DNA from: Trypanosoma brucei | Lineage: Eukaryota | Direction of reading: 5' to 3' | NCBI GenBank assembly: GCA_000002445.1 | Contig: CP000071.1 | Location: forward strand, 1,824,001-1,888,000 | DNA length: 64,000 nt | Shown here: one piece after another, positions 1-64,000 of the stretch | How the letters are laid out: every line of letters starts with the position of its first letter | How positions within the stretch are numbered: the stretch's first letter is position 1 | Notes under the pieces: model-generated | The model's database searches: none | Told to the model about the DNA's origin: nothing | What the model saw: the letters and a program-made list of their open reading frames with translations, nothing else | Program-made: the position numbers and the translations under genes

Positions 1-698
1 TCGAGGGACGGGAGCGAGCGCTTCAAGTCCCGCTCTTGCAGTTGCGTTACTTCGCTTATAACCACTCAACGGAAACTAAGGCGTGGACTGTAGATTACAT
101 CAAAGGCACGCGGGCGTACATGCACCAAAAGCAGAAGGAAAAAGAACCAAAGTTGCGTATTCGTGTGGATGACGATGACGACGAGAATGAACAACGGGGG
201 AAGGAGGACTCCGGTGTGGAGTCGGACGAGGAGCAGTATGACAATGAAGTGGTGAAACGACTAGGCAGTGGGTCTCCAAAGCACACTCGGTTGTGCCTGA
301 AGGCCTTGCGTGAACTTCGTGAAATGATTTCAGATCCGTACATACAAGCGCGGTATGCAGTGACAAAGGCTCTTAGCGACCTACTTCCGCCAGAGTTTAA
401 GTTCTTTTTGTGTGATTTGGTACTTCGGAGAGCTGCTCTTCTCTACACCCCACGGATATTTGTGCTGGATGGGGACGACAGGCGATCTTCGTGGCATGTA
501 CAGGGTGTCTGGAACATGGGGAATGAATCCGATGATCCCTATGATATTGTGGGCATATTCCAACGGGTACTCGGAAGGAGAGAATTTTCTGAAGTATTGT
601 GTGCCTTTGAGGAGTGGTATCGCTTGCATCAAGTGGAGCGATATGACATCACGTATGTCAGCCGCCAGGAATTGCTCGCCGTCATGACGGATGCGTAG
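1..698 (+). CDS. 5'-truncated hypothetical protein with an acidic Asp/Glu tract. The gene starts upstream of the window.
   Basis: The reading frame is open from base 3 to the TAG at 696-698 with no upstream stop. The track start at 36 is a TTG. Third codon positions are GC-rich, as in the neighbouring genes. I do not recognise a domain. Confidence 0.45.
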   Translation, partial: EGRERALQVPLLQLRYFAYNHSTETKAWTVDYIKGTRAYMHQKQKEKEPKLRIRVDDDDDENEQRGKEDSGVESDEEQYDNEVVKRLGSGSPKHTRLCLKALRELREMISDPYIQARYAVTKALSDLLPPEFKFFLCDLVLRRAALLYTPRIFVLDGDDRRSSWHVQGVWNMGNESDDPYDIVGIFQRVLGRREFSEVLCAFEEWYRLHQVERYDITYVSRQELLAVMTDA

Positions 699-1048
699 TC
701 TGCCTGCACACCGTTGTCGCTTAATCTCTTACGTCACTTTTGTCCTGAGTTTTTAATGTGACACTCTGTCTCGCGTATGTATACCATTTCCCGTTAGATC
801 GGCGTAGCACGTGCAGGCAGTCACCCTTGCTGGTGGAAGAGACGGGAAAAGGCAAGAAAGGGGAGCACTGGCCTTTTAAAAAACTACTACAGCACTACAC
901 CGCAATGTCCCGATGCTGTTTCGTCTCTGTTTCGGGGTCTAACCCCCCCCTCCCATTCTTATTGTAATTACTATTACTTCCTATCACTTTTTTTCTTACT
1001 TTAATCTCTTACTGGTTGGTTTGGTAACCATGGTGGACGTAGACGCAT

Positions 1049-1798
1049 ATGAGCGGAAAACATCTTTTGCATCGTGAGCCATTGGGCACACCGCATCGAG
1101 GAATTGCTCTGGCACACAACTCGAATCCAGTTGTGTTTCTAGAAATACAGTTTCCAAAAAGTGAGAAGGTTACGGTAGCCGGCGTACAGCAGCAATCGCA
1201 ACCCGTCCGCTTACTATTTGAGCTTTTCTTCGACTTAGCGCCCACACTGGCAACCAACATGTATGGACTGTGCATCGGGAGCTGCACTCGGTTAGTAAAT
1301 CACCGTGTGCAAGCAGCGGGTTACAAGGACACCGTGCTGCACGATGCCTTCGTTGGTCAGTATGTTGTTGGGGGTGATGTGATGGGTGCGGCTGGAAGTG
1401 GTTTCTTTTCCGCACTCGGAGAACGGCAGGGCCCGCTGCAAGTGCCTCAAAATGAACTTGAGTCCCTTAGCAAGATGGCTCCGGAACGCTGTCGGCAGCA
1501 GCTTGGTATATACTTGCAGTATTGGAATCATACGCAGCAGCCGGAAGGGGGAGCCCCCAGTACGGCGAAAGTTGCGTCTACTTTTCGTATTGATACCGTG
1601 GCGCGTGGTGCAGCGGCCAAAATGTCGGATGATGGTGTTCTTATCGGCCGCCTGGTCGCTCGCGATGCCGAGCAGCGTGCAGTGGCTGAGCGACAGCTTG
1701 CCGAGTTAGCTCGATCTGTGTATCATGCACGGCGCGTCGGCTCACCGCAGGAGCAGTCGCAACTTTTCCCGGTTATCACTCTGTGCGGAGAGATGTGA
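1049..1798 (+). CDS. Cyclophilin-like protein (divergent PPIase fold, probably catalytically degenerate), 249 aa
   Basis: The ORF starts with ATG. The N-terminal ~110 aa align with the cyclophilin core: NPVVFLEI, LLFELFFDLAPTLATNMYGLC, GYKDTVLHDAFVGQYVVGGDV. The key Arg of the FHR(I/V) motif is replaced (LHD). The C-terminal half is unrelated Ala/Arg-rich sequence. Confidence 0.55.
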   Translation: MSGKHLLHREPLGTPHRGIALAHNSNPVVFLEIQFPKSEKVTVAGVQQQSQPVRLLFELFFDLAPTLATNMYGLCIGSCTRLVNHRVQAAGYKDTVLHDAFVGQYVVGGDVMGAAGSGFFSALGERQGPLQVPQNELESLSKMAPERCRQQLGIYLQYWNHTQQPEGGAPSTAKVASTFRIDTVARGAAAKMSDDGVLIGRLVARDAEQRAVAERQLAELARSVYHARRVGSPQEQSQLFPVITLCGEM

Positions 1799-2054
1799 GG
1801 TTGCGTATGGACATGCCACATTACACTTTGTGCATGTGTACAGTTTGTGCATATTTGTTGTGATTCTCTTATTTTTCGCTTCTGTTCCTTTCTGTGCTGC
1901 TTTTTCTTCCGCCGTATCTTCCGCTGTCCACCCAACTGTTCTCTGTATTATTATTATTTTTTTTGTGGGGGCACTCCCTCTTATCTGTACGTGATGACCA
2001 GGACAACTCCACTGGTGGCGAGCTTAGGTGGAGAGGTGCCATTTGTCGGGATTC

Positions 2055-3320
2055 ATGGAAGACGCGGTAGAGGCGCACCGCACTGGGTTGGTGGTGGCCC
2101 TCTGCGGTTCCGAAAAGAAACACCGACAGTCGTTTGAAAAAATCCGACGGTACGCTGAAGGCATAAGAAACGAAAGTGGTAAGAATGGTACACCTACCTT
2201 TGGCGGTGGACGCACCTTTGTCTTTGTTGATATGAAGTACGATGCCCACAACCGCGAGATGATCACCGACGATGATGATATGAAAGTGGATGTAGTTCTT
2301 CACAAGTTGAGTACGCTGCCGCCAGAGGCCTTCGGTGCGCTTTTGAAGTGGTGTGAGGCAACATCAGCAAAGCGACGACAGAAACGGTTACCACCCGTTG
2401 TTGTAATCGACCCTCCTAACGCGGCGCGAGTCGTTATGAAGCGTTCCACATTGGCCAAAGCTCTTGAGGGTCGACCGGTACCATCACTTTTCCTGACACC
2501 CCGTTCGTGGTTTTGTTCTTGTGGTGGTGGAGCGCTGGAACCACTTGGGTGGCGGGACACTGATTCCACCGTGACCCCCGATACCACAGAGGGCAGCTGT
2601 GAGTGGTGGATCACCAAAACAGATCTTAGCACAGGTCCATCCTACACTCATCGCATGGTCGTATGGCAGGGACCAGTTCCAACAAATGGCATACCCCAAG
2701 CAGTGATGAAACTCCTGCCCTCTGAGTCGCAAACGTACATTGTCCAGAAGTTTTTCTTGAGTGCCCTTCCCTTTGTTCTGAAGGTGTACTGTGTGAGAGA
2801 ATACGTGGCCATTCGAGCGGTTTCAGCCTTTTCATTGTTACGTGCTTTGCTGGACGGCTATTCTTCCATAAACAGCAACAGTGAAGGTTTTCAACCTGTC
2901 TGTATCGATTCCCAAAAGATATTTGCAAATAAGGATGTGTGGGATCAGCAAAACCCACAGTTAGCGCAGCATTGGCAGCGTTATCTTATTGAGGGCGGGG
3001 AAGCCCACACCCAGTGCAAGGCGATTGCTGCTCAACTGTCGCAGACGTTGCAACTGTCGCTTTTCGGTTTTGATTTACTATTGTTACCTAAGGATTTACC
3101 TTCCGGTAATCAGCCTATACTTGAGAGCCCCATAACTGCGGAAGCAGTGGGGGCGCTGCTGTTTGAAGAAAAAGGTGTCGGTTCCCCTACAATTCTTCTA
3201 CGCACTGCGGTGCCGATGGTTGTAGATGTTAATTACTTCCCGGGTTATGCTGGGATGTCCGAAGTGGAACGCCGTATAACGGAAATGATCGAGTCAAGTG
3301 TTGTTTCAAAAGATTGCTAA
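2055..3320 (+). CDS. ITPK1: Inositol-tetrakisphosphate 1-kinase / inositol 1,3,4-trisphosphate 5/6-kinase (ITPK1 family, ATP-grasp)
   Basis: The track start at 2028 is a GTG. The first in-frame ATG is at 2055. Blocks collinear with ITPK1: VDVVLHKLS; VVVIDPPNAARVVMKRSTL; VQKFFLSALPFVLKVYCVREY; LSLFGFDLLL; VVDVNYFPGYAGMSEV (compare IDINAFPGYEGVSEF in ITPK1). Confidence 0.8.
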   Translation: MEDAVEAHRTGLVVALCGSEKKHRQSFEKIRRYAEGIRNESGKNGTPTFGGGRTFVFVDMKYDAHNREMITDDDDMKVDVVLHKLSTLPPEAFGALLKWCEATSAKRRQKRLPPVVVIDPPNAARVVMKRSTLAKALEGRPVPSLFLTPRSWFCSCGGGALEPLGWRDTDSTVTPDTTEGSCEWWITKTDLSTGPSYTHRMVVWQGPVPTNGIPQAVMKLLPSESQTYIVQKFFLSALPFVLKVYCVREYVAIRAVSAFSLLRALLDGYSSINSNSEGFQPVCIDSQKIFANKDVWDQQNPQLAQHWQRYLIEGGEAHTQCKAIAAQLSQTLQLSLFGFDLLLLPKDLPSGNQPILESPITAEAVGALLFEEKGVGSPTILLRTAVPMVVDVNYFPGYAGMSEVERRITEMIESSVVSKDC

Positions 3321-4070
3321 GGCGGTGTGGGTGGTAGCAGAATCATCTCAGTTCTTTGGACTGTTATGTCACTGTACTTGATGCGGTAAAGGTCCGTGCA
3401 CGGAGAAACACTGGGGGAAGATGGAGTGTGTTTGCGTGCGTGTTGCTTCCTCCTCACTTGAAATTTGATACAATGGTTGCACGACCGTAATACACGTGCG
3501 ACAGGTTTACTGCTTGTATAACCACCCAACATCACGATCTTTGAGTGTGTGAACAGTGCGACAGTTATTTCCGTGTGACATAACAATACCACTGCGGCAT
3601 TTTTTTTTTTGAACGGAGACAATCTATATTATTGTTGCAATAATTTTTATCCCTTACTATCGAACGAAGGCAACTCCCCTTTGCTCTGCAGGTGCATCAC
3701 TTTCACTTTGTTCCGACTTTTACTCCTTTATAAGAGGCTGACTGATAGGTATAGCGCAAGGTACGAGGTAACAAGGCGAGGAAAACTCAACTAAGCATTG
3801 CAAAAACCTACAGGCTGTTATAGAGTGTGATACACACTCCTATTTTTTTTTTTCCAGAAAGCAAGGGCAGTTTAGCGCAGGTGTCTTGTGGAAGGCACAG
3901 AGCAACAACCCGGTAAGTAGATACTGTACGAAGCAGAAGGACAGGTCGGTAGGTGGGAGGGGGAAAGATCAAAGCGGGTCAGAGGAAAACAACAGGTATA
4001 TTTATATATTGGGAACGATCTTGCATAGGGTGGAAAGGAGTCATAGAAAAAGAAAGGGAGGGGAACCTTT

Positions 4071-5528
4071 ATGATAGCTGCAACTCAGGTGCCAGGCTTG
4101 AATGAAATATCTCGACAGGCGGCCTCAGGTAGTCCATTTCCACAGGTACTACCGCCAAGGTACCCTGCCAACAAAGTCAGCACGGCGGGGCTGCAGTCAA
4201 GCAACCACGGCGCCGCACAACTCGTGCACGACGTGAACAATGTGGCTGCTGAGATTCATCATCCGCTTATAACTGCTGCTGACTACAGCGACCGTAGACA
4301 ACTTCTGTCACACATAACGGTGTTGAGTGGTCAACTGCAGCGGGCGCAGCTACTGCTTCGCAACACGCCAAGCTGCGTCGTGTCTGACGCTGATATCGCA
4401 CGTTTCGATCCCCTTATTGCGCAAGCTGAGGTGGAACGTCTTGACAGCGCACTTGCGCAACTGAGCCTCCTTCACGAAATGGAACGTGCCCGTAGTGGCT
4501 CCTTAGAGGCAGAGCAACAACAACTTCGCGAGGAGCGCAATCAGCTTGTAGCACGAGTGGACACTTTGGAGTCCCGTTCAGTGGCGCTAGAGACGGAAAA
4601 CGTGCAGCTTCGCAGTGCTTTGGAAGTGGCCCAGCAGGAATTACAGGTACTGCGCGTGGGGGAGTCCGCCCTCGGAAACAAACTACATGCAATTGAACAG
4701 CTTCAGCGTGACGGAGGGCGCTTTGACGGTGTTAATGTTGTCATAGCACCACCACGCGCAGTCTGTAGTACAGCGGCAAAGGAACTGCAACTGCAGGAAA
4801 ACATACAGCGGCTGTCGCTGCTGTTGGACATGATGATGGATCCCATGTACATTGCATTTGACGCCGGGGTAGTGTGGATAACAGAAACGGAGCACCATCG
4901 CGCTGGTGGGCAAGTTTGTGGGGCGGCTCTCAGCAATGCACCTCATGACAGCGAAGAACTGACGACGACGGTTGGTGGAAACAGCCCTCTTGGTAATGCG
5001 AGCGACGCGACACTACCGCAAGATGTCGTCGCTAATCCCCCTCATGTTGTTGCAAGTGAGGTGGATATATCTCTACTTCAGCAACAACAGCAGGAATTGT
5101 GCCGTCAGTTGGACGCAGTAAGGGAGAGCTGCCGTGTTGCCGAACGAAATCAAGAGCGGTTACAGGATCTCTTGTTGGAGGAACAGCGGCGTACAGAAGC
5201 AATGGCCCAGGAACACTGCAAGCAGTTGCAGTGTGTGCACGACAGGGTGGTCCATGAGCGCCGCCAGGTGGTGGAGAGCCTCGTGGCAGAGGTGGAGGAA
5301 AAGATGCGGAATGCCTTCCGTGATGGCCGCTTATATCAGAAGCAGTTGGACGAGAGGTTGATTCACAGGCGTTCGTCAAGTACATTCCAGTCACGGAGTG
5401 GGCATTCGTCAGCGCGAAGCACCCCTTTTGCGTCACGGCACAAGGCGTTTGGTGGCAATGGGACGTGTAAAGGAGATGGGGACGCGAACAGCAGTCGTAG
5501 TGCTCGTTCGCCGATACTCGGTGGATGA
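4071..5528 (+). CDS. Hypothetical coiled-coil protein, 485 aa
   Basis: The ORF starts with ATG. It has long heptad-like stretches rich in Leu, Gln, Glu and Arg (for example LREERNQLVARVDTLESRSVALETENVQLRSALEVAQQELQVL) and an S/R-rich C-terminus. A polyY tract lies upstream. Confidence 0.55.
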   Translation: MIAATQVPGLNEISRQAASGSPFPQVLPPRYPANKVSTAGLQSSNHGAAQLVHDVNNVAAEIHHPLITAADYSDRRQLLSHITVLSGQLQRAQLLLRNTPSCVVSDADIARFDPLIAQAEVERLDSALAQLSLLHEMERARSGSLEAEQQQLREERNQLVARVDTLESRSVALETENVQLRSALEVAQQELQVLRVGESALGNKLHAIEQLQRDGGRFDGVNVVIAPPRAVCSTAAKELQLQENIQRLSLLLDMMMDPMYIAFDAGVVWITETEHHRAGGQVCGAALSNAPHDSEELTTTVGGNSPLGNASDATLPQDVVANPPHVVASEVDISLLQQQQQELCRQLDAVRESCRVAERNQERLQDLLLEEQRRTEAMAQEHCKQLQCVHDRVVHERRQVVESLVAEVEEKMRNAFRDGRLYQKQLDERLIHRRSSSTFQSRSGHSSARSTPFASRHKAFGGNGTCKGDGDANSSRSARSPILGG

Positions 5529-6136
5529 ATACACAGGAGTCGAAAAGGAAATTAAATGCTTTTCAAGGGGTATGTTTGTATACTCTGTGATGGGTTTGTT
5601 GTGTAACTTGCAGTCTGGTGTACGTTTAAGTTTTACTGGGTTATTCTTGGCTTATTTCGTATTCTTTCCTCCGTGCGCTTGTGCATGCATTCTTTTTTTT
5701 TTTTTGCCTGTACGTGGGTATGTACTATCGTACTTTCGTATGGCTCCGCTGCATTACCGTATACTTTCAATCATAGACTTATTCCAATCGTGAAGGGGTT
5801 TCTTAGGAGCACATTGGTTGAGTTGACGGGGAACTATCTCTTTGTTTTTTTTCGTACCCAACTTGGCTGGTGTGCACATGGCCATGGAAACTCTTCTTCA
5901 GGCTTACAATTGTTGGTCTTTTCATCTCGTCCCGTAATTACCACTTTACATACTCAGTTACTTTTGACGTTTTACTTTTTATTTGTCTCTTATTTACTTC
6001 TGCCCCCTGTCCCTTATTTACTCATTGTTTTTTTTTCTTAAGTCGTGGTCGCTGGTTTGGCACGATCTCCAACACAACCACTGCTACCACTGGTTGCAAG
6101 AGGGTTTGGCACCAAAGTAAATTCTAAAATAAAGAT

Positions 6137-6499
6137 ATGGCGGCACCACTAGCAGCGTTGGTCCTACTGGGTGGTGCGTATTACATTTTTAGGTTGGCTC
6201 CGCGAATAACGCAGCGTGTTTCAATGGCACAAGGCCTAACGTGCGCGGCAAATCGGCAGCTGCGACCGTACCGCCGATATGAGGGGGGTTTCGAGAAATC
6301 CATGACGAAACGTGAGGCACTACTGCTGCTTGGCTTTACTGAAGATGTTGCCTCCGGTGGATTCCTTTCCCTTCCATCAGATGAGGAAATAAAAACACGG
6401 TATTATGGTTTAATGAAGCAACTACACTCGGACGTGGATGGCAGTCCGTATATTGCAGCGAAGTTGAATGAAGCACGGGACATACTGGGGAAGAAGTAA
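6137..6499 (+). CDS. Pam18/Tim14 (DNAJC19)-like inner-membrane J-protein with a degenerate J-domain (HSD instead of HPD)
   Basis: The ORF starts with ATG. There is an N-terminal transmembrane segment (AAPLAALVLLGGAYYIF). The C-terminal block REALLLLGFTED...LMKQLHSDVDGSPYIAAKLNEARDILGKK aligns with the yeast Pam18 J-domain (...[23 protein letters not shown]). Confidence 0.7.
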   Translation: MAAPLAALVLLGGAYYIFRLAPRITQRVSMAQGLTCAANRQLRPYRRYEGGFEKSMTKREALLLLGFTEDVASGGFLSLPSDEEIKTRYYGLMKQLHSDVDGSPYIAAKLNEARDILGKK

Positions 6500-6966
6500 C
6501 ATGTCATTTAACTATCGCTTAGCAAATTCCAATCTGATATGTGTAGTCCGTGCTTCAGTGTGATATACAAGTCAGCTCAGCTTTCATCACTGAGTAATGT
6601 CCCCCTCTCGAACGCTGAACAAAAAAAAACCGTTCGACAACATTCGACAACATAGTGCCCTTGCAAATATCGTACAGTACCTGGCGAGTGGAAGGTTTGA
6701 ATGCATCCGAGTACGCACATATATTCTTCTGTGTGCATTAGGCCTCAAGTGTGTTACTTCCCCTTCTATCACTTGTATCTACGAAACAAAGTTTTTGTAG
6801 GGCCCACGCGGCTGTGGTGAATAGGTGCCGGACGCTGCTGTGCGTGTGCGAGGTAATCAAGTGGGTTAAAACTAGCGAACAAACTTAGCGTCGCGTGTTT
6901 TGGGTACTTGAAAGGTGAGCAGAAGGTAAAGTGCACAAAGGGGAAAGGAAGAGGCAGTTGTGTTAA

Positions 6967-8220
6967 ATGATGTCATCCTCAGCTTTTACGGCGGCGGCAA
7001 TCGGTGAACGGCTACAAGTAGCACTGGAAGAAGCAACACGTCACCTCGAATGCGGTTGCTCCATAAAATGCTCGCTGGCAATATTACCAGACATCGCTCT
7101 GCAGGGGATGGCACACAGTTGGGGGATCGTTGACCTTATCGAACATTCACAGGGCAGCACCTACGAGTTGGCTGTAGGTTTGGGAAAAGATGTGCTAAGG
7201 GAGGCCCTCGCAGATTTCTTACGTGAACAACAGAATTCCGATAGAAGAGAAGAGGCGCTGCCCCTCATAGCACCCGTTGTGCATAACCTGCCACGTTTCT
7301 CTGTAGTGCTGTTGCTCCTCATCATGCCTGCTCACAGCAGCCTGTGGAGTGCGAGACGACGTTGGATAGAGACATGCACTGCAAACGGTGAAGATCATTC
7401 CCGCTCCTTCTTGTTTCAGGAGGTGCTCGTAACGTCTTTACTGCTAAACTTTTATTATAAAGTGCAGGAGGTCTGGGTTTATCGGTGGTGGGTAGTAGAA
7501 CGGCTCTTATCGCATCCTGGTATAAACTTGGAGGTTTTCAACGACCACGACCGCGGTGTGCTGATGGAGGCCGCTGACAAGCATCCCATGAACTATAACG
7601 CCTGGAACTATCGCCGTCAGGTGTTCGAAAATATTTTGAACATCACACAAAACGCAAGTAGGTGCAGGTCATGCGCGTCAACACCTTCATTACTCCAGCA
7701 GGAGGTTGAAATCGCGCTGCGTTTTTTTGAAACCCACAACGGTGATACGTCTGCTGCGTCGTATCTTATTTTTCTTCTTCACAAGGCGGAGACCATCAGA
7801 AGTGACAGCGCAGAGGGTAAGTATAATCAGAATAGTGGTGTTTGTGCCGGTTCCTTAGTGCATAGTGTGTGGAAAAGGCTTATGTTAGCCAGTACACAAG
7901 AGTTGCGTCGGCACTGGGACAAGGGTCACGAAGCCGTCTGGGTGTTGCGTTTGGCACTCATTCACTGGGCGCTTCGCATCCGTCCCATGTGCGGTTGGTC
8001 ACTCGAGGATGAAATGCATCTCATATCAGTTTATATGGAATTGCCAACGCTGCATGATGAATGGGTTGGTTTGAGCGAAGTGACGTGGGTGGCGGCCTCA
8101 GGGAGTCCTTCATGGACTTCGTTTTATGCAGCACGGTACGGTGTTCAGTTGCTAAAATTAGTTACTAATGCGTGCCGTGGGAAGGGAAGAAAAGTTATCG
8201 ACTCTGATGGCCACAAATAA
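6967..8220 (+). CDS. Protein prenyltransferase alpha-subunit repeat (PPTA) protein
   Basis: The ORF starts with ATG. It carries PPTA-type repeat signatures: HPMNYNAWNYRRQVFENI and WVYRWWVVERLLSHP. The subunit type (FTase/GGTase-I alpha versus RabGGTase alpha) cannot be resolved by eye. Confidence 0.55.
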   Translation: MMSSSAFTAAAIGERLQVALEEATRHLECGCSIKCSLAILPDIALQGMAHSWGIVDLIEHSQGSTYELAVGLGKDVLREALADFLREQQNSDRREEALPLIAPVVHNLPRFSVVLLLLIMPAHSSLWSARRRWIETCTANGEDHSRSFLFQEVLVTSLLLNFYYKVQEVWVYRWWVVERLLSHPGINLEVFNDHDRGVLMEAADKHPMNYNAWNYRRQVFENILNITQNASRCRSCASTPSLLQQEVEIALRFFETHNGDTSAASYLIFLLHKAETIRSDSAEGKYNQNSGVCAGSLVHSVWKRLMLASTQELRRHWDKGHEAVWVLRLALIHWALRIRPMCGWSLEDEMHLISVYMELPTLHDEWVGLSEVTWVAASGSPSWTSFYAARYGVQLLKLVTNACRGKGRKVIDSDGHK

Positions 8221-8610
8221 GAATAGCGGTGATGAAAGCGCGGGAGTGTCGTCACCTCTCGGGTTTGTGTAACCGCTCAGTGTTTCTTGCGCATGCGCTC
8301 GCATTGCTTTGGTCGTTCGCCACCACATTCTTCGTAGCGAGCTGCACAAAAGAAGAGATATGGACCTGCTGTCATTGTAACCTCTGTTGCTGTCAAGTTG
8401 AGCCCGTGCTGCGGATTGATATATCACACTTTCATTACCTATTTCTTTCCTTCGCAATGGAGAAACGACTAATTTACTCCCCAGAAAAGGAAAGTTAACA
8501 AGGGTAAAGGGACGGTACGTGGCGAAAAAAAAAAAGAAAAGAAAAAGCTGGCAAAGTGAACTAAAAGAAGGTGGAACGGAACGCATTAAACACACTAAAA
8601 GTTACCAACT

Positions 8611-11271
8611 ATGTCGAAGGCCCCTGAGCTGTGTTATTTGTTGCGCGCAGAGGGCCGCATTCATACAGCCGATGTTCGTCACGTTTCCTCTTCGTCGGGT
8701 CTCCTCTTAACCTCCTCGCGCGACCAGACTACTTTTGTCATTGATGCTCCAGGCACTACACCGTGGCCCTCAGGTGACGATTTTCCCACGGGGTTGACAC
8801 TCACCGGTCACACTGCTTTTGTCAACTTCGCCATAATGCATAGCGGGATACCGCTTTTGGGTGGTGAGCCATGCGTTATCACGGGCGGCAATGACAAACA
8901 TGTTGCACTATGGAACCCGCAAACAGCTGCGCTGGAAGCAGTTCTCGACAGTCACAGTCACGGTGTTTGCTGTGGTCTTGTGGTTACATCCACCGTTGCT
9001 GAAGGTGCGGGGCACGACGGTAGTGTTGGGGATATTGTGACAGGTGATTGGGGTGGTATGTGTCTCGTTTTTGATGCGACAACGGGTGATGTAAAGCAGT
9101 GCTACAGGGGACACTCAACAGCCGTTCGGAGTATCACGCAATTACCAAGGACCAGCAGCATTGTGAGCGCCTCTGGGGACAAAACCCTTCATCAGTGGAA
9201 CGTGGCGACGGGTGAGGAAATTGCCGTGTACACTGGTCATACAGATGTAGTTCAATGTGTATGTGCCATAAGCTCTACTCGGTTCGCCTCTGGTAGCAAC
9301 GATACGACGATCATAATTTGGGACACAACAGTTGGAACTCACCCCCTACGCAGCTTACTCATGCACCATAGTTTGGTCTACTCCTTGTGTTTTTGCAACG
9401 ACCGTCAGTTACTCTTCTCTGCTTCGGAAGACTGCACTGTGAAGGTGATTAGTGGCGCGAGCACTGTATCTGCCCCCACTGTAGGATCCTCGGTGGATGT
9501 TGGTGACGTGGCCGTAGTTCAGAGTATCAACCACCCATGTGTTGTGTGGTCTGTGTGCACAACGGAGGTTGGGGATATTGTGACGGGCGCCGCGGATGGT
9601 GCCGTGCGAGTGTGGACACTTAATGATGAGTTAATGGCATCTGTTGGAAAGTTGGAAGCACTTGCGGAGGCGGTTGCCACGCAGAAACTCGACATCAAGA
9701 TTACATCAATCGCCGGAACTAATATTGCTGATCTCCCCCCTGTAGAGCAACTCCATCAAAAGAAGGGGGTTCAAGAGGGTGAACGCTGCTTTGTACGCAC
9801 GAAGGGGGAAACGGTGGAAGTTTATGCATGGGACCAAGGCCGATGGGAGAAAATAGGCATCGTCACTGAGGGAACTCAGGGTCAACCGTACACAGGTGCG
9901 CAATCGGGCAGCGCAGCGCAGAAGCCCAAGGTGTATTTCAACGGGGTTCCCTACGATTACGTTTTCGATGTTGATGTGAATGGGACAATGCTTAAACTTC
10001 CGTACAACCGTGGTCAGAATATCTTTGACGCAGCGCAAGATTTCATCAATAAAAATAGCGCCGTTGTCTCCCAGACTCACAAGGAAGAGATACAAAACTT
10101 TATTCTGAATAACATCGACCCCCAGGACGCGCTGCTGCTGACCGGCTCGCAACAAGGGCTATCAGCTGCAGGGGGAGGAACGGTGTCTGGTGGTGGGAGT
10201 CATGAACCTGTTTTCTCCCAGTTCGCACGTGAAGCCATGGAGATGCGCCAAGCGGGTGCCTCGCACGTACCAAGTTGGGGTGAGGCGCTGCGAAACATGG
10301 AGAATGCCGGCGTAACTGCAAATGATGTTGCCTTCTCGGGTTATGCCCGCGAGGAGATTGAACTTCAAAGGCAGCAGGAGAAACAGCTGCCACAGGCGCC
10401 CACTGCGGGGGGAAGCGATGTCGTTGCATGGAGTAGTCATCGATACTTCACCTCCATCAACCTGGAGGGTGTGCAAAAGAAGATTAACGAACTAACAGGA
10501 GGCACGGAATTCGGAGAGCTCGTGCAACGAGTTGAGGCGGGAGCGAGGGCGGCGCCGAGTGTAGGCTTACTTCTTAACATCATGGAGCTTCACAAGCGGT
10601 TACCGGAGGCCTCGCGCTTCCCTGCGCTTGATTTGCTCAGTCGTCTACTGGCGGTGGGACGTCATCCCTACCGGTGGCTTCTGCTACTTTTAGGTGACAG
10701 CCCCGGGGAGTGGTATTGCTCCCCGCTAAAGTTTATGGAAGAATGCGTGTTGGGTGTCGACCGCGCCAGTGATGCTGAGTGTTTGGTGACTGTACGACTT
10801 TTCCTCCATGCTGCTGCAGCACTTGACGCCTTGCCGGCTAGCACCTCCATAACACCGGAACAAGCTGCGGTGCTGCTGCAGGCCTTTACACAAGCACCGC
10901 GTTCTTTCATCAAAAAGAATATGAACAACAACATGAAGAAATCAGTTAGTGCCCTGCTTCAGAATGTTTCCTTACTTCTTGCGCATGGCGCCCCAATGTT
11001 TGGTGATGAGGGTCGCCTGAACTGCACGCAGGAATGTGTGCGCATGGCATCCCACATGCTGCTACTGGAGCCCATGTCATCCCCCGTAATAGCGGAGGTA
11101 GTGGCCACGGTCTTAACGTTACTGCAGGCAGAAAGCACTGCTAACGCAGCTGCCGCTGTTGGTCGGGGCACTTTATTGCACACGATGCGTCTCCTGAAAT
11201 CTGGGTCAGAGCAGCGCTGCAGAAGGGCAGCAGATATAATCCTCCGTGTGCTAGAGGCTGATGGGTCTTGA
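8611..11271 (+). CDS. PLAA: Phospholipase A2-activating protein / Doa1/Ufd3 homologue (WD40 + PFU + PUL domains)
   Basis: The ORF starts with ATG. The N-terminus has a 7-bladed WD40 region (repeated GH..V...S.D.T...W motifs). The central PFU ubiquitin-binding domain is VPYDYVFDVDVNGTMLKLPYNRGQNIFDAAQDFINKN. The C-terminal region is an armadillo-like PUL domain. Confidence 0.85.
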   Translation: MSKAPELCYLLRAEGRIHTADVRHVSSSSGLLLTSSRDQTTFVIDAPGTTPWPSGDDFPTGLTLTGHTAFVNFAIMHSGIPLLGGEPCVITGGNDKHVALWNPQTAALEAVLDSHSHGVCCGLVVTSTVAEGAGHDGSVGDIVTGDWGGMCLVFDATTGDVKQCYRGHSTAVRSITQLPRTSSIVSASGDKTLHQWNVATGEEIAVYTGHTDVVQCVCAISSTRFASGSNDTTIIIWDTTVGTHPLRSLLMHHSLVYSLCFCNDRQLLFSASEDCTVKVISGASTVSAPTVGSSVDVGDVAVVQSINHPCVVWSVCTTEVGDIVTGAADGAVRVWTLNDELMASVGKLEALAEAVATQKLDIKITSIAGTNIADLPPVEQLHQKKGVQEGERCFVRTKGETVEVYAWDQGRWEKIGIVTEGTQGQPYTGAQSGSAAQKPKVYFNGVPYDYVFDVDVNGTMLKLPYNRGQNIFDAAQDFINKNSAVVSQTHKEEIQNFILNNIDPQDALLLTGSQQGLSAAGGGTVSGGGSHEPVFSQFAREAMEMRQAGASHVPSWGEALRNMENAGVTANDVAFSGYAREEIELQRQQEKQLPQAPTAGGSDVVAWSSHRYFTSINLEGVQKKINELTGGTEFGELVQRVEAGARAAPSVGLLLNIMELHKRLPEASRFPALDLLSRLLAVGRHPYRWLLLLLGDSPGEWYCSPLKFMEECVLGVDRASDAECLVTVRLFLHAAAALDALPASTSITPEQAAVLLQAFTQAPRSFIKKNMNNNMKKSVSALLQNVSLLLAHGAPMFGDEGRLNCTQECVRMASHMLLLEPMSSPVIAEVVATVLTLLQAESTANAAAAVGRGTLLHTMRLLKSGSEQRCRRAADIILRVLEADGS

Positions 11272-12243
11272 TAATTCGCAACGCGAAATTCAAAGATGAC
11301 CGTATGTCCATCAACACGAACTGAAGGCACTCCTTCAAAGTACCTATAAGTCCTTCATGGTACATTTTCCGGTATTCATGCGTCGTAGGTGCCTAATTTT
11401 CATTGTCGTTGCCATTATTGGTTGGCCTTCCTCCCATAACTTCAGACAGTAGTCCGTTGAACTGATGCAAGCACGCGCCTTCCGAAGGATAATGTAGCAT
11501 AACACGGTTACCTTGTCAGGTGCGAGGAGGCTCCGTGATTGAGTGGGCAAAAAAAAAGAAAAAGAATAAACAAATAAATAATGAAATGGGGAGGGAGGGA
11601 GGGAAGAGAGGCAATGGAAAGAATCTGAAGTGGGAAGTGGGAAGGAATTTGACAGGTGAGGAAAGTACGAGGAACCGTGTGACTCCCGCACACAAGTTGC
11701 ACTTCCGCGAATACTGTCAAAGTGCGCGACTTTGTTTTCTCCTCTTCCTAATGACAATTTGTGTGTCGTTTCACCTACTCTAAGGATTTTTTTTTCGTCG
11801 ACTCGCATTTGTGTCTTGCCAGAATTGGGTGTACTTCGCTCCTCTTCTTCTTCATTCTCATTTTCATCCTTTAACATCTCGCGAACAAACGTGCATACAT
11901 AAATTCCCCGCATTTTTTTTTTGGCGGACAAAAGTAACGAGCCCAAATCCAGTGTGGGAGAAAGGACAAAAGAAAACAACAGGCAAGCGAACAAGGTTGT
12001 GGTGGGCTGGAGTAAAGAAATATATTATTTTTCTATTTGGTGTATTTTATATTTCGCTTCTCCACAATAGCCATATACAAAAAAAAAACACCAATAACAA
12101 TATAAAATAAATAACAGCAAGCAATCAGCCTTTCAAACGGCAATAATCTGGAAGGGAGCAAATAAACTAATAGACAAACGGAAAACAGAAATATAAAGGA
12201 AGTGGATTACTCGAATCGTAACTTTAACTTCAGTGATATCAAT

Positions 12244-13254
12244 ATGAAGAAGGCTTTGATCTCGGATTTCTTTCGTGAGGGAGTAAATGTGGCTGCGCGG
12301 GGTGTAAGCGAATGCAATGGAGCTACTGCGCCTCAACTTCATTCTCGGTGTGATTCCAGCATAGATGATGTGGACAACCGAAGTGTTGGTTGTTGTCACA
12401 GTCGTTGCGATAGCGCAGGGAGCGAGTGGGTGTGCCCTGAACTGCATGAGAAACGCTCAGAGCGGGAAATCCTCCTCCTCACTCCATCCGTCGCCGCGCC
12501 CCAACATTACGACAAAAGAGAAAAGTTAAATGAAGCCGATTCCCTACACTTGAAACATGCAGCGGAGTATGAAATCATCGTCCCTGCTGTGGCCCGCGCG
12601 CTTCAACATGTGGTGGAGGCTCATGAAACCTGGCGGCTGGAGATGTCTTCATCTGCTGGTGGCATACGTGTGCGGAAAAGTCTCATTTCCAACAGTAGTG
12701 CCGCACATGCTGCTACAGATGTTGCTGCTGCATGTGGTTCTGAGGGCACCGTGAGAGAAAAGAAAAGGAATCACTATCCGCAGGTATTTGAATCAGCAGT
12801 GCCTCCACCCTTCACGCTCCTCCACTACGTGCAGATGCTGGCAAACCATACATTTGTATCGCCATCCGTCCTTGTTGCAGCGTGTTTATATACAGATCGA
12901 TTTATTGAACAGTGGTCCGACTTGCGGTTAACATTGAACAATGTATTCAAGATCTTTCTTACGGCTGTGCGCGTTGCCAACAAAATTCTGGACATTAGAG
13001 TACTAAATAATGAGGACTTCGCCGCTGTTGGTGGGGTGAGTAACCCGGAACTCAATGCCATGGAAAAGATATTTACATGGGGTCTACGATTTGACTTGTA
13101 CATCAGCTCAACGGAGTTTGACCGGTACGTCACCGGTCTCATGTCTCAATCTTCCACAAAACCTTTTAAGCAGGTCGGTTGCACTTGCAAAATCACGAAG
13201 TCAAACATTATGATTGAGGTACCTGCAGAGGCAGTGGAAGGCGCAGCAGTTTGA
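12244..13254 (+). CDS. PHO80-like cyclin (short paralogue)
   Basis: The track start at 12202 is a GTG. The first in-frame ATG is at 12244. The cyclin box is LLHYVQMLANHTFVSPSVLVAACLYTDRF...IFLTAVRVANKILDIRVLNNEDFAAVGGVSNPELNAMEKIFTWGLRFDLYISSTEFDRY. From memory, T. brucei has adjacent PHO80-type cyclins CYC10 and CYC11. I cannot verify that here. Confidence 0.8.
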   Translation: MKKALISDFFREGVNVAARGVSECNGATAPQLHSRCDSSIDDVDNRSVGCCHSRCDSAGSEWVCPELHEKRSEREILLLTPSVAAPQHYDKREKLNEADSLHLKHAAEYEIIVPAVARALQHVVEAHETWRLEMSSSAGGIRVRKSLISNSSAAHAATDVAAACGSEGTVREKKRNHYPQVFESAVPPPFTLLHYVQMLANHTFVSPSVLVAACLYTDRFIEQWSDLRLTLNNVFKIFLTAVRVANKILDIRVLNNEDFAAVGGVSNPELNAMEKIFTWGLRFDLYISSTEFDRYVTGLMSQSSTKPFKQVGCTCKITKSNIMIEVPAEAVEGAAV

Positions 13255-14716
13255 GCAAATCTCTCCTTTTTCATACCATAATATAATATTATTGGTAGTT
13301 CTCCTTCTTATCTTATCTTCTTCATCTTTTTTTCATATTCTCTTTTTTTTTCAAGTTTTTGTCTCCTTATGAGAGGTTGGTTGACAAGTGACTGCAACGA
13401 AATGCTTAGGCAAAAGTGAGAGGGGGAAAGTTTTTAAAAAAAGAAAAGAAGTGAGATATATGTGTGAAACAATGAGAGATTATTTTAAGTTCATTACTTA
13501 CCAATTTGTTTTCTCCTTTGGGTGCGAGTTAGGTTAAGGGAGAAATAAATCAATTACCACGGGATATAAATGTTTATATTTGTGTGAGTGCTTTTGTTTT
13601 TTTTTGCTTTATTTTTATTTGTCCGTGATTTTTTCTTTCCATTTCCTCTTTGTTTTTCATTTTCTGAGAGCTTCTTCTTGTTGTTGAGCGGAAGTTTCCA
13701 ACTGTTTTGTTTTTGTTTTTACCATCATTTACTTCCTTCTATTTCTTATTTTTCATTAATTCATTCAGTTTTTTTTGTTTTTGTTACGCCTTATTTACTT
13801 CTCTTCCCCACCACTATCATTTTCTTTTTGTTGTTGTTGAAGAAAGTTTTGTTCTTTTTTTTTTTTTTGATCGATTGATTTTGTTGTTTTTAGTTTGTTT
13901 GTTTTTGTTGTTTTTGTTGTTTGTGTGTTGCAATCGGCTGTGAAGATTTGCGTTTTTGTTTTTTTTTTGTGTGTGTGTGTTTGTTTTGGGGAAAAATAAA
14001 CGCCGTGGCGGCTTCACCATGCTTTTTTTTATTGTTTTTGCTTATGAAAAGGGATAATTTTTTTTTTTTAAAAAGAAAGTGATAAGTAACAAAGAGAAAT
14101 TTTTTTAAAAAAAGGTTAAAGTGCGTGGGGTAGAAATCAAAAAGAAAATGAAGAGAAAGAAAGTTTTTTCTTCTGCTTTTGTTGTGCCACTGCGAAGCTA
14201 AATGAAAGAGGGGAAGTAAACAAGTATATAAGTATATATTTATGTTTATTTATGTATACTTGTTTAAATGTACATTTATGTACAAATGAGGCAAACCAAA
14301 AAAAAAAGCAGAGGAAAAGAGGATTTTCTTCCCTTTTTATTTTATTTTTTTCTTTTGGATTCACTCCTGTTACGCATTGTTACGCCTTTATGTATTATTA
14401 TCATTATCATTATTATTATTATTACTATTATTATTCGGAAAGTATGACGATAAAAGTGAGAAGGCGAGTAGGTGAAATCACTCATATTTAAAGAAAAAGA
14501 AAAGGGTTGAAGGGAAGGAAAACAGAATGTATTCAAATGTATGCTTGTGTTTGTCTCTTTTTTTTTTATATATATTTTTCGAAAAAAAAAAAAGGAAGGG
14601 AAAAAAATGGACTTGCACTGGGAAACTTACAATAAAAGCAACTTATATTTGAAAGCAATAGGACGAAATAATATTAAATGAAGTGGTAATTTAATATTTT
14701 GTTCAATGTTAAATTT

Positions 14717-14748
14717 TCCCTTCCCCTCCCCCTCCCCCTCCCCCCTCT
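14717..14748. repeat. C-rich (CCCCT)n tract (G-rich on the minus strand)
   Basis: Read directly: cccttcccctccccctccccctcccccctc. Confidence 0.85.
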
Positions 14749-16065
14749 TTCGATTCCTTTTCTTTTTTGCTTTATTATCGTCATAACTATAACAATAATT
14801 ATTATTACTATCATTGTTACTTCTTTTATCATTATAATAATTTTCTATTAATATCATTTATTATTATTATTATTTATATTTGTGTGTAAGGCGCTGAAAG
14901 TAGCAGGAGAAGGAAAAAATAAAATAAAATAAAGACCAAAGAAAATATCAAAGAAAATAGCGAAGCAGAGATAAAATGATGAAATTATTAAAGAGTCAAT
15001 GGGTGTATTTAAGTGAATTGAGTGAATTTGCATTTGGAAGGTTTGGGAATTGAAATAATAACGGTGAGGGAGTTTTGATGGCTAACGGTGAGAAATGGAA
15101 ATAGAGAGAGTTTGTTTTTTTTTTGGTTTGTTTTTTTTTTGGTTTGTTTTTTTTTGGTGATTTACTTTCGCGACCCCTGCAGTTATTGTTGCGACCTCTG
15201 GATTTGTTCCACAGGGCTGCAGGTTTCTTTCACCTGTTATCTTTTTGTTTTATTTTGTTTTGTATTGCTTTTCACAAAAAAAAGAGAAAAAAAATAATAA
15301 TAATAAACGAAAAACTTTTTGTATAATGGTGCGTCACGTTTCATACAAACCATATCTTTAATATTTATATTTATCCATTTATTTACAAATAAATATTTAT
15401 AGTTATTTATCCCACTTCACTTCATCATGAGGTATATTCCGCTTCTAAACATAAATGTACCGGAATTTCTACCCTCTTTTTTTAAAAAAAAATAAAAATA
15501 AAAAGAATACTGACGGTTTTCATGCGAGTAACAAACTAAAAGCAAATAATTATTACCGTTGTGTTGTATGCTCATACGGTTGTTCAAAGCGTAGAGGTAA
15601 AAAAGAGAAGAAGAATAATAATAATAGTTTTATATTATTATTTTTTAAAAAAAGAAAGAAAGAAAGAAGAGAAAAATTAAAAATAAGAATAAAATTTTTC
15701 ATACCACCGTTCTTCCTGTCCTTGTCATCCTTCACCATTGAATTCCTTCAACTCTGTCCCCAATTGCAAAAGTCGCTTTTGCTTTCGTGTGTGTTTGCGT
15801 GTGTTTTTTTTCCTCCCTTCCCCCTTTAATTTCATTATTTTAAATTTATTTCTCTACAGCAACACCTCCTCACATCTTTCATTTCATTTCATTTTTTTTA
15901 TTGAAAACGTCAACATCTTTCGGTTTATATCTTTCGTTCCATTCATCGTTTTTTTTTCTTCTTCTCGTTGTTGTTGTTGTTGTTGTTTTCGCCATGTGGG
16001 CATGCGGGTGTATTTTCCCATTTCTTTTTATCTTTTGAGAATAAAATTTTTATACCGAATTTTTT

Positions 16066-16068
<3 letters not shown>

Positions 16069-16098
<30 letters not shown>
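16069..16098. repeat. (AT)15 microsatellite
   Basis: Read directly: atatatatatatatatatatatatatatat. Confidence 0.9.
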
Positions 16099-16101
<3 letters not shown>

Positions 16102-17800
16102 TTCCCCTTTTAATTTTATTTTTCAAACTTCACACCCCACACACACCCGCCTCACACATTCAAACAGACAAATACGCGCAAGCACGCGTGGTAAAAAAAA
16201 TAATAATAATAATAAATAAATAAAAATAGAAAAAGAGACATCCACGTCTTATTATCAGTAATATTAACACTAATGATTATTATTATCGTTATTATATCAA
16301 TGGTTATAATAATTATTGTTGTTATCATTACTGATGGATCCTTTTGGCGTGTTCATAAACAAACACCCGTCCCTTTTTGTATATATTTATTATTTATATC
16401 TACTTGTGAACGTTTATTATTACTATAAGGAAAAACAACAGCAACGATAAGGTGAAAGGAAAAAAGAAAAAAATAAAGTATGAAAGGAAAAAACAAAAAA
16501 AGAATAATGATGAAAAGAAAGTCATATAGGTTCCATGTCATTTTATTACCCTTTTTCTTTTTGACGCTGCTTTATGTTTTTTTTATATGTTTATATTTAT
16601 ATTTTCTTTTTCTTTTCGTTAATTTTTATACAGGTCTTCCATAACATTTTAAATCTAATTTGTTATTATTACTATCATTACAGTTTTTTTTTTCTTTGGG
16701 TCGTTAACACTGTTTCATATCCATGCTTGGATGTTAGTGTTTGACCGGAAGCGTCATCGGAAAATCATTTTCGACCATTTTTTTTTTTACTTTTCTTTCT
16801 TTTTTTGTATTTGCATATGTTCTTTTCTTTTCTTTTTTTTTCCTCATTCTTTTTTTGTTTGCGAATTAAAGGTAATGAGGCAAAAATACTTTGGTGGTCG
16901 CCTCTTACATGTGTTCATGTTCATGTTTATGTTTATGTTTATGTGTGTGTCTGTGTTTTGACTTTATGAGTAGTTGGATGCCGATTTTACGTCAGAATTA
17001 CATTTCACAACACATTTCCCATTCACTTCTTTTTTTTTTCCTCGCTATTGTTTCGCTTACTTTTCCATTCCATAATTCGCAATGGATGCGCAAGTGCTCG
17101 TATTTTGTTTTTTTTTTGTTGTTGTTGTTGCATTACGTGCTATTGATATTGTTTACTTCTATCGGTAATGCGTGATCATCTCTTATTTAATCAATCAAGT
17201 ATTTATTCTTCCTTATTTCTTTTTTCTATCTTACTATTTTGATAATCATTTATTAGTGAAAGTAAAAGGAATTGTTGTCATTAGGAAGTATAAGTTGAGA
17301 ATCAAATAGAATAAAAAGTTGCATCAAGCTGATAAACGACCTGAGACAAACGGCACGAAGAAATAGGGAAGGAAAATACGACAATTAGACAATCACAGCA
17401 TTTGAGGTTATATATATATATATATCTCTGTGTGTGTGTGTGTGCGTTTCATTATTTCCTTTGGGATTTTTAATTCTCCAGTGAAAATAAGGCATTTTCA
17501 CTACAACTGATTGATCGATACCCACTTTTCTCTCTCTCTTTCTCTTTCCTTTCACCGTTGGGCACAAAGTACTCCGTTTATCCCCTTGTTTCCTGGGTTT
17601 TTGTTACGCAGACGCAAAAGTGTCTGAAAATAAGAGGATAGGCAAAAAAAAAAAAGTAATACAAAAGGGAAGAAATTTCTTTCCTTTTTTTTCTTTTTTG
17701 CAGAAGGGAAACAAAAAGAAGTACAAAGTTATTGATAGTATTATTTAATCTCTCTAAATCCGGTGACTTGCGCCGCTATTGTTGACTGCTTCACCGACAG

Positions 17801-17842
17801 CATTATTTTTTTTTTTTTGTCGACTCTCCACGCTTCGCTCAC
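17801..17842 (+). promoter_or_regulatory. Polypyrimidine tract immediately upstream of the long cyclin paralogue
   Basis: cattatttttttttttttgtcgactctccacgcttcgctcac directly precedes the ATG at 17843. This would give a very short 5'UTR, so the acceptor AG may lie further upstream. Confidence 0.45.
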
Positions 17843-20206
17843 ATGACTGCTCAAACCCCCTCAGGGAAGGCGCATTGCGCTGATCATCAGACGGCTGATA
17901 TGTCGTTGTGGGAACTACCAGTGGATGAACCGTTTCCCCTCGTACAGTTGGTACTTTCTATCCATACACTTTACAATCTCCCGCCGGAACTGGGCCGACT
18001 TGACCCACGCTATGAGCAATTAGAAATTGTGATGTGGCCGGTTGTGAAGTACACATATCGTGAGCGGCGAATCATGCATCTCCCATTACCGGAGCACGTC
18101 TTTCCTGTCTCTGTTACCGCCATGGTGTTGCGAGGTGACACATATTTGATTGACTTTGATGGTATAAAGAAGGATGCCACATGTGAGTCAAGCACTTCAC
18201 TGAGCAGTTCTCCATCATTGGAAGCCCCAGAGGGAAGCAGTGGCGAGCAACCCGTTATTGTAAAGGGAAACTCCGCCACGCTACAGTTCCCGTGTCCCAC
18301 TGGGTTGAGGGCGGTGGTTCGGGTCTCAATTGGAGTCCGCCAGCGCCGGTTAGGCTTCTCTGCAGTGCGGTGGATCACTGAAAACGCAAATCCACGTACC
18401 ACATCGGATGGCATTGGCGTCTTTTCAGTTGCAACGGAGGAGGTTTATCGGACGAAGTTAGTCACACGTGTTGTGGGCCACAGCGTTGGTGCCATGATTT
18501 GCTCTCTTGGGGTCAACCCGTATGATGGTCGCGACGTTATTGTGCAGCGCCTCCTACGCGACAAGGAGCGGTTTACTTCCACATACGTCTCCCAGAGGCC
18601 CGTGCTGGAAAAGGCGAATGTAGAGGCGATGCTGCGAGATGGCTACAGTGAGCAGCTGATTTACCGTCACATGCTTTTGCTTGTCGAACCCAATCACTAC
18701 AAGATGAGGTTGGAAGCCCTATTCACAATGTACGATCTCAATAGGCGCCCGAGTTGGTGGAGAGACTCGTTGCTTCAGACTGATTACATTCTGCGGGAGG
18801 AGGAACTTATTCGACGTGTGTGTGTAGAGATCGGACCTGAATGCAGTGCAACATCCCCACGCTACCGTCTGTGGGCGTTCCGCAAAAAGTATTCCCTCAG
18901 TGAGACGAGTATTGTTTCATGCTTGCGGCCCATTATCAACTCCAGTGTTACTGAAGCACTTCTCTCCGAACCGGGGACCATTTTCGCTGCACTCACTCGC
19001 CGTTTCGGGTGCGAACCGCTGCCAACGGCGTATCTCTTTCCACCGCGAAGTTACGAAGGGGAGTATCGTACATTTATCTTTGAAGCACTGAGCCTTCCGC
19101 TGGGGCCGTTTATGGGTAAGTACACTGACGTGTCACACATCGCACGGGCCAAAAGGGCCCCTTTCACATCGTCACCGTACGAGCAGCCGCTTGCAAAGGT
19201 TGCGGCGGGAAGTCCGCACGGTGGCGTGATGAGTGAAGTGGATGCACTGCGCGCGAAGCATGCACCGGAGTTTGTACAGATTGTGCCTCCTATTGCCGCT
19301 GCGTTACGCGCCGTAGTGGAGCAGAGTGGGAAGTTACCACTGGAACAACAAGAAAAGGCGAACGCGGTAACACATATCTTCTGTGAGAGGCAAATGTCCC
19401 CGCAGGGGCCCTTCCATGATTTCATGCACCGACTGGCGGATCTGACGTTTATTTCACCCGCTACACTTCTTGGAGCGGCAATACTCCTTGACCGCCTCTG
19501 TATGCGGCGGCCTGATATCCTTGTCACGGAGTTGAATGCACCACGTCTCTTCCTCACCTCTGCGCGCGTTGTGTCGAAGGTTCTGGAGCTGCGGAGCGTC
19601 AGCAACCGTTGCTTCGCCAACGCCTTCGGGGTGAATACCAAGACGCTTAACCTGTGGGAAGAATTCTTTATCAAGATGCTCAAGTTTGACCTCTGCATTA
19701 AGCCACAGGAATTCAAGGAGTACACAAACTTACTTTTTACGTCGGGTGCCCCGCCAGTGCGGGTAGCGGCTTCTCCAATATCGAGATTCCGCATTCATAA
19801 CGACAATTTGTGCACGCGGATGGGGTCTCTAACGCGGAAATGTGAAGCAACAACAGCGCTGTCGAGCAGGTCCCTCCGCTCCACAGCCGTTGAAATACCA
19901 AACATGTACACCTACAACAAAAGGTACGGCCCGAGGCAAGGCGCAGATACTGGTTTGGATGGCAGCAATGTTGTTATTGGGCGTGAGGATGATGCAAGAA
20001 ACGCTAGTGCTGCACGGGACATAAAAGCTGCAGCAGGAGGCTCGGGCGGCTCATTGAGTACTTTTGAAGCTGGAACTATGGGTTGTTTATCACACGTAAA
20101 TGACGTGGGGATCCGACGGGGTACAGAACCGACCATTTTGCCTCGAAAAATATGCAATGGAAGGAATTTGAGCCCCTGTCTGACCGTGGCAAGGCGAGGG
20201 AGTTGA
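17843..20206 (+). CDS. PHO80-like cyclin (long paralogue with ~450-aa N-terminal extension)
   Basis: The ORF starts with ATG. The C-terminal cyclin box FMHRLADLTFISPATLLGAAILLDRL...LFLTSARVVSKVLELRSVSNRCFANAFGVNTKTLNLWEEFFIKMLKFDLCIKPQEFKEY is clearly paralogous to the cyclin box of the gene at 12244-13254. Confidence 0.8.
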   Translation: MTAQTPSGKAHCADHQTADMSLWELPVDEPFPLVQLVLSIHTLYNLPPELGRLDPRYEQLEIVMWPVVKYTYRERRIMHLPLPEHVFPVSVTAMVLRGDTYLIDFDGIKKDATCESSTSLSSSPSLEAPEGSSGEQPVIVKGNSATLQFPCPTGLRAVVRVSIGVRQRRLGFSAVRWITENANPRTTSDGIGVFSVATEEVYRTKLVTRVVGHSVGAMICSLGVNPYDGRDVIVQRLLRDKERFTSTYVSQRPVLEKANVEAMLRDGYSEQLIYRHMLLLVEPNHYKMRLEALFTMYDLNRRPSWWRDSLLQTDYILREEELIRRVCVEIGPECSATSPRYRLWAFRKKYSLSETSIVSCLRPIINSSVTEALLSEPGTIFAALTRRFGCEPLPTAYLFPPRSYEGEYRTFIFEALSLPLGPFMGKYTDVSHIARAKRAPFTSSPYEQPLAKVAAGSPHGGVMSEVDALRAKHAPEFVQIVPPIAAALRAVVEQSGKLPLEQQEKANAVTHIFCERQMSPQGPFHDFMHRLADLTFISPATLLGAAILLDRLCMRRPDILVTELNAPRLFLTSARVVSKVLELRSVSNRCFANAFGVNTKTLNLWEEFFIKMLKFDLCIKPQEFKEYTNLLFTSGAPPVRVAASPISRFRIHNDNLCTRMGSLTRKCEATTALSSRSLRSTAVEIPNMYTYNKRYGPRQGADTGLDGSNVVIGREDDARNASAARDIKAAAGGSGGSLSTFEAGTMGCLSHVNDVGIRRGTEPTILPRKICNGRNLSPCLTVARRGS

Positions 20207-20770
20207 AACTATGGCAGATTATGCACACCAGAACTTTCCTCACATTTTCGTTTTTGAGTTACTGTTTTTTTAATTTATTTCCTTACCTTCCCTTCCCTCC
20301 GTTTCTCTTCGCATGAATAAACGGAAATGTTGTAGAATGACAGAGCTGCGATACTTATGGGGTATGGTGTCTCTAATAAGTGAAGTGTGAACTTGGTACC
20401 CACCCCCTTCCTCTCCAGAGTAAAATAAAGGGGGGAAAGCAGAGCAAAGTGAAGAAAGAAGAAAGAAGAAAGAAAAACGCTCATATTTGTGGTGTTTGTT
20501 CTTTTTTTACCTTTCTTTTCCTCGTCCATATATATATATATATATGTGTGTGTGTGCTTTCCTCTAGTTTTCCATGTTTGTTATTTGACTACTATCATTT
20601 CCATCAGTGTTTTATACTTGTCAACACATCGTATCGATATATCGCCATTTTATACATATTTTTATAATTATATCTTTTTTATTAAATTTGGATTTGCCAG
20701 TGTTTCTGTCCTTCTTTCTTTTTTTGTTTTTTGTTTTAATATTCACCTTCTTCTCAACACTTCCTATGCA

Positions 20771-20806
<36 letters not shown>
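20771..20806. repeat. (AC)n(AT)n compound alternating purine-pyrimidine microsatellite
   Basis: Read directly: acacacacacacacacatatatatatatatatatat. A mirror copy (AT)n(GT)n lies at 20529-20556. Confidence 0.9.
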
Positions 20807-22912
20807 GCGCACAGACAACTTTCAGTCGTTGTTATGTCAGCGCCTGCATGGCTGCGTTGTTTTTTTTTTCCTTGTTTAACTTTTGCGTGTTTTTCTTTTT
20901 TGAGAAACTCGTACTATCGGTGTAACGAAATGAATTGATAATAGCAAAGCAAAGCGAATGGGAAAAATATGCGCGTTTGAATGATTGAGAACCTCAAGTG
21001 TAAAGAAGAAAGATGAACAAAAAAAATGGGAAGTGTGGAGGAAGTGAAAAGAAAAGAAAAGAAAAGAGGGAAAGGGGATATGCAAATGGTTATATCGAGA
21101 ATTCTTTTAATTCCCCTCCTTCAGAGGTGTAACTTAGGCATTAAATAACGAATTTAGTTTAAATTTAAATTAATTTGTTGGTCCGGAAGAAAAAGGAAGA
21201 GAGAAAAATAGGAAAAGTGGGAAGTCTGCAAATTTGATGTTAATCCCCGAAAGCCCACTGAGTGTATTTATATGCACATTTGTGTGTTTGTGAGAGTTTT
21301 CATGTCGCACGACTGCGGGCTTGTATTTGGTTTTTTTTCGCCTCTCACCATTGTTTTCACATATGTGTGTATTATAAATACTCTCATTATTATTATTATT
21401 GTTATTATTTATAGATATTATTATTACTATTGCTGTTGTTGTTGTTGTTTTCGGCATTGTGCATTCCTTGGTATGTGCTACTTAGAGCCATGTCATAGGT
21501 TCCCTCTGCTCTTTACTCCCGTTCTCCCGCACTTCCCCCCTTCGCTTAATTAATTATAACAGTTATTATTTTCACGGTCTCAGGTGCAAATCTACAAAGA
21601 CTTTGTTTCATTATATATTTTTACGGTCGATTCTGTTTGCTTATGTGATAATATTGTTTTTTATGTATGTGAGTGAAGAGACTAAAAGGGATTTCAAAAA
21701 AATTTAATGCTAAATGAGTGGTCGTAGAGAATGAAATTTAATGAGTTGATGATGAAAATGTGGGAAAGAGAATGGGCAGTAAACAGAAACTAATTTTAAA
21801 GCAAATAAAAGTAAGAAAGTGAGTGTGAATACGGAAATATTGATGGAAAGATGAATAAAGCGCGAGGGAACGGCAAAGAGAAGGAGAGGAATGGCACATA
21901 AAATAATGAACCCCTCATATCTCTTTTTGTTTTGTGTGTGTGTGTGTGTATATATGGGTGTGTTACCTTTTCGTTTTCTCCTCTCCTCGTATGAGTTTGT
22001 GTACAATTGTTGTTTTCTTTCCCCCCTTTTATTGGTTCACCCCTCTGGTGTGACCCTTTGGGTTCTTGTTTAGTCTACTGCCATGTGGCACTTCGTCAAC
22101 CTCTGTGAGTTACCCTTTTACAGACATTTTAGTTTGTCCGTTCACTAGCTTTTCACGCACGCGCTGTTTGTTTGCTTCCTTTCGGTTTTTGTTTTGTTTC
22201 AGCCACGCCATTGAAACTGTAGAAAATGAGGGAAAGGGTAGAAAAGGAGTTACGGCCGTTAGCTTCATTACGTCATCCAAAATATATGCGTTTTTGTTGT
22301 TATTGTTGTCTCTGTTTTTTTTTGGGGGGGTTCCGGGAAGCGGGTGCCGCGAGGGTAGCCGCCGAGTTTTTCCAGCCGTTATCCGCGTACGTTCGTGGGC
22401 GCAAATGCTTTGTTTTATTTCAATTTTTTTTCATTTTTTTACTTTTTATTTTTCTGACTTTTTTGTTCTTGAGTGGGTTTCTGTAGTATTTGGGGTGTAT
22501 CGCCACGAAATCGCCACAACTGTTCGTTTTCCCCCAGGATTCCCTCCTTTTCAATATATGCAATACACAGCTTTACCTCCGGGAGCAGCGCCTTAGAGAT
22601 TTCGGTACGCAAAGGAAGAAATAAACATATGTGTATATGTTACTGTTCATTTAAAATATATACGTGTGGAGTGTGACTGAGTGCACGTCAGTGTCTCGTT
22701 TCAGAAGTAGTGAACGGTCTCTTGTTCTAATCCTGTCAGTAGCTTCTCTTGTGCTTTAGCCTTCACATAATTTGATCCACAGGCCCAATTCATACTACAT
22801 TATTAACCCCCGTCGAGGCGCGGACATTCACAGGAAAGGCACACGCAGAAAGGGATATAAAAGGAAAGGGAAGGGGAAAAAAAAACCGGTGCTGCAATAG
22901 CGGCTTTGGCAT

Positions 22913-25612
22913 ATGTTTTACTCAGGGTGGCAGTTTCCCACACCGCAGCGTTTGGAAGGTCGTGGTAGCGATGCGCAAAGTGGCTATCTCCTGCAGAACT
23001 CACAAAACTCAAGCATATCTTTCGTGCATTTTCTCCCATCTGGCGACAGACGCCAGTTGGTCCGACAGCGTGAAACCGGCTCCCGAATTCATCTCAAGAG
23101 TGACGTCTCCATCCACCCGAACAGCGGCGTGTTTTACTTCGAGGTTGAGGTCCAATTTTCCGGCGCCGCTGGAGGAGGAGGAGGTGGTGGTGGTGGTGGG
23201 GCGTCGGAACCGGCGTTGGTAATCGGCGTGTGCCGCCGGTCCCTCCCATCGAATGGGCTCCCGGGAGAAGAGGCCAATAGTGTCGGACTCTTCACTTCAC
23301 AGCGCATGGTGTATGCCAATGGGAAACGGGAGGGAGAAGTCGTACGGTTCCCTACAGGTACACGCGCACGAAGCATCGCAGGAAATAATGTCGACAGTAT
23401 CAACGGTGATGCCGCGGCAAGTGGGGAAAATGGAACTGCTGAAGGTGAGGAACAAGAAGGGCGGCGTTTTAGGGGACTTCGAGTAGGCGACACGGTGGGA
23501 TGCATTGTCAATTTGTTGGATGGAACAGTGCGCTTCACATTCAATGGGGAAATCCTTGACTTTACGGCTGTTTTGAGCCGTCGCACACCAAAACATGGGT
23601 ACTACGCCGCAGTCGGGGTCTTTCGGCGCGTTCCTCCCGTTGCGGTGCGAGTTATTTTTCCGTCGGTAGCACGGCAAACGCCCATTCCTCAGCCAATTTC
23701 CGCAACCGGTGCTGAAAAGAGAGAGGATGATGAGCAGCGGAAGGCGGAGCCCGCGGTGGGTTCTGTGCTTAATGAGGCTGCATCACGCGGAGGTTATTTT
23801 AATTTTGACATCGACGGGTACTGTGAGGACGTTACGAAGAAATTGGTGTTGGCGCACCTCCTAGGGAAAGCGAAGGGGCCCGTGGTTGAGCTGAAAGAAA
23901 ATGAATGCACGTGTCGTGACACGAGCATCGTAGCGGCCATATGCAAGCATTTAGCAGCGCGTGGCATGACAAGTGCCCTTTCTGCCTTCGAAAAGGAGCA
24001 ACAGGAACTTACCTGTGCCAAATGTGGCTGCGGAGCTGAACCCCCTGAAAAAGCAGATGCGGCCATTCCAAAACATGTTGATCCGACAAGTGAAATGCTG
24101 GGGGCCGGAACCTACAACCGCAGTAACGGGGACAGTTTAACCAGCGGAACTTGCACAGAAAGTGAATCACGCACCGTCACCTACAGTGCACACATCAGGC
24201 GACTTCGTGAAGATGTGGGCAATGGTAGAATGTCCGCTGCTGTGGAGCGCACGCTTAGCTTTGGGCTTGTTTCCCCGGGGGTGCTCGAAAAGGTGAGGAG
24301 TTGCGTTGAAAATGTTGACGCACTTCTCCCTGACTTCTGGGGTCTTCTTTTTTTCGCCCAGCGCTGTGATATCCTCTTTCTCCTTCGTGTTACTCATTTG
24401 GTGGAACTTTCGTTTGACACTATGCAAAGAAGACTCGAAATTCTGCTCCGCAATGTTAGTGGTGAAGGGAGCATCGGTAGGAATGCAACTGAGGACGCCC
24501 ATGAAGCAGAAACTACTACCGCATGCCCATTCACAACCGCCGCTGAGCTAATGGAGTTCGCACACCGCTTCCTTCTTGAGCCTATGAGAAGCGTTGCTTC
24601 CACTATTCGACAGCACCGCAACAGCACAACAAAGGGACCATGGACCAGTGAAGTTCTTGCCTTCGGTTCTTTTGAAAGCAGCGCCGACGAGGGTACTGAT
24701 TCGTTCGAAGAGCTCGCAGCGCATCTATTCGTGAGCGGCCGGGACAGCTCTTGGTCAGGACCTGAGGCTCCTGCAACACTTCTGGTGCGGCACAGTGTAC
24801 CCAACGTACCGGCTCCAAAATCCCAACAGCAGCGGCGCATCGTGCAGACACTTGCAACGCTCATCTCCCACCAACGTGCAGTTTGCGCGCGGGCAGAGCG
24901 ATACCACAAGCCGGGCATGTCATACAAGTGGGCGGAGGAGTGGCTGGTTCTCGTGGAGGACACTCGGCGGGAGTGCCGCACCCGTTGTACATCACTCCTC
25001 CTTCATGCGATTGAGGATTTCAACGGTGCGTTAGAGCATCGTCTGGTGGTGTGGACGCAGCGGCAACAGCAACGCACGAGGGGGGTGGCATTTGGTGGTA
25101 GCTTAGAGCAACATGGTGCCCCGGTTGTGCCTTCAAAAAGTGGTGGCAAGGAGGGAGAAAACGCGGCGGTGGAGACTAGGGAAGTTCTATTCCCTTCACT
25201 GCGCTCGGCGTGGCGGCACGTGCATGCAGCTGCTGCGTTGGAACCACTTCTTCAGGTTGTAACAAAAGCCTTTAGTGATCAGCTTAATCGGGTAGTTGTT
25301 AATGCGCGACTGATGGCAGAGTCCATTTCAACGAAGGAACCGCCTTCCACTTTCTGCAAGGGCCCCAAGCGCGGCATTCTTCACTCACCCGAGTTGAGCG
25401 TAAGCGGTGCAGACAAGAAGGTTGCTGAAAGCAACGGAAGTAGTGCTTCCTCATGTGAGCCATCCGTGGGTTCCCGCACAGCACCGGTAGAAAGCGAGAG
25501 GGAATGTGTCAGTAACAACAGCGTATGCCAAAAGAGAATGGCATGTTATACGGATGACTTACGTATGAGTTTCCTGTATATGAAGAGCGTTTATAGGGCG
25601 GTTTTTGCCTAG
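22913..25612 (+). CDS. SPRY (B30.2) domain-containing protein, 899 aa
   Basis: The ORF starts with ATG. The SPRY core is GVFYFEVEV..poly-Gly..LVIGVC....VGLFTSQRMVYANGK...GDTVGCIVNLLDGTVRFTFNGE...GYYAAVGV. The remainder is unrecognised. Confidence 0.6.
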   Translation: MFYSGWQFPTPQRLEGRGSDAQSGYLLQNSQNSSISFVHFLPSGDRRQLVRQRETGSRIHLKSDVSIHPNSGVFYFEVEVQFSGAAGGGGGGGGGGASEPALVIGVCRRSLPSNGLPGEEANSVGLFTSQRMVYANGKREGEVVRFPTGTRARSIAGNNVDSINGDAAASGENGTAEGEEQEGRRFRGLRVGDTVGCIVNLLDGTVRFTFNGEILDFTAVLSRRTPKHGYYAAVGVFRRVPPVAVRVIFPSVARQTPIPQPISATGAEKREDDEQRKAEPAVGSVLNEAASRGGYFNFDIDGYCEDVTKKLVLAHLLGKAKGPVVELKENECTCRDTSIVAAICKHLAARGMTSALSAFEKEQQELTCAKCGCGAEPPEKADAAIPKHVDPTSEMLGAGTYNRSNGDSLTSGTCTESESRTVTYSAHIRRLREDVGNGRMSAAVERTLSFGLVSPGVLEKVRSCVENVDALLPDFWGLLFFAQRCDILFLLRVTHLVELSFDTMQRRLEILLRNVSGEGSIGRNATEDAHEAETTTACPFTTAAELMEFAHRFLLEPMRSVASTIRQHRNSTTKGPWTSEVLAFGSFESSADEGTDSFEELAAHLFVSGRDSSWSGPEAPATLLVRHSVPNVPAPKSQQQRRIVQTLATLISHQRAVCARAERYHKPGMSYKWAEEWLVLVEDTRRECRTRCTSLLLHAIEDFNGALEHRLVVWTQRQQQRTRGVAFGGSLEQHGAPVVPSKSGGKEGENAAVETREVLFPSLRSAWRHVHAAAALEPLLQVVTKAFSDQLNRVVVNARLMAESISTKEPPSTFCKGPKRGILHSPELSVSGADKKVAESNGSSASSCEPSVGSRTAPVESERECVSNNSVCQKRMACYTDDLRMSFLYMKSVYRAVFA
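23170..23199 (+). repeat. Coding (GGA)n(GGT)n repeat encoding poly-Gly in the SPRY gene
   Basis: Read directly: ggaggaggaggaggtggtggtggtggtggg. It is translated as GGGGGGGGGG. Confidence 0.9.
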
Positions 25613-25641
25613 GCGGTTTTTGCCTAGGCGGTTTTTTTTTT
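25598..25641 (+). repeat. Tandem triplication of a 15-bp unit (gcggtttttgcctag) overlapping the stop codon of the SPRY gene
   Basis: Two perfect copies are followed by a third that decays into T10. The TAG in the first unit is the SPRY ORF stop at 25610-25612. Confidence 0.85.
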
Positions 25642-26986
25642 TAAAGTCCGACGCCTCAGTGAGTATATGAATATGCAGACAAGCACGTATATACATATAT
25701 GTATATTTATCGGTGGTGTGCAGGCGCACAGTGTAGTTTTGGGGCAGATGCTACGTATGCGCTGTTTCATCACGCTTCTCAATCATTTCTCTCTCATTTT
25801 TCCCCCCTCCATTCACATGATCACCAGTATTGGCGTGTTTCTGTGCGTGCGTTGAATGGTGAGGCGTCGTGTTTCACACCGCCCCAGTCCCTGAGGCCGC
25901 TACCGGTGCTCTGGTTTAGTTAAACTTTAGTGCATTATTGTTATTATCATTTTCACTTCGCTGTGTACAATGAGTAGTGATTGTGAAACTTTTGTGTTTA
26001 CTCACTCGGTTGTCTCCCTTTTCAACTCTTAGTGAGCATTTTCCCCTGTTACGTCAAGTGTGGGAACTTTCTCACGTTCGCGCTTCATGAAAAGTGGCGA
26101 CCTTTTTGTTTTGTTTTTCTTTTCTTTTGCGCTGCGCTGCGCTCGCCATTGAAATATGAAGGAGTATGTGCAAAGGCAGTAGGGAGAGGATTGTCGTGGT
26201 GATGCTAACGGTGGGAAGGGGAGACCAAAGTGGTAATTCTTTGTTGTTGTTTCTTTGCTTTCACTCATTTACGGTCAAATGTGTATGAAATTAACGGTTG
26301 TTCAGAGTTGCTTAGGTAGAGAAATGGCATAATGAAACCTTATGTTTTACTTTCCTTCCCATTTGCTTTTTTCCTCTTTTCTTCTTTTTTAAAAAAAAAA
26401 AAATTGTCTCCTCCTCCCCTTCCCCCGTTTCTTCGCTCTCATCAGCGTCCCTCATTTCAACTACGTCCCCTCTGGTTGAAGGATTCATTGAATATGCGTT
26501 AGTACCTGTAAATGTGATTTTCTCTTTTTTTGTCACTAAATTGTTACCCTGTTGCTTTCATTATCATTCTTATCATCGTTAGACTAATCCGTCCACTCTC
26601 CACCAAGACGCAGCTCAATAATTTAGAAAAAAAAATCTTAAGATAGTAAAGACAGGAGGGGGATACTAGAATTTCAAAAGGAAAGGGACCTGGTACGTAT
26701 ACCGGAACGTTATCTATAAGACAGCAGATATTAGTATTTGAACACTTTCCTTCCCCTCTCGTGCCTTTGCTCTTTTTTCCCCCCTGTTCTGTCTACGGGC
26801 ACTGACGGGAGAAAAAGAAAGCAGTGGCACGCAAGTGTTGGTGAAAGGCGCAACTTCATACAAGCACAAATATATATATATATATATATATAAGATTCAC
26901 AAACCACACACACACACACAAGCGCGTGTACGTGCATACATATAGAAAGAGGAAGTGAAGGACAACTGTGTTGAATAACAGCAGTA

Positions 26987-28321
26987 ATGAAAGAAAAAAA
27001 AGAGGTGAATTCAAGCCGTAAAGGATGGATGCCACCACGAGGTCGGCTGACGGCAACATCACGTGGCCCGGTGCCACCACCGCCTAGTCGCACACCCACG
27101 CGATGCTCGAGCATTTGTCGTGTTCCCAAAGATCGCTTTCGCGGCCCCCCGGCAGTAGCAGCAACAACAACACCGCGAAGTCGGGAAAGCGGCTCAGCTT
27201 GTCATTGTGTACCTCTTCGACGCAAGAACGCATCAAACGATAATGCCTTTGCGACACGACGCACGGCCATAGTGGATGAGAAGACACCGTCAGCGCAGAA
27301 GCCTGTTCAGCCCTATGTAGCGGATGAGCGAATAGAGAAAATGCGTAGGTCAATGAATGGTACGAATCGCCGTTCCTGTAGCGAGTCTATGCGAGATGCG
27401 GAGCCTGTGAGTTTTCATATGGCGCCGTACCCGCGAGTTCCTTTTGTACGGCAGAGTAGCAACCGGTGTGAGTCAACTCCTTCAAGCTATAGAACTCGGG
27501 TGAGTACAGCACAGCAATGTTCATTTGGGGGACATGCTGCGAGACCAACGGTTGCTGGTACGGAGCTACTTCCGCGGATGCCACACCTTCAGGGTACTCA
27601 CCGTACCTCCAAAGAGCGGGGTCGCGCGACGTTAGAGCGCTTCCTCCAAACTCAACCAACAGATGCACAAAATGAAGTACGAGATCTAATGAAGGAGTAC
27701 AAGGGTCGAGAAGAGGAGCTATGCGATGCTCTAAACATTGCATTCGGGGAGTCAGCAGGAGGTGTAGCAATGGGTCTCAGTACCAGTACTAGTGGAGGAG
27801 CCACACCGGTTCCCCGACGTTATGATATTCCACAACCATACCGAGGGCCCACGCCACTGAAACAAGAGGTGACTGACACGTCGATACTTAACACTTCACC
27901 AAAGCTTCATAGCCGCAGCGCCATGAGTGCTACTGTTAGAGTGAATAGTGAAGCAAATCCAATAGCATCGAGCGCCTCGCCTTACCGTCATGGTTGTTCC
28001 CCCCGCAGGACTCAACCATCGCGGAATCGTGTGAACCCTCGCGATGGCGTTTATTCACAACCTCCCTCTGGTATGATATCCGCCTGCACACCCATTTCCA
28101 GCCCTTCACGTGGGAGGGGAACCGGTTGGGCTAAAAGTCTCTATAATGAATTGAGGGAAGAGGGCAGTTTGTCGCCATACCTCCGTTACCTTCCCAGTGA
28201 TGTGTCAGGAGGTGAATGGGATAAACCTGATGTTGGAGACGTGCTTTGCTTTCAGGCGAAGGAGCCGCAGCGAAGACGTGTGCTCACCTCGCCCGTCCCC
28301 GATGAGTTACTCATAAAATAA
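26987..28321 (+). CDS. Hypothetical Ser/Pro/Arg/Thr-rich low-complexity protein, 444 aa
   Basis: The ORF starts with ATG and runs uninterrupted for 1.3 kb on the transcribed strand. Third codon positions are GC-rich. No domain is recognised, and the low complexity makes the call tentative. Confidence 0.4.
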   Translation: MKEKKEVNSSRKGWMPPRGRLTATSRGPVPPPPSRTPTRCSSICRVPKDRFRGPPAVAATTTPRSRESGSACHCVPLRRKNASNDNAFATRRTAIVDEKTPSAQKPVQPYVADERIEKMRRSMNGTNRRSCSESMRDAEPVSFHMAPYPRVPFVRQSSNRCESTPSSYRTRVSTAQQCSFGGHAARPTVAGTELLPRMPHLQGTHRTSKERGRATLERFLQTQPTDAQNEVRDLMKEYKGREEELCDALNIAFGESAGGVAMGLSTSTSGGATPVPRRYDIPQPYRGPTPLKQEVTDTSILNTSPKLHSRSAMSATVRVNSEANPIASSASPYRHGCSPRRTQPSRNRVNPRDGVYSQPPSGMISACTPISSPSRGRGTGWAKSLYNELREEGSLSPYLRYLPSDVSGGEWDKPDVGDVLCFQAKEPQRRRVLTSPVPDELLIK

Positions 28322-30639
28322 TACGCCCAACAGCAAGATTTGAGGTACTTTATATGGCCTGATGTTGGAGGTGTGTTTTACTGACATGGCAAAGGGAGGG
28401 AGAAAGGAAGAGTAGATATGTATGTGTAAATATAAGTTTAGAAAAGATGGATCGCAGGGGAGCAAACGGTGTTTGGGAGGGGAAAAAAAACAAGTGAAAA
28501 CATGCGAGCATGGATATAAAACAGTGGCGACATTAGAATTTATTAGATTTCCAGTATGTGAGGTAGCCCCATTGCAGCACTGATGGGGAAAAGGAGGGAC
28601 GAAAGGAAAGAGAAATTAAAATGCCCCGACTCTCGCCCCTCCACGCGTTTTTTTTGTTCAAAAGTTTAATTACTGGATCCATGAAAATGAAGAATACTTT
28701 TGTCTTATTATTTACAACAGTGATGATGATGATAGTAATAATAATAACGTGGCAGCAGTATTATTATTATTGTTGTTGTTGTTACTTGAGATCCCTCATA
28801 CTGTTTTGCAGAACGTAAGAAAAAGATAACTTATATTTTTGTTAAAAAGCAAGCCTACCAAGGAAAAGAAAAAGGGAAGGTGATTTGTTTTATTGTTTTC
28901 TTTAATCAATATAGAAGTCCTTTCGCATACGTGAGACAATTACGAGTGTATTTGCTTATTGTTGTTGTTTTAATTCCCCTTGTTTTATTGTTGTCCAATT
29001 GCAATTTTGTTTAATATATATGTATCACTGTTACTGTTACCGTTACGATTTTCTGTTTGTTTCGTTTTTTTTTTGATGTCGTCGTGTAAATAAGGAGGGA
29101 ATGGTGATGGATTTGAGTGTTGGGGCTGCGGCGTGTATTGCTCAAGTGATTTGGCGAGTTAATTTATTTATTTATTTATTAACTTAATATTTATAATATG
29201 GCAGTAGGGGAGGGGGTAACGGAGGAAAAAGGGAAAATGCGACATCATCGCAGTGTATCGTGAAATTTCCGTGCAGTGGTCTCATCCCGCGCGCCTGGTT
29301 TGTATGAACATTCCATTTCTTTATGTTCCCTCCTGTGTTTCATTATTCCCTTGTTTTTTGTGTAGATGAGTTGGTCCTCCTTTTTTTTTTTTTGATAATT
29401 TTCCGCCCCACTTCATTTGTCTTTTTTTTTTTCTACATTGCTTGTTCGTTCCTTTTTTTTTTTTTTTGGTATTTCCTCGATTCTGATTTCGGTCTTTTTT
29501 AAAAAAAAAAAAGAAAAATCCTCTTCCTTGAACACGAGCGCCACGACCTTCACCCACCAACCTCCGAGTTTTCATATTTTAATAGAAGGAAAACTACTAA
29601 CATCGCAAATTGCGATTTGTGTGGTGATTGACGCAGTTCAGCAAACGTTTCACTAATAAAAGGAGAAAATAAAAATAAGAAGAGGACAAAAGGGGGGATG
29701 GTGTGAAAATAAAGCAGCGGCAGGAAAGAGAATTCAGCTCCTCATCATCACACGTTCCAGTAGTCAAGTGATGAAATTTTTTTTTATTTTGTTTGTGTGG
29801 GTTTTCTGTTTGTCGTCGTATCGGCATGTTTTGTTCTGTCGAAGAGGGATTTTCCGCAAATGTGTGTGTGTGTGTGTGTATTTACCGTACCAATAACTAT
29901 TAGTTGTTGTTTTTTTAAATTCAAAATACATTTACCTCGCCTCTTTCCCCAGCTCCTCAATCCCACTAAGTGATAATAACCCAATAAGAAAATGGAAAAA
30001 AAAAAGCAGCGCACGTGGATTGTTTTGTTATTCTTTTTTTCCCTTTAATTCCCTCCTCAGTGTCATATCGTACCTCATTCAATTGCACCTCTTTGTTCCC
30101 CTTTACTTTATTTTTTGTTTAATTTTGTTTTGTTTTTTGCTTTTCCCTTCTTTTTCCCAACGGAAATCCCAAAACCACAGGGGTACAGTCGCTCCCCATC
30201 CTTTAGTTACATTACCTCATAATTTACGGGAACACACATATACCCAAATATACGAATAGACACGCACATATTTGTATATATATATATATATATTCGTATA
30301 TTAGTTGTGGTTGAAAAGGAAAGGAAAGGAAAGGGAGAGTGCGCCCCTACAGTACGTGACGGCGCTTTTGCAGCTTATTCGTTTCTAGTGCTTCAAAAAG
30401 AAAAAGAAGAAAAAAGGAGCGGAGGAACAAAGGGTTCTTCGCCCTTAGTTGTTTCTTTTTTCTTTTTTCTCTTTTTCCCTCCTCCCCCTTTCCTACATTT
30501 AAAGGTAACAGACGACTGTTCGAGGTAAAATATTCAGAAAGTACAAAACGAAGGCAACTAAAGGGGAAAAAAAGGGGGGGTGCATATAGAAACATCAGTG
30601 CAGGGCTGCGTTCCCCCCCCCCCCCCGCCATCCGAACAA

Positions 30640-31443
30640 ATGATAGTGCGGTTGCTTTTCTTTTCATATTTCCTCCTACTGTTGACTGCCACGCAACTCA
30701 CTGCGCAGGTAACTGATGAATCCACCACAATTACATTCGCACATGAAATTGGCCCAGTAGAAAAACTCAAGCAGCCACAGTTGTTGTGGTTCCTCACATG
30801 GCGCTCAAGTGATGAACAAACCACTTCAATGGCTAGTGTGAATGCGCCTGCTGGCGAACTCGCTGTAACCCTCAATACGGAAGCGCAACAATTAACGAAA
30901 TATGTCGCGGGACTGCAGTGCGAGGAGTCCCGAAAGCTTAACGCGGGATTCCGCTCGGGGCGCTGCACACTTTTGTTGACGGCCTGCGAAGCGGAAGAGC
31001 GGGCAGATGTGTTCTTCAACTACCGCGTGACTAAACATATTGAACACGATACAACTCTAGGCGACACAGCGACTCACGTTAGTAAACTATATGAAGAAGG
31101 TGACAATGAAGATGCCGTAGAGGTGGGCACAGTTACGTACAGTGTGGAAAACAGTAGTGATGATGAGCGTGATCCCAGTGTTGCATTTATTTTGGAGTTT
31201 AATTTAACAGTGAAAGCGGGTGGCTGCAAGAATTGGATTCCCTCCTGGTTGAAGGTGGAGGGACTATCACCTGATGAAGTGGAGATGCGCACCTGGCGGC
31301 GAAGGGCTGCCACTTCTGTTGTGGAACGATGGGGTTATCCGCTACTTTTGGCGGCTGCGGTGTATGGTGCGTTGCATGCCTTGACTGCAATTGCGAGACG
31401 CCACCAACAGGCCGCGGCGGAGAAGAGGAAAAAGATGAAGTAG
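30640..31443 (+). CDS. Hypothetical type-I membrane protein (signal peptide + single C-terminal TM)
   Basis: The track start at 30580 is a GTG. The first in-frame ATG is at 30640, giving MIVRLLFFSYFLLLLTATQLTAQV (signal-peptide-like). The C-terminus has a hydrophobic stretch YPLLLAAAVYGALHALTAIA followed by a basic RRHQQAAAEKRKKMK tail. Confidence 0.5.
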   Translation: MIVRLLFFSYFLLLLTATQLTAQVTDESTTITFAHEIGPVEKLKQPQLLWFLTWRSSDEQTTSMASVNAPAGELAVTLNTEAQQLTKYVAGLQCEESRKLNAGFRSGRCTLLLTACEAEERADVFFNYRVTKHIEHDTTLGDTATHVSKLYEEGDNEDAVEVGTVTYSVENSSDDERDPSVAFILEFNLTVKAGGCKNWIPSWLKVEGLSPDEVEMRTWRRRAATSVVERWGYPLLLAAAVYGALHALTAIARRHQQAAAEKRKKMK

Positions 31444-31920
31444 TCGCAGTTGCATTTACTTACCGCAGTGTTCCTCACAATCAATCACATTATGGTTCAG
31501 AGTTGGGATGTATGGAGTTGTGCGAGTGGTGTCCATTAACTCAACTATGCAGATGTGAGACAGAAATTACTGTCGGGCTGCGCAGCATCGAAGAAACGTA
31601 TAAAAATAAGGGGTGAGAAGGTTATGAGGCGAATTTACATTACATCTCACCGTTTCCTGTAAACACAAAAGCAACTGTTGTTTTTCACATTTTTTGGTGA
31701 CCTATTGGCTTCGGCGCGAGGAACGTTGCGAAGTTGCTCGGGAGCAAGTGAAGACATCCACAGAAAAAGAATTAACACTTTATCAAAGCTATAGGAAATC
31801 TTATTATTATTTTTTTGACCCATTATTGTTAGTGCACCGTTGTTAAATAAATCAGAAGGGCAAAAAAAAAAAAGGAGAACTTACTTGTCATTTACGAAAC
31901 CTCACTGAAAGTTGACGATA

Positions 31921-32763
31921 ATGTTTGGCACGCCGGTTGAGAATCTGACGGCAAATCAGATCAAGGAAGAACTGCGAACTCTATACGGTGTCAGCGACTT
32001 CTCGGGATGCATTGAGCAAAAGGATCTTCAAGAGAAACTTGAAAAAACACGTGAAACGGAGCTCATCACACACGGACTGAAGTATGGCCCGCTTCTGCAA
32101 ATCGGCAACAGACAAAGCCCCAGTGGTATTGTGACCCTCACACACGGTTTGGGGGACTCCGCCAATGGTTGGGAGAGTGTTGCAGTGGAGCTTTCACGGC
32201 GCCTCCCACATCTTTTGTTTTTACTCCCAACAGCATCCATGCAGCCCGTCGGTATTAATGGAGGAGCAGTTATGAATTCATGGTATGACATCAGAAATGT
32301 GAGTTCAGGGAATGGAGTAACGGAGGATGCTGAGGCCATCATAATGTCAGCCAATTACCTCAAAAGTCTCGCATACACCGCGTCACGGCGCTACCAAGTA
32401 CCTGCTGGTCGCGTGGTGTATGCCGGATTCTCGCAAGGTGCTGTTATCTCACTCGCCGCAGGCCTGACCGCTCGCATTGCACCAGCAGGTGTGGCTGCCT
32501 TGTCGGGATATTTCGCTGCCGCGGAGAAAATATTGCCGCAGCTGTGCAACAAAAGTCTACCAGTGCTCCTCTGCCACGGCACGATGGACAACATCATCCC
32601 TTTCAGTGCGGCTGAGAAAACTAAGGAAACGTTGGAGAGCCTTGGCGTGGGCCCCGTCACGCTCTATTCCTACCCAATGGAGCACTCCTCTCATCCCAAA
32701 GAAATTAATGACCTTGAGAAGTTTTTGCAGCAAGTCCTCCCCGGACCTTCATCGAAATCGTAA
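31921..32763 (+). CDS. Phospholipase/carboxylesterase-family alpha/beta hydrolase (acyl-protein thioesterase / lysophospholipase-like) with ~50-aa N-terminal extension
   Basis: The track start at 31912 is a TTG. The ATG is at 31921. It has the GFSQGA nucleophile elbow (GxSxG), and LCHGTMDNIIPF and the YPMEH block near the C-terminus, collinear with the catalytic-His region of LYPLA/APT-type hydrolases. The N-terminal ~50 aa (NLTANQIKEELRTLYGVSDFSG...) lie outside the hydrolase fold. Confidence 0.75.
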   Translation: MFGTPVENLTANQIKEELRTLYGVSDFSGCIEQKDLQEKLEKTRETELITHGLKYGPLLQIGNRQSPSGIVTLTHGLGDSANGWESVAVELSRRLPHLLFLLPTASMQPVGINGGAVMNSWYDIRNVSSGNGVTEDAEAIIMSANYLKSLAYTASRRYQVPAGRVVYAGFSQGAVISLAAGLTARIAPAGVAALSGYFAAAEKILPQLCNKSLPVLLCHGTMDNIIPFSAAEKTKETLESLGVGPVTLYSYPMEHSSHPKEINDLEKFLQQVLPGPSSKS

Positions 32764-33358
32764 TTTTTGTGGAGTTGTAAGAAAGAGAGGTGAATGCCGG
32801 AAGCGGCTGCCACAATGTTGAGGAAAGTAAATATGGCGCGTCACCTGAGAGAGAGAGAGAGAGAGGAAAGGGGGAAAAAGAAAAGATAGAAAGAAAGGTC
32901 AGAAATGCAGGAAAATACAAAAATAAGGATGAGTTCACGAATGTCACTCCCAGAAGGTAACGTAACTATCGCCAACAGGTATTGCTAGTCCCGTTGGCAG
33001 GCATGAAATGAGTTTTATTTAACCAGAATGTTTGCTGTGGCTCATTATCACAGTCGTTTCTTTGTTTAACTTTGGAGTTTTTCTTCCCCTTCCCTCGGGA
33101 CATCTTAAGGCGTCTGGTGACTGATTGCCTTGTCCTCAACGCTGTTATTGCAGATGCTCTCATTTCACACGCGCACACACATCGTAAAAATATTTTTTTG
33201 AAAAAAAAAAGAAGAAAAAAAACGAGGAGCGTATTTACCGGGCGCCGTAGGAGCAAGCACCAAAACACGTTTGCATTATAAGGCGCCGTTGCGCCGACTG
33301 TCTTGCAATTTGTGGCCGCGGCCACTTCCACCTGCGTTACTCAGAACTTCAATAGGTC

Positions 33359-34069
33359 ATGCGCCACTCCGTGAAGTGTTTAGCGGGTATCATGTTCACC
33401 ACCCGGAGTCCACTACGGTCAGGCTACAAATATTTCGAAGATATGTTCCCCAAGCACGAGCCGGCACCTCGGTACAACACCTACGAGGAACAACAGCGAG
33501 GCGCCACTGTTAAGTCATTAGAGCCACGGCGTCAACTTAGCGAGTCGGAGAAGCTCCACCATTTGCACGACTGGAAGAAAGAACAAGATGGCTTAACGCC
33601 TCCACCAGAGTTTGGTTGGCCAGAGGAGTGGGGTCCGGAACCCGGTGAAGAGGGCCATAGCGAGTGGTACAAGAAAAATCGCGTATATATGTCATATGAA
33701 GAAAAGGCAAAATATGACTTCCGTTTAGGTGTTCCGGTAGAGAAAAACTCGATGAGACATCAGGAAATGCCGTACCACCGCCGTATGAAGGCCGCCTACC
33801 ACAACCTACAGGAGGATAAACCGCAATGGTTCGACCCCCGGCAACGGAAATATTGGGCCCAATACTCTTACGAAGATCAGCGTGACTCTGTGGCTAAGTC
33901 AAGGGATGATTACTTGCGCGAGTGGTTGGATAAGCCGGATGTTACACAAGAAAATGTGGCGAAGAAAATTGGTGACTACAACGGTACAGCGAAGCACCAG
34001 AGTGTGAAACCGGTGCAAAGGCGGCCAGAGTGGGAGTTGGCTCCCCTACAGGGGAAGAAGAGTGATTGA
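33359..34069 (+). CDS. Hypothetical Trp/Glu/Lys-rich protein, possibly mitochondrial
   Basis: The ORF starts with ATG. The N-terminus MRHSVKCLAGIMFTTRSPLRSGY resembles an amphipathic presequence. The body is charged and rich in W and Y (WPEEWGPEPGEEGHSEWYKK). No domain is recognised. Confidence 0.5.
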   Translation: MRHSVKCLAGIMFTTRSPLRSGYKYFEDMFPKHEPAPRYNTYEEQQRGATVKSLEPRRQLSESEKLHHLHDWKKEQDGLTPPPEFGWPEEWGPEPGEEGHSEWYKKNRVYMSYEEKAKYDFRLGVPVEKNSMRHQEMPYHRRMKAAYHNLQEDKPQWFDPRQRKYWAQYSYEDQRDSVAKSRDDYLREWLDKPDVTQENVAKKIGDYNGTAKHQSVKPVQRRPEWELAPLQGKKSD

Positions 34070-34414
34070 AAACTTCATTGCTAAGCATCGGAAAGGAAAG
34101 AGTGGTGACCTGTTGCGGTATAACGACGTGTTCATTGTCTTCTATGGAAAGCGAAGGGGGTATAATGACTCTTTTGCTTGTACTGTAGCTATCGAATTAA
34201 CGCGTGGTTATGACCGAAGTAGAAGGGTGACGCAATTCAACAATCTCATCTGCCATCTTACCACTGTGCAAAACCGTCATTCATTTCCCATTTATTGTCG
34301 CATCATCTGTGGAGAAGTGCAGAAAGAGGAACGAGCGCACTAAGAGGTCCCCTAAGTAAGACAAAGCAAAAAAAAAGGGACGACAGAACCACGGCGAATC
34401 AACACGACAAAGTG

Positions 34415-35839
34415 ATGCATCTTGTGAGGAAGGGGAGAGTCGCCTTAGGCGCCAGTATCGTCGGGACGCTTCGCTTTCAGGCCGACAAAGTGTCAATTTT
34501 TCGACATCATAGCACAACAACTCCTAGTCCAAGGACGACGCAACCAAAGATGCATACACTCAGTGAAAATAAAGCGGACGCCTCCGCCTACGCATTTGGT
34601 GACGATCTTGCCAACTACTCTTCTTTACGGCACAACTTCTACTTGTTACTGCACGGCCGGCGCATGTGGTTGCCGTTGGTCATGCTGGGTATATACAATG
34701 TTCTTGCGCCGCTGTACCTCACCACCTGGATCACTAATGCCCTTTATTGGAGTGGATGTATTTTACTGCAGCGCTACAGCGTGCGGGGACGAATGAACCG
34801 CCTCCGAAAGGACTTCACTGACCATGTTTGCGTTGTTACAGGTGGAACAAGTGGTATTGGGCTCTACACCGCCATGCAACTGTGGGAAATGGGAGCTCAC
34901 GTAGTGGTCGCCTCCCGTCCAGGAAAGGAAACAGAGACAAGAGAGTTTATTCGGAAAAACTGTCGGCTCCCAAAGGAGTCAGAGGAGGACACACCACTGG
35001 AACGCTTGACCTTTGTGTCGGTTGATTTATCAGATCAATTGGAAGTCATGGCAGCGGCCGCCCGCATTAAGGGAATGTTCGATAACCGCGTAGACTTGTT
35101 GGTGAATTCCGCCGCTGTGTGGCGCGAGGTGCCGAACGCAACGCGAAAGGGTCTCGAAGAGCATATTGCAACCAACTTCCTTGGCCCATTCCATCTAACA
35201 GAGGCATTACTGCCATCACTGCGTCGGTCACGTCGTGGCGGCCGCATTGTTTACGTTACATGTGCATCGCATAACGGCGTTCGTCGTGCCGATGTTGTTC
35301 GCGAGCGAATGACCCTGAAACCATCAGAAGATACACAGCAGCTAACGGCACGCTGCTACAGCGCATCAAAGCTGGGTAATATTTACCATGTTCAGTCCCT
35401 AGCCGCTAGGCGCTACGAAGGTATTCCACTGAACACGCCTTCGGCTGACCTGCGGCCAGTGGATGTTTGTGCTGTTGATCCAGGGTTCTGTGCGACAGGT
35501 CACACATGGCGAGAGAGTCCACCATTTCTTGGCACGGGTTTGTTGGGCCGTGCGCTTCGCTCATTATGGATGAAGGACGGCTATGAGGGAAGCCAAACAG
35601 TAGTGAATTGTTGCGTGCGGGAAGATCTGGAAAGTGGCGGTTTTTACGCAGCATGCATGTGCATGCCGTCAGGTCTCAGTCGCCGGGCGCACGACTCCAA
35701 GAGTTGTCGTGAGGTGATGCAGTGGGCAATGGCGAAAGCAATTGCGAGGTACTACACCGTAAGGCCGCGAGCAGATAACAAAGGGGACACCAGCAGCAGT
35801 GTTAGTAATAACCTTAGTAAGGTTAGCAGTGCGAACTGA
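34415..35839 (+). CDS. Short-chain dehydrogenase/reductase (SDR) with N-terminal transmembrane anchor, paralogue 1
   Basis: The track start at 34295 is a TTG. The first in-frame ATG is at 34415 (alternative at 34548). The cofactor motif is VCVVTGGTSGIGLYTA and the active-site motif is YSASKLGNIYHV. There is a hydrophobic segment MWLPLVMLGIYNVLAPLYLTTWI. It is paralogous to the gene at 36404-37900. Confidence 0.75.
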   Translation: MHLVRKGRVALGASIVGTLRFQADKVSIFRHHSTTTPSPRTTQPKMHTLSENKADASAYAFGDDLANYSSLRHNFYLLLHGRRMWLPLVMLGIYNVLAPLYLTTWITNALYWSGCILLQRYSVRGRMNRLRKDFTDHVCVVTGGTSGIGLYTAMQLWEMGAHVVVASRPGKETETREFIRKNCRLPKESEEDTPLERLTFVSVDLSDQLEVMAAAARIKGMFDNRVDLLVNSAAVWREVPNATRKGLEEHIATNFLGPFHLTEALLPSLRRSRRGGRIVYVTCASHNGVRRADVVRERMTLKPSEDTQQLTARCYSASKLGNIYHVQSLAARRYEGIPLNTPSADLRPVDVCAVDPGFCATGHTWRESPPFLGTGLLGRALRSLWMKDGYEGSQTVVNCCVREDLESGGFYAACMCMPSGLSRRAHDSKSCREVMQWAMAKAIARYYTVRPRADNKGDTSSSVSNNLSKVSSAN

Positions 35840-36403
35840 TCATTGAGGCAATCGCTGAAAGCCGTGCCAGGAGATGACACCTCATTTTTTCGTGGGTTTA
35901 AAGGGTTGTTGTTTTTTTTTTTAATGAATACATACCGATTCGTTTAGTTTATCGTCACTGTCTATAACTTTCTTACTTTGTATTTTCATGTTTAATGTAC
36001 AGAACTGTGCACCGTTCCGATCAATAAGCGATCGGATTCTGTTCGTGCCAGAGGAGTAATGCTATGCAGTTGCATGTCATTCGTTTCTTGGCACACCATC
36101 ACGTTGTAGACGCATGCGAGGCCGCGAGCAGCGCGTTCTGTTTTGTTTGGTGGCATCTCTTCTTCCTCGTTCAAATCTTGTGCCACTCGCTGGTGTTGTT
36201 TGTTTGTTTTTTCCGTGACTTGTCAACAATGCAAGATGCGTACGCAGCTATAGTAGAGGACGTTCCCGTGTACATATACCGACACCGAAAACTCCATTGA
36301 ATTGTGGAGAGACGAGGGTGTAGAGGGGAAATTGTTGGAAGGAACACTTACCATAACGTATCAACATAGACACGAAGACAGACGGGAATAGGGCGATTAC
36401 CTA

Positions 36404-37900
36404 ATGCCATTCCAGCTAAGCCGTCGTCTCGTGGTAGCTTCAGTGCGACAAATACGCGTCAGAATTCCGTGCAGCCGATGTTATTGTTTGTACGAGAGCT
36501 GCCGGAGCTACCGACAGACGCCGTCTCTCTTTCCTCCACGTAAAATTTCCCAGGCAAAACAGAAGCCGTTGTTCCCTGGCATGTATCGCACGGTGAGACT
36601 GTTTGATGGTGAGCACACATACCATTACGGCCGGCACACCTACACTATCATGCGGGAGAGCCTCACATTTGCCATCATACCACTTGGTTGCGTAGCTGCT
36701 TATGCCGCCACTTACTTTGATCCCTTTGCGGCGGTTCCACTAGAACTTCAAGGGGCTTATCTCGTATTTCTTCTTATTGGTTCACGGTTGTACGCCCGCG
36801 GTCGCAGTTGTCGGACCGTAAAGGATCTTACGGGTCGCCATGTGGTTGTTACGGGCGGCACCAGCGGCATTGGGAAGGAAACGGCGGCCCGACTTGCTGC
36901 AGCGGGCGCCGATGTAACTGTTTTAGCCCGTAGCAGCTCTCATGCTGAGGCAGCGATAACCTACATAAGGCGTTCCGCTCATTGTGAAGGACAAGTGGTG
37001 CAATTTACCCCACTTGACCTCTCAGACTTTCTTGCAGTGCGCGACTACTGTAGGAGACTTCGTCATACCAACACGCGACTAGATATTTTGGTCAACTGCG
37101 CTGGGGTTATGCACCAACGGCAAGTGATGTCACGCTGCGGTGACGATGAACAGCTGGCTGTGAACCTGCTTGGGCCGTACCTATTGACAGAAGGACTCCT
37201 TCCACTTATCGCAGAGAGCGGTGGCCGGATTGTAAACGTTTCGTGCTCTGCCCATGTAGCAGTGAGAGGAAATATTGTGCAAACGTACCTTTCGGGTCGG
37301 GGGGTGTGGTCTCCACGAGTGCGTGGGAAGTTCGATGGACTTGAACAGTATGGGCTCACAAAACTTGGCTGCATTTACCACGCACAAGAACTCGCTAGTC
37401 GTTCCTACCACTCCACAACGAAAGGAAATGCATCATTTTGTCCAACCGATACGTCCCACCCCTCACTGGGCTCAAGTGCCATCAACAAAGGTAGTAACTT
37501 AAACCTTTATCATTACAAACATAACAGCGGCAACCGAGCGAGTAATAACAACGACAGCGGAGACGGGGGAGGTGATGATGAAGCTGGCGCGCCAAATTAC
37601 ACAACCTGTGTGGCCGTCCCAGGTGGTGTAGTGACTGGTATATACCGTTATGTGCCTCTTGCTGCCACATTTCGTTGGTTCCGTTGGATATACCTCCTCT
37701 TCATGCGTAGTGCCCGTGAAGGGAGTCAGACAGTAGTGGATTGCTGTCTAAGGGATGATATTGTGAATGGTGGGTACTATCAGAACTGTCGCTACGCACC
37801 CAGTGGACTTTCCGCCGCAGCCTGCAACATAGAAGAGCGGAAGAATGTTCTCACGTGGGTGAGACGTAAAATGCAACCATATATGCAATGGGACAGATAA
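36404..37900 (+). CDS. Short-chain dehydrogenase/reductase (SDR) with N-terminal transmembrane anchor, paralogue 2
   Basis: The ORF starts with ATG. Motifs are VVVTGGTSGIGKETA and YGLTKLGCIYHAQ. GSQTVVDCCLRDDIVNGGYYQNC aligns with GSQTVVNCCVREDLESGGFYAAC of paralogue 1. It carries an extra Ser/Asn/Gly/Asp-rich insertion (SSAINKGSNLNLYHYKHNSGNRASNNNDSGDGGGDDEAG). Confidence 0.75.
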   Translation: MPFQLSRRLVVASVRQIRVRIPCSRCYCLYESCRSYRQTPSLFPPRKISQAKQKPLFPGMYRTVRLFDGEHTYHYGRHTYTIMRESLTFAIIPLGCVAAYAATYFDPFAAVPLELQGAYLVFLLIGSRLYARGRSCRTVKDLTGRHVVVTGGTSGIGKETAARLAAAGADVTVLARSSSHAEAAITYIRRSAHCEGQVVQFTPLDLSDFLAVRDYCRRLRHTNTRLDILVNCAGVMHQRQVMSRCGDDEQLAVNLLGPYLLTEGLLPLIAESGGRIVNVSCSAHVAVRGNIVQTYLSGRGVWSPRVRGKFDGLEQYGLTKLGCIYHAQELASRSYHSTTKGNASFCPTDTSHPSLGSSAINKGSNLNLYHYKHNSGNRASNNNDSGDGGGDDEAGAPNYTTCVAVPGGVVTGIYRYVPLAATFRWFRWIYLLFMRSAREGSQTVVDCCLRDDIVNGGYYQNCRYAPSGLSAAACNIEERKNVLTWVRRKMQPYMQWDR

Positions 37901-38444
37901 AGTGCTTGAGCGGTAGGTTTACAAATGAATTTGGTGGTGAAGGTAAAGTTCAGTGTGTATGATTGTTTCACATGTTATTTGTTACAGATTCATTATTATT
38001 ATTATTATTGTTGTTGTTGTTGTTGTCACTACTTTTTTTTTTAAAAATCCGCGAACGAAATAAGAATGAAAATGGACAGTGCCTTGTGAACCTAAAGTGC
38101 CACGTAGTGTTGTCGCTTAGTCTGGAGCTACATTGTATACCAAACACTTTTTCGCACCACTCGTTTCTTCTTTTTTTTTTTGGTTTCGTTCGGTTTTGTC
38201 TTGCGTGTTCGGTTTTCTTTTCCCTCCTTTGGGTAAAGTATTAGCACGCTAAAGAAAAGATCAACGGCAGAGTCCCCCTTTTTTTGTTTTTGTTTTTGAA
38301 TTGCTTTTAGCGGCGCGGAACTCACAAAAGTTCGCACAACCTAAACGCATACACAGCACATCAAAGTGGAAGAAAAAAAAGAAGGAAGACTTCAAAATAA
38401 CAATAACAATTTAAAAGAAATAACAAGTAATACCAACTACAGCA

Positions 38445-38762
38445 ATGGTAAAGTTGACTCATGAAGATACGCAGCGCATCAAAACTGCTTTTCTCTCTTA
38501 TTCACAGGGTCAACCGAAGGTGACGGAGCAGATGATGGACCAACTTATTTGTGGTGCCATTCCGGGAATTTCATGGGAAGAACTTCAGGCAAAGAAGGGC
38601 CCCAAGGCAGCGCAGGGATATGACCGCAGCGCGTTCTTTTCATTGGTTACTTCTGACGACCGGTACGTGCAGTTTATTGTCGCCAACTTCCCCCCAGCAC
38701 CTGAAGAGGAAAAGGCGCCGCAGGTCGATGCATTGGAATTGAAAACTGCAAAGGGTTTCTAA
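38445..38762 (+). CDS. Small hypothetical protein, 105 aa
   Basis: The ORF starts with ATG and is non-repetitive. Its codon usage is similar to the neighbours, and a T-rich tract lies ~150 bp upstream. I do not recognise the family. Confidence 0.4.
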   Translation: MVKLTHEDTQRIKTAFLSYSQGQPKVTEQMMDQLICGAIPGISWEELQAKKGPKAAQGYDRSAFFSLVTSDDRYVQFIVANFPPAPEEEKAPQVDALELKTAKGF

Positions 38763-39234
38763 GTTGTGCAGTTGTGCCGGTGCCGGGAAGCAAAAAAAAA
38801 AAGAAGAAAAAAGGAAAGATTTCTCAAGAGGAGCTGCAGGAAGAAATGCGGATGAAGCGAACCCGTATGCGAACTAATGGGAAAATCACATACAAGTGAA
38901 GAGATGAATATATATATATATATATATATGGAGGAGTTGCTACGGCACTTGATGATACATATGTAAGTGAGCCAACTCATATGCGTGTACGTGCATGGAT
39001 GTGTGTATATAAAGGAAAGTTAGGTGGAGTAAGAATTCATACACACGCACATATATATATATATTTTTATTTATGGATATTTTCTGTGGAGGTGCGGGCT
39101 CCACTAAAGTAATAGAGGGAATGAGAAGGTTGGCTAGAGGAATACGTGCCTGTACCTGAATGTGGACCTTGTATTGTTGTTGTTGTTGTTGTTTCCTTTT
39201 CCACGAACCCTTCAATATATACCACCTTCTTTCG

Positions 39235-39235
<1 letters not shown>

Positions 39236-39271
<36 letters not shown>
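39236..39271. repeat. (TA)n(TG)n compound microsatellite
   Basis: Read directly: tatatatatatatatatatat followed by gtgtgtgtgtgtgtgt. Confidence 0.9.
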
Positions 39272-39460
39272 ACATGTATGTGTGTCTGAAAGGCATATAA
39301 TAAAGCTTATATCAAATATGTTTTTTTTTTTTCGTTGCTTATGGATCATCCCTTACCCGCGTTTCCGCGATCGTGTGATGAACTTTTCGTTCTATTTATG
39401 ATAGCGGTTTCTACTGTATTTGTTAGCGACCCGTGGCTCTTGTTTATATATCTTTATGGG

Positions 39461-39481
39461 CATTTCCTTTTTTTTTTTTTA
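39461..39481 (+). promoter_or_regulatory. T-rich polypyrimidine tract upstream of the PABPN1-like gene
   Basis: catttcc followed by T17, 30 nt upstream of the ATG at 39511. AG dinucleotides follow at 39496-39500. Confidence 0.5.
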
Positions 39482-39510
39482 CGTATGTGTGATGAAGGAA
39501 GGATTGAACA

Positions 39511-40065
39511 ATGGAAGACAATCTTGCGGCAGAAATTGCGCGAATAGAGGCGGAGTTGGAAGCGGACCGACAGCAGCGCGAAAAACAACAACAGCAACAA
39601 CAACAACAACAGCAGCAGCAGCAGCATCAAATGAGCATGCAAAACATGATGCCCAGCTTTGGTGTATCCGCAGTTCCACAACCAATGCAACATCAACATC
39701 AACATCAGCAGTCACAACAACAGTCACCACAGCAAATGGGTGTATTGCATGGGCAAGTCAGTGGTTCAACATCACATGCGCCTGGTCAACCTCACCATTT
39801 CTCAAAGGATAGCGATGGGCGATCCATTTTTGTTGGAAATCTTCCTAAAGGTGATAATGGCGGACCCACAACCACGCCAGAGGAGTTGGCGCATTTATTT
39901 GCCGACTGTGGTCCCATCCTCAACTGTACGTTACTGCGCGATCGCACAACTGGTGAGTTGAAGGGCACGGCATATGTTGAATTTTCCACTTACACCGGAA
40001 TGGGTAAAGCTATTGATACTAAAAACAACACCATGTTCAAGGGTAGTACTTTAATTGTATGTTGA
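39511..40065 (+). CDS. Nuclear poly(A)-binding protein PABPN1/PABP2-like (coiled coil + poly-Gln + single RRM)
   Basis: The ORF starts with ATG immediately after a T17 polyY tract. The N-terminus has a coiled coil (AAEIARIEAELEADRQQREKQ). The RRM RSIFVGNLP...ELAHLFADCGPILNCTLLRDRTTGELKGTAYVEFSTYTGMGKAI...FKGSTLIV is collinear with the PABPN1 RRM (SIYVGNVDY...GFAYIEF...FRGRQIKV). Confidence 0.7.
   Translation: MEDNLAAEIARIEAELEADRQQREKQQQQQQQQQQQQQHQMSMQNMMPSFGVSAVPQPMQHQHQHQQSQQQSPQQMGVLHGQVSGSTSHAPGQPHHFSKDSDGRSIFVGNLPKGDNGGPTTTPEELAHLFADCGPILNCTLLRDRTTGELKGTAYVEFSTYTGMGKAIDTKNNTMFKGSTLIVC
39584..39630 (+). repeat. Coding (CAA/CAG)n repeat encoding poly-Gln in the PABPN1-like gene
   Basis: Read directly. 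It is translated as QQQQQQQQQQQQQQQQ. Confidence 0.9.
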
Positions 40066-41016
40066 CCGTGAGTTCCTGTACATAATGGGGCGCATTTTTT
40101 TGTGTGCGTTCCCTTCAACTTCTCCCCACTTTTCCCACTCCCCTCTACAAACAGGGGAACGAACTGAAGGGTGCGAGAGGAAGTGATTGAGTGAATAATA
40201 ACAACAACAATAACAACAACAACAACATTTAAGTAAATAAATAAACAAATAATAGTGAATAGTAATAGTGGTAATACTAGTAGTGATTTTAATTTCTTTT
40301 CTTTTCTTTTCTTTTTTTTTTGTTTTTGAAAAAAAAAAGAAAATCAAAATCAAAATAATAAAGAGAGTGAAAAACGTTAGCAGCATAATGACACAACCAT
40401 TGAAAAATGCTTCACAACAAAAACAAACTAAACAATGGAAGAAAAACAATAATAATAATAATAATAATAATATAATGGCGCTAACAGTACATACACCACT
40501 AAATGAAGTATTGGAAACGGGGTGGAAAGAAAACTTTTATATAATATATATATATATATATCAAATTACTGAGCAACAACAAAAATAACAATAGCAACAA
40601 AGAAATGCACTAAAAACCAAAAATAAAAAAAGAATATGGGGCTTTAGACCTCTTCTATCGTCACCCCCCATAGATGGCTTAGATTCACAAAAAAAAAAAT
40701 AAAAGAAAGAAAGAAAGAATATTGGTACTGTCACCAAAATTAACAAATATAACAATGATAGTGCAACAGTATCATCCACCAACAAAAAATATATATATAT
40801 AAGTAGCACGCGCAAAAAAAAAAAAAGAACATACACAAACATTGCGTAAATGCCCTCATTCACTTACTTGCAATCCCTCAGCCGCTCCCCTCCTCCTCTC
40901 TTCATTCTCCTCTCTCATTTTTTTTTAAATATATATATATATATACTCATGAATCAATGTGAAATCACTTCTTCTTCTTTCCACTCCTCCATTCTTTTTT
41001 TTTCTTTAATACTTCG

Positions 41017-41253
41017 ATGGCTGAAAAGGTGACGAAAAAACGCTCATCATTCCGACCGGAACGAGCGCGTGGTGGACGTGGCGGCGGAGGGACCGGGCGG
41101 GGAGCTCAAATGCCTGATCCCTATCAAGCAATGATGGCACTTATGGGAATGGTGGCAGGCGGGGTAATGGCACGTGGTGGACGTGGCGGTGGTCGTGGCA
41201 GTCGGGGTGGAAATTCGCAGCGTGTGATGGGTGGATTTCAACCCTTTCAATAA
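41017..41253 (+). CDS. Small RGG-box protein, 78 aa (tentative)
   Basis: The ORF starts with ATG directly after a strong polyY tract (tcttctttccactcctccattctttttttttctttaatacttcg). It has three RGG/RGGRGG clusters flanking a Met/Ala-rich middle. Being short and low-complexity, the call is tentative. Confidence 0.35.
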   Translation: MAEKVTKKRSSFRPERARGGRGGGGTGRGAQMPDPYQAMMALMGMVAGGVMARGGRGGGRGSRGGNSQRVMGGFQPFQ

Positions 41254-42577
41254 ATTTATTTCTCCCCATCACCACCACCACCACAATCACAACCACAACC
41301 ACAACCACCAGGCCTACTTGTCAATACTTCGGTATCGCATGATGTGAAGAAAAAAGAGGAATGGAAAAAAAAAATGGAAAAGAGGAATAGAAGGAGAAAA
41401 GGAAGTGGATGGGTAGTTGAATGGAATGGAATGGAGGGACAATGACAAAAAAGCGCTGTTTTGACTGTTGTTGTCATTCGCGGCGTGTTATTGTTTTAAT
41501 TCCAATAGCCCTCTCATCCTCGACCCCTTTCTTTCTTTTCGCTGTCCTGCTTTTCTTTTTTTTAAATTAAAAAAAAAAAACTTCTGCCTCTTCCTCTCTC
41601 CTTTTCTTTCCAGCTGCAGATGCCGTTGGGAGGACGAAGGTGGTGCCGTAAGTCCAACACCGAAAGAAATACGGATCTAAAGTCAACGGTGTGTGGATGG
41701 TTGTGTGGATAATACAAAACTAACAAATAAAATGAAGGTGAAACAATGGGGGAGGGAGGTGGAGATTAAAAAAAGAAAAAAGTGAAGGAGGGTTGAAGAA
41801 TGAAGAAAGAAAGAAAGAAAGAGAGGGGGTAACTGGTGTGGGCGCGAGAGGAGAAAGCGTGCTGAGGATAGGAAAAGTTGAATGGAAAGACAAAACAAAA
41901 AAGATGAAAAGTGTGTGGTACAAGTGATGAAGGTGTGGCGAGAAATGTCCCGATGCGCCATCATCACATTTGTGTACCATCACTTCTCCTTCCACGCTTT
42001 TGTTTGTTTGTTTGTTTTTGTATTCGCTCTTATCCCTCTTTCCATTGCTTCAATGATGCTGTGGTGACGGAGAACCCTCTTGGGCGTCCGGTTGCGTGGC
42101 ATCGCTGCCCTTCTAACCGTTTCTTTCAGCGTGGTATCTCCTTCACATTCCCGAAGCCTCTTATTTTGCCTTTTTTAAAAAAGAAAAAAGAGAAAAAAGA
42201 TAGAAAGGTGTGGGGAGTGGGGAAGAATTGGAAAAGGGATAGCGAAAACTATGGAGAAGATAAGCGATACAGGGAAACAAACTCACGCGTGCAGTTGCAT
42301 GAGTGCCAGGTTGTTCAATCCCTTAACGAGAAGTGACAAAATAATATAACGAAAAGGGAAAAGGGAAATAAAGGAAACGAAAAGCATGTGACGGCAATAT
42401 TTCCTCCCACTTCCACTTGCTGCATTTGGTACGTGCACCGCTCCATCAAACAAAACAGCTATGTTGATAATGCCACGAATGTGCAGGTGGAACACGGTGG
42501 CTTGTGATAACTCTCCATGTCATTGATTTTTGTTGCTCTTCCATTCCTCAACCCCTCCCGCTTCTACACCGTGCTTG

Positions 42578-42650
42578 ACTTCTTTCTTTCTTCTTTTTTT
42601 TCTTTTCTTTTTCCCTCTCTCTCTCTTTCAATTTCACTTTCCCCCTTTGT
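42578..42650 (+). promoter_or_regulatory. Polypyrimidine tract plus downstream AG, a candidate SL trans-splice acceptor signal for ICP
   Basis: There is a 70-nt run of C and T (tctttctttcttcttttttttcttttctttttccctctctctctctttcaatttcactttccccctttg) ~85 nt upstream of the ICP ATG. This is the canonical kinetoplastid pre-mRNA processing signal. The exact acceptor AG was not mapped. Confidence 0.6.
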
Positions 42651-42733
42651 CGTGACACACACACACACACACACACTCCACTAGAAAAGCTTTTTTGTTT
42701 TCTTTTCTCCCCGCGAAAGTGACCTAATACAAT

Positions 42734-43099
42734 ATGTCCCACAACCTATTTACTGAGGAAGACAACAACAAGACCATCCGTATGGTCATTGGTGAAACCT
42801 TCACGATTGAACTTAAGAGCAACCCAACCACCGGCTACACGTGGCTTCGTTCAGGTCTCGCCGGTACCGAACTCAGCGATTGCACCTTCGCCATCCAAAG
42901 CAAATTTAACAACCGTGCGCCTCATGATAACCACAAGAATCACAGACGCCTATTGGTTGGTGCGGGTGGCACGATGGTACTCGAAGTGAAAGCCCTTAAA
43001 CCCGGGAAGCACACGCTTTCACTCGCTTACGGACGCCCATGGGTTGGATTCAATGCCGCAGCCAAACGTTACAACATTCACGTCGAGGCCACCGCATAA
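42734..43099 (+). CDS. ICP: Inhibitor of cysteine peptidase, chagasin family (ICP)
   Basis: The ORF starts with ATG after a long polyY/(CA)n tract. It has all three chagasin-family loops: NPTTGY (L2), GAGGT (L4) and RPW (L6). It is 121 aa with a beta-rich composition. It matches my memory of T. brucei ICP. Confidence 0.9.
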   Translation: MSHNLFTEEDNNKTIRMVIGETFTIELKSNPTTGYTWLRSGLAGTELSDCTFAIQSKFNNRAPHDNHKNHRRLLVGAGGTMVLEVKALKPGKHTLSLAYGRPWVGFNAAAKRYNIHVEATA

Positions 43100-44061
43100 A
43101 TAAGGCGGTATGTGGAAGTGGAGAAGGAAGGAAATAAATAAATATATATATATTTATTTATTTATATAGGATTCTGCTTTTTTGTTTGTTTGTTTGTTTT
43201 TGTACAGATGTATAATCGTTTAGTGTACGGGGGGGGGAGGAGAAGAAGAAAGAGGGAAGAGGAAGTAGTACATATGAAGGGTAAAATAATTCCCTGCCTG
43301 CCTTCACTTTTATGTTTTCTTTTAATCAGCGAGAGCAGAACAAATTGAAGCAAAGAAATGAAAGTGAAAAATTAACAGTTTACGTGATTGCTTCCTGAAA
43401 TAACATGAAAAGGAGGTTTTCCTTTTTTATCATTTTTCCTTTGACTTTTGTACGATGAAGAAGGAAAGGGCATATCCGTCAAAAGGAAAAATGAGGAAAA
43501 TCTAACTTCATCTGGAGGGGAAAGGGAAGGTGGAAAACTGAATACGCTACTTTGATGTCCTTTTTCCCCTTGTGTTCTTCCCTGTTTCTCCGTTTTTCTT
43601 TTTTTTTTTTTACCCCTTGTGTGGATGCTTCATATTATTATTTTTATTATTGCTATACCCTTGCTTCGCCTTAGGAAAAAGTTATACCAATGACATAGTG
43701 GAAACCAGAGGTGTTCAAAACAAAACGAGTAGGGAAAGGGGGTGATATGCTTTACTTTCTTCTGTTGTTATTTGCTGTTTCCGTGCTGCCGTTTGGGATG
43801 CCCGTTTTCCCTTCTTTTTCAAACTGCTTCAGTTTAATAACTTATGTTTACTCCATCCCGCCTTTTATTCTCGAATTTGAGCAGGCGTAACTTTCAGTTG
43901 CAAGGGTGACTGGAAGTGTCATTCAGTTGCACACAAGTCTTAACGCCCTAGCAATAGAAGAAATACCTACGTTTAACTCTAACCATAGCAAAGACAAAAG
44001 TAGAACAAGCGTCACGTTGGAAAAGCAAGTGAATTTGTTTGGAAACTTGGGGAGACGCGTA

Positions 44062-44601
44062 ATGGAACGAATTGGTGAGTTTACCGTCATGGCATTTCAT
44101 AATGTTCGCAATGCCGCTGCACTCCACGATCACTTCAAGAAGAAAAAGATTGACGCGGCGGTTATAGATGCAGCTTACATTGTGTCGCACCTTCACCTTT
44201 CCGTGGCTCTGCATCGCTTATCAACTGAGCCGCTTATCACAGAAAGCGGTGCCAAATCAGTCGCTTCTTCATCAACCGCTTGCGGCACATCTCTCGTACC
44301 AGAGCGGAAGGTTACCGCTCGCGATGTTTTTTCGTCGCTGTCGCACACTCGCAACCTCGACCGGGTGCTGGAGCGCCTTACTTGCGCAAGCACCACAACT
44401 GCAGTCGTCATTGTGTTGCATGCGCCATCGTCCCAACATGTGGAGGGCGTTGCGGCATTTGTTGAAGGTGAACCGCATCGCTTGTCAGATAACAACCGTT
44501 ACTGTAAAGAAGCGGCCGTCCGAGACTTTTATGGCGTCGGAGAAGCTGAGACGGGGCTTGAGGCGGCCGTCGTGAATCGGTTAGCCACAAGCGGTATTTG
44601 A
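44062..44601 (+). CDS. Hypothetical protein (start uncertain; track ORF begins at a GTG at 43906)
   Basis: There is a 696-nt open frame on the transcribed strand with a first in-frame ATG at 44062. Third positions are GC-rich, and several other frames are also open here. No domain is recognised. Confidence 0.3.
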   Translation: MERIGEFTVMAFHNVRNAAALHDHFKKKKIDAAVIDAAYIVSHLHLSVALHRLSTEPLITESGAKSVASSSTACGTSLVPERKVTARDVFSSLSHTRNLDRVLERLTCASTTTAVVIVLHAPSSQHVEGVAAFVEGEPHRLSDNNRYCKEAAVRDFYGVGEAETGLEAAVVNRLATSGI

Positions 44602-45081
44602 GAAGTTGTTGGGTTCTGTTGAAAAGTGCTAAAAGGTAGTGAGTGGCAGGGCGAAGCAATGGAAAGTGGGTCTAAAACCGAATTGTGGCGAGAAACGGTT
44701 CCATTGCGTGGCGGCAGAAAAGAAGGAATACAAAAAAAAAATGATTGTGGGCACCTGCGACGGCTACTGCAACTGCCATGGTCACTTTGATGCCTCTCGT
44801 CACTACAAGGCCGGTTGTCGAGTTGTGTTGTGCTGCCGGGTCAGGACAAACGGAAAACGAATCGAGGAAAAGTTTCCGACCCCCTGTGTTTTTTACTGCC
44901 TTATTTTCCCCCCTTTCTTTTATTTATTTGCAACTTGAACCCTTCATAGGTTCCCACACGCACAAATTTCCCCCTTTTTTTTTCTTCCTCACTCAACCCC
45001 GCGCGCAGTCGTTTCATTAGCAGGTGGGGTGGCGATTTCCCTCCCGTCCCTCATATATATATATATATATATGACCGGATA

Positions 45082-46719
45082 ATGCCTGGGTGTCTTGAGG
45101 TACGTTACATTGGTGAGAGTCATGGCGTGGGTTCCTATACACTGAAACCAGCCAAAGCGGGGGATGTCCTTCTGCAGGAGTACCCCGTCGCATTTGCCAA
45201 GGCCCAAAGACAAGACGCACTGGAACCTCATCGCATCTGTGGCGGTTGCGGTATGATCCTCACCAGTCTAAAGGAGGAGTGCCGGCGCTTAGCGCTGCTC
45301 GCACTTGAGGCAACCACCGGAGGGTCATCGCAACTTGATGAGCGAGTGCACGGCAGTAGTAATGCATGTGAAGAGCAAAAATATGAACATGAAGCAGTTG
45401 GTAATCGAGCGGGCGTCACGGAATGTGCTGTCGAAGCGCCGGAGCTGGCTGTTATAGTCTCACCTGACAAGTTATATGACACGTTCAAGGACCATGAAAT
45501 GTGGGAACACTTCCAGAAGGGGGTTGAAGCCAGTGACGATATACCAGAAGGCGGAGCCGATAGCGCGGAGGTTCGGTTTTGCAGTATGGAATGCAAGGAG
45601 CACTGCCTTGGGGGCCGGGGCGGGCGTTTCGTGCTTCCACTGTTGCGGGAACCGCCATGCAACGAACTGCAGCTCACCTCTGGCGTAATGGAGGCACAAG
45701 GCATTGAAGATGTTGACAAGCTACGCACACCATCCGCTGATACGATCATGTACCAGTCAACAACCTTGACGGCTGAAGTCGCGGTGGAAGTGTGGCCAAC
45801 CAAGGCCCATGCACTCGCTACGTTGGAGTTTCTTGCAGAGAAGTATAATGCACGATTGCGGCTTGTTCTGTTCATCCTTGCTCGCTTTCTCTCGGACATT
45901 CTTTCCACGGGCTCGGTGGCAGCTAACAAACAGTTTGAAGAGCGTCTTGGTGAAAGAGTGCAAGAATTTGTACAGCATTACGACGAGGGTGCGTCGCGAG
46001 GCCTATCACCCGAGCAGCGCTCGTTTCTTCGCTTCTCGTGGAAGTGCGTTTGCCGCTGGATAACTCTTTGCTGCGTGAATGAAGGAAAGGTAGCCACTGC
46101 AGTTGCAGGTAGCGAAGATAAATTTTGTGAAGGACTATGCAGTGCAGAGAGAGTGTGCTCTAGCACAGCTGAATGGTTCCCCCTCCAACTTTACCTACGT
46201 TGCTTTTGGGTAACAGATGCTAATGCACACATGTACGTTGTAGTTTCCCCGCTCTATAGCTTGTTATCCGAGAGGTTGCCAATACTGAGTGGCATATACC
46301 GTATCCAGAGCGAAACACATTTTGGCAAAGGCAGAGGTGAAAACGTTTGTGAGAACGAAGATTCCAACGTTGGTAGCGGGCGAGAGGTGGATCGTTTAAA
46401 CCGTCAAATGAAAATACTCCAATTTCTGTTCCAAACTGTGGACCCGAACAGAGCTCACTCCAGAGGTGTGGCTCTCTATGATGCGGCGGCGAAGATAAAC
46501 CATAGTTGCGCACCATCAGTCCGATTTGTGCCGACCCATGGCGGGGTCAAGGCCGTCGTTGTGGCGTTGCGAGATATTCCCAGCGGCGAGGAGGTGAGAA
46601 CGTCGTACATTGAAGTTGGGGCGTATCCCACAAACAAGGCACGAAGGGAGTTCCTGCTTAGCAGCTACGGGTTTAACTGCGATTGCCCACTATGCGTAAC
46701 TGAATGTGAACCAACATAA
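45082..46719 (+). CDS. SET domain protein (SMYD-like, split SET with Cys-rich insert)
   Basis: The ORF starts with ATG. The SET C-terminal signature is AKINHSCAPSV...EEVRTSYIE and the post-SET Cys cluster is GFNCDCPLCVTEC. The N-terminal Cys-rich regions are CGGCG...C and RFCSMECKEHC. Confidence 0.7.
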   Translation: MPGCLEVRYIGESHGVGSYTLKPAKAGDVLLQEYPVAFAKAQRQDALEPHRICGGCGMILTSLKEECRRLALLALEATTGGSSQLDERVHGSSNACEEQKYEHEAVGNRAGVTECAVEAPELAVIVSPDKLYDTFKDHEMWEHFQKGVEASDDIPEGGADSAEVRFCSMECKEHCLGGRGGRFVLPLLREPPCNELQLTSGVMEAQGIEDVDKLRTPSADTIMYQSTTLTAEVAVEVWPTKAHALATLEFLAEKYNARLRLVLFILARFLSDILSTGSVAANKQFEERLGERVQEFVQHYDEGASRGLSPEQRSFLRFSWKCVCRWITLCCVNEGKVATAVAGSEDKFCEGLCSAERVCSSTAEWFPLQLYLRCFWVTDANAHMYVVVSPLYSLLSERLPILSGIYRIQSETHFGKGRGENVCENEDSNVGSGREVDRLNRQMKILQFLFQTVDPNRAHSRGVALYDAAAKINHSCAPSVRFVPTHGGVKAVVVALRDIPSGEEVRTSYIEVGAYPTNKARREFLLSSYGFNCDCPLCVTECEPT

Positions 46720-47120
46720 GGTTTATTTATTAAACGTGCGTTTTGGTTGTTTGGATGGCGTGCTTCCTGTTCGCTCTCCGGTTCTCACGCGGACATACGT
46801 GGTGGGTTTATCGCGCGGCGAGAGGCGTTATTAGTTACATTAACTTACTTGATATTAACCGTAATAGTTACGCATGGTCGGGTAGGGCTCGTTGTGCTGC
46901 TTGTGCTAACGCTGCTCTCGATCGTCATTACAAATTTCCAAGGAAAAAAAAACGCATACATACACATATCTTATCATTTAAATGTACTACGTTTACCGTT
47001 GTTGGTAGTATGAGGAGCTCTGCGCGCGCGTCCAATCCTATCGTGTGAGCAACTGCAACAAAGAAACATAAAAAGGTCACGCAAGTTGTGAAGTTAGTTT
47101 CTATTCGGAGCGTTCCGCGT

Positions 47121-48140
47121 ATGGGGTTCAAGTGTCTCCTCTCATCACGCGCCCTTCTTCAGGTTACCGGGTCTGTTGCTCATGAATTCCTGCAGGGCCT
47201 CTTCACAAATGACTTGCGGCAACTCCAGCCCGGTGGCAGCCTGTGGGGATGTTTTCTTCACCACACGGGTCGCGTTATGTGCGATGCCTATCTTTACCAA
47301 TCGACTCGCACGCCCGAAGGACAGGTAACTATTATGATTGATGTGCATTGTGGCGTTGCGGACACCCTGTTGGAGCACCTGAAAGAGTACCGGATGCGCA
47401 AGAAGTTAGAAATACGGAGTGCAGCCGAAGAGTTGGTGGTGGTGGCTGCTGCAACGATTGGAAATTCGATCTCGTCCTGCGGAGACAATGCTGGAAGTTC
47501 CCCATCATCATCGTCGGCAACATACGGTGGGGACCAGGAACTTAGTGGCCCACAAGGTGTGGATTCATTCGATACCTTGGCGGAGACATTTACTGACCCA
47601 CGCAGCTTCGCTCTCCCAGCCACTCTTCGGAAGATGATTGTTCCTCGGAAAGGTGCCCCACCCACTCTGGACTCAGAGAAATTGTACAAGAAATTTCTGT
47701 ACGCAGCCGGCGTCGGTGAAGGACCCGAAGTGTTCAGGCCTTCGAAAACACTACCCTTTGAAGCAAACACTGACTTGTTACGAGGCGTCAGTTTTCACAA
47801 AGGCTGTTATATGGGACAAGAGCTCACTCACCGTACTCATGTAATGCTTGTCACACGCAAGCGCACAGTACCACTGTTCCTTCAGGGGGAGCTGTTTGAC
47901 GGGAAGGGAGGCGAAAAAACACCGCATGTTGAGGGGACGTTGGTGATCGGCAACCAGAAGGTTGGTGAGGTTCTCACTGCATGTGGTAACGTTGGGCTCG
48001 GGTTACTGCGTTTGAACCACGTGGACATCACGACGCGAAGCTTTCCGGGGTTGTCACTGAGCGATGGCACAACTGTCGATGCGAGAATCCCTGAGTGGTG
48101 GGACGAAAAGGAGCTACGCAAAGTCCTCACCAAATCATGA
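47121..48140 (+). CDS. IBA57: IBA57/CAF17 (YgfZ-family, aminomethyltransferase-like folate-binding) Fe-S cluster assembly factor
   Basis: The track start at 47088 is a GTG. The ATG is at 47121 (MGFKCLLSSRALL...). The N-terminal GcvT-like block is LQVTGSVAHEFLQGLFTNDLRQL and the YgfZ signature is FHKGCYMGQELTHRT. Confidence 0.8.
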   Translation: MGFKCLLSSRALLQVTGSVAHEFLQGLFTNDLRQLQPGGSLWGCFLHHTGRVMCDAYLYQSTRTPEGQVTIMIDVHCGVADTLLEHLKEYRMRKKLEIRSAAEELVVVAAATIGNSISSCGDNAGSSPSSSSATYGGDQELSGPQGVDSFDTLAETFTDPRSFALPATLRKMIVPRKGAPPTLDSEKLYKKFLYAAGVGEGPEVFRPSKTLPFEANTDLLRGVSFHKGCYMGQELTHRTHVMLVTRKRTVPLFLQGELFDGKGGEKTPHVEGTLVIGNQKVGEVLTACGNVGLGLLRLNHVDITTRSFPGLSLSDGTTVDARIPEWWDEKELRKVLTKS

Positions 48141-49113
48141 TGGTAGCTGAAAGACAGAACGGGGTTGGAGGAGGAATGGGTGGTGTTTTTTGATCCGTTC
48201 TACCAAATTTTACTCTCCTATACACAAATATACGAACATTTGAAATGGCGCGGAGAACGGGCGCTTTCGTGCCCGAGTAGCCGTGAGAAAATTTGGTCCT
48301 GTGGTGTTTTTCCCCAGCACCACCACGCCCATTGCCTTGTTTGTTCTTACTAAATCTATCGTCAGAGTGTATTTTTTCTCAGTGTTGTTATTATTGAATG
48401 AAGTGTATGGAGATGAAGAAAGTTGACATTGTCCTTGCTGCCGACTCTTTTTTAAACATTCCGTATTCTTTTTGTTGGCGTGGTCGTGTTGTTGCAACCA
48501 CCATGCAAATACGGGCGAGGGAGTATGCATTGGAGAATACCCCCAGAATAGCGACGTGGCGGATACACATCCTAAGGCAAATACATATATATATATACTT
48601 TTTTATAACTATATTTACGTGGGTGCTTGTGTTGACGTTTGTAGCGTGAAGTTCAGTGGGAGTAAATGCGAAGGTGATGGGTAGAGCCATACTCTAAGTA
48701 CCGTGTTACTCTCACATTATTCTTTCTCTTCCTTCTGTTTTGCTAACTTGTTAAACGCATTTTAAACACGCATTTTGCTTACCGAAGGTAAGAAGAACCA
48801 AGCAAAGGTGACGGTGGGTGGCCACACAGAAGTTAAGGATTTCGCTCCGGCGCGCGCACCTCGCTGAACAAGGACGCCACACATAACGGGCTAGCCAAAA
48901 AGGGGGAAAAGTGAGGCTGACGGAGGCACGCTTCCCTTCCATCGTTCTGGTTGGTTCTCTTGGTATCGCTCACTCTACCTGCATTCTCCTTCACCCCCTT
49001 ACCAGGCCATTCTACTAGAAAACAGAAGGGACTTGGCTTACTTACTTTTCCTTTATCTAAGAGCGCCGTGAAGGAGCCAAGGGAGTAAAACGACAGTGTG
49101 GTTAAAAAAAGTG

Positions 49114-52100
49114 ATGGGTTGTGGTGCCTCCAGCAGGGTTGTGGAATCCGATGACAGGGAACGGCATAAATCACCACATTCCGCAGCCGAATGTTCGCCT
49201 AAGCTGGGCGCCGCTGAGGTTTCCCCTAACGCCAAACTCAAGGAGGTTCCGTCTGTTTCAACAAGCGTCATCGAAGGCCTGAAAGGACACCAGGGGACCT
49301 TCGTCATGTCGAAGTTCTCCAATGATAGCATGACTACAAGCGCATCGTATCTCAATCAACCAAACACCAACGAGGCTTTACCTCCCATCCAAACCGCAGA
49401 AGCTTCCTTTGCTCCGTCGGACGCCGCTGACTCCACAAGGGGAAATGGGAGATCGCCCTTCGCGTCGAATTTTACCGACAGCAATGTGGCTACCAGTTTT
49501 CTTAGAATCCCGCATTTAAACAGTGAGGTTGATTCGGACGCGAGGTTTAGCAGCAACGCATTTGAAAGCAGATGTCGTTCCGGCTCTGTGGTGAGCACTG
49601 GCGTGTGCAACGTACCCATACTTCCAACATTTTCCCACTGCAATAGCAGGGATTCACGTTTTCAAAGCCCATGTGGAGTAAATAGGTGTGACTCTTACAG
49701 TCCAACGGCTCGTCCTCATGAATGTTCACGCCGCTGTGGTTGGGGGGAGTACGAAACGCTGAGACGACTCAGTATTAATAACAGCATGGACGGCACTAAC
49801 GGCACCATAGCAGACACAGCAACTACAGCCAGCAGCGTAGAACACTCCAATAATTATGCGGGGCATCGTTATAGTTTCATAGGGACGGACTGTGGGTGTA
49901 GCAGCCTCTTTTATGACCCATGTGAGAGGTGCAGCCGTTGTATACTCGACACGGAGGCGGTGTACCGATGCGATTTATGTATGCTGATCTTCTGCACTGA
50001 CTGCCATGCGGAAATTGGGGCGGCACTGCACAGACACAAGCTAACAAGCTTCAGGCGCGCCGTAAATAGCAATGTGACTGACTCATTCCTCATCAACAAG
50101 GGGAGAAATAGGGACGGGAACAAAGTAATCAATGAATATGTGGTGATAAAGGTGCTTGGAAGGGGGTCACACGCGAAAGTTAATCTCGTGCAGCACCACC
50201 AGGATCGTACGTTTTATGCAGTGAAAATATTGCGATGTGACCGTACCAAAAAAATACATCATGGGATCGTTTCGAAGTCCAGCACCGCCAGTGATGATGA
50301 CCTTCTGCGCGAAATCGCGGTTATGAAGTTTGTATCACATCCCAATCTCATAAAACTGAAAGAGGTGATAGATGACGTTGAATCGCATAAGGTGTACGTA
50401 ATCATGGAATACTGTGCCAAGGGACCAGTTCATGTTCACGGTGAGCCGCCGCTACCCCCAGAGAAGGTGAGAAAATACGGATGTGACATACTATCCGGCC
50501 TGTTGCAACTCCACGCACAGTATCTTTATCACTGGGATATTAAACCGGCCAATTGCCTTGTTGACGACAATGACGTCGCGAAGATAGCTGACTTTGGTGC
50601 TTGCGGTAGCTCGACGCGAACCTGCAAGGTTGGCGGCACTCCCGCATACAGCTGCCCCGAACAGTTTGCTGGAACGCATATTGGAGGCCATGTTGCAGAT
50701 AGTTGGGCTTTTGCCATGACGTTATATCAAATGTCACATGGCACCCTCGCGTATAGCACTACCTCCATTTCCAGCTTGAGGGACAGTATGCTAGATCCAA
50801 CACCGCTACCCATTCAAGAAGGAGTAGAGCCCGAGTTGAAGGACTTATTGCGCCGAATGTTAAATAAGGATATGTCGCAGCGAATGATGCTACACGATGC
50901 TATGAAGCACTCGTACTTCAGTGGATATGTGACGCAAAGTTATACAACAGTCGAGCCTTCCAATGAGTCAGCGGGGTGCATCACGGAAGACTTGTACGCC
51001 CGTGCACAGCAAGCAGTGCTTCGAGGGAAACGGGTCGGTGATTTCTTTCATGGCGTGCAGTTTGTGCGCAGAATACGCCGAATGATGGTTCGTCATATCA
51101 ACACGCACGACGTGGACGATGAAGATGATTTTTTCCCTGAACTCCCAGAGGCATCCTCATTGGAGAGTACCCAACGTTTAGTGACCAACGAAGCTGACAT
51201 ACACGAAGTGCATAAGATAGTCAGTAGTTTCGTCGGGGATGCTGTGAGAGGAGCGCTTCGAATTGACGGAATCCTCATGACTACACTTCATTCCTTCGTA
51301 GCGGAGGCGGCACCGTTGGTTTCGAAGCTGTGTTGCAGCAATAACAAGCTCACGTGTGTGGGAACAGTTGATTTCTCGAAGTTTCAACACCTTCGCGTGC
51401 TGCAGATTTGTGAAAACTCGCTCAGGCAATTTCCACTGGATGTTCTCCACGCCCCTAGGTTACAGTTCCTGGATTTATCTCACAATCATATCAAAGACAT
51501 ACCGCCCGCGCTCACCTGCGCCCGGGAACTTCAAACATTGTGCATGAACCACAACCAAGTGGCATACGTGGGTTGTAACGAGTGCGGTGCATCCGTCCTC
51601 TCAGGAGAATCTATGCAAAAGGTGGTGCTGACTGCCAACCCATTGCGCCATCTACCAGCTGAGATCACATCATGTTCCAAGTTGGAGTTAATTTTAGACG
51701 ATGCCCCATCGCTGTTGGAAGAGTGGTATGCATCAATTAATCAGTCGACAAGTGTGAGTATTACGTGGAACGACATTTATCCTTGTCGAGTATACCCCGA
51801 GGTGCCACTCTTCGTTGCTTCTAAAAGCATTAAACTATATAACTTGACTATACTAGAGGCACTCGGCACGCGTAATGTTGTGTTGACACAATTCGAGTCG
51901 TGGCTCCCCACAGGTGAAGTGAATTCTGCTGCAATGGAAGAGCACGTTCGACGCCGGCAGAAGGAGTCAGTGAGGGTTAATGGAAATGATAGCGAATGTG
52001 AAATTCGCTCGCCAGTCGTTAGAAAGACGGCAATGAATGTCGGGGATTGTCTTCCCATACCGAATATTCTCTCTAAATCAGTTTGTCGGTTCCTCCATAG

Positions 52101-52353
52101 TTACTTTATATTGGAAGAGAAAACCTCCTATACAGTATCTGCCTACGGAGCTCTCAAGAATTATCTCACAACATGTCTCGGTAGAAATGAAAGTGTTGTT
52201 GTATTTCTCGATGAGCGGAGGGATTCACAAAATACCCGTGATACAATTGTTGCAGTTTTGTGTGAAGTACTGATGGCTGCGAAAGGGGGTAAGAGAACAC
52301 TGAGTGGTTGCATCAGCGATGTAGTTGATGCGACGCGGGGGCTCTACGCGTGA
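49114..52353 (+). CDS. Ser/Thr protein kinase with N-terminal acylation motif, Cys-rich B-box-like region and C-terminal leucine-rich repeats
   Basis: The track start at 49096 is a GTG. The first ATG at 49114 gives MGCGASS. Kinase subdomains: LGRGSHAKV (Gly loop), YAVKIL (VAIK), HWDIKPANCLV (catalytic loop), ADFGAC (DFG), YSCPE (APE). The upstream Cys/His cluster is CERCSRC...CDLCMLIFCTDCHAEIGAALHRH. The C-terminal LRRs are LDLSHNHIKDIPPAL and LCMNHNQVAYV. Confidence 0.8.
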   Translation: MGCGASSRVVESDDRERHKSPHSAAECSPKLGAAEVSPNAKLKEVPSVSTSVIEGLKGHQGTFVMSKFSNDSMTTSASYLNQPNTNEALPPIQTAEASFAPSDAADSTRGNGRSPFASNFTDSNVATSFLRIPHLNSEVDSDARFSSNAFESRCRSGSVVSTGVCNVPILPTFSHCNSRDSRFQSPCGVNRCDSYSPTARPHECSRRCGWGEYETLRRLSINNSMDGTNGTIADTATTASSVEHSNNYAGHRYSFIGTDCGCSSLFYDPCERCSRCILDTEAVYRCDLCMLIFCTDCHAEIGAALHRHKLTSFRRAVNSNVTDSFLINKGRNRDGNKVINEYVVIKVLGRGSHAKVNLVQHHQDRTFYAVKILRCDRTKKIHHGIVSKSSTASDDDLLREIAVMKFVSHPNLIKLKEVIDDVESHKVYVIMEYCAKGPVHVHGEPPLPPEKVRKYGCDILSGLLQLHAQYLYHWDIKPANCLVDDNDVAKIADFGACGSSTRTCKVGGTPAYSCPEQFAGTHIGGHVADSWAFAMTLYQMSHGTLAYSTTSISSLRDSMLDPTPLPIQEGVEPELKDLLRRMLNKDMSQRMMLHDAMKHSYFSGYVTQSYTTVEPSNESAGCITEDLYARAQQAVLRGKRVGDFFHGVQFVRRIRRMMVRHINTHDVDDEDDFFPELPEASSLESTQRLVTNEADIHEVHKIVSSFVGDAVRGALRIDGILMTTLHSFVAEAAPLVSKLCCSNNKLTCVGTVDFSKFQHLRVLQICENSLRQFPLDVLHAPRLQFLDLSHNHIKDIPPALTCARELQTLCMNHNQVAYVGCNECGASVLSGESMQKVVLTANPLRHLPAEITSCSKLELILDDAPSLLEEWYASINQSTSVSITWNDIYPCRVYPEVPLFVASKSIKLYNLTILEALGTRNVVLTQFESWLPTGEVNSAAMEEHVRRRQKESVRVNGNDSECEIRSPVVRKTAMNVGDCLPIPNILSKSVCRFLHSYFILEEKTSYTVSAYGALKNYLTTCLGRNESVVVFLDERRDSQNTRDTIVAVLCEVLMAAKGGKRTLSGCISDVVDATRGLYA

Positions 52354-53927
52354 TGGTCCGTATTCGTTTCGATAATATGCGGTGCCAAAGAGGGTAATGT
52401 AAAGAGAGAGAGGAGGGGAAACAAAAAAGCAACAAAGAGAAAAAATAATAATGATAATAACAATAAAAATGCGCGGTTTATTCAAGTGCAGTTTGCAAAA
52501 CGGTTGCGGTCGTATTGCTTTTCAGTTACCGTGGATGTGGAAGGGTTCCGCATCCGCATTCCCACTTTGTATGTGTATTTCTCAATGTGTATTTATGTGT
52601 TCATGTGTACGTTTATGTCTGTAGTCGCAGTTGATATGCAAGTTGGGAGCCATTTGGTTCTTGTGACTGCCGTTGGTCACCTTTATTTGTTTGTTTTTGC
52701 GTAATGTGCCTGTTGTTTTTTGTTTTGTTTTTGTTTTTGTTTTGTATCTTTTCCCTTCCACCTCCACCTGTCGCACGCCTCTCTTTTATTTATTTACCTA
52801 TTTTTGTTTGTATCGAGTGATTTGTGACGAAACGCTGTCCTTTATCGTGAGGGGTTCTTGTTTTGTTTTTTTTTTGCATTTACTATGGAGAAGTGAATCA
52901 AAAGGAAAATAAGAGCAAAGGTAAAGAAAAGTGTATCGAGGAACAAATACTGCATGTACACCTGTTGTATTTGTGTTTATTTTACTTATTATTTTTTTTT
53001 GGCATTTTATCATTTTAGTGCGGAGGGCACGGTGCGGTGTGGTGTGATGTGTCCCACGAGCCTGGGTAACATATATATATTTATATATATTATTGTCATT
53101 AAAAATACAACTATATGTTACACATGTATTCCAGAAAGAAATTGAAATGAAAGGAAAAAGAGGGGAAGAATAAGTGCATGTATTGCACAATACCACATCC
53201 ATTTATTTGTTTGGTTTATTTGCCTTGAGCGTCACGGAGAATAAATGTTTAAAGTGTTAGTGTGTGTGTGGGGGGGGGGGTATTGTTATTATTGTGTGAA
53301 GAGGACATATTTGTGTAATGACGTCTAGTGAGATGATGTAAGTCCTTTTATGTATTTAATTTAATTTAATTTATCTTCCCTTGAACCACGATGTGTTTCT
53401 CTCTGCTCTTCACTTCACGTTTACAATTGGCGAGTGCTTTCCTTTTTCTTTGCTCGTATGCGCTACTGTGTGCGTGTGCGTAATATGTATGTCCCCCGTT
53501 TTTTTCTTTCGTTAGTTTTATTTATTTGTTTTTCCCTTTGAGCGTTTACGAAAACAAAAGAAAATAAGTAAGTAATCGTGTCGGCGCGCACTTGGTTTCG
53601 ATCGGACGATGTTAAAAGAAAGTGAAAGGATTTTTTATTTGTTGCTCACGTCTGTGTTCGTGTGAATTCTAGACAATTTTTTTTTTATTTTTTTGCTTGA
53701 ATGAAAGAGAGAATAGTAGAGCGCGACAGGAACGAATCGAGATAAAGGGTTGTTGTTGTTGTTTTTTTCCAAGTGTGAGTTAATAAAATACAAACACGAC
53801 TCGTTACTTTATTATAATTTCCCTTCCCTCTTCATCCCTTCCTCCTCAGTGTTGATACACGTGTGTTTTATCATATTTTTTTTATTAATATTATATTTAT
53901 TTACTTCGATTACTTTAATTTTTTAAA

Positions 53928-53943
53928 GTCACGCATGCGTGAC
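53928..53943. other. Perfect 16-bp palindrome GTCACGCATGCGTGAC in an AT-rich intergenic spacer
   Basis: I reverse-complemented it by hand and it is identical to itself. It is GC-rich (62%) within a <30% GC context. Confidence 0.9.
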
Positions 53944-56337
53944 GCGGTGCACTACGACTTATTTGCATAATATATATATTATGTGTTATATCTTGATATG
54001 AATATTTATGTGCGCGTACGTTGAATTATTATTATTATACGAGTGTGACGAACATATAACGGAGTGAAGTGAAACAAGCCCGCATGTGTCAACCCAAATT
54101 GCAGCACTTTAACACGACTAATATAATGATAATAATAAATATTATTATCATTATTGTTATTAACGCCGGGGCTAACTGTTGCTGCAGCCCCGGATCCTAT
54201 CTTATCGTCGTATATGTTTATCTTTTTACTTTTCTTTTTTTTAAAAAAAAAGATAATAAAGCAGTATTTATATATAAGTTCTTCCCTCCAGATTATTTTT
54301 TGTTACCTTCTTTTTAATTATTATTATTATTATATATATTATCTCCTCTTTTCCCTTTCATTCAATCTCATTATCAACATCATTGCTGTTAACAACATTT
54401 CTTTTATGTGTTTATGTTTACTTCTTACGTATTCGTTTCGTGCTCACTTGAGTTTATGGGTGAATTAACCAGACTGGTGTTTTGTATTTGTTTATGTAAG
54501 TGTGTATAATTTAAAGAAGAAAATGGTTGAAATATGAATAAAGATATAAATATTTGAATGAATAAATAAATAAATATATGCGTGTGTATGTGTATGTGTA
54601 TGTGTCATCCATTACTTTTTGGTCTCCGCGTGGTGGTTGAGGAATGAGAGAAAAATTAAAAAATTAATAGAGAGAAAAGTGTACAGGTATCTGAGAGAAT
54701 GCATTGATTTGATCCTATGAGGTGCATTTTGTTATATAAACTCAATTGCGTATGTATGGGAACGGGAGGGAGTGAAAAGCCTGATTTCTTTCAATAAATA
54801 AATATATAATATGATATGAAAGTTATTTGTTTCTTTTTTTTTCTATTATTATTATTTTGCAATACTTACATCGTTTCGTTATATGTGTTTGATCCCTTCA
54901 CTATCCCTCTCATTCAAACTCCCACAACTTTTCTTCGGGCCATCAACCCTCCACTTAAATATGTCACTTCTTCGTTTTATTTTTGTTTTGCTCATAACCT
55001 GCTGCTGTTTTGGGGTTTTTATTCATTTTATCTGCTCAATTTATTCATATTCGCTTCTCTTCTATTCTATTTTTGTTTCTTTCTTTTCTTTTTTTTTTGT
55101 CGTTTGACATTTCTTTTTCGTTCTTATTGCTGTTAGGTACCCGCAATTGTTTTAGTTTGTATTTCACTCACCTCGCCAGAGCGGCATCTTCTTATTTTGT
55201 TTTATTAGTTCGCTCCCCCTCATTGTCTCTCCTTGGCTTTTCAGCTACTCCAAGAGACAAACAAGAAACAAAAAAAAAAGAACAGAACAGAACAGAAAAA
55301 AATATATTATTAAAAACAAAAACAAAAGCAAAAAAAGAAAGTAAAAGGGTCACTTTATCTTTTTGTAAACTTCTTCACTTTGATTTCCACTTGTAATTAA
55401 TTGACCTTTCTGTTTCATAGTTCCTGCTCCCTTGTACCTGTTTATTATTATCATTATTACTAGTAGTGTTTGTATTGTTGCGGCTTATTTGCCTTCACGC
55501 TAGTAACTTCGAACCGTTGACGCACGGATCTCATTGATTGATTGGGGAGATATATATATATATATATATATTCTTCCCTATCAAAAATTAAAAAAGAAGG
55601 AAGAGAAAAGAGTATATATTGTTATATAAAGGATTTTAACAACTAAAAGTAAACAAAAGGAGGAAGGGAACCCCGGCGTTTGTTATCAACATACGACGAC
55701 ACGTGAATTCAAGCAAACACCACATATATATTCCCTCCGTTTTTTTGTAAGTTTTTTTTTTTGCCTTTTGGTTTTGGTTTTTTTCTTAAAACAAATCAGA
55801 AGAAAAGGCAAGGAGGCTAATTGAAAAGAAAATACCAAATCGGAATAAATAGGTAAAGGGAGGGTCAAAAAAAAAAAAAAGAACAGGAGAACAAAAAAAA
55901 GGGAAATACCCTTAGTTTTTGGTGAAGTGAGAGAGCCCTGTAGTTTCATTTTTTTTTTTCAAATATATATCACGAAGCGGTACAGCGAAAGGGAAAGGAG
56001 AAGAAGAAGAAAGACTTTATCGAGTTTTTTTTTTCGTTTGCTTTATATCACTTTTGTCGTTGTTTTGTCCTGAGGTGCTTGGACGCGTAGTGCGAAAGAA
56101 ATTAATTTCAGAAGGGAAACCGAATCGACAGGTAGCAGATAAGCCCATTTGCTGTTGTTTTACATCTTTTTAATTCACTCCGTTACTTGTAGAAGCAGAG
56201 GGTCGTGGTTGACTTGTTTGTGGTTTTTTTTGTTTGTCTGTTTTCTTGTTATTGTGTGTGAGTGCATTTGTGCGTTGTAAACTGTTGGCGGGTGAACGAA
56301 AAAATAAATCAATAAATAAAGGAACGGATAGGGGTAG

Positions 56338-57957
56338 ATGAACTTCGAGTTGAGCATCAACACCCCTACGCGTCCCACGCGTTGGGTTTCCAACGAAACG
56401 CCATCACCTCCGGTGAACATTTCCTTCTCGACTCCGGACCGTTTCATTTCCGATCGGAATTCACAGGATAATTCCATATCACATTTCTTCCTCACAACAA
56501 AAGAGAATGTTGTGCCACTGCGTACCGCGTCAGGTCAGAGGGCCCATTCCTCAGTGATGGTGACGCCGCCAAATCGTGGCACGACGGGTGGTGGTGGTGG
56601 TGGGGCCTCTGCTCCACCCGTCTTTGGTGGTGGCGGCGGCAGTAGTGGTGGTGGAAGCCCCAGCAAATCTGCCAAACGCGCCGCTCAATGTAGTTACACA
56701 TGTGCACCAGAGCTCGGTACGGAACCATACACAAATAAACTTGCCCGTACACTTTTCCCGGGCACCCAGTCTACTGTTTTGGGGATTAACAGTCAGGTGC
56801 AACCGCGGCCCGCACCAGAAACAGAGCAGGAGCGGTACAGCAACTCGCTGGGTGTGGTATTCGAGGAAAATCGGGCAAGGAATTTTATGTCAAGAACGTT
56901 CCGGGTTATATCGCGAGCTCCAGAGCGTATTCTCGACGCGGTGGATATGATAGACGACTTTTACCTTCAGCTCATGGATTGGTCCGCAAAGGACGTCCTC
57001 GCTGTGGGGTTGCAAGGGTCTGTCTACCTGTGGTATGAGAAAACATCTAACATTGCGCAGCTCCCGTGCCAACGACCAGCCAACGGGATCATTTGCGGTG
57101 TTAGTTGGAGTGAGGATGGAAATCACTTGGCCCTGGGCGCTGACGACGGCTCAGTGGAGATTTGGGATGTAGAGGCGGAGCGCATTACACGCCGATTGCA
57201 TCACCACACGGATCGTGTGGGGGCTCTCTCATGGAATGGAAGCGTCCTTTCAAGCGGCAGCAAGGACACAACCATTCGTATTAATGATCTACGGGACCCT
57301 CTAGGCACATGGACGCTGCAGGCTCACCGGCAAAGTGTGTGTGGTTTGCGCTGGTCACCTGATGGATTGCGCCTGGCAAGTGGTGGAAACGACAATCAAC
57401 TTCTGCTCTGGGACATGCGCACTTTATCCATGAACTCAACACCCTCCATGTTACTCAATAAGCACACAGCAGCGGTAAAAGCAATTGCGTGGAATCCAGT
57501 GCAACACAATCTTCTGGTTAGTGGCGGCGGTTCTGATGACAAGATGTTGCGCTTCTGGAACACGTCGACCGGTGAGTGCATAAGCAACTTTAACGCAGAA
57601 AGCCAGGTGTGTGGCGTACTGTGGAACCATGGCGGTACAGAACTTGTAAGTTCCCATGGCTATTCCCACAATCGCCTTACAATTTGGAAGTACCCAACGA
57701 TGCGGCGCGTTGCGGACTTGGCAGGGCATACGTCACGTGTTCTGCACATGTGCATGTCAACTGATGGGGAGGTGGTGGTATCCGCAGCAGCTGATGAGAC
57801 AATTAGGTTTTGGCGTTGCTTCTCCCCATGCGAACAAACAAATTACTGCCGAACCCGACACGAGAGCCATCGTGACCCGAATTGCGTACCACCCGGACTG
57901 GGGGTAAATGCGCTTCAGTTGGACACAAGCCTGCGTGATGAGCTCCCCTTGCGCTGA
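56338..57957 (+). CDS. CDC20: CDC20/Fizzy-family APC/C co-activator (WD40)
   Basis: The ORF starts with ATG. The C-box-like motif is DRFISDR. The diagnostic block is RILDAVDMIDDFYLQLMDWSAKDVLAVGLQGSVYLW, followed by a 7-bladed WD40 propeller. The N-terminus has a poly-Gly stretch. The C-terminus ends ...LPLR. Confidence 0.85.
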   Translation: MNFELSINTPTRPTRWVSNETPSPPVNISFSTPDRFISDRNSQDNSISHFFLTTKENVVPLRTASGQRAHSSVMVTPPNRGTTGGGGGGASAPPVFGGGGGSSGGGSPSKSAKRAAQCSYTCAPELGTEPYTNKLARTLFPGTQSTVLGINSQVQPRPAPETEQERYSNSLGVVFEENRARNFMSRTFRVISRAPERILDAVDMIDDFYLQLMDWSAKDVLAVGLQGSVYLWYEKTSNIAQLPCQRPANGIICGVSWSEDGNHLALGADDGSVEIWDVEAERITRRLHHHTDRVGALSWNGSVLSSGSKDTTIRINDLRDPLGTWTLQAHRQSVCGLRWSPDGLRLASGGNDNQLLLWDMRTLSMNSTPSMLLNKHTAAVKAIAWNPVQHNLLVSGGGSDDKMLRFWNTSTGECISNFNAESQVCGVLWNHGGTELVSSHGYSHNRLTIWKYPTMRRVADLAGHTSRVLHMCMSTDGEVVVSAAADETIRFWRCFSPCEQTNYCRTRHESHRDPNCVPPGLGVNALQLDTSLRDELPLR

Positions 57958-59489
57958 GGAAGCCCGAACGCGTCACGGCTCTGGATCGTCATCTGACGCT
58001 ATACGTATATGTTTTTAAATACATGACAAGGATATCAGGGCGTAAAATATTCATTAAAAGGAAGAGAAACGGTGACATCAGGAAATGGAGGTGAATTGCT
58101 TTAAAGTTTTGTACAGTAATGTTGGAGTGTTAGGCCACTTGGAAGGGGAGCGCGCGGAAAAGTGGTGAAAGCAACGAAAGAAGGAAGAGGAGGGGGTTTG
58201 TATCGTTGAATGGCGAGTGGGAAATTGGAAGGGCTGAGAGGAATGATTGCACGGCGAGGAGAAGGAGAACGGAGCGGAATCTGAACTTTCAGTGCCCCAC
58301 CCTTCCCTTCCCTTCCTGAACCGCATCCCCCAATTCCCACTCGCAAGGGAGCATGCAAAAGCGTACAATTGTATATATGTACATATAAATGACTGTATGG
58401 GCTGTATAGGTGATTGTAAAGATCAATGTCTATATATATATATATTTATATTTATATTGTCTATGACATTTGCGCGTATGTGGCTGAGTGTGTGGAATGC
58501 GGTCAATGTGCCAATGATTGTCGCCCGTTTTTAAAAACTCCCATTAACTCATCCCATGCATTCCACATTTTCTTACCACGCTCCCAAACGTTAGCTTTCT
58601 CTCTCATCATGTTTTCTGCTCATGTTGAACTTGTACCTGTACGTTTCTTTTTAAAATAAAAAAAATGTGGTACCTTACAGCTCAAATTGTATTGAAGAAA
58701 ATGGAGAAGGGAATTCGAAAGGAGGCAGAGCAATGAAACAAGAAGCAGACGGATGAGATGCAAAGGAAGGAGTGGAAGAGAAGCGGGAAGAGACGAGAAA
58801 CGACCATATACACACACACACACATATATATATGTGTGTCGGTGTGTGTTTGTATATGTATATGTATTTTTCCAAATGAGTGAAATAATCGTGGATAACG
58901 CGATGCGTTACGAGTGTTGTTGGGTGAAGAAGTATAGTATGTGACTCTGCGCGTGCGGACTTTTGAGGAACTACCTAATTTTTTCTTTTTTTTCAGGTAC
59001 TAAGACATGGAGATGTATCATCACCTTGTGGTCGTTATTGTCTTAGGTGCTTCTATTTTTGTTTAATTTCTTTGTGGATACCTCGTTCTCGTTCTTTGCT
59101 ACGTTAAAAAGTATTTCGGACCTTCATTCGCCCCTCCTTCCAAAAACGCGTATTCCTTTCGAACGCGAAAAGGAAGGAGGGGCCGCGGGTGGTAGTTCCC
59201 TCTTTCTATTTCCATCCCACCCTTCTGACTTTTTAAAAAAAAAAAGTTGGTATGCTTCAGAGCCATCAGAGTGGCACCATGAAAAATGGGCGTATCATTA
59301 CACACTCACTTCACGCGCTGGTGGGATCTCTCCCCTTTATCTTGTTTGTTCATTTATTAACCCTTTGCCGCATTGCATCACAAAGCGGCGTGTTGTTGGC
59401 AACGAGGGAAAGGTGAGAAGAGGGAAGTTGAGTGTAGGGGCATACATACGGGAGGAAAGAAAAGGGACGAAGGTAAAGGGGGGAAGCAA

Positions 59490-60086
59490 ATGCTCTCACG
59501 CATCAAGAGGCAGCAAGAGGAGGCGCAGGCGGCCACCAGGTCTGGTGGTGAAAGCGCAATAAATCAACCGGGGCAGAAAGAATCCATGGCTGTTTTACGC
59601 CTCAAAAATGATTTAGACAATTTAGACGGTATTTGCAGCAAGGTTGTGATTCCCGATCCAGATAACATGCTGCGGATGAAGGTCACCGTCCGTCCATCCC
59701 GGCCTTCCATTTGGCATGGAGGATTCTTCGATTTCCTTCTAGAGTTCCGTGAGGAATACCCGTACGAAGGCCCAAGAGTGCGGTACGTGGGGCCCAACCG
59801 AGTGTGGCATCCGAACATTGAGGGAAGTGAATTTGCTGAAAAGGAAGGTATGGAGAAGGCATCACGAAAGACGGAGTGGAGTGTTTGTCTAAGTTTCCAG
59901 ACGGATTGGAAACCAACTTTCAGTCTTCGTGATGTTATTATCATGATTGAACTCCTCTTCCAAGATCCCAACCCTGATGATCCGCTACACGGAACGTCAA
60001 AACAGGCGGCACAGATGATGAAAGACGACCCTGTGAGGTTTAGGACGAAGGCTCGTTACTGGATGAGTGGGCATTATATCGACTGA
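59490..60086 (+). CDS. UBC12: NEDD8-conjugating enzyme UBC12/UBE2M-like E2
   Basis: The track start at 59373 is a TTG. The first in-frame ATG is at 59490. The UBC core is YPYEGPRVRYVGPNRVWHPNIEGSE. The active-site region is VCLSFQTDWKPTFSLRDVIIMIELLFQDPNPDDPLHGTSKQAA, collinear with UBE2M [42 protein letters not shown]. Confidence 0.75.
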   Translation: MLSRIKRQQEEAQAATRSGGESAINQPGQKESMAVLRLKNDLDNLDGICSKVVIPDPDNMLRMKVTVRPSRPSIWHGGFFDFLLEFREEYPYEGPRVRYVGPNRVWHPNIEGSEFAEKEGMEKASRKTEWSVCLSFQTDWKPTFSLRDVIIMIELLFQDPNPDDPLHGTSKQAAQMMKDDPVRFRTKARYWMSGHYID

Positions 60087-60467
60087 GTTGTAGCCGCCGA
60101 TTGGGGCTGCTTACTTGAAAATGCGACCACCGAGTGTGTTCTCCTCAAATAAAGGAGTTTGGTGGCGCATCAGGTGGCTCCACAGAAACGGTGTTGCGTG
60201 TAAAATAACTGAAAATTATTGGATATCTCAGGGCGCGTTCCCCTCTCCCCTTTCCGATAGCACACGGCACACGGGGTTGCATTTCGCACTCCGAACCACG
60301 TATATACATCCGTGTATATCGGATGGTGATCTTTGTTTATGTGCTTGCCTTCACTCGCTTTCTTCCCCCCCCCTCCTATTGTGTGTCCTTCTCCCCACAA
60401 AATATGTTAACACACATTTGTGCATTCGTGCGTGCACATTCAAAATGAAACGTGTCACTGTCCGTAC

Positions 60468-61772
60468 ATGTACCAAATGAATGACACGAAAGAACAGAAA
60501 CAAACTGCTACCATCAGTCTGTCAACGATGGAAGAAAAGATGACGAAGATTGACACTGTGATTGGGTCAGCCCTCTTCGGTGCCAACAGACCAAAGGAAA
60601 CGGGGACGCCGTACACAAGCGCGGGTGGGGGCGAGGTGTACTTCAATCCCTCCAACCTTCTTGGCTACGTGTGGAACTATGTTAAGGATGAACGTGCTCG
60701 TGGAGACTCCAGTGGAATGGGTGTGTCTGGACCGGACCTCCACATGCGACCTCCGCAGTGGATGGAAGACAAAAATGTTTCCATTGATGGTACGCCGCTG
60801 ACGGAGGAAGAACTCAGAGCACCCAACTTTTGGCAGACAAAGTACAAACGCGAGCTCGACATTGGGGAAGCTATTCAGGAGGTTAAGCGAACCCGACGGA
60901 CGGAGGCTACACACGATATTGTTGGCTCCATATCGTGGCTTGGGCGCAAACTGGGATGGTCGGAGCCACTGGACGAACAGTACGCTCGTAAAAAGGTGGA
61001 GGAGCGTTACCGACTTCTCGGAGGCCAAGATACCACAGGTTCGGTTGTGGATGAAGCGACGACGGGACAGAAAATAGGGGTAGCCACACCATGGAAGGTT
61101 TTGCTTGAGTCCGTAGAGACTGGAAGACCCGTTGCGAAAGTGGCGAATGAGCGTCGGCTGTGTGTCGACTTTTACGGTGTTGATCATTTTTTCGACGCAC
61201 GACTCCCACTTATCTGGTTCACCACAAAATGCGGCATCGCCGTGGGAATCATTCAGGGATCACTCAAGGCTATCCAAGCGGTGAACGTCGACGTGCAGTT
61301 TCTTAAAGCATCCGGCGTAGGGATCCTTTCCATTCTTAACATGTCAGTGTTTGCCAGTGTCGTAAAGTGGGGTGGAAATTGTGCTCTCTTCTCAACGGCG
61401 TTTTGCTTTGGGGATAGTCTTGCAACATCTTTGAAGTACTTTTTATTGCCTCCACATGATGCACGGCAGCGTAGCATCCTCAACTACTCTCTCGGGTTTG
61501 CCATGTCTGGCTCCACAGTCGGTATCTTACCGTGGTGGATCCTAAGTGACATGAGCTTGGCCTTTCGGCTCAGTGTTTCCGGTGCTTTCGTGGGTGGCAT
61601 ACTCGGCCTTGCAGTCGGAACTGTCATGCGCCGTCTGGTAATACTCAATACGACACGGCTGGAGGCAACAAATCGAGAGCTTCGACGTTATGAGGCCCTC
61701 ATGCGTCGCCAGCGTTGCTGGGTGGAAGAAGAACGGTTAAAGGCAACGAATCAGAGGCTTGTGTGGTGGTAA
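60468..61772 (+). CDS. Hypothetical multi-pass membrane protein
   Basis: The track start at 60420 is a GTG. The first ATG is at 60468. The C-terminal third has several Gly/Ala-rich hydrophobic helices: FASVVKWGGNCALFSTAFCFG, GFAMSGSTVGILPWWIL and GAFVGGILGLAVGTVM. The N-terminal half is soluble and charged. Confidence 0.5.
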   Translation: MYQMNDTKEQKQTATISLSTMEEKMTKIDTVIGSALFGANRPKETGTPYTSAGGGEVYFNPSNLLGYVWNYVKDERARGDSSGMGVSGPDLHMRPPQWMEDKNVSIDGTPLTEEELRAPNFWQTKYKRELDIGEAIQEVKRTRRTEATHDIVGSISWLGRKLGWSEPLDEQYARKKVEERYRLLGGQDTTGSVVDEATTGQKIGVATPWKVLLESVETGRPVAKVANERRLCVDFYGVDHFFDARLPLIWFTTKCGIAVGIIQGSLKAIQAVNVDVQFLKASGVGILSILNMSVFASVVKWGGNCALFSTAFCFGDSLATSLKYFLLPPHDARQRSILNYSLGFAMSGSTVGILPWWILSDMSLAFRLSVSGAFVGGILGLAVGTVMRRLVILNTTRLEATNRELRRYEALMRRQRCWVEEERLKATNQRLVWW

Positions 61773-62095
61773 GGTTGTGTACACACACACACATCGTTTT
61801 TAATTAGTTGTGCTTACCTGACTGGTCGCTCGTACTGAGGGGAAAGTGCTGCTCATTTCCTTCATGGAGAAAAGATTCTACCGCAACTGCTCACGTGATC
61901 CTTACCCAACTTGAGTTAGCCTGACTTTTAAAAAAAAAAACTGCGGCGCACATTGCTGACGACATCATCATATTCAATTTTTACACATGCCCATTAACAA
62001 GTATTCGTAACCACCTCCAGGGGGGAGTGCAGCAAATAAAAGGGAATAGCGCAAAGGCGGGGCTGGAGAAATTAAAAGGTGGAAAGGCGTAGCGA

Positions 62096-63214
62096 ATGAA
62101 CAGGGGGTCGGTGGCCGGCGCTATTGCTCTCAAACGGCGATGTCATCATGTAATTGACGCATTGGGTGCCAGGACTCCGCCAGAAGCGTTTCTTTTCCGC
62201 GGGAATGCTTACATGGCTTTGGGCCAGCCGTACTTTGCCTTAGCGGACTACAACACGGCGGCTCAAGTGTTGCAGCTATCGGGCCAGCATCAGCAGCGCT
62301 GTCAGGAAGCACTGCTGCGCTTCCCGCCGCACCAAGTAGGTGTCTACCCGGCCGACAACTCACACCTACACATTCATGTGCATCCATACCTCAACGAGGA
62401 ATGCGAAGTGAAACAAATTGATGCCGTGATCGGTCGTGGAATTGTGGCGAGGGAAAACCTCAAGAAGGGCACAGTTGTAATCCAGCGGGCCGAACCTTGG
62501 ATGCGGTACCCGGTTGCTGACGGCCTCTGCGCACTGTGCACCAAACCTCTGCCAGAGAGGTTCTTTACATGCACAAACCCCCGTTGCCACGAGGAATACT
62601 GCAGCCGCGATTGTAGAACAATAGCTCTTTCTCGTTATCACTCTCGTACTTGTCGCATAGAGGGTTTGCAAGCTATCGAACTTGACTTATTCTCACAAAT
62701 GAAATCATCTGAAGCAGCTACAGACAAAAACTCAGCGGCCGCCCAACTGCTGATGCTGCGTGTTTTAGCTGCATCGCTGCAGCAGCAAATTGTTCCTTCA
62801 GCGCTGAGTGAAGTGCGTATTCTAAGCGGTAGGTTGCTCTTCTCCCCAGCAGCCCTCGCAGGAAAGTTTCTGGAAATCTACGAACGTTTCACCAGGGCAT
62901 GTTCCACCTCCACCTCCATTCCCTACGAGGAAATGATTGGAGTTTTGGCGCGTGTGACAACCAACTGTTTCCACCGGGAGAATTGTGTAGAGCTGAGCCT
63001 TCCCCGCTCTCTCCTGAACCATTCGTGTGACGCAAACGTAGCGGAGGATGCTGAAACGGGGGAGATGAGAACGACGCAGGATGTCGCACGGGGTACAGAA
63101 CTCACCATTAATTACTATCCACAACTGAAGGAACTGAATTATAAAAGCCGCTCGAGAGAGCTCGAGCGGCGTGGCTTCGTTTGCTGTTGTTCCCGATGCA
63201 GGAGGGAGAGGTAA
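62096..63214 (+). CDS. SET + MYND zinc-finger protein (SMYD-like) with N-terminal TPR-like region
   Basis: The ORF starts with ATG. The MYND-like finger is CALCTKPLPERFFTCTNPRCHEEYCSRDCRTIALSRYHSRTC. The SET signature is NHSCDANV...GTELTINYY. The post-SET cluster is GFVCCCSRC. Confidence 0.75.
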   Translation: MNRGSVAGAIALKRRCHHVIDALGARTPPEAFLFRGNAYMALGQPYFALADYNTAAQVLQLSGQHQQRCQEALLRFPPHQVGVYPADNSHLHIHVHPYLNEECEVKQIDAVIGRGIVARENLKKGTVVIQRAEPWMRYPVADGLCALCTKPLPERFFTCTNPRCHEEYCSRDCRTIALSRYHSRTCRIEGLQAIELDLFSQMKSSEAATDKNSAAAQLLMLRVLAASLQQQIVPSALSEVRILSGRLLFSPAALAGKFLEIYERFTRACSTSTSIPYEEMIGVLARVTTNCFHRENCVELSLPRSLLNHSCDANVAEDAETGEMRTTQDVARGTELTINYYPQLKELNYKSRSRELERRGFVCCCSRCRRER

Positions 63215-63579
63215 CCTTACCGCACAGGCTTTGTTGTGAAACCACCGGCTGTGTGGTTGAGAAGGTGCGCGGTATCCTTGTCTGTTTATGGTGCGTGAGT
63301 GGTGGAAAAGTTTCCGATGTCCGAATCTCGTGACCCTTCGGCAACCGTGTAATGAGCAACCCACAAAGCGCTCGCGCATCCGAAAAAAAGTTGAGTTTCC
63401 TTGCGCGAGGGCCCCCTAAATGTGTGATTCCCCGAGGTTTATTTTTTTTATTATTATCCCCTTTCTTTGTGGATGACTTTGCAATTTCTTTCCCAGTGCG
63501 TGTATGGCTGTAGTGAAGCATAATAGCACATAGGAAAAAGCGTGTAGGGTTTTATTATATTACAACCGGCTTCATAACG

Positions 63580-64000
63580 ATGCTTAAAACCGTGCTACTA
63601 CTTGACGGAAGTGAGGCGGTGAACTGCTCTTTGGACTACCTCCCCACGCGGCTGATTGCTCTCCGCCCTCAGCTCAACAAATTTGTGCACACCTACCTCG
63701 ATGCCAATCCCTTAGCATCACTCGGTGTCGTTGTGATGCGAGACGGTGTGGCCCAACGCCTTATCCCTTGCACAACGAATGCCACAGACATTGTACAAAC
63801 TCTGGAGCTGAAGTATTTTCGATTTGGTGGCTCAGGGGCAATGTCGTTGGAGAATGGACTGCGCATGGCCCTTTCCGAGCTGGTGGACCTCAGGCGGATT
63901 GCAAAGCGACTGCGAGAAAATAACTCGGGTTCCACTGGCAGCGACGTGCAGGAGGATGTCACGTCGCGTCTTCGTATAGTTCTCGCCTCGTCATCGGTAA
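63580..64000 (+). CDS. TFIIH subunit p44/SSL1-like protein, N-terminal vWA domain (3'-truncated by window end)
   Basis: There is an ATG at 63580 after a polyY tract. The frame stays open to the window end. The sequence LLLDGSEAVN...YLDANPLASLGVVVMRDGVAQRLIPCTTNATDIVQTLE...GSGAMSLENGLRMALSEL is collinear with the GTF2H2/Ssl1 vWA domain (VVDGS..M...FDQNPISQIGIIVTK..RAEKLTELSGNP..HI..L..GEPSL.N.L..A). Confidence 0.6.
   Translation, partial: MLKTVLLLDGSEAVNCSLDYLPTRLIALRPQLNKFVHTYLDANPLASLGVVVMRDGVAQRLIPCTTNATDIVQTLELKYFRFGGSGAMSLENGLRMALSELVDLRRIAKRLRENNSGSTGSDVQEDVTSRLRIVLASSSV

Follow-up and report, generated by a model that had tools for sequence, protein, structure and literature searches.

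The window, i.e. the whole 64-kb stretch of Trypanosoma brucei DNA which was analyzed, carries all its large ORFs on the + strand, a layout consistent with one polycistronic unit. The feature of interest is a short ORF near its left end; this ORF, its 5' flank and the neighbors named by Pfam are the following:

2028-3320, + strand: inositol 1,3,4-trisphosphate 5/6-kinase-like protein (Pfam)
5962..6042, + strand: candidate polypyrimidine tract; the first AG after it is at 6041-6042 (read from the sequence)
6137..6499, + strand: TbPam18 orthologue, complete CDS, 120 aa plus stop (ORF list, sequence, identity to database proteins)
6967-8220, + strand: prenyltransferase alpha-subunit repeat (PPTA) protein (Pfam)
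8611-11271, + strand: WD40 + PFU + PUL protein of PLAA/Doa1-type architecture (Pfam)
12202-13254 and 17843-20206, + strand: two cyclin-domain proteins (Pfam)

According to the ORF list and the sequence, the ORF at 6137..6499 (+) starts with ATG, ends with TAA and comprises 120 codons. An in-frame TAA is read 12 nt 5' of the ATG, so that the N-terminus is fixed and no upstream extension is available. The AG at 6041-6042 is a possible trans-splice acceptor, judging from the way in which trypanosomatid mRNAs are generally processed, and would leave a 5' UTR ~94 nt long. The translation is MAAPLAALVLLGGAYYIFRLAPRITQRVSMAQGLTCAANRQLRPYRRYEGGFEKSMTKREALLLLGFTEDVASGGFLSLPSDEEIKTRYYGLMKQLHSDVDGSPYIAAKLNEARDILGKK, in which the protein strings quoted in the preliminary description (...LMKQLHSDVDGSPYIAAKLNEARDILGKK) are found unchanged. 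It shows 100% identity to the database entries AAZ13395.1 / Q57YN2 (T. brucei TREU927), CBH13699.1 (T. b. gambiense DAL972) and SCU70929.1 (T. equiperdum), as well as to RHW73069.1.

From its protein, its gene order and its DNA, the window can be recognized as a piece of a Trypanozoon chromosome. A 6.3-kb stretch around the ORF shows 99.2-99.9% DNA identity to other Trypanozoon assemblies, and the order inositol-phosphate-kinase-like protein, 485-aa protein, TbPam18 gene is common to the window and three Trypanozoon reference assemblies; at the two fully annotated loci, the PPTA-repeat protein and the WD40/PFU/PUL protein come next after the TbPam18 gene. The gene is syntenic in T. b. gambiense FN554971.1, which we take, from its accession series, to be chromosome 8 of this subspecies; this would fit a Tb927.8 gene identifier. 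The neighbors named by Pfam have no evident functional link to Pam18.

Four regions were delimited within the protein by combining hydropathy, alignment to yeast Tim14, structure prediction and literature data:

6149..6199, + strand: single transmembrane helix, predicted at about residues 5-21 after a 4-residue N-terminus, with approximate boundaries (hydropathy, AlphaFold, PMC11349236)
6281..6496, + strand: residues 49-120, J-like domain together with the 'GGF..M' arm before it (yeast Tim14 alignment, AlphaFold, Foldseek)
6347..6370, + strand: about 7-8 residues (VASGGFLS) inserted between helices I and II of the J-domain, residues ~71-78 (gap relative to yeast Tim14)
6425..6433, + strand: HSD tripeptide His97-Ser98-Asp99, CAC TCG GAC, at the position equivalent to HPD (translation, alignments)

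The Pro of the HPD tripeptide is needed for ATPase stimulation in canonical J-domains. Here its place is taken by Ser98, encoded by TCG at window positions 6428-6430, and the same codon was found in all three reference assemblies and all three independent read-set assemblies compared. Within the ORF the sequences compared differ only by a synonymous T/C exchange, located at position 144 of the ORF (window 6280), where Tyr48 is encoded by TAT or TAC: T is present in the window and in T. equiperdum OVI (L003), C in T. b. gambiense, in GCA_003543875.1 and in the three read-set assemblies.

The architecture proposed in the preliminary description, an N-terminal transmembrane segment followed by a C-terminal J-like domain of Pam18 type, emerges in the same way from hydropathy, AlphaFold and the Tim14 alignment. 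The N-terminal 19 residues form the most hydrophobic stretch of the protein, with a Kyte-Doolittle mean of 1.48. The AlphaFold model, for which the alignment of nine orthologues was used as input, places helices at residues 3-37, 58-64, 82-98 and 104-118; the N-terminal one is modelled from residue 3 with low confidence, helix II ends at His97/Ser98 and helix III corresponds to residues 104-118. The pLDDT is 68.8 over the whole protein, a moderate value, and reaches 76-91 in the J-like part, while residues 20-48 are unreliable. Foldseek returned the yeast Tim14 chain 2guz_A as top PDB match, with probability 1.00, a target-normalised TM of 0.72 and 35% identity, at a weak E of 0.05. The predicted fold is thus supportive rather than decisive evidence for Pam18 affiliation. 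The insertion between helices I and II is present in all 9 orthologues with variable sequence; in the exhaustive profile search, matches to canonical HPD proteins cover ~66-67 residues over ~72-73 profile positions.

Sequence searches led to the same family. When the single sequence was compared to all PDB chains, yeast Tim14/Pam18 (2guz_A) was the only significant match, at E 6.8e-7, which rises to E 2e-10 with a profile of the nine orthologues. The alignment covers Tim14 residues 4-67, starting at the 'GGF..M' arm and reaching the C-terminus, and sets the HSD of the query exactly opposite the Tim14 HPD. The Tim16/Pam16 chain of the same PDB entry was not matched at E<=10 by either the sequence or the profile. 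Against Pfam, DnaJ (PF00226) scores 14.9 bits, E 0.03, below the 27.8-bit gathering score, and is matched in only 6 of the 9 orthologues, with a best E of 0.0026; Pam16 (PF03656) is matched by none of the nine at a nominal E<=10, a cut-off to be read with the fact that HMMER filters remove most matches above ~0.1. Since the DnaJ score is below threshold, the family was assigned from the alignment to Tim14, from the profile search and from the fold. In the profile search, the closest non-kinetoplastid relatives are canonical Pam18/DNAJC19 proteins featuring 'NHPDxGGSxYxAxKIN'. By descent the ORF protein is a J-like member of the Pam18/Tim14/DNAJC19 family, placed outside its functional definition as Hsp70 stimulator by the lack of an intact HPD.

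Conservation of the motif was followed in the orthologues recovered. Those from Trypanosoma are 61-68% identical, with His97, Asp99 and a 'V.GS...A.K.NEAR' core invariant; the middle residue of the tripeptide is Ser in 8 of 9 close orthologues and Thr (HTD) in T. congolense (P0002). On a wider scale, an exhaustive profile search covering 1.84 billion representatives, followed by alignment to the profile, provided 157 tabulated sequences. The 23 best-scoring representatives are all H[S/T/A]D; proteins which combine HPD with the signature of Pam18/DNAJC19 are met from rank 24 on, predominate from about rank 31 and contribute to an overall count of 122 HPD sequences among the 157. Outside Trypanosoma, Phytomonas has HSD and Neobodo designis (P0166), a free-living bodonid, has HVD. 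The relatives P0018, P0025, P0028 and P0030 show HAD or HTD. His and Asp are invariant throughout. One eukprot gene model of 629 aa (P0048) carries an HSD J-like domain at ~19-102 and may be fused or mis-predicted. Pro is absent from the middle position in every kinetoplastid orthologue recovered: the tripeptide is mostly HSD, and the residue found in place of Pro varies. As read from these sequences, the variation among S, T, A and V fits a relaxed constraint at that position.

Two other explanations of the missing Pro were considered. A single C-to-T transition is enough to turn CCG into TCG, so that the tripeptide might stem from an error in sequencing or assembly, or from a mutation confined to one strain. 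Agreement of the TCG codon among the six assemblies excludes a sequencing error, and both the absence of Pro from every kinetoplastid orthologue recovered here and the published alignment, in which HSD is called highly conserved (PMC11349236), reduce the chance of an artefact to a negligible level; the replacement, reported at first from the window sequence with an error at the Pro codon (CCN to TCN) as one of its caveats, is a true change. Alternatively, the ORF could encode a Pam16/Tim16 orthologue, in which a missing HPD is expected. The J-like domain of Pam16 and the J domain of Pam18 are homologous, and the two profiles overlap, as some canonical HPD relatives carry precomputed matches to both PF00226 and PF03656. 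The nine orthologues, however, give no match to PF03656 at a nominal E<=10, the PDB search yields Tim14 and, at E<=10, not Tim16, the motif His and Asp are retained together with the flanking 'GS..A.K.NEA' Pam18 signature, and the nearest relatives beyond kinetoplastids are HPD proteins; in addition a separate TbPam16 (Tb927.9.13530) exists (PMC7064343, PMC11349236). Such an origin is very improbable, and the Pam16 identity was ruled out for want of PF03656 and Tim16 matches. The assignment to the Pam18/Tim14 type, as initially made, holds.

The protein has in fact been studied. TbPam18 (Tb927.8.6310) and TbPam16 (Tb927.9.13530) have been described as the Pam18 and Pam16 orthologues of T. brucei (von Kanel et al. 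2020 eLife, PMC7064343), and the ORF apparently corresponds to the former: this link to the gene identifier is based on the Ser98 numbering of the S98P variant, on the 4-aa N-terminus, on the apparent chromosome and on the fact that no second Pam18-like protein was recovered from Trypanozoon. No differences from published TbPam18 were found, and the ORF is one synonymous base off some strains. Both proteins are located outside the presequence import motor; TbPam18 is not co-purified with TIM, its RNAi does not directly block import, and carbonate extraction defines it as an integral membrane protein (PMC7064343). It lies in the inner membrane, with a 4-aa N-terminus exposed to the IMS and a TMD essential for function (PMC11349236). 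ER proteins had been recovered in the 2020 TbPam18-HA pulldown (PMC7064343), and tagged TbPam18 was later found to be non-functional (PMC11349236). Pulldown of TbPam16 recovered TbPam18, MaRF11 and TbCOQ8, with no TbmHsp70 and no other J-proteins, and procyclic cells selectively lose their kDNA maxicircles when TbPam18, TbPam16 or MaRF11 is depleted (PMC11349236). In complementation experiments TbPam18-S98P, in which HSD is changed to HPD, is fully functional (2024 PLoS Biol, PMC11349236); complementation fails with a chimera that carries the J-domain of yeast Pam18 (PMC11349236). The failure of this swap might stem from the helix I-II insertion, from the Leu and 'VDGS' changes around the tripeptide or from the missing IMS domain. 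The view taken in the preliminary description, that trypanosomatid Pam18/Pam16 orthologues stand outside the presequence import motor and act in kDNA maintenance, is borne out by these two studies.

Taken together, these data make it very probable that the ORF encodes a true Pam18 orthologue which lost the Pro of HPD, was replaced by TbPam27 in the import motor and is now engaged in maxicircle replication. According to the published experiments TbPam27, an unrelated J-protein, has taken over the role in the presequence import motor; TbPam18 is anchored in the inner membrane by one N-terminal helix, exposes its J-like domain to the matrix and, with TbPam16 and MaRF11, is required for kDNA maxicircle replication. 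It would probably act without stimulating mtHsp70, to judge from the motif and the pulldowns. Because the middle residue drifts among S, T, A and V and the S98P protein is functional, the passage from HPD to HxD would be best seen as decay under relaxed constraint following the change of job, rather than as a gain specific to Ser; complementation by S98P implies that Ser itself is not the source of the new function. For the loss of HPD two outcomes had been considered at first, a regulatory role on Hsp70 similar to that of Pam16 or a repurposed function: the latter agrees with the published role in maxicircle maintenance, while the former is not shown by the experiments.

TbPam18 might still operate as an Hsp70 co-chaperone, either through a weak or conditional activity of HSD or by indirect recruitment of TbmHsp70 together with TbPam16, in which case its phenotype would depend on Hsp70; by the indirect route, the TbPam18/TbPam16 pair may bring TbmHsp70 to MaRF11 or to the maxicircle replication machinery. 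Invariance of the motif His and Asp in all relatives suggests some constraint on the loop, the protein with restored HPD is fully functional (PMC11349236) and depletion of TbmHsp70/TbmHsp40 also hits maxicircles preferentially and shrinks kDNA (PMC4337576; PMC11349236). Against these points stand the absence of TbmHsp70 and of other J-proteins from the TbPam16 pulldowns (PMC11349236), the dependence of ATPase stimulation by canonical J-domains on the missing Pro (cited in PMC11349236), and the drift of the middle residue, which is what is expected if stimulation of Hsp70 is no longer selected. A surviving co-chaperone activity appears improbable on this balance, and a function of TbPam18 in maxicircle replication not relying on Hsp70 stimulation is preferred.

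A further question concerns the age of the change. In the diplonemid Artemidia motanka a Pam18-like protein (P0029) has HGD, and a close relative of this protein (P0037) has HAD, both being otherwise canonical ('NH.DRGGSPYLARKINE'). In a rough NJ tree, built on the short J-like region, poorly resolved and with no support values, these two sit among HPD proteins, a position which suggests that they represent a paralogue of their own or that Pro was lost independently. For Diplonema, a mitoproteome study of 2025 reports Pam18 as two paralogues, along with a homologue of Pam27 (PMC12699882); diplonemids, euglenids and Bodo receive no mention in the main text of PMC11349236. From the S/T/A/V variation, which extends to the HVD of Neobodo, the diplonemid HGD and the diplonemid Pam27 it can be proposed that loss of the HPD Pro is not peculiar to the HSD of trypanosomatids and represents an older state of relaxed constraint, Pam18 having left the import motor prior to the divergence of kinetoplastids. 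The proposal is a tentative one and rather unlikely to be right as it stands; if true, the release of Pam18 would predate both the catenated kDNA network and maxicircles, and its first new job would not have been maxicircle replication as such.

The identification of an HSD-type Pam18 in T. brucei is correct. It is also already published and experimentally tested, including both the conservation of the tripeptide and the HSD-to-HPD mutant; the only addition made here is the variation of the middle residue among S, T, A and V in kinetoplastids, along with the HGD of a diplonemid Pam18-like protein. The case is one of a core import-motor subunit replaced by a non-orthologous protein and then repurposed to control replication of the mitochondrial genome.

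The protein may be compared to three known systems. Like yeast Pam18/Tim14 and human DNAJC19/DNAJC15, it is small, is held in the inner membrane by one TM helix and carries its J-domain at the C-terminus, on the matrix side; it shares with them the 'GGF..M..EA..IL' arm and the 'H.D.GGS.Y.A.K.NEA' core. It differs from canonical Pam18 in having HSD for HPD, Leu for the near-universal Asn before the His, 'VDGS' for 'xGGS' after the Asp and the helix I-II insertion of ~7-8 residues, and in being devoid of a long N-terminal IMS domain; moreover its TM helix is essential, whereas that of yeast Pam18 is dispensable (PMC11349236). With Pam16/Tim16 it has in common a J-like fold lacking a functional HPD, and TbPam16 is its published binding partner; unlike Pam16/Tim16, TbPam18 keeps the motif His and Asp, and its sequence is nested beside HPD Pam18s. 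TbPam27 is likewise a mitochondrial inner-membrane protein of the J family in T. brucei, but it is euglenozoan-specific, non-orthologous and encoded elsewhere, its gene not being present in the 64-kb window as far as examined.

What the first reader, a model, noticed from the sequence alone, without database searches (positions are those of the whole stretch)
12244..20206. Tandem PHO80-like cyclin paralogues of different size, separated by a 4.6-kb repeat-dense spacer
Two genes 4.6 kb apart carry clearly paralogous cyclin boxes, each ~130 aa: FLTAVRVANKILDIRVLNNEDFAAVGGVSNPELNAMEKIFTWGLRFDLYISSTEFDRY versus FLTSARVVSKVLELRSVSNRCFANAFGVNTKTLNLWEEFFIKMLKFDLCIKPQEFKEY. The downstream copy has a ~450-aa N-terminal extension, which suggests it acquired an extra regulatory domain after duplication. 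Trypanosomatid PHO80-type cyclins partner with CRK kinases in nutrient and cell-cycle control. Adjacent, architecturally different paralogues suggest sub-functionalisation. From memory, T. brucei CYC10 and CYC11 are neighbours of this type, but I cannot confirm this.
Basis: partly seen in the sequence, partly recalled or inferred. Interest (0 to 1): 0.55.

Follow-up and report, generated by a model that had tools for sequence, protein, structure and literature searches.

The report
Known trypanosome cyclin pair CYC10/CYC11
The two neighbouring genes are the already catalogued Trypanosoma brucei cyclins CYC10 and CYC11, an ancient tandem pair kept side by side across trypanosomatids; the only fresh point is that CYC11's long N-terminal extension is predicted to fold as a C2-like domain plus a helical domain.

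Summary
ORFs 12244-13254 (336 aa) and 17843-20206 (787 aa) both match Pfam PF08613, the PHO80-like cyclin family. They align at 30% identity over 216 aa and lie 4,588 bp apart on the + strand.

Both proteins are identical to T. brucei TREU927 proteins XP_847464.1 and XP_847465.1. These correspond to the published CYC10 (Tb927.8.6340) and CYC11 (Tb927.8.6350), so the pair is already known.

The order WD40/PFU gene, short cyclin, long spacer, long cyclin, SPRY gene recurs in T. cruzi and, from the short cyclin onward, in Leptomonas. A cyclin pair also occurs on two metagenome contigs. The duplication therefore predates the Trypanosoma/Leishmaniinae split.

The spacer holds only low-complexity microsatellites. 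It has no Rfam hit and no conserved ORF, so it is most likely the CYC10 3'UTR plus the CYC11 5'UTR. Published data show both mRNAs rise together under heat shock and in vivo. RNAi in procyclic forms gave no phenotype.

The kinase partners and the role of the C2-like domain remain inferred.

The parts
8611..11271 (+). Upstream neighbour, a WD40/PFU (PLAA-like) protein of 886 aa. It serves as a synteny anchor.
   Evidence: ORF. Identical to XP_847463.1, which sources name 'WD domain, G-beta repeat/PFU'. Orthologues sit upstream of the cyclin pair in T. cruzi (51% identity) and on metagenome contig L003 (34% identity).
12244..13254 (+). CYC10 coding sequence (Tb927.8.6340), 336 aa, a PHO80-like cyclin.
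   Evidence: ORF. Identical to XP_847464.1/Q57YN5 'CYC2-like cyclin'. PF08613 E 2.6e-17. Locus tag and name come from PMC1914216 Table 2 and the PMC3616968 supplement. Orthologous to the syntenic T. cruzi gene at 37% identity, E 4e-50.
12715..13098 (+). CYC10 cyclin box (aa 158-285).
   Evidence: Envelope of the PF08613 match. The best solved-structure relative by sequence is yeast PHO80, 2pk9_B, E 1.4e-5.
13255..17842 (+). AT-rich low-complexity spacer of 4,588 bp. Inferred to be the CYC10 3'UTR, the intergenic region and the CYC11 5'UTR.
   Evidence: GC 0.297 and microsatellite fraction 0.127. Only low-complexity repeat families. No Rfam family at gathering score. No ORF or DNA conserved with the T. 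cruzi or Leptomonas spacers.
14388..14435 (+). (UUA/AUU)n microsatellite, about 16 copies.
   Evidence: TRF. (AUU)4 windows number 11 in the spacer against 0 expected from dinucleotide shuffles.
14798..14874 (+). Imperfect (AUU)n microsatellite, about 25 copies.
   Evidence: TRF and repeat family D1.
17676..17703 (+). Polypyrimidine tract (17676-17699) followed by AG (17702-17703). A candidate trans-splice acceptor for CYC11 (inferred).
   Evidence: Sequence read and polyY/AG scan. No RNA data were available here.
17843..20206 (+). CYC11 coding sequence (Tb927.8.6350), 787 aa.
   Evidence: ORF. Identical to XP_847465.1/Q57YN6. Full-length orthologues are named 'Cyclin 11' in T. theileri, T. 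cruzi, Leptomonas and Angomonas.
17939..18514 (+). CYC11 aa 33-224, a predicted C2-like beta-sandwich with a disordered loop at aa 109-141.
18530..19033 (+). CYC11 aa 230-397, a conserved alpha-helical domain of unassigned fold.
19064..19369 (+). CYC11 aa 408-509, the pre-box region shared with CYC10-type and short CYC11-like cyclins.
   Evidence: Many short homologues align from query aa ~408-460 onward. Alignment rows. Its C-terminal part (aa 463 onward) aligns with CYC10 from aa 95.
19370..19693 (+). CYC11 cyclin box (aa 510-617).
   Evidence: PF08613 E 1.2e-11. Best solved relative is PHO80, 2pk9_B, E 7.2e-4.
19769..20203 (+). CYC11 C-terminal tail (aa 643-787), not aligned to CYC10.
   Evidence: It lies outside the BLASTP alignment, and most phmmer matches to orthologues end by about aa 643.
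22913..25612 (+). Downstream neighbour, an SPRY-domain protein of 899 aa. It serves as a synteny anchor.
   Evidence: ORF. Named an SPRY domain protein. An SPRY gene also follows CYC11 in T. cruzi and Leptomonas.

Best explanation
These are the T. brucei genes CYC10 (Tb927.8.6340) and CYC11 (Tb927.8.6350). They are two divergent members of the PHO80-like (P/U-type) cyclin family and lie in tandem within one polycistronic transcription unit on chromosome 8.

They descend from a tandem duplication that predates the split of Trypanosoma from the Leishmaniinae, and they have stayed adjacent since then.

By analogy with other cyclins of this family, each is expected to bind and activate a Cdc2-related kinase (CRK) through its cyclin box. 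This step is inferred, not shown.

CYC11 also carries an ancestral N-terminal module, made of a predicted C2-like beta-sandwich and a conserved helical domain. This module most plausibly targets the cyclin-kinase pair to a membrane, a cytoskeletal site or particular substrates. This too is inferred.

The 4.6-kb spacer is non-coding. It is most likely the long AU-rich 3'UTR of CYC10, followed by the intergenic region and the CYC11 5'UTR. It is the likely seat of the post-transcriptional control that raises both mRNAs under heat shock and in parasites taken from hosts. The expression changes are published. The role of the UTR is inferred.
For: Identity:
- Both proteins match XP_847464.1 and XP_847465.1 exactly, on a 2.48-Mb T. 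brucei TREU927 record, and are named 'CYC2-like cyclin'.
- PMC1914216 Table 2 lists CYC10 as Tb927.8.6340 and CYC11 as Tb927.8.6350, both 'CYC2-like'.
- The PMC3616968 supplement labels Tb927.8.6340 'CYC2-like cyclin, putative (CYC10)'.

Family:
- PF08613 hits lie above the gathering score for both proteins.
- PHO80 (2pk9_B) is the best solved relative of both.

Paralogy:
- BLASTP gives E 1e-24.
- In the NJ bootstrap the two share a clade that excludes 63 other P-type representatives in 98 of 100 replicates.

Age:
- T. cruzi has WD40/PFU, a 508-aa cyclin, a 3.8-kb spacer, CYC11 and SPRY in that order.
- Leptomonas has a 701-aa cyclin, a 7.6-kb spacer, CYC11 and SPRY.
- Tandem cyclins also occur on two metagenome contigs, one of them behind the WD40 orthologue.
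- TbCYC10 is closer to TcCYC10 (162 bits) than to TbCYC11 (92 bits). The two CYC10 proteins share an insertion of about 40 aa that CYC11 lacks.

N-terminal module:
- It is conserved in six or more taxa.

Spacer:
- There are no Rfam hits and no conserved ORF or DNA. Only low-complexity repeats are present.
- All genes in the window are on the + strand.

Expression:
- Both mRNAs rise on heat shock.
- Both are higher in human and rat blood or CSF parasites than in culture.
- Both T. cruzi orthologues are listed among the cyclins upregulated along the epimastigote growth curve.
Against: - No CRK partner for either protein was found in the literature I could read. The key interaction paper (Liu, Hu and Li 2013) is not held.
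- RNAi of either gene in procyclic forms gave no phenotype.
- A published phylogeny calls them only 'likely divergent members' of the P-type family.
- The C2 assignment rests on a predicted model from a shallow alignment of 10 sequences. Foldseek support is weak (best E about 1e-3, TM 0.17), and there is no sequence match to any Pfam C2 family.
- The UTR boundaries were not measured. The spacer holds many internal polypyrimidine tracts that could act as processing sites.
- TbCYC10 sits on a long branch and does not group with TcCYC10 in the NJ tree. Its orthology rests on synteny and pairwise scores.
Confidence: 0.85

Rival explanations
1. A recent, T. brucei-lineage tandem duplication, after which the downstream copy picked up a new regulatory domain. 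This is the natural reading of the first reader's note.
For: The genes are adjacent and on the same strand, and their cyclin boxes are clearly alignable.
Against: The copies are only 30% identical. The same gene order is present in T. cruzi and Leptomonas. Each copy is closer to its positional orthologue than to its neighbour. The N-terminal module is present in Leptomonas, Angomonas, Phytomonas and T. theileri.
Confidence: 0.02
2. The 450-aa 'extension' is an annotation artefact. On this view the real CYC11 starts near the pre-box region, and the upstream part is either a separate gene or is not translated.
For: Short homologues that begin at the pre-box region exist. Examples are P0029-P0035 and the L003 copy, which lacks the C2 module. 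T. b. gambiense annotates a different start, giving 768 aa.
Against: There is one uninterrupted ORF with coding-like GC (0.53, against 0.30 in the spacer). The single-ORF architecture is the same in six or more species. The conserved residues are confidently folded. The P0025 gene on L004 has the same fusion.
Confidence: 0.03
3. The spacer holds a functional element of its own, such as an ncRNA gene, a small ORF, a replication or transcription boundary, or a structured repeat. It would then be more than UTR.
For: It is the most AT-rich and most microsatellite-dense intergenic region in the window. A long spacer is kept at this position in T. cruzi (3.8 kb) and Leptomonas (7.6 kb). (AUU)n and UAUUUAU motifs exceed the shuffle expectation.
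Against: No Rfam family reaches the gathering score. No sequence or ORF is conserved with the other spacers beyond low complexity. All repeat families are simple sequence. Flanking genes are all on one strand, so this is not a strand-switch region. Other regions of 4-7 kb in the window are likewise lower in GC than the short intergenic regions.
Confidence: 0.07
4. CYC10, CYC11 or both are cyclin-fold proteins that no longer act as kinase activators. They would be pseudo-cyclins or scaffolds.
For: RNAi gave no phenotype in procyclic forms. They are described as divergent. The PF08613 scores are modest at 46-64 bits. TbCYC10 lies on a long branch.
Against: Both are conserved in sequence and position across trypanosomatids. 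The cyclin box is the best-conserved part. Regulated expression suggests they are in use.
Confidence: 0.12

Closest known systems
T. brucei CYC10 (Tb927.8.6340) and CYC11 (Tb927.8.6350), listed as 'CYC2-like' cyclins in Hammarton 2007 (PMC1914216)
   Same: These are the same genes. The protein sequences are identical to the TREU927 records. The names and consecutive locus tags agree.
   Different: Nothing differs. The papers I could read do not describe a domain structure for the CYC11 N-terminus or discuss the conserved tandem synteny.
Yeast Pho80 (PDB 2pk9/2pmi), the cyclin partner of the kinase Pho85
   Same: It is the best solved-structure relative by sequence for both boxes, and it belongs to the same Pfam family, PF08613.
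   Different: The similarity is distant (E 1e-5 and 7e-4) and covers only about 100 residues. Pho80 has no C2-like or helical N-terminal module. No kinase partner or phosphate-sensing role is shown for the trypanosome proteins.
T. brucei CYC2 (CycE1), the characterised PHO80-like G1 cyclin
   Same: It belongs to the same broad family and gives the annotation class 'CYC2-like' its name. It is known to work with CRK1, CRK2 and CRK3 (background text).
   Different: CYC2 knockdown gives a G1 phenotype, whereas CYC10 and CYC11 knockdowns gave none in procyclic forms. CYC10 and CYC11 are described as divergent from the CYC2/4/7 group. I could not place a named CYC2 sequence in my own tree.
Cyclin Y (PDB 9r2i/9r2n), a membrane-anchored relative of PHO80-like cyclins
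   Same: It is the second solved relative of CYC10 (E 0.0057). From general knowledge, it is a cyclin taken to the plasma membrane by an N-terminal signal, which parallels the targeting role proposed here for the CYC11 C2-like domain.
   Different: Cyclin Y uses N-myristoylation (general knowledge) rather than a C2 fold. The sequence similarity is marginal. This is an analogy only.
C2 domains (CEP120 C2C, otoferlin C2A, extended synaptotagmin C2, CC2D1B)
   Different: Sequence identity is 3-14% and no Pfam C2 model matches. There is a disordered insertion of about 33 aa. Calcium or lipid binding is untested. The hits do not separate membrane-type from centriolar or ciliary C2 domains.

Membership tests
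PHO80-like / P-type cyclins (Pfam PF08613) | Significant match to the PF08613 profile above its gathering score | tested here: met
   CYC10 scores 64.1 bits and CYC11 45.7 bits against a cut-off of 21 bits. The T. cruzi and Leptomonas orthologues score 64-85 bits.
PHO80-like / P-type cyclins (Pfam PF08613) | Closest solved structure is a PHO80-family cyclin | tested here: met
   2pk9_B (PHO80) is the top hit for both boxes.
PHO80-like / P-type cyclins (Pfam PF08613) | Five-helix cyclin-box fold | not tested
The cyclin box itself was not modelled.
PHO80-like / P-type cyclins (Pfam PF08613) | Binds and activates a CDK-family kinase (CRK) | not testable with these tools
   This needs two-hybrid, co-IP or kinase assays. 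The paper most likely to hold such data (PMC3787976) is not available.
T. brucei CYC10 / CYC11 (identity) | Protein sequence identical to the reference-strain gene products | tested here: met
   Exact look-up returns XP_847464.1 and XP_847465.1 from TREU927 on a 2,481,190-bp record.
T. brucei CYC10 / CYC11 (identity) | Locus tags Tb927.8.6340 and Tb927.8.6350 map to these two ORFs | tested here: inconclusive
   The tags are consecutive and both genes are called 'CYC2-like cyclin', which matches the names of the exact-match records. Orthologues of the long gene are named cyclin 11. A direct table linking tags to accessions was not available.
C2 domain superfamily | Eight-stranded beta-sandwich superposable on known C2 domains | tested here: met
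C2 domain superfamily | Sequence match to a curated C2 family profile | tested here: not met
   No Pfam family matches aa 1-480 at E up to 1. A profile search of PDB sequences found no C2 hit.
C2 domain superfamily | Calcium or phospholipid binding, or another demonstrated ligand | not testable with these tools
   This needs lipid-binding or localisation experiments.
ZC3H11 heat-shock regulon (mRNAs stabilised through 3'UTR (AUU)n repeats) | (AUU)4 or longer in the 3'UTR | tested here: met
   Runs are present at 14409-14423 and 14858-14872, within longer arrays. This assumes the UTR extends that far.
ZC3H11 heat-shock regulon (mRNAs stabilised through 3'UTR (AUU)n repeats) | [quoted passage not shown] | tested here: not met
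   In the PMC3616968 supplement, the row for Tb927.8.6340 carries a value of 0.84 that I read as the bound/unbound ratio (column headers were not shown), together with a heat-shock ratio of 16.47. It is not filed as a member of this regulon.

The most novel reading that the evidence does not exclude
CYC11 may be a 'C2-domain cyclin'. An ancestral fusion would have joined a kinetoplastid-type C2-like plus helical module to a PHO80-like cyclin. The same module is found on an unrelated 1,182-aa protein with a Cys/His-rich (B-box-like) stretch, a predicted coiled-coil region and a TPR-like C-terminus. The module would place a CRK kinase at a specific membrane, flagellar or cytoskeletal site. CYC11 and its tandem partner CYC10 would be co-induced by stress or host conditions through long AU-rich UTRs. 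I found no description of this architecture in the searchable literature.
Probability: 0.3. Interest if true: 0.45.

Novelty: already known. Interest (0 to 1): 0.2.

Why it matters
The pair itself adds nothing new. CYC10 and CYC11 have been in the T. brucei cyclin catalogue since about 2007, and their adjacency is implicit in their locus tags.

Two modest points may help specialists. First, the tandem arrangement and a long spacer at this position are conserved across trypanosomatids, while the spacer sequence is not. Together with the published co-regulation of the two mRNAs, this suggests the pair is kept together and controlled post-transcriptionally. Second, the uncharacterised 400-aa N-terminus of CYC11 is predicted to be a C2-like domain plus a conserved helical domain. 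This yields a concrete localisation or targeting hypothesis for a cyclin that so far has no phenotype and no known partner.

Tried and rejected
1. ZC3H11 binding to the (AUU)n runs in the spacer. I first misread the value 16.5 in PMC3616968 as ZC3H11 binding. It is the heat-shock induction ratio from Table 2. In the supplement row a value of 0.84, which I read as the bound/unbound ratio, shows no enrichment. Rejected.

2. RBP10 motif UA(U)6. It occurs 3 times against 4.1 expected, so it is not enriched.

3. A hidden gene or ncRNA in the spacer. There are no Rfam hits in the whole window, no tblastn or blastn conservation with the T. cruzi, Leptomonas or metagenome spacers beyond simple sequence, and only low-complexity ORFs.

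4. The search for homologous proteins, used three times: on full-length CYC11, on its N-terminal 461 aa, and on alignment A1. It returned only the query itself and P0025. The word prefilter failed for this family. The orthologues came from the exhaustive representative search instead.

6. Foldseek of the 455-aa model against the PDB. The hits are weak. The PI3K-gamma alignments cover most of the 455-aa model and presumably span its C2 and helical domains, but TM is about 0.17. I treat this as not informative.

7. The afdb50 fold library was unavailable.

8. The Liu, Hu and Li 2013 paper on PHO80-like cyclin-CRK interactions is not held.

9. An exact 'CYC10+CYC11 superclade' bipartition was recovered in 0 of 100 bootstraps, because membership of the many unnamed metagenome sequences is unstable. 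Only the weaker statement holds, that TbCYC10 and TbCYC11 group to the exclusion of the 63 outgroup sequences, at 98 of 100.

Full report
**Observation**

The window carries about 20 ORFs of 200 aa or more with coding-like GC content. All are on the + strand, as expected for a trypanosomatid polycistronic unit.

Two of these ORFs are the subject of the finding: 12244-13254 (336 aa) and 17843-20206 (787 aa).

Both proteins match Pfam PF08613 (PHO80-like cyclin) well above the gathering score, at 64.1 and 45.7 bits against a cut-off of 21. Both give weaker hits to Cyclin_N.

They align to each other at 30% identity over 216 aa, with E 1e-24. The alignment starts at aa 95 of the short protein and aa 463 of the long one. 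The long protein therefore has roughly 460 residues upstream of the shared part. It also has a tail of about 145 residues downstream of it.

The spacer between them (13255-17842) is 4,588 bp with GC 0.297. It has the highest microsatellite content of any intergenic region in the window.

**Identity**

An exact-sequence look-up shows that both proteins are identical to T. brucei brucei TREU927 proteins XP_847464.1/Q57YN5 and XP_847465.1/Q57YN6. Both are named 'CYC2-like cyclin' and lie on a 2,481,190-bp record. The flanking WD40/PFU and SPRY genes also match that record exactly.

Hammarton's 2007 review lists CYC10 as Tb927.8.6340 and CYC11 as Tb927.8.6350, both in the class 'CYC2-like' (PMC1914216). 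A supplementary table of PMC3616968 labels Tb927.8.6340 'CYC2-like cyclin, putative (CYC10)'.

Full-length orthologues of the long protein are named 'Cyclin 11' in T. theileri, T. cruzi, Leptomonas seymouri and Angomonas deanei.

**Age of the pair**

An exhaustive phmmer search with CYC11 found 977 relatives.

Loci fetched for its orthologues show the same gene order in two other trypanosomatids:
- T. cruzi has WD40/PFU, a 508-aa PF08613 cyclin, a 3.8-kb spacer, CYC11 (782 aa) and an SPRY gene.
- Leptomonas has a 701-aa cyclin, a 7.6-kb spacer, CYC11 (980 aa) and an SPRY gene.

Two metagenome contigs also carry two PF08613 cyclins in tandem. One of them lies directly behind an orthologue of the WD40/PFU gene (34% identity to the T. 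brucei protein, against 51% for T. cruzi).

TbCYC10 is closer to the syntenic T. cruzi gene (37% identity, 162 bits) than to TbCYC11 (92 bits). In both species CYC10 has an insertion of about 40 residues, between the pre-box helix and the box, that CYC11 lacks.

I built an NJ tree of 117 cyclin-box columns from 127 sequences. TbCYC10 and TbCYC11 fall in a clade that excludes all 63 remaining P-type representatives in 98 of 100 bootstraps. The trypanosomatid CYC11 group is recovered in 51 of 100 and the T. cruzi plus Leptomonas CYC10 group in 82 of 100.

The duplication therefore predates the split of Trypanosoma from the Leishmaniinae. Whether it is older still is only suggested. The metagenome sequences do not sort cleanly into CYC10 and CYC11 groups, and on contig L003 the two copies are each other's nearest relatives.

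One sampled member of the wider clade is a Diplonema papillatum 'Cyclin-U3-1'. I could not put a named T. brucei CYC2, CYC4 or CYC7 sequence into the tree. A published phylogeny states that CYC2, CYC4 and CYC7 are P-type cyclins, with CYC10 and CYC11 'likely divergent members' (PMC4643991).

**The N-terminal extension of CYC11**

The extension is conserved end to end in T. theileri, T. cruzi, Leptomonas, Angomonas, Phytomonas and one metagenome protein, P0025.

It has no Pfam match at E up to 1. A profile search of PDB sequences also finds no relative.

AlphaFold2 on a 10-sequence alignment gives pTM 0.70. The model has these parts:
- a beta-sandwich at aa 33-224, interrupted by a disordered loop at aa 109-141;
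- a helical domain at aa 230-397;
- a disordered linker at aa 400-455.

The same C2-like plus helical module occurs at the N-terminus of an unrelated 1,182-aa protein, P0157. There it is followed by a Cys/His-rich stretch, a predicted coiled-coil region and weak TPR/Sel1-like matches.

The region just before the box (CYC11 aa 408-509) is shared with many short cyclins. These include the upstream copy on L003. This region, or at least its C-terminal part, which CYC10 retains, therefore probably predates the duplication. The L003 downstream copy lacks the C2 module.

The simplest history is a fusion of the module onto the CYC11 lineage before trypanosomatids radiated.

**The spacer**

All tandem and dispersed repeat families in the spacer are simple sequence: ATT/TTA, TTG, poly-T, AT, TG and A/G-rich runs.

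No Rfam family reaches its gathering score anywhere in the window. Neither blastn nor six-frame tblastn finds anything shared with the T. cruzi, Leptomonas or metagenome spacers beyond low complexity.

Other long intergenic regions in the window are also below the short ones in GC. Examples are 52354-56337 (GC 0.337) and 37901-45081 (GC 0.419).

A polypyrimidine tract at 17676-17699 followed by AG at 17702-17703 is a plausible trans-splice acceptor for CYC11.

I infer that most of the spacer is the CYC10 3'UTR. (AUU)4 windows number 11 against 0 expected, and UAUUUAU motifs 11 against 2.1 expected, in dinucleotide shuffles.

The obvious candidate reader of (AUU)n is ZC3H11, but it does not appear to enrich CYC10 mRNA. 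The supplement row gives 0.84, which I read as the bound/unbound ratio. I dropped that idea.

**Function**

Published data show three things:
[quoted passage not shown] CYC10 rises 16.5-fold at 41 degrees C (PMC3616968). CYC10 rises 2.6-fold and CYC11 3-fold at 39 degrees C (PMC5015846).
- Both are higher in parasites from human blood and CSF, and from rat blood, than in culture (PMC5842037).
- Both T. cruzi orthologues are listed among the cyclins upregulated along the epimastigote growth curve (PMC5907844).

Single RNAi knockdowns in procyclic forms gave no phenotype (PMC2754446). No kinase partner could be retrieved.

The most likely mechanism is that both proteins act as CRK-activating cyclins used under stress or host-associated conditions, with the C2-like module giving CYC11 a distinct location or substrate range. 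This is an inference from family membership and domain architecture. It has not been shown.

**Verdict**

The finding is real and correctly interpreted in outline, but it describes two catalogued genes. The 'recent sub-functionalising duplication' flavour is not supported, because the pair is ancient. The spacer is ordinary trypanosome UTR-type DNA.

The one observation with some residual novelty is the predicted C2-like plus helical module on CYC11 and its occurrence on another protein. I found no description of it in the searchable literature.

Noticed in passing
P0157 (1,182 aa, Logan assembly, unnamed); matches window 18455-19057: An unrelated protein has the same C2-like plus helical module at its N-terminus (tblastn E 7.9e-17 to T. 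brucei CYC11 and 1.5e-25 to L004). The module is followed by a Cys/His-rich stretch that looks B-box-like, a predicted coiled-coil region and weak TPR/Sel1-like matches. The module therefore seems to be mobile among euglenozoan-type proteins.
   Followed up: partly
L003:6844-7854 and L003:10001-11794 (ENA metagenome contig, 67.6 kb): The two tandem cyclins on this contig are each other's nearest relatives in the NJ tree, and the downstream one lacks the C2 module. This suggests either an independent duplication or gene conversion in that organism. An array of at least seven SRCR-domain genes follows directly.
   Followed up: partly
window 17843-17899: T. b. gambiense annotates CYC11 as 768 aa, that is, starting at the second Met (window 17900). 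The first 29 residues or so are unconserved and predicted to be disordered, so the true start codon is uncertain.
   Followed up: partly
window 13255-17842; L001:6216-10000; L002:2390-10000: The spacer between the two cyclins is long in all three trypanosomatids (4.6, 3.8 and 7.6 kb). It is short on the metagenome contigs (0.49 and 2.1 kb). No sequence conservation is detectable, so length but not sequence appears to be maintained.
   Followed up: partly
window 12244-13254 versus L001:4689-6215: CYC10 varies greatly in length between species: 336 aa in T. brucei, 457 in T. grayi, 508 in T. cruzi and 701 in Leptomonas. T. brucei CYC10 sits on a long branch and fails to group with T. cruzi CYC10 in the box tree, despite clear synteny.
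   Followed up: partly
window 52354-56337: This is another long (3,984 bp) AT-rich intergenic region, with GC 0.337 and three separate (AUU)4-or-longer runs. It resembles the CYC10-CYC11 spacer in character.
   Followed up: no
window 37901-45081: This apparent 7.2-kb 'intergenic' gap holds several shorter + strand ORFs with non-repetitive translations: 38445-38762 (105 aa), 39511-40065 (184 aa, Gln-rich N-terminus), 42734-43099 (121 aa) and 43906-44601 (231 aa). They were not examined.
   Followed up: no
window 19051-19794 (- strand): A 247-aa antisense ORF lies wholly inside the CYC11 coding sequence. It is most likely a by-product of the GC-rich coding strand and not a gene.
   Followed up: no

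What the first reader, a model, noticed from the sequence alone, without database searches (positions are those of the whole stretch)
13255..17842. Unusually long (4.6 kb) ORF-free, microsatellite-rich spacer inside a unidirectional gene array
Typical trypanosome intergenic distances are a few hundred bp to ~1.5 kb. This spacer contains no coding-like ORF on either strand. It is a mosaic of T, A, TA, GTT, TTA and TG repeats, plus a (CCCCT)n tract (14717-14748) and a ttggtttgttttttttt x3 direct repeat (15118-15165). It could be an exceptionally long regulatory 3'UTR of the upstream cyclin. Long 3'UTRs are a known mode of stage regulation in trypanosomes. It could also harbour unannotated ncRNA, or mark a site of replication-slippage expansion.
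Basis: seen in the sequence. Interest (0 to 1): 0.5.

Follow-up and report, generated by a model that had tools for sequence, protein, structure and literature searches.

The report
Long 3'UTR of trypanosome cyclin CYC10
The 4.6-kb "empty" stretch between two cyclin genes on Trypanosoma brucei chromosome 8 is mostly the already-annotated 3.9-kb 3' untranslated region of cyclin CYC10 plus the leader of the next gene, which is a known kind of feature in this parasite.

Summary
Window 13255-17842 is a 4588-bp gap with no convincing coding ORF. It is AT-rich (GC 0.30) and low in complexity, and it is the longest of 27 gaps in a one-directional gene array (median 595 bp).

The window is T. brucei TREU927 chr8:1,824,001-1,888,000. 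The flanking genes are two CYC2/PHO80-like cyclins, CYC10 (Tb927.8.6340) and CYC11 (Tb927.8.6350).

Published UTR annotation (Trenaman 2024) gives CYC10 a 3858-nt 3'UTR, equal to window 13255-17112, or 84% of the gap. That end lies 94 nt upstream of a polypyrimidine tract and AG acceptor. The last 672 nt contain no ATG (8.6 expected), as a CYC11 5'UTR would.

- **Assembly:** four Trypanozoon assemblies give 4568-4594 bp, so this is not an assembly error.
- **Slippage:** it occurs but changes only 1-16 bp per event.
- **ncRNA:** I found no Rfam family, tRNA or block conserved across species.
- **Synteny:** the gap after the CYC10 orthologue is 3.5-9.8 times the local median in the six other taxa where it could be measured.

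Verdict: an ordinary, already-annotated long 3'UTR of a regulator gene. A regulatory role is plausible, because CYC10 mRNA rises on heat shock and in vivo, but it is untested. Interest is low.

The parts
12244..13254 (+). CYC10 (Tb927.8.6340) coding sequence, 336 aa, a CYC2/PHO80-like cyclin
   Evidence: The protein is identical to XP_847464.1 / Q57YN5. Pfam Cyclin PF08613 matches at E = 2.7e-17. The ORF length of 1011 nt matches the published table. Gene naming follows PMC1914216 Table 2.
13255..17112 (+). Annotated CYC10 3'UTR, 3858 nt (84% of the spacer)
   Evidence: Trenaman 2024 Supplementary Data 1, row 948, gives UTR_Start 1837255, UTR_End 1841112, gene Tb927.8.6340, strand +. The offset of 1,824,000 is confirmed by the UTR starts of Tb927.8.6370 and Tb927.8.6390, which match ORF ends 28321 and 32763. 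The annotated end falls inside a T10 run, so it is approximate.
14409..14424 (+). Perfect (AUU)n tract; a second one lies at 14858-14874
   Evidence: There are 11 overlapping matches to the (AUU)4 12-mer, against 0.01 in shuffles. This is the ZC3H11 consensus, but the CYC10 row in the pull-down table reads 0.84, which is not enriched.
14714..14751 (+). C-rich polypyrimidine tract, irregular C4-6T units
   Evidence: It varies by 6-12 bp among Trypanozoon assemblies.
15110..15155 (+). 16-nt tandem repeat GTTTGTTTTTTTTTTG, 2.9 copies
   Evidence: TRF, 100% matches. T. equiperdum OVI lacks one whole unit and gambiense has a 5-bp deletion.
16254..16335 (+). Long imperfect hairpin inside the 3'UTR (37-nt arms, 8-nt loop)
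   Evidence: It is the longest local inverted repeat in the 64-kb window. As RNA it folds at -33.4 kcal/mol (z = -5.5) on the + strand and -20.7 kcal/mol (z = -3.4) on the - strand. The only substitution in gambiense and T. b. equiperdum IVM-t1, C16287T, turns a C-G pair into U.G. Function is unknown. The stem is partly built from (AUU)/(AAU) low-complexity sequence.
17206..17256 (+). Polypyrimidine tract (17206-17232) and first downstream AG (17255-17256): candidate CYC11 spliced-leader acceptor that would set the CYC10 poly(A) site
   Evidence: The tract starts 94 nt after the annotated UTR end. In T. brucei the distance from poly(A) site to polypyrimidine tract is about 100 nt (PMC6597758). 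The region is identical in four Trypanozoon assemblies apart from T-run length. Other polypyrimidine-plus-AG candidates have their AG at 17568, 17610 and 17702.
17171..17842 (+). ATG-free stretch, a 5'UTR signature for CYC11
   Evidence: No ATG in 672 nt, against 8.6 +/- 2.4 expected; 1 of 2000 dinucleotide shuffles also had none. The permuted triplets AGT, TGA and GAT occur 13, 14 and 9 times. In gambiense and IVM-t1 a G-to-A change in the (TG)n tract creates one ATG at about -405.
17843..20206 (+). CYC11 (Tb927.8.6350) coding sequence, 787 aa, a CYC2/PHO80-like cyclin
   Evidence: The protein is identical to XP_847465.1. Pfam Cyclin matches at E = 1.2e-11. The ORF length of 2364 nt matches the published table.

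Best explanation
The spacer is not empty intergenic DNA. It is transcribed as part of the RNA polymerase II polycistron and is divided between two mRNAs.

**Division of the spacer.**
- About 3.86 kb (13255-17112) is the 3'UTR of cyclin CYC10.
- About 140 nt is the processing gap.
- The last 140-590 nt is the 5'UTR of cyclin CYC11.

**Mechanism (inferred).** The spliced leader is added to CYC11 at an AG downstream of a polypyrimidine tract. The most likely site is tract 17206-17232 with AG 17255; alternatives have their AG at 17568, 17610 and 17702. This step sets the CYC10 poly(A) site about 100 nt upstream of the tract. The CYC10 mRNA would then be roughly 5 kb, about three quarters of it 3'UTR. 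The 19 or so other long polypyrimidine-plus-AG signals inside the annotated UTR must be skipped, or they give shorter isoforms.

**Function (inferred).** The U-rich, A-rich and AU-rich low-complexity blocks would serve as binding platforms for RNA-binding proteins. These would control CYC10 mRNA stability and translation, since the gene has no promoter of its own.

**Shown versus inferred.** Shown: gene identities, absence of a convincing coding ORF, the published UTR coordinates, the geometry of the processing signals, ATG depletion, assembly agreement and the conserved long gap. Inferred: the exact splice and poly(A) sites and any regulatory function.
For: - **Identity.** The flanking proteins exactly match T. 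brucei TREU927 XP_847464.1 and XP_847465.1, named CYC10 and CYC11.
- **Annotation.** The published UTR coordinates for Tb927.8.6340 are 1837255-1841112, and two other genes verify the offset.
- **Processing geometry.** The annotated end is 94 nt upstream of a 27-nt polypyrimidine tract with an AG. The known distance is about 100 nt.
- **5'UTR signature.** The final 672 nt lack any ATG.
- **No convincing coding ORF**.
- **Assembly.** Four independent Trypanozoon assemblies agree: 4588, 4594, 4568 (with 114 N) and 4588 bp. One is a gap-free chromosome-level assembly.
- **Synteny.** The gap after the CYC10 orthologue is 3.5-9.8 times the median of neighbouring gaps in gambiense, T. theileri, T. 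melophagium, T. rangeli, Leptomonas and Phytomonas. In L. major it exceeds 5.9 kb.
- **Regulated mRNA.** CYC10 mRNA rises 16.5-fold (RNA-seq) and 4.0-fold (microarray) after 41 C heat shock. CYC10 and CYC11 mRNAs are higher in trypanosomes from human blood and CSF than in culture.
- **Known class.** Long 3'UTRs are a recognised feature of trypanosome regulator mRNAs, and low-complexity sequence is typical of their UTRs.
- **Composition.** The UTR holds 14 polypurine and 20 polypyrimidine tracts of 12 nt or more, against 0.6 and 4.2 in shuffles.
Against: - **No transcript data seen.** I saw only annotation coordinates taken from a supplementary table, not read-level data. The annotated 3' end sits in a T10 run and is approximate.
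- **Reporter result.** The one reporter fragment for this UTR (first 648 nt) was not significant, with log2FC 0.38 and FDR 0.25.
- **No sequence constraint.** Between TREU927 and gambiense the spacer has 15.4 substitutions and 7.3 indels per kb. Other gaps have 9.9 and 3.2, and CDS has 6.3 substitutions per kb.
- **No conserved block.** No block is collinear with T. rangeli, T. theileri or L. major.
- **Internal signals.** There are 23 polypyrimidine-plus-AG signals in the spacer, so shorter isoforms or separate spliced and polyadenylated RNAs cannot be excluded.
- **A uATG in some strains.** Gambiense and IVM-t1 carry an ATG at about -405. This argues against a 590-nt CYC11 5'UTR being the main form in those strains.
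Confidence: 0.85

Rival explanations
1. The spacer also encodes one or more independent non-coding RNAs. These could be spliced and polyadenylated lncRNAs made from internal processing signals, or a small RNA processed from the 16254-16335 hairpin. They could exist alongside the long CYC10 mRNA or replace part of it.
For: - There are 23 polypyrimidine tracts of 18 nt or more, each followed by an AG.
- T. brucei has 1428 annotated lncRNAs that are mostly intergenic, AT-rich, spliced and polyadenylated.
- A stable hairpin that favours the + strand, -33.4 kcal/mol with z = -5.5, is the longest local inverted repeat in the window.
- The only substitution in that hairpin keeps the base pair.
Against: - No Rfam family reaches its gathering score. 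The only hit at E <= 1 is a chance-level miRNA model (E = 0.36, 23.6 bits against a threshold of 76).
- There are no tRNAs.
- No block is conserved with other trypanosomatid spacers, and no comparable hairpin occurs there.
- The hairpin stem is largely (AUU)/(AAU) low-complexity sequence, which inflates shuffle-based z-scores.
- The published annotation assigns 84% of the spacer to one UTR.
- I could not consult the lncRNA lists. The supplements of PMC9200285 are not held, and PMC10048164 has no entry for these genes.
Confidence: 0.15
2. The region is CYC10 3'UTR, but its length and repeats have no function. AT-rich low-complexity DNA built up passively through slippage and weak selection, and the length carries no regulatory information.
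For: - Substitution and indel rates are higher than in neighbouring gaps.
- All 34-35 indels between strains lie in homopolymer or microsatellite runs.
- No primary-sequence conservation extends beyond Trypanozoon.
- The reporter fragment was not significant.
- The UA(U)6 RBP10 motif is not enriched, with 2 found against 3.9 expected.
- The (AUU)n tracts do not go with ZCH311-type binding: the ZC3H11 pull-down ratio reads 0.84.
Against: - The same gene is followed by an outlier gap, 3.5-9.8 times the local median, in T. theileri, T. melophagium, T. rangeli, Leptomonas and Phytomonas. In L. major the gap exceeds 5.9 kb. These genomes include compact ones. Neutral accumulation is unlikely to recur at one orthologous position.
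- Length is stable in Trypanozoon, with a net change of 0 to +6 bp despite about 35 indel events.
- Perfect repeats account for only 15% of the length.
- CYC10 mRNA is strongly condition-dependent.
Confidence: 0.2
3. The spacer marks a chromatin or replication feature rather than a UTR. It could be a head-to-tail boundary between polycistronic transcription units (termination plus re-initiation), or a replication origin.
For: - It is the longest gap and has the lowest GC in the window.
- It contains GT-rich tracts such as 13875-13990. From my own recollection, not checked here, GT-rich sequence has been linked to Pol II start regions in T. brucei.
- A long gap at this position is conserved.
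Against: - Genes on both sides are on the same strand, with no tRNA or snRNA gene nearby.
- Cumulative GC skew shows only a slight dip across 16-18 kb and no sustained reversal.
- The published annotation has a continuous UTR across 84% of the gap.
- The downstream CYC11-to-SPRY gap is also long (2706 bp, and 2579 bp in T. rangeli). Long UTRs on two regulator genes explain this better than a single boundary.
- This cannot be tested directly with sequence tools.
Confidence: 0.03
4. The spacer length is an assembly artefact, from a collapsed or mis-joined repeat.
For: - The region is hard to assemble in other species. The T. cruzi Sylvio and T. conorhini contigs stop 237 and 367 bp after the CYC10 orthologue.
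- T. theileri has a 926-N gap and T. equiperdum OVI a 114-N gap in the spacer.
Against: - TREU927, T. b. gambiense DAL972 and the gap-free chromosome-level T. b. equiperdum IVM-t1 assembly give 4588, 4594 and 4588 bp.
- These differ by 67-71 substitutions and 34-35 small indels, so they are independent sequence.
- There is no long-period tandem array or large internal duplication.
Confidence: 0.01

Closest known systems
Multi-kilobase regulatory 3'UTRs of T. brucei regulator mRNAs, such as the RBP10 3'UTR studied in PMC8982893
   Same: - It runs from the stop codon with no convincing coding ORF.
- It is several kb of AT-rich low-complexity sequence containing many internal polypyrimidine tracts.
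- It belongs to a regulatory protein, here a cyclin, whose mRNA level depends on conditions.
- Its 3' end is set by the downstream trans-splicing signal.
   Different: - No functional dissection exists for the CYC10 UTR, and the one reporter fragment was neutral.
- The published class is said to be enriched in RNA-binding proteins and kinases, with no mention of cyclins.
- CYC10 shows little bloodstream/procyclic regulation (ratios 1.6 and 0.8). Its known responses are to heat shock and to in vivo growth.
ZC3H11 heat-shock regulon, defined by (AUU)n-repeat 3'UTRs (Droll 2013, PMC3616968)
   Same: - The UTR has two perfect (AUU)4 or longer tracts.
- The mRNA increases after heat shock.
   Different: - The CYC10 row in the ZC3H11 pull-down table reads 0.84, which is not enriched. 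I read the column meaning from the row pattern, not from the header.
- The paper states that an AUU repeat alone does not give binding: 325 genes have the motif and only 44 are enriched.
T. brucei intergenic lncRNAs such as grumpy (PMC9200285)
   Same: It is an AT-rich, non-coding, sense-strand region between protein-coding genes, and it has regular splicing and polyadenylation motifs.
   Different: - No separate transcript is documented here.
- No embedded snoRNA or Rfam family was found.
- The region is annotated as UTR.

Membership tests
Long 3'UTR of a trypanosome mRNA | A continuous sense transcript runs from the stop codon to a poly(A) site several kb downstream | not testable with these tools
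   No read-level data were available. Published UTR coordinates (1837255-1841112, 3858 nt) support it.
Long 3'UTR of a trypanosome mRNA | No protein-coding ORF within it | tested here: met
   The longest ATG ORF is 124 aa, with codon score -0.33 and GC3 0.32. Genes score +0.08 to +0.17. Indels in gambiense alter its length by a non-multiple of three.
Long 3'UTR of a trypanosome mRNA | The 3' end lies about 100 nt upstream of a polypyrimidine tract and AG used for trans-splicing of the next gene | tested here: met
   The annotated end is 17112, the polypyrimidine tract is 17206-17232 and the AG is at 17255. The rule comes from PMC6597758. Actual use of this acceptor is not shown.
Long 3'UTR of a trypanosome mRNA | The UTR confers regulation on a reporter | tested here: inconclusive
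   Only one reporter fragment is on record, covering the first 648 nt. It gave log2FC 0.38 and FDR 0.25 in bloodstream forms. The stored file was truncated.
Known structured ncRNA gene (snoRNA, tRNA, snRNA or other Rfam family) | A match to a curated covariance model or tRNA model | tested here: not met
   There were no Rfam hits at gathering score across the window and no tRNAs. The only hit at E <= 1 was mir-2943, at 23.6 bits against a threshold of 76.
ZC3H11 (AUU)n regulon | An (AUU)4 12-mer in the 3'UTR | tested here: met
   Tracts lie at 14409-14424 and 14858-14874.
ZC3H11 (AUU)n regulon | [quoted passage not shown] | tested here: not met
   The supplementary table row for Tb927.8.6340 reads 0.84. 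The column heading was inferred, not read.
Polycistron boundary or strand-switch region | A change of coding strand, or tRNA/snRNA genes at the boundary | tested here: not met
   All convincing genes are on the + strand and there is no tRNA.
Polycistron boundary or strand-switch region | H2A.Z or H4K10ac (start) or base J or H3.V (stop) chromatin marks | not testable with these tools
   No chromatin data were accessible.
Microsatellite expansion locus | Most of the length comes from one or a few expanded repeat arrays, with large length differences between strains | tested here: not met
   Perfect repeats cover 15% of the spacer, and the longest array is 30 bp, (AT)15. Differences between strains are 1-16 bp per event, and the net change is 0 to +6 bp in the gap-free assemblies.

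The most novel reading that the evidence does not exclude
An unusually long region downstream of CYC10 has been kept at the same syntenic position across Trypanosomatidae. Here that covers Trypanosoma, Leptomonas, Phytomonas and Leishmania, even though primary sequence is not retained. This could reflect an ancient requirement for extended, length-dependent or multi-site 3'UTR control of this PHO80-type (nutrient and stress) cyclin. In T. brucei the UTR may additionally carry a lineage-specific element, either the roughly 36-bp sense-strand hairpin at 16254-16335 or an embedded spliced lncRNA.
Probability: 0.15. Interest if true: 0.45.

Novelty: already known. Interest (0 to 1): 0.15.

Why it matters
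The finding mainly resolves a scan flag. A large "empty" AT-rich stretch in a trypanosome gene array turns out to be transcribed UTR, not a hidden gene or an assembly error.

The one modestly useful point is comparative. The gene after which the gap falls, CYC10, keeps an outlier downstream gap in seven other trypanosomatid taxa. Its mRNA also responds to heat shock and to in vivo conditions. Together these make the CYC10 3'UTR a reasonable candidate for dissecting post-transcriptional control of a PHO80-like cyclin. It does not open a new question.

Tried and rejected
1. **ZC3H11 binding through the (AUU)n tracts.** I first misread Droll 2013 Table 2 as a binding table. On reading it, it lists heat-shock-induced mRNAs. 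The pull-down row reads 0.84, which is not enriched. Rejected.
2. **A conserved ncRNA or element.** Sensitive blastn of the spacer against the T. rangeli, T. theileri, L. major, T. cruzi and T. conorhini downstream regions gave only low-complexity matches on both strands, none collinear. Rfam was negative at gathering score and at E <= 1.
3. **Remnant of a lost coding tail.** T. brucei CYC10 (336 aa) lacks the roughly 170-aa C-terminal tail of its orthologues. tblastn of those tails against the spacer found nothing.
4. **Growth by internal duplication.** Only low-complexity repeat families were found.
5. **Orthologue searches with CYC10 and CYC11.** Both returned only the query itself. Synteny was therefore obtained through the conserved upstream WD40-PFU-PUL gene. 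T. congolense and T. vivax loci could not be retrieved.
6. **Transcript-end data.**
   - Guegan 2022, Siegel 2010 and the DRBD18 2022 paper have no supplements held.
   - The Kolev 2010 and nanopore 2023 supplements have no entry for these genes.
7. **Logan contigs carrying CYC11 (L012, L014, L015).** They begin in low-complexity runs at about 17625-17690 and carry no spliced-leader sequence, so they say nothing about the splice site.
8. **RBP10 UA(U)6 and PUF motifs.** Neither is enriched.

Full report
**What the window is.** The two ORFs flanking the gap encode proteins identical to T. brucei brucei TREU927 XP_847464.1 and XP_847465.1, both on a 2.48-Mb contig. Both carry the PHO80-type Cyclin domain PF08613. 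Hammarton's 2007 review lists them as CYC10 (Tb927.8.6340) and CYC11 (Tb927.8.6350), both 'CYC2-like'. Their ORF lengths of 1011 and 2364 nt match a published table. So the spacer lies between two tandem cyclin genes, not after a single cyclin.

**Checking the observation.**
- The gap 13255-17842 is 4588 bp, with GC 0.297 and T 41%.
- I defined 28 plus-strand CDS by a codon-usage score. Among the 27 gaps between them this is the longest; the median is 595 bp. The next longest are 3984, 2706 and 2318 bp.
- The longest ATG ORF inside it is 124 aa at 15455-15829. It is low in complexity, scores -0.33 (genes score +0.08 to +0.17), and has GC3 0.32. In gambiense that interval carries 1-2-bp deletions and a 9-bp insertion that change its length by a non-multiple of three.
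- Minus-strand ORFs score low, and most are antisense to plus-strand genes, so the array is one-directional.
- Perfect homopolymers and microsatellites cover 15.1% of the gap. The other gaps pooled have 8.9%, ranging from 2 to 18%. This is above average but not unique.
- Two details need correcting. The C-rich tract is an irregular C4-6T run at 14714-14751. The direct repeat is a 16-nt unit present 2.9 times at 15110-15155.

**What it is.** Supplementary Data 1 of Trenaman et al. 2024 (Nat Commun, PMC11405848) has columns UTR_Start, UTR_End and UTR_Gene_ID. It gives Tb927_08_v5.1 1837255-1841112 (+) for Tb927.8.6340.
- If 1837255 is the base after the stop codon (window 13255), the offset is 1,824,000.
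- The same table's UTR starts for Tb927.8.6370 (1852322) and Tb927.8.6390 (1856764) then fall exactly one base after window ORFs ending at 28321 and 32763. This confirms the offset.
- The annotated CYC10 3'UTR is therefore window 13255-17112. That is 3858 nt, or 84% of the spacer.
- The genome-wide 3'UTR median in that paper is 388 nt and the mean is 622 nt. This UTR is about ten times the median.
- 3'UTRs of several kb are nonetheless a recognised class. Early estimates put 6% above 2 kb, some reach 5 kb or more, and the longest sit on mRNAs for regulators.

**The remaining 730 nt.**
- The spacer has 23 polypyrimidine tracts of 18 nt or more, each followed by an AG.
- The annotated UTR end at 17112 lies inside a T10 run, so it is approximate. 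It is 94 nt upstream of tract 17206-17232, whose first AG is at 17255. In T. brucei the distance from poly(A) site to polypyrimidine tract is about 100 nt.
- The stretch 17080-17262 is identical in four Trypanozoon assemblies apart from the length of the T run.
- The last 672 nt (17171-17842) contain no ATG. Shuffles give 8.6 +/- 2.4, and 1 of 2000 had none. The permuted triplets AGT, TGA and GAT occur 13, 14 and 9 times. This is the signature of a 5'UTR selected against upstream start codons.
- In gambiense and T. b. equiperdum IVM-t1 a G-to-A change in the (TG)n tract creates one ATG at about -405. The main acceptor may therefore be one of the downstream candidates, with AG at 17568, 17610 or 17702.
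- These splice and poly(A) positions are inferences. I had no read-level data.

**Assembly and slippage.**
- The spacer is 4594 bp in T. b. gambiense DAL972 (no N), 4568 bp in T. equiperdum OVI (114 N), and 4588 bp in the gap-free chromosome-level T. b. equiperdum IVM-t1 assembly.
- TREU927 differs from gambiense by 71 substitutions and 34 indel events. It differs from IVM-t1 by 67 substitutions and 35 indel events.
- Every listed indel lies in or next to a homopolymer or microsatellite run. Each changes 1-16 bp, and the net change is +6 and 0 bp.
- One copy of the 16-nt repeat is missing in OVI, and (TA)8 becomes (TA)18 in IVM-t1.
- Slippage is therefore real but does not explain the length. 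The region is not mis-assembled.
- Substitution and indel rates (15.4 and 7.3 per kb) exceed those of neighbouring gaps (9.9 and 3.2) and of CDS (6.3 substitutions). There is no sign of sequence-level constraint.

**Comparative evidence.** Searches with the cyclins themselves found only the query. I therefore reached syntenic loci through the conserved upstream WD40-PFU-PUL gene. tblastn confirmed the CYC10 orthologue in five of these loci and the CYC11 orthologue in T. rangeli and T. theileri. For T. melophagium, Leptomonas and Phytomonas the assignment rests on synteny, and where a hit is on record, the Pfam cyclin hit. The T. melophagium gene taken as the CYC10 orthologue has none.

| Taxon | Gap after the CYC10 orthologue | Ratio to local median gap |
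|---|---|---|
| T. b. gambiense | 4594 bp | 9.8 |
| T. theileri | 2904 bp (926 N) | 7.8 |
| T. melophagium | 2613 bp | 6.3 |
| T. rangeli | 2447 bp | 6.7 |
| Leptomonas pyrrhocoris | 2610 bp | 3.5 |
| Phytomonas EM1 | 2159 bp | 4.9 |
| L. major | more than 5870 bp (locus ends) | not measurable |

- The T. cruzi Sylvio and T. conorhini contigs end 237 and 367 bp after the gene.
- No primary sequence is shared beyond close relatives.
- The long downstream region is thus a conserved property of the locus while its sequence turns over. This argues against purely neutral accumulation, but it does not prove function.

**Regulation, from the literature.**
- CYC10 mRNA rises 16.5-fold by RNA-seq and 4.0-fold by microarray after 41 C heat shock of procyclic forms.
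- CYC7, CYC10 and CYC11 belong to a core set increased across heat-shock datasets.
- CYC10 and CYC11 mRNAs are higher in trypanosomes from human blood and CSF, and from rat blood, than in culture.
- Transcription is polycistronic, so such changes must be post-transcriptional. Attributing them to this UTR is an inference.
- The UTR contains two perfect (AUU)4 or longer tracts, 14 polypurine tracts and 20 polypyrimidine tracts of 12 nt or more, against 0.6 and 4.2 in shuffles.
- The CYC10 row in the ZC3H11 pull-down table reads 0.84, which is not enriched. UA(U)6 is not enriched either. The only reporter fragment on record, covering the first 648 nt, was neutral.

**ncRNA alternative.**
- No Rfam family or tRNA was found.
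- A sliding fold scan picked out one feature, an imperfect hairpin at 16254-16335 with 37-nt arms and an 8-nt loop.
- It is the longest local inverted repeat in the 64-kb window.
- It is clearly more stable on the sense strand, at -33.4 kcal/mol (z = -5.5), than on the antisense strand, at -20.7 kcal/mol (z = -3.4).
- Its only substitution in the second Trypanozoon haplotype turns C-G into U.G.
- The stem is partly (AUU)/(AAU) low-complexity sequence, and no counterpart exists in other species. I record it as unexplained rather than functional.
- Spliced and polyadenylated lncRNAs are common in T. brucei.

**Verdict.** The rest is the processing region and the CYC11 leader. The feature is an ordinary member of a known class, with a modest comparative point of interest: a conserved long downstream gap. 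Interest is 0.15.

Noticed in passing
window 16254-16335 (+): An imperfect hairpin of about 36 bp inside the CYC10 3'UTR. It is the longest local inverted repeat in the 64-kb window. It is much more stable on the sense strand (-33.4 against -20.7 kcal/mol). The only substitution between Trypanozoon haplotypes, C16287T, keeps the pair as U.G. No counterpart occurs in other species. It could be a dsRNA or Dicer substrate, or a by-product of (AUU)/(AAU) repeats.
   Followed up: partly
window 17171-17842: A 672-nt stretch immediately upstream of the CYC11 start codon with no ATG (8.6 expected; 1 of 2000 shuffles). This suggests a long CYC11 5'UTR free of upstream AUGs. In gambiense and IVM-t1 one ATG arises at about -405 within the (TG)n tract.
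   Followed up: yes
window 52354-56337: A second very long AT-rich gap (3984 bp, GC 0.34, 11.8% simple repeats) downstream of the 1079-aa ORF at 49114-52353. It is probably another 3'UTR of several kb.
   Followed up: no
window 20207-22912; L005 19455-22033: The gap after CYC11, before the SPRY-domain gene, is also long: 2706 bp in T. brucei and 2579 bp in T. rangeli. Both tandem cyclins therefore have conserved long downstream regions.
   Followed up: partly
window 12244-13254 compared with L003, L004, L005, L006 and L008: T. brucei CYC10 is 336 aa, whereas its orthologues are 506-657 aa. The difference is a low-complexity C-terminal tail of about 170 aa or more that T. brucei lacks. tblastn found no remnant of it in the spacer.
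   Followed up: partly
L004 (T. cruzi Sylvio), L008 (T. conorhini), L003 (T. theileri), L001 (T. equiperdum OVI): Assemblies break or carry N-gaps just downstream of the CYC10 orthologue. Contigs end 237 and 367 bp after the stop codon, and the spacers contain gaps of 926 N and 114 N. The region is evidently hard to assemble across species.
   Followed up: no
window 37901-45081: A 7-kb stretch holding several short plus-strand ORFs with gene-like codon scores: 38445-38762, 39511-40065, 41953-42336, 42734-43099 and 44062-44601. They are separated by AT-rich gaps and may be small genes. I did not examine them.
   Followed up: no
window 13255-17842 compared with L001, L002 and L013: The four Trypanozoon assemblies fall into two spacer haplotypes: TREU927 with T. 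equiperdum OVI, and T. b. gambiense DAL972 with T. b. equiperdum IVM-t1. The two isolates labelled equiperdum therefore carry different haplotypes at this locus.
   Followed up: no

What the first reader, a model, noticed from the sequence alone, without database searches (positions are those of the whole stretch)
49114..52353. Kinase with MGCGASS dual-acylation motif, HWD (non-RD) catalytic loop, B-box-like Zn cluster and C-terminal LRRs
Several unusual features coincide in one gene. (1) The first ATG gives MGCGASS. Gly2, Cys3 and Ser6 match the N-myristoylation plus palmitoylation consensus used by trypanosome flagellar and pellicular membrane proteins. (2) The catalytic loop is HWDIKPAN instead of HRDLKPEN. 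That makes it a non-RD kinase, so it is not regulated by activation-loop phosphate bridging. (3) A CxxC...CxxC...CxxC...CxxH...HxH cluster sits upstream of the kinase domain. (4) The ~450-aa C-terminus carries leucine-rich repeats. Together this suggests a membrane-tethered signalling kinase with a protein-interaction scaffold.
Basis: partly seen in the sequence, partly recalled or inferred. Interest (0 to 1): 0.6.

Follow-up and report, generated by a model that had tools for sequence, protein, structure and literature searches.

The report
Acylated trypanosome kinase with dead phosphatase

Summary
The window is T. brucei brucei TREU927 chromosome 8. The ORF 49114-52353 is identical to XP_847479.1, and by gene order it is Tb927.8.6490, listed as Other/CAMKK.

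All four observations hold:
- MGCGASS is the first ATG. No other ATG lies within 414 nt upstream.
- The catalytic loop is HWDIKPAN.
- A Cys/His cluster sits at residues 270-308.
- Pfam finds LRRs.

The interpretation needs correcting on three points:
- HWD occurs only in T. brucei-group species and T. congolense. T. vivax, T. cruzi, Leishmania and Bodo all have HRD, so it is a recent local substitution and not a sequencing error.
- The zinc cluster is the second of two tandem ZZ-like fingers. The first has lost its ligands in T. brucei.

The MGC..S acylation signal is conserved across kinetoplastids but has not been shown experimentally. The gene and its kinase+LRR combination were already known. 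The dead phosphatase domain and its "kinatase-like" layout appear in none of the papers I could search.

The parts
49114..52353 (+). Complete CDS of Tb927.8.6490 (1079 aa plus stop), a CaMKK-like multidomain kinase
   Evidence: ORF. Exact match to XP_847479.1, T. brucei TREU927. The gene ID is inferred from its position between FPC4 and CDC20 and from the kinome table.
48931..49113 (+). Likely trans-splice acceptor region and 5' UTR: pyrimidine-rich tract, first AG at 49004, no upstream ATG
   Evidence: Sequence and motif scan. The splice site itself is inferred, not mapped.
49114..49134 (+). MGCGASS: predicted N-myristoylation (Gly2, Ser6) and S-palmitoylation (Cys3) signal
   Evidence: Conserved in orthologues. 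Predictor result for the L. donovani orthologue.
49135..49905 (+). Ser-rich N-terminal region predicted to be disordered (aa 8-264). It contains the remnant of the first ZZ finger.
   Evidence: pLDDT below 30 over residues 1-266. 17% Ser.
49660..49845 (+). Degenerate remnant of ZZ-like finger 1 (aa 183-244). Four Zn ligands that are invariant in other orthologues are lost (C189V, C201P, H228T, H232I).
   Evidence: Alignments. The intact module in orthologues matches the dystrobrevin ZZ domain at E 2.3e-7.
49906..50058 (+). ZZ-like cross-brace zinc finger 2 (aa 265-315; ligands C270, C273, C286, C289, C294, C297, H306, H308).
   Evidence: All eight ligands are invariant in 12 orthologues. Sub-threshold hits to UBR box, C1_2, ZZ, B-box and FYVE. 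Related to finger 1 (hhalign 89%). pLDDT 74-84.
50137..50919 (+). Protein kinase domain (aa 342-602), CaMKK-like. K371, E400, D475, N480 and D493 are present.
50530..50538 (+). HWD catalytic-loop triplet. W474 (TGG) replaces the RD arginine.
   Evidence: Shared with T. congolense only.
50590..50661 (+). Activation segment DFG...CPE (aa 493-516). G507 replaces the E/D found before the GT motif in nearly all of the HRD orthologues from trypanosomatids and Bodo.
51043..51099 (+). Conserved basic amphipathic helix FFHGVQFVRRIRRMMVRHI (aa 644-662). It lies just after the kinase domain, where CaMKK carries its autoinhibitory/calmodulin-binding segment.
   Evidence: Conservation and predicted helix 648-664 at low confidence. 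Its function was not tested.
51241..51708 (+). Leucine-rich repeat domain (aa ~710-865): five canonical repeats plus capping strands
   Evidence: Pfam LRR_8 and LRR_4, repeat cores, seven strands with pLDDT 86-95.
51751..52350 (+). C-terminal DSP-fold pseudophosphatase domain (aa 880-1079)
52195..52230 (+). Degenerate P-loop VVVFLDERRDSQ, aligned to VIVHCFAGVSRS. The nucleophile Cys is Leu1032 and the Arg is Ser1038.
   Evidence: HMMER places the strand before the loop in the same register.
52990..54301 (+). Four UAUUUUUU motifs (52990, 53686, 53874, 54294) in the AT-rich ~4-kb downstream region. This is the motif I recall being reported as the RBP10 binding element.
   Evidence: Motif count: 4 of the 14 in the whole window. 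Papers state that Tb927.8.6490 mRNA is bound and repressed by RBP10 and is procyclic-specific. The motif identity comes from my own knowledge. The 3'-UTR extent is not mapped.

Best explanation
The locus is Tb927.8.6490, one member of a multidomain signalling protein family conserved across kinetoplastids.

Domain order:
- an N-terminal MGC..S dual-acylation signal;
- about 260 disordered Ser-rich residues;
- two tandem ZZ-like zinc fingers, the first decayed in T. brucei;
- a CaMKK-like kinase domain that keeps every catalytic residue;
- a conserved basic helix;
- five to seven LRRs;
- a C-terminal dual-specificity-phosphatase fold that has lost its catalytic Cys and Arg.

Proposed working (inferred, not shown): myristate plus palmitate hold the protein on a membrane, either pellicular or flagellar. 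The kinase is the only active enzyme in the protein. The ZZ finger, the LRRs and the dead phosphatase act as docking modules that select partners or phosphorylated substrates, as STYX-type pseudophosphatases do.

The HWD motif is a derived change in the common ancestor of T. brucei and T. congolense. It followed the loss, already seen in T. vivax, of an acidic activation-loop residue that accompanies HRD in nearly all of the trypanosomatid and Bodo orthologues listed. In these two species the kinase has therefore probably given up an Arg-acidic contact that organises the activation loop elsewhere in the family.

Reported expression is procyclic-specific and repressed by RBP10 in bloodstream forms. 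The gene is dispensable for growth in culture.
For: Identity and annotation. The LRR-on-CAMKK combination was already tabulated in 2005.

Domains:
- Pfam.
- CaMKK is the best sequence hit and the best fold hit.
- Zinc-finger profiles.
- Full-length and C-terminal models.

Homology of the C-terminal domain to active DSPc domains:
- The comparison set is Apiculatamorpha, Papus, Namystynia and Hemistasia proteins with the same kinase-LRR-DSP order. The two prokinetoplastid proteins also have MGCC N-termini and two ZZ-like motifs.
- hhalign gives 99.65%, against under 1% for reversed or shuffled controls.
- The junction motif (LDD/NxP..W...WN/QKIYPxxV) is shared with the trypanosomatid LRR-DSP.
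- No Cys or Arg at the P-loop positions in any of the 21 orthologues whose sequence covers the loop.

Acylation signal: conservation, first AUG, published predictor call on LdBPK_241800.1.

HWD history.

Expression and dispensability.
Against: - No experimental evidence for acylation. The L. donovani orthologue was not detected in the YnMyr proteomics.
- TrypTag terms are cytoplasm and flagellum, not a membrane term. I could not see which terminus was tagged.
- Kinase activity is untested. A Trp at the RD position is absent from the other 141 best-scoring representatives in the library search, and its effect is unknown.
- The docking role of the dead phosphatase is an analogy only.
Confidence: 0.6

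Rival explanations
1. One reading: a membrane-tethered, constitutively regulated non-RD signalling kinase whose accessory parts are a B-box zinc finger and a ~450-aa LRR scaffold.
For: The acylation motif, HWD, the Cys/His cluster and the LRRs are all present. B-box is among the sub-threshold Pfam hits.
Against: Non-RD status is confined to two species. ZZ matches are stronger for the intact module, and the HxH ending fits ZZ. The LRRs cover only about 155 aa, and the last 200 aa are a DSP fold.
Confidence: 0.2
2. In the T. brucei/T. congolense lineage the protein is decaying. R474W, loss of the acidic activation-loop residue and loss of ZZ finger 1 mark a kinase that is weak or dead. The protein then acts mainly as a scaffold, or is on its way to becoming dispensable.
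For: T. brucei differs at 16 of 134 columns that are invariant in the other orthologues. These include four Zn ligands and R474. There was no growth phenotype in bloodstream-form RNAi or RIT-seq. The Leishmania null is viable.
Against: K371, E400, D475, N480 and D493 are all intact. The full 1079-aa ORF is maintained in T. b. brucei and T. equiperdum, with 1078 aa in T. b. gambiense. The T. congolense protein, known here only from a 675-aa fragment, is 62% identical over its length. Many active kinases are non-RD (established knowledge). Transcript regulation by RBP10 suggests a stage-specific role, and no fitness data for procyclic or tsetse stages were seen.
Confidence: 0.15
3. The C-terminal domain is not phosphatase-derived. 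It is an unrelated alpha/beta domain that only resembles a DSP in a predicted model.
Confidence: 0.05

Closest known systems
Mammalian CaMKK1/CaMKK2 (Other/CAMKK family)
   Different: W replaces the RD arginine. There is no demonstrated calmodulin-binding segment, only a conserved basic helix at the equivalent position. The acylation signal, ZZ fingers, LRRs and DSP-fold domain are all absent from CaMKKs. No AMPK or CaMK substrate link has been shown.
Kinetoplastid 'kinatases' (Tb927.4.2460 and orthologues; Brenchley et al. 2007, PMC2175518)
   Same: The domain order is kinase - LRR - DSP fold. The kinase domains are closest to CaMKKs.
   Different: It is a different gene. As described in that paper, kinatases have two pseudokinase domains lacking the catalytic Asp, plus an active DSP. 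Here there is one kinase domain with all catalytic residues and a DSP fold without Cys or Arg. Direct sequence comparison was not possible, because no kinatase sequence was retrieved.
Prokinetoplastid and diplonemid kinase-LRR-DSP proteins (Apiculatamorpha P0117, Papus P0131, Namystynia P0114/P0120, Hemistasia P0122)
   Same: These are the nearest non-trypanosomatid homologues. The prokinetoplastid ones share the MGCC..S N-terminus and two ZZ-like motifs. All have an HRD kinase, LRRs and a C-terminal DSP domain in the same order.
   Different: Their DSP domains pass Pfam DSPc (1e-26 to 1e-30) and keep HCFAG(V/L)SRS. They also keep HRD. They are known only from transcriptomes and are uncharacterised.
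STYX-type pseudophosphatases
   Different: STYX changes only the Cys (to Gly) and keeps the phosphate-binding Arg. Here both are gone, so even phosphate binding is uncertain. STYX is a stand-alone domain.
Dually acylated trypanosomatid proteins (calflagins, CAP5.5, SMP-1, PPEF, HASPB)
   Same: They have an MG(C) N-terminus with Ser/Thr at position 6. Dual acylation of several of these is described in PMC4372256.
   Different: Those are small or non-kinase proteins with experimentally shown acylation. No acylation data were found for this kinase.

Membership tests
Eukaryotic protein kinase, CAMKK family | Pkinase domain above the curated threshold, with nearest relatives being CaMKKs | tested here: met
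Eukaryotic protein kinase, CAMKK family | Catalytic residues: VAIK Lys, alphaC Glu, catalytic Asp, Asn, DFG Asp | tested here: met
   K371, E400, D475, N480 and D493 are present. The Gly loop is GRGSHA, with Ala at the third Gly position. Orthologues have the same change.
Eukaryotic protein kinase, CAMKK family | Calmodulin-binding/autoinhibitory segment C-terminal to the kinase domain | tested here: inconclusive
   There is no sequence similarity beyond residue ~604. A conserved basic helix at 644-662 lies at the equivalent position, but binding was not tested.
RD kinases | Arg immediately before the catalytic Asp (HRD) | tested here: not met
   HWD in T. brucei subspecies and T. congolense. 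HRD in all other orthologues retrieved.
N-myristoylated plus palmitoylated proteins | Gly2, small/uncharged residue 3, Ser/Thr6, and a nearby Cys on the initiating Met | tested here: met
   MGCGASS is at the first ATG. The pattern is kept in T. vivax, T. cruzi, T. theileri, Leishmania, Porcisia, Leptomonas and prokinetoplastids.
N-myristoylated plus palmitoylated proteins | Demonstrated lipid attachment or acylation-dependent membrane localisation | not testable with these tools
   The L. donovani orthologue was predicted '+/high/reliable' but not detected by YnMyr mass spectrometry. The L. mexicana orthologue was tagged at its N terminus, which masks Gly2. TrypTag lists cytoplasm and flagellum.
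ZZ-type zinc finger | CxxC-x(n)-CxxC-x(n)-CxxC-x(n)-HxH ligand pattern | tested here: met
   C270/C273, C286/C289, C294/C297 and H306/H308 are invariant in 12 orthologues.
ZZ-type zinc finger | Significant profile match to ZZ domains | tested here: inconclusive
   Finger 1 of orthologues matches the dystrobrevin ZZ domain at 2.3e-7. The window's finger 2 matches the UBR box best (1.8e-5), with ZZ, C1_2, B-box and FYVE all below Pfam cut-offs. Fingers 1 and 2 are related.
B-box zinc finger | Pfam zf-B_box match above threshold | tested here: inconclusive
   There are only sub-threshold hits: best 5e-4 for finger 2 and 1.5e-5 for finger 1 of orthologues. zf-B_box is not among the families listed for the window's own finger 2, whose best hit is the related ANCHR-like_BBOX at 15.2 bits against a cut-off of 27.
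Leucine-rich repeat proteins | Tandem LxxLxLxxNxL repeats recognised by LRR models | tested here: met
   LRR_8 scores 44.1 bits and LRR_4 42.1 bits against a cut-off of 27. Five cores.
Dual-specificity phosphatase (PTP superfamily) | PTP/DSP fold | tested here: met
Dual-specificity phosphatase (PTP superfamily) | Active-site HCx5R(S/T) motif | tested here: not met
   The loop is F-L-DERRD-S-Q in place of H-C-x5-R-S. No orthologue has Cys or Arg at these columns.
Dual-specificity phosphatase (PTP superfamily) | Sequence-model match (Pfam DSPc) | tested here: not met
   No DSPc hit even at E of 10 or below. Homology is seen only by profile-profile comparison with same-architecture homologues.
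Kinatase (Brenchley 2007) | Two pseudokinase domains lacking the catalytic Asp, plus LRRs, plus an active DSP | tested here: not met
   There is a single kinase domain with D475 intact and an inactive DSP fold. The T. brucei kinatase is Tb927.4.2460, a different gene.

The most novel reading that the evidence does not exclude
An ancestral acylated ZZ-kinase-LRR-phosphatase with both enzymes active survives today in prokinetoplastids and, without the acylation signal and ZZ-like motifs in the gene models retrieved, in diplonemids. In trypanosomatids it was partitioned into complementary half-dead paralogues. Tb927.8.6490 kept the kinase and killed the phosphatase. The 'kinatase' Tb927.4.2460 kept the phosphatase and killed its kinase domains. 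The dead domains may now serve to pair or regulate the two proteins on a shared substrate set. Separately, R474W together with loss of the acidic residue before the GT motif would be a paired rewiring of activation-loop control in the T. brucei/T. congolense lineage.
Probability: 0.2. Interest if true: 0.7.

Novelty: new variant of a known kind. Interest (0 to 1): 0.42.

Why it matters
Trypanosomatids have few recognisable receptor or scaffold kinases. A lipid-anchored kinase carrying three interaction modules is therefore a plausible entry point into procyclic or tsetse-stage signalling.

Recognising the C-terminal domain as a dead phosphatase has three consequences:
- It links this kinase to the poorly understood kinatase and LRR-DSP families.
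- It gives testable constructs: G2A/C3A, K371 mutants, W474R, and deletion of residues 880-1079.
- It warns that the published N-terminally tagged localisation of the Leishmania orthologue cannot report acylation-dependent targeting.

The HWD result matters mainly as a caution. It is a two-species peculiarity, not a family mechanism.

Tried and rejected
- The first whole-protein homologue search timed out and was repeated.
- HMMER of the C-terminal domain against PDB and Pfam gave only noise.
- Protein comparison failed on the two alignments. hhalign crashed in its default realign mode, and -glob gave a meaningless one-column alignment. I used -norealign with reversed and shuffled controls instead.
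- A plain HMM of active DSP domains against the trypanosomatid sequences gave only weak hits, 9-14 bits for the best stretch of each. These were useful for register but not for significance.
- Searches seeded with the prokinetoplastid protein and with the active-DSP profile did not retrieve any trypanosomatid kinatase. Paralogy with Tb927.4.2460 therefore remains untested.
- The afdb50 fold library was unavailable.
- The T. brucei myristoylome and palmitoylome papers are not held.
- The lipid-raft proteome supplement does not list the gene.
- A text search for 'MGCGAS' gave nothing relevant.
- I considered and rejected the idea that this gene is itself the published kinatase.
- I rejected sequencing error as the source of W474.
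Full report
**Observation**

The + strand carries an ORF from 49096 to 52353. Its first ATG is at 49114 and gives MGCGASS, for a 1079-aa product. An exact-sequence look-up shows this is XP_847479.1/AAZ13413.1/Q57TW4, 'protein kinase, putative', of Trypanosoma brucei brucei TREU927.

Nine other ORFs of the window are exact TREU927 chromosome 8 proteins. They include FPC4, a CYC2-like cyclin, two SET-domain proteins and CDC20. The only CAMKK-class kinase on chromosome 8 in the published kinome table is Tb927.8.6490. That ID also fits the gene's place immediately upstream of CDC20. The gene ID is therefore an inference from position and class, not a direct look-up.

**Domains seen by standard tools**

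K371, E400, D475, N480 and D493 are all present. By sequence the kinase looks catalytically competent. The 2005 TriTryp kinome paper already lists one LRR-bearing CAMKK per species, so the kinase+LRR combination is not new.

**Acylation motif**

No ATG in any frame lies between 48700 and 49114. A pyrimidine-rich stretch ends in AG at 49004. Any plausible trans-splice site therefore makes MGCGASS the first AUG. The site itself is not mapped here.

The pattern Gly2-Cys3-x-x-Ser/Thr6 recurs widely:
- T. vivax: MGCTPSV.
- T. cruzi: MGCGASS.
- T. melophagium and T. theileri: MGCGSS.
- T. conorhini: MGCGASA.
- Leishmania: MGCSTST, MGCGASM, MGCHVST, MGCSGST.
- Porcisia: MGCGASA; Leptomonas: MGCNVSM.
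- The prokinetoplastids Apiculatamorpha (MGCCNSS) and Papus (MGCCASR).

Orthologues without it look like truncated gene models.

In the L. donovani myristoylome study, the orthologue LdBPK_241800.1 is scored '+ / high / reliable' by the predictors but was not detected by mass spectrometry.

The L. mexicana orthologue LmxM.24.1730 is reported as cytoplasmic and dispensable. It was tagged at the N terminus. The tagging primer encodes MGCSTSTHAS, which confirms orthology and shows that the tag masks Gly2.

TrypTag source data list Tb927.8.6490 under 'cytoplasm' and 'flagellum'. Acylation is thus strongly predicted and evolutionarily supported, but unproven.

**HWD**

W474 (TGG) is present in T. 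b. brucei, T. b. gambiense, T. equiperdum and T. congolense. HRD is found in T. vivax, six other Trypanosoma species, Strigomonas, Angomonas, Phytomonas, Leptomonas, Porcisia, Leishmania, Bodo saltans, prokinetoplastids and diplonemids.

Among the catalytic-loop motifs found in the other 141 best-scoring representatives of the 50%-identity library, none is HWD. The motif counts are HRD 121, HGD 19, and a few others. One repetitive protein contributes 15 of the HRD counts.

W474 is one of only four changes in the kinase domain at columns that are invariant in the other orthologues. It is therefore a real, fixed, lineage-specific substitution. It arose after T. vivax split off.

A second change travels with it. 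The residue just before the conserved GT of the activation segment varies as follows:
- E or D in nearly all of the HRD orthologues from trypanosomatids and Bodo;
- Y in T. vivax, which has HRD;
- G in T. brucei and T. congolense, which have HWD;
- K in an unrelated kinetoplastid-like protein that has HQD.

This suggests, but does not prove, that the Arg normally contacts that acidic residue, and that the contact was lost first. The statement that non-RD kinases escape activation-loop phosphate control is established general knowledge. It applies here only to the T. brucei and T. congolense proteins.

**Zinc cluster**

Orthologues carry two Cys/His modules.

Module 1 is CxxC-x8-CxxC-x5-CxxC-x(n)-HxxxH. 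It matches the dystrobrevin ZZ domain at 2.3e-7. It also gives sub-threshold Pfam hits to B-box and ZZ. In T. brucei, four of its ligands are replaced (C189V, C201P, H228T, H232I).

All eight ligands are invariant. Its best hits are the UBR box (1.8e-5), C1_2, ZZ, B-box and FYVE, all below Pfam cut-offs. The two modules are related to each other: hhalign gives 89%, score 30, against 8-12 for shuffles.

'ZZ-like cross-brace finger' is the best label. 'B-box-like' is not excluded.

**C-terminal domain**

The full-length model is disordered over residues 1-266 and 608-694. It is confident over 695-955 and 980-1079. After seven LRR strands comes an alpha/beta domain.

The exhaustive representative search supplied the link:
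- Apiculatamorpha and Papus proteins have an MGCC start, two ZZ-like motifs, an HRD kinase, LRRs and a C-terminal domain that passes Pfam DSPc at about 1e-26 with HCFAGVSRS.
- Diplonemid proteins have kinase-LRR-DSPc.

A profile of the trypanosomatid domain aligns to a profile of these active domains at 99.65% probability, score 159. Reversed or column-shuffled controls score 12-18.

The junction ITWNDIYPCRV...LFVAS mirrors ITWNKIFPDKV...LYLGS. It is also found in the trypanosomatid LRR-DSP.

In the C-terminal half, VVVFLDERRDSQ aligns to VIVHCFAGVSRS. Leu1032 therefore replaces the nucleophile Cys and Ser1038 replaces the Arg. None of the 21 orthologues whose sequence covers the loop has Cys or Arg there.

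The domain is thus a conserved pseudophosphatase. It is not in the published phosphatome list, where the T. brucei kinatase is Tb927.4.2460 and the LRR-DSP is Tb11.02.5220.

**Biology reported by others**

- Tb927.8.6490 mRNA is described as procyclic-specific and as bound and repressed by RBP10.
- Four of the window's fourteen UAUUUUUU motifs lie in the AT-rich 4 kb downstream of the stop codon.
- RIT-seq and kinome RNAi found no growth defect in bloodstream forms.

**Verdict**

The most likely picture is a lipid-anchored, catalytically competent CaMKK-like kinase. Its ZZ finger, LRRs and dead phosphatase serve as docking modules. The architecture part of this is well supported. The mechanism is inferred.

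The gene is known and annotated. What I did not find in any paper I could search is the pseudophosphatase domain, its relation to bifunctional ancestors and to kinatases, and the dating of HWD.

Noticed in passing
window 52354-56337: The intergenic region downstream of the kinase is unusually long (~4 kb) and AT-rich (31-37% GC). It holds 4 of the window's 14 UAUUUUUU motifs within 1.3 kb. This fits the reported RBP10 control of this mRNA.
   Followed up: partly
window 51043-51099 (aa 644-662): A conserved basic amphipathic helix, FFHGVQFVRRIRRMMVRHI, lies where CaMKKs carry their autoinhibitory/calmodulin-binding segment. It is a possible regulatory element and was not tested.
   Followed up: no
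window 50590-50661 and orthologues: The residue before the activation-loop GT motif co-varies with the RD arginine. It is E/D with HRD in nearly all of the trypanosomatid and Bodo orthologues, G with HWD, and K with HQD (P0112). T. vivax is intermediate, with Y and HRD.
   Followed up: partly
window 47088-48140: The upstream neighbour is a CAF17/IBA57-like protein, a family linked to mitochondrial Fe-S cluster assembly (Pfam Beta-barrel_CAF17_C 1.5e-12, GCV_T 1.3e-6). The listed ORF opens at a GTG, and the real start is probably the ATG giving MGFKCLL.
   Followed up: partly
window 26987-28321; 17843-20206; 56338-57957; 45082-46719 and 62096-63214; 43906-44601; 59373-60086: All large ORFs lie on the + strand, so this is one polycistronic unit. 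Exact matches or Pfam hits identify FPC4, a CYC2-like cyclin, CDC20, two SET-domain proteins, a CGI-121 (KEOPS) homologue and a ubiquitin-conjugating enzyme.
   Followed up: partly
L. mexicana orthologue LmxM.24.1730 (Baker et al. 2021 supplementary data): The published 'cytoplasm' localisation comes from an N-terminal mNeonGreen fusion placed directly on the MGCSTST start. It cannot report myristoylation-dependent targeting. The same caveat may apply to other MG-kinases in that data set.
   Followed up: partly
window 14001-18000, 20001-22000, 28001-30000, 38001-44000: Several other long low-GC (29-42%) intergenic stretches separate the genes. A (TA)n run lies at about 48580-48600, upstream of the kinase.
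   Followed up: no
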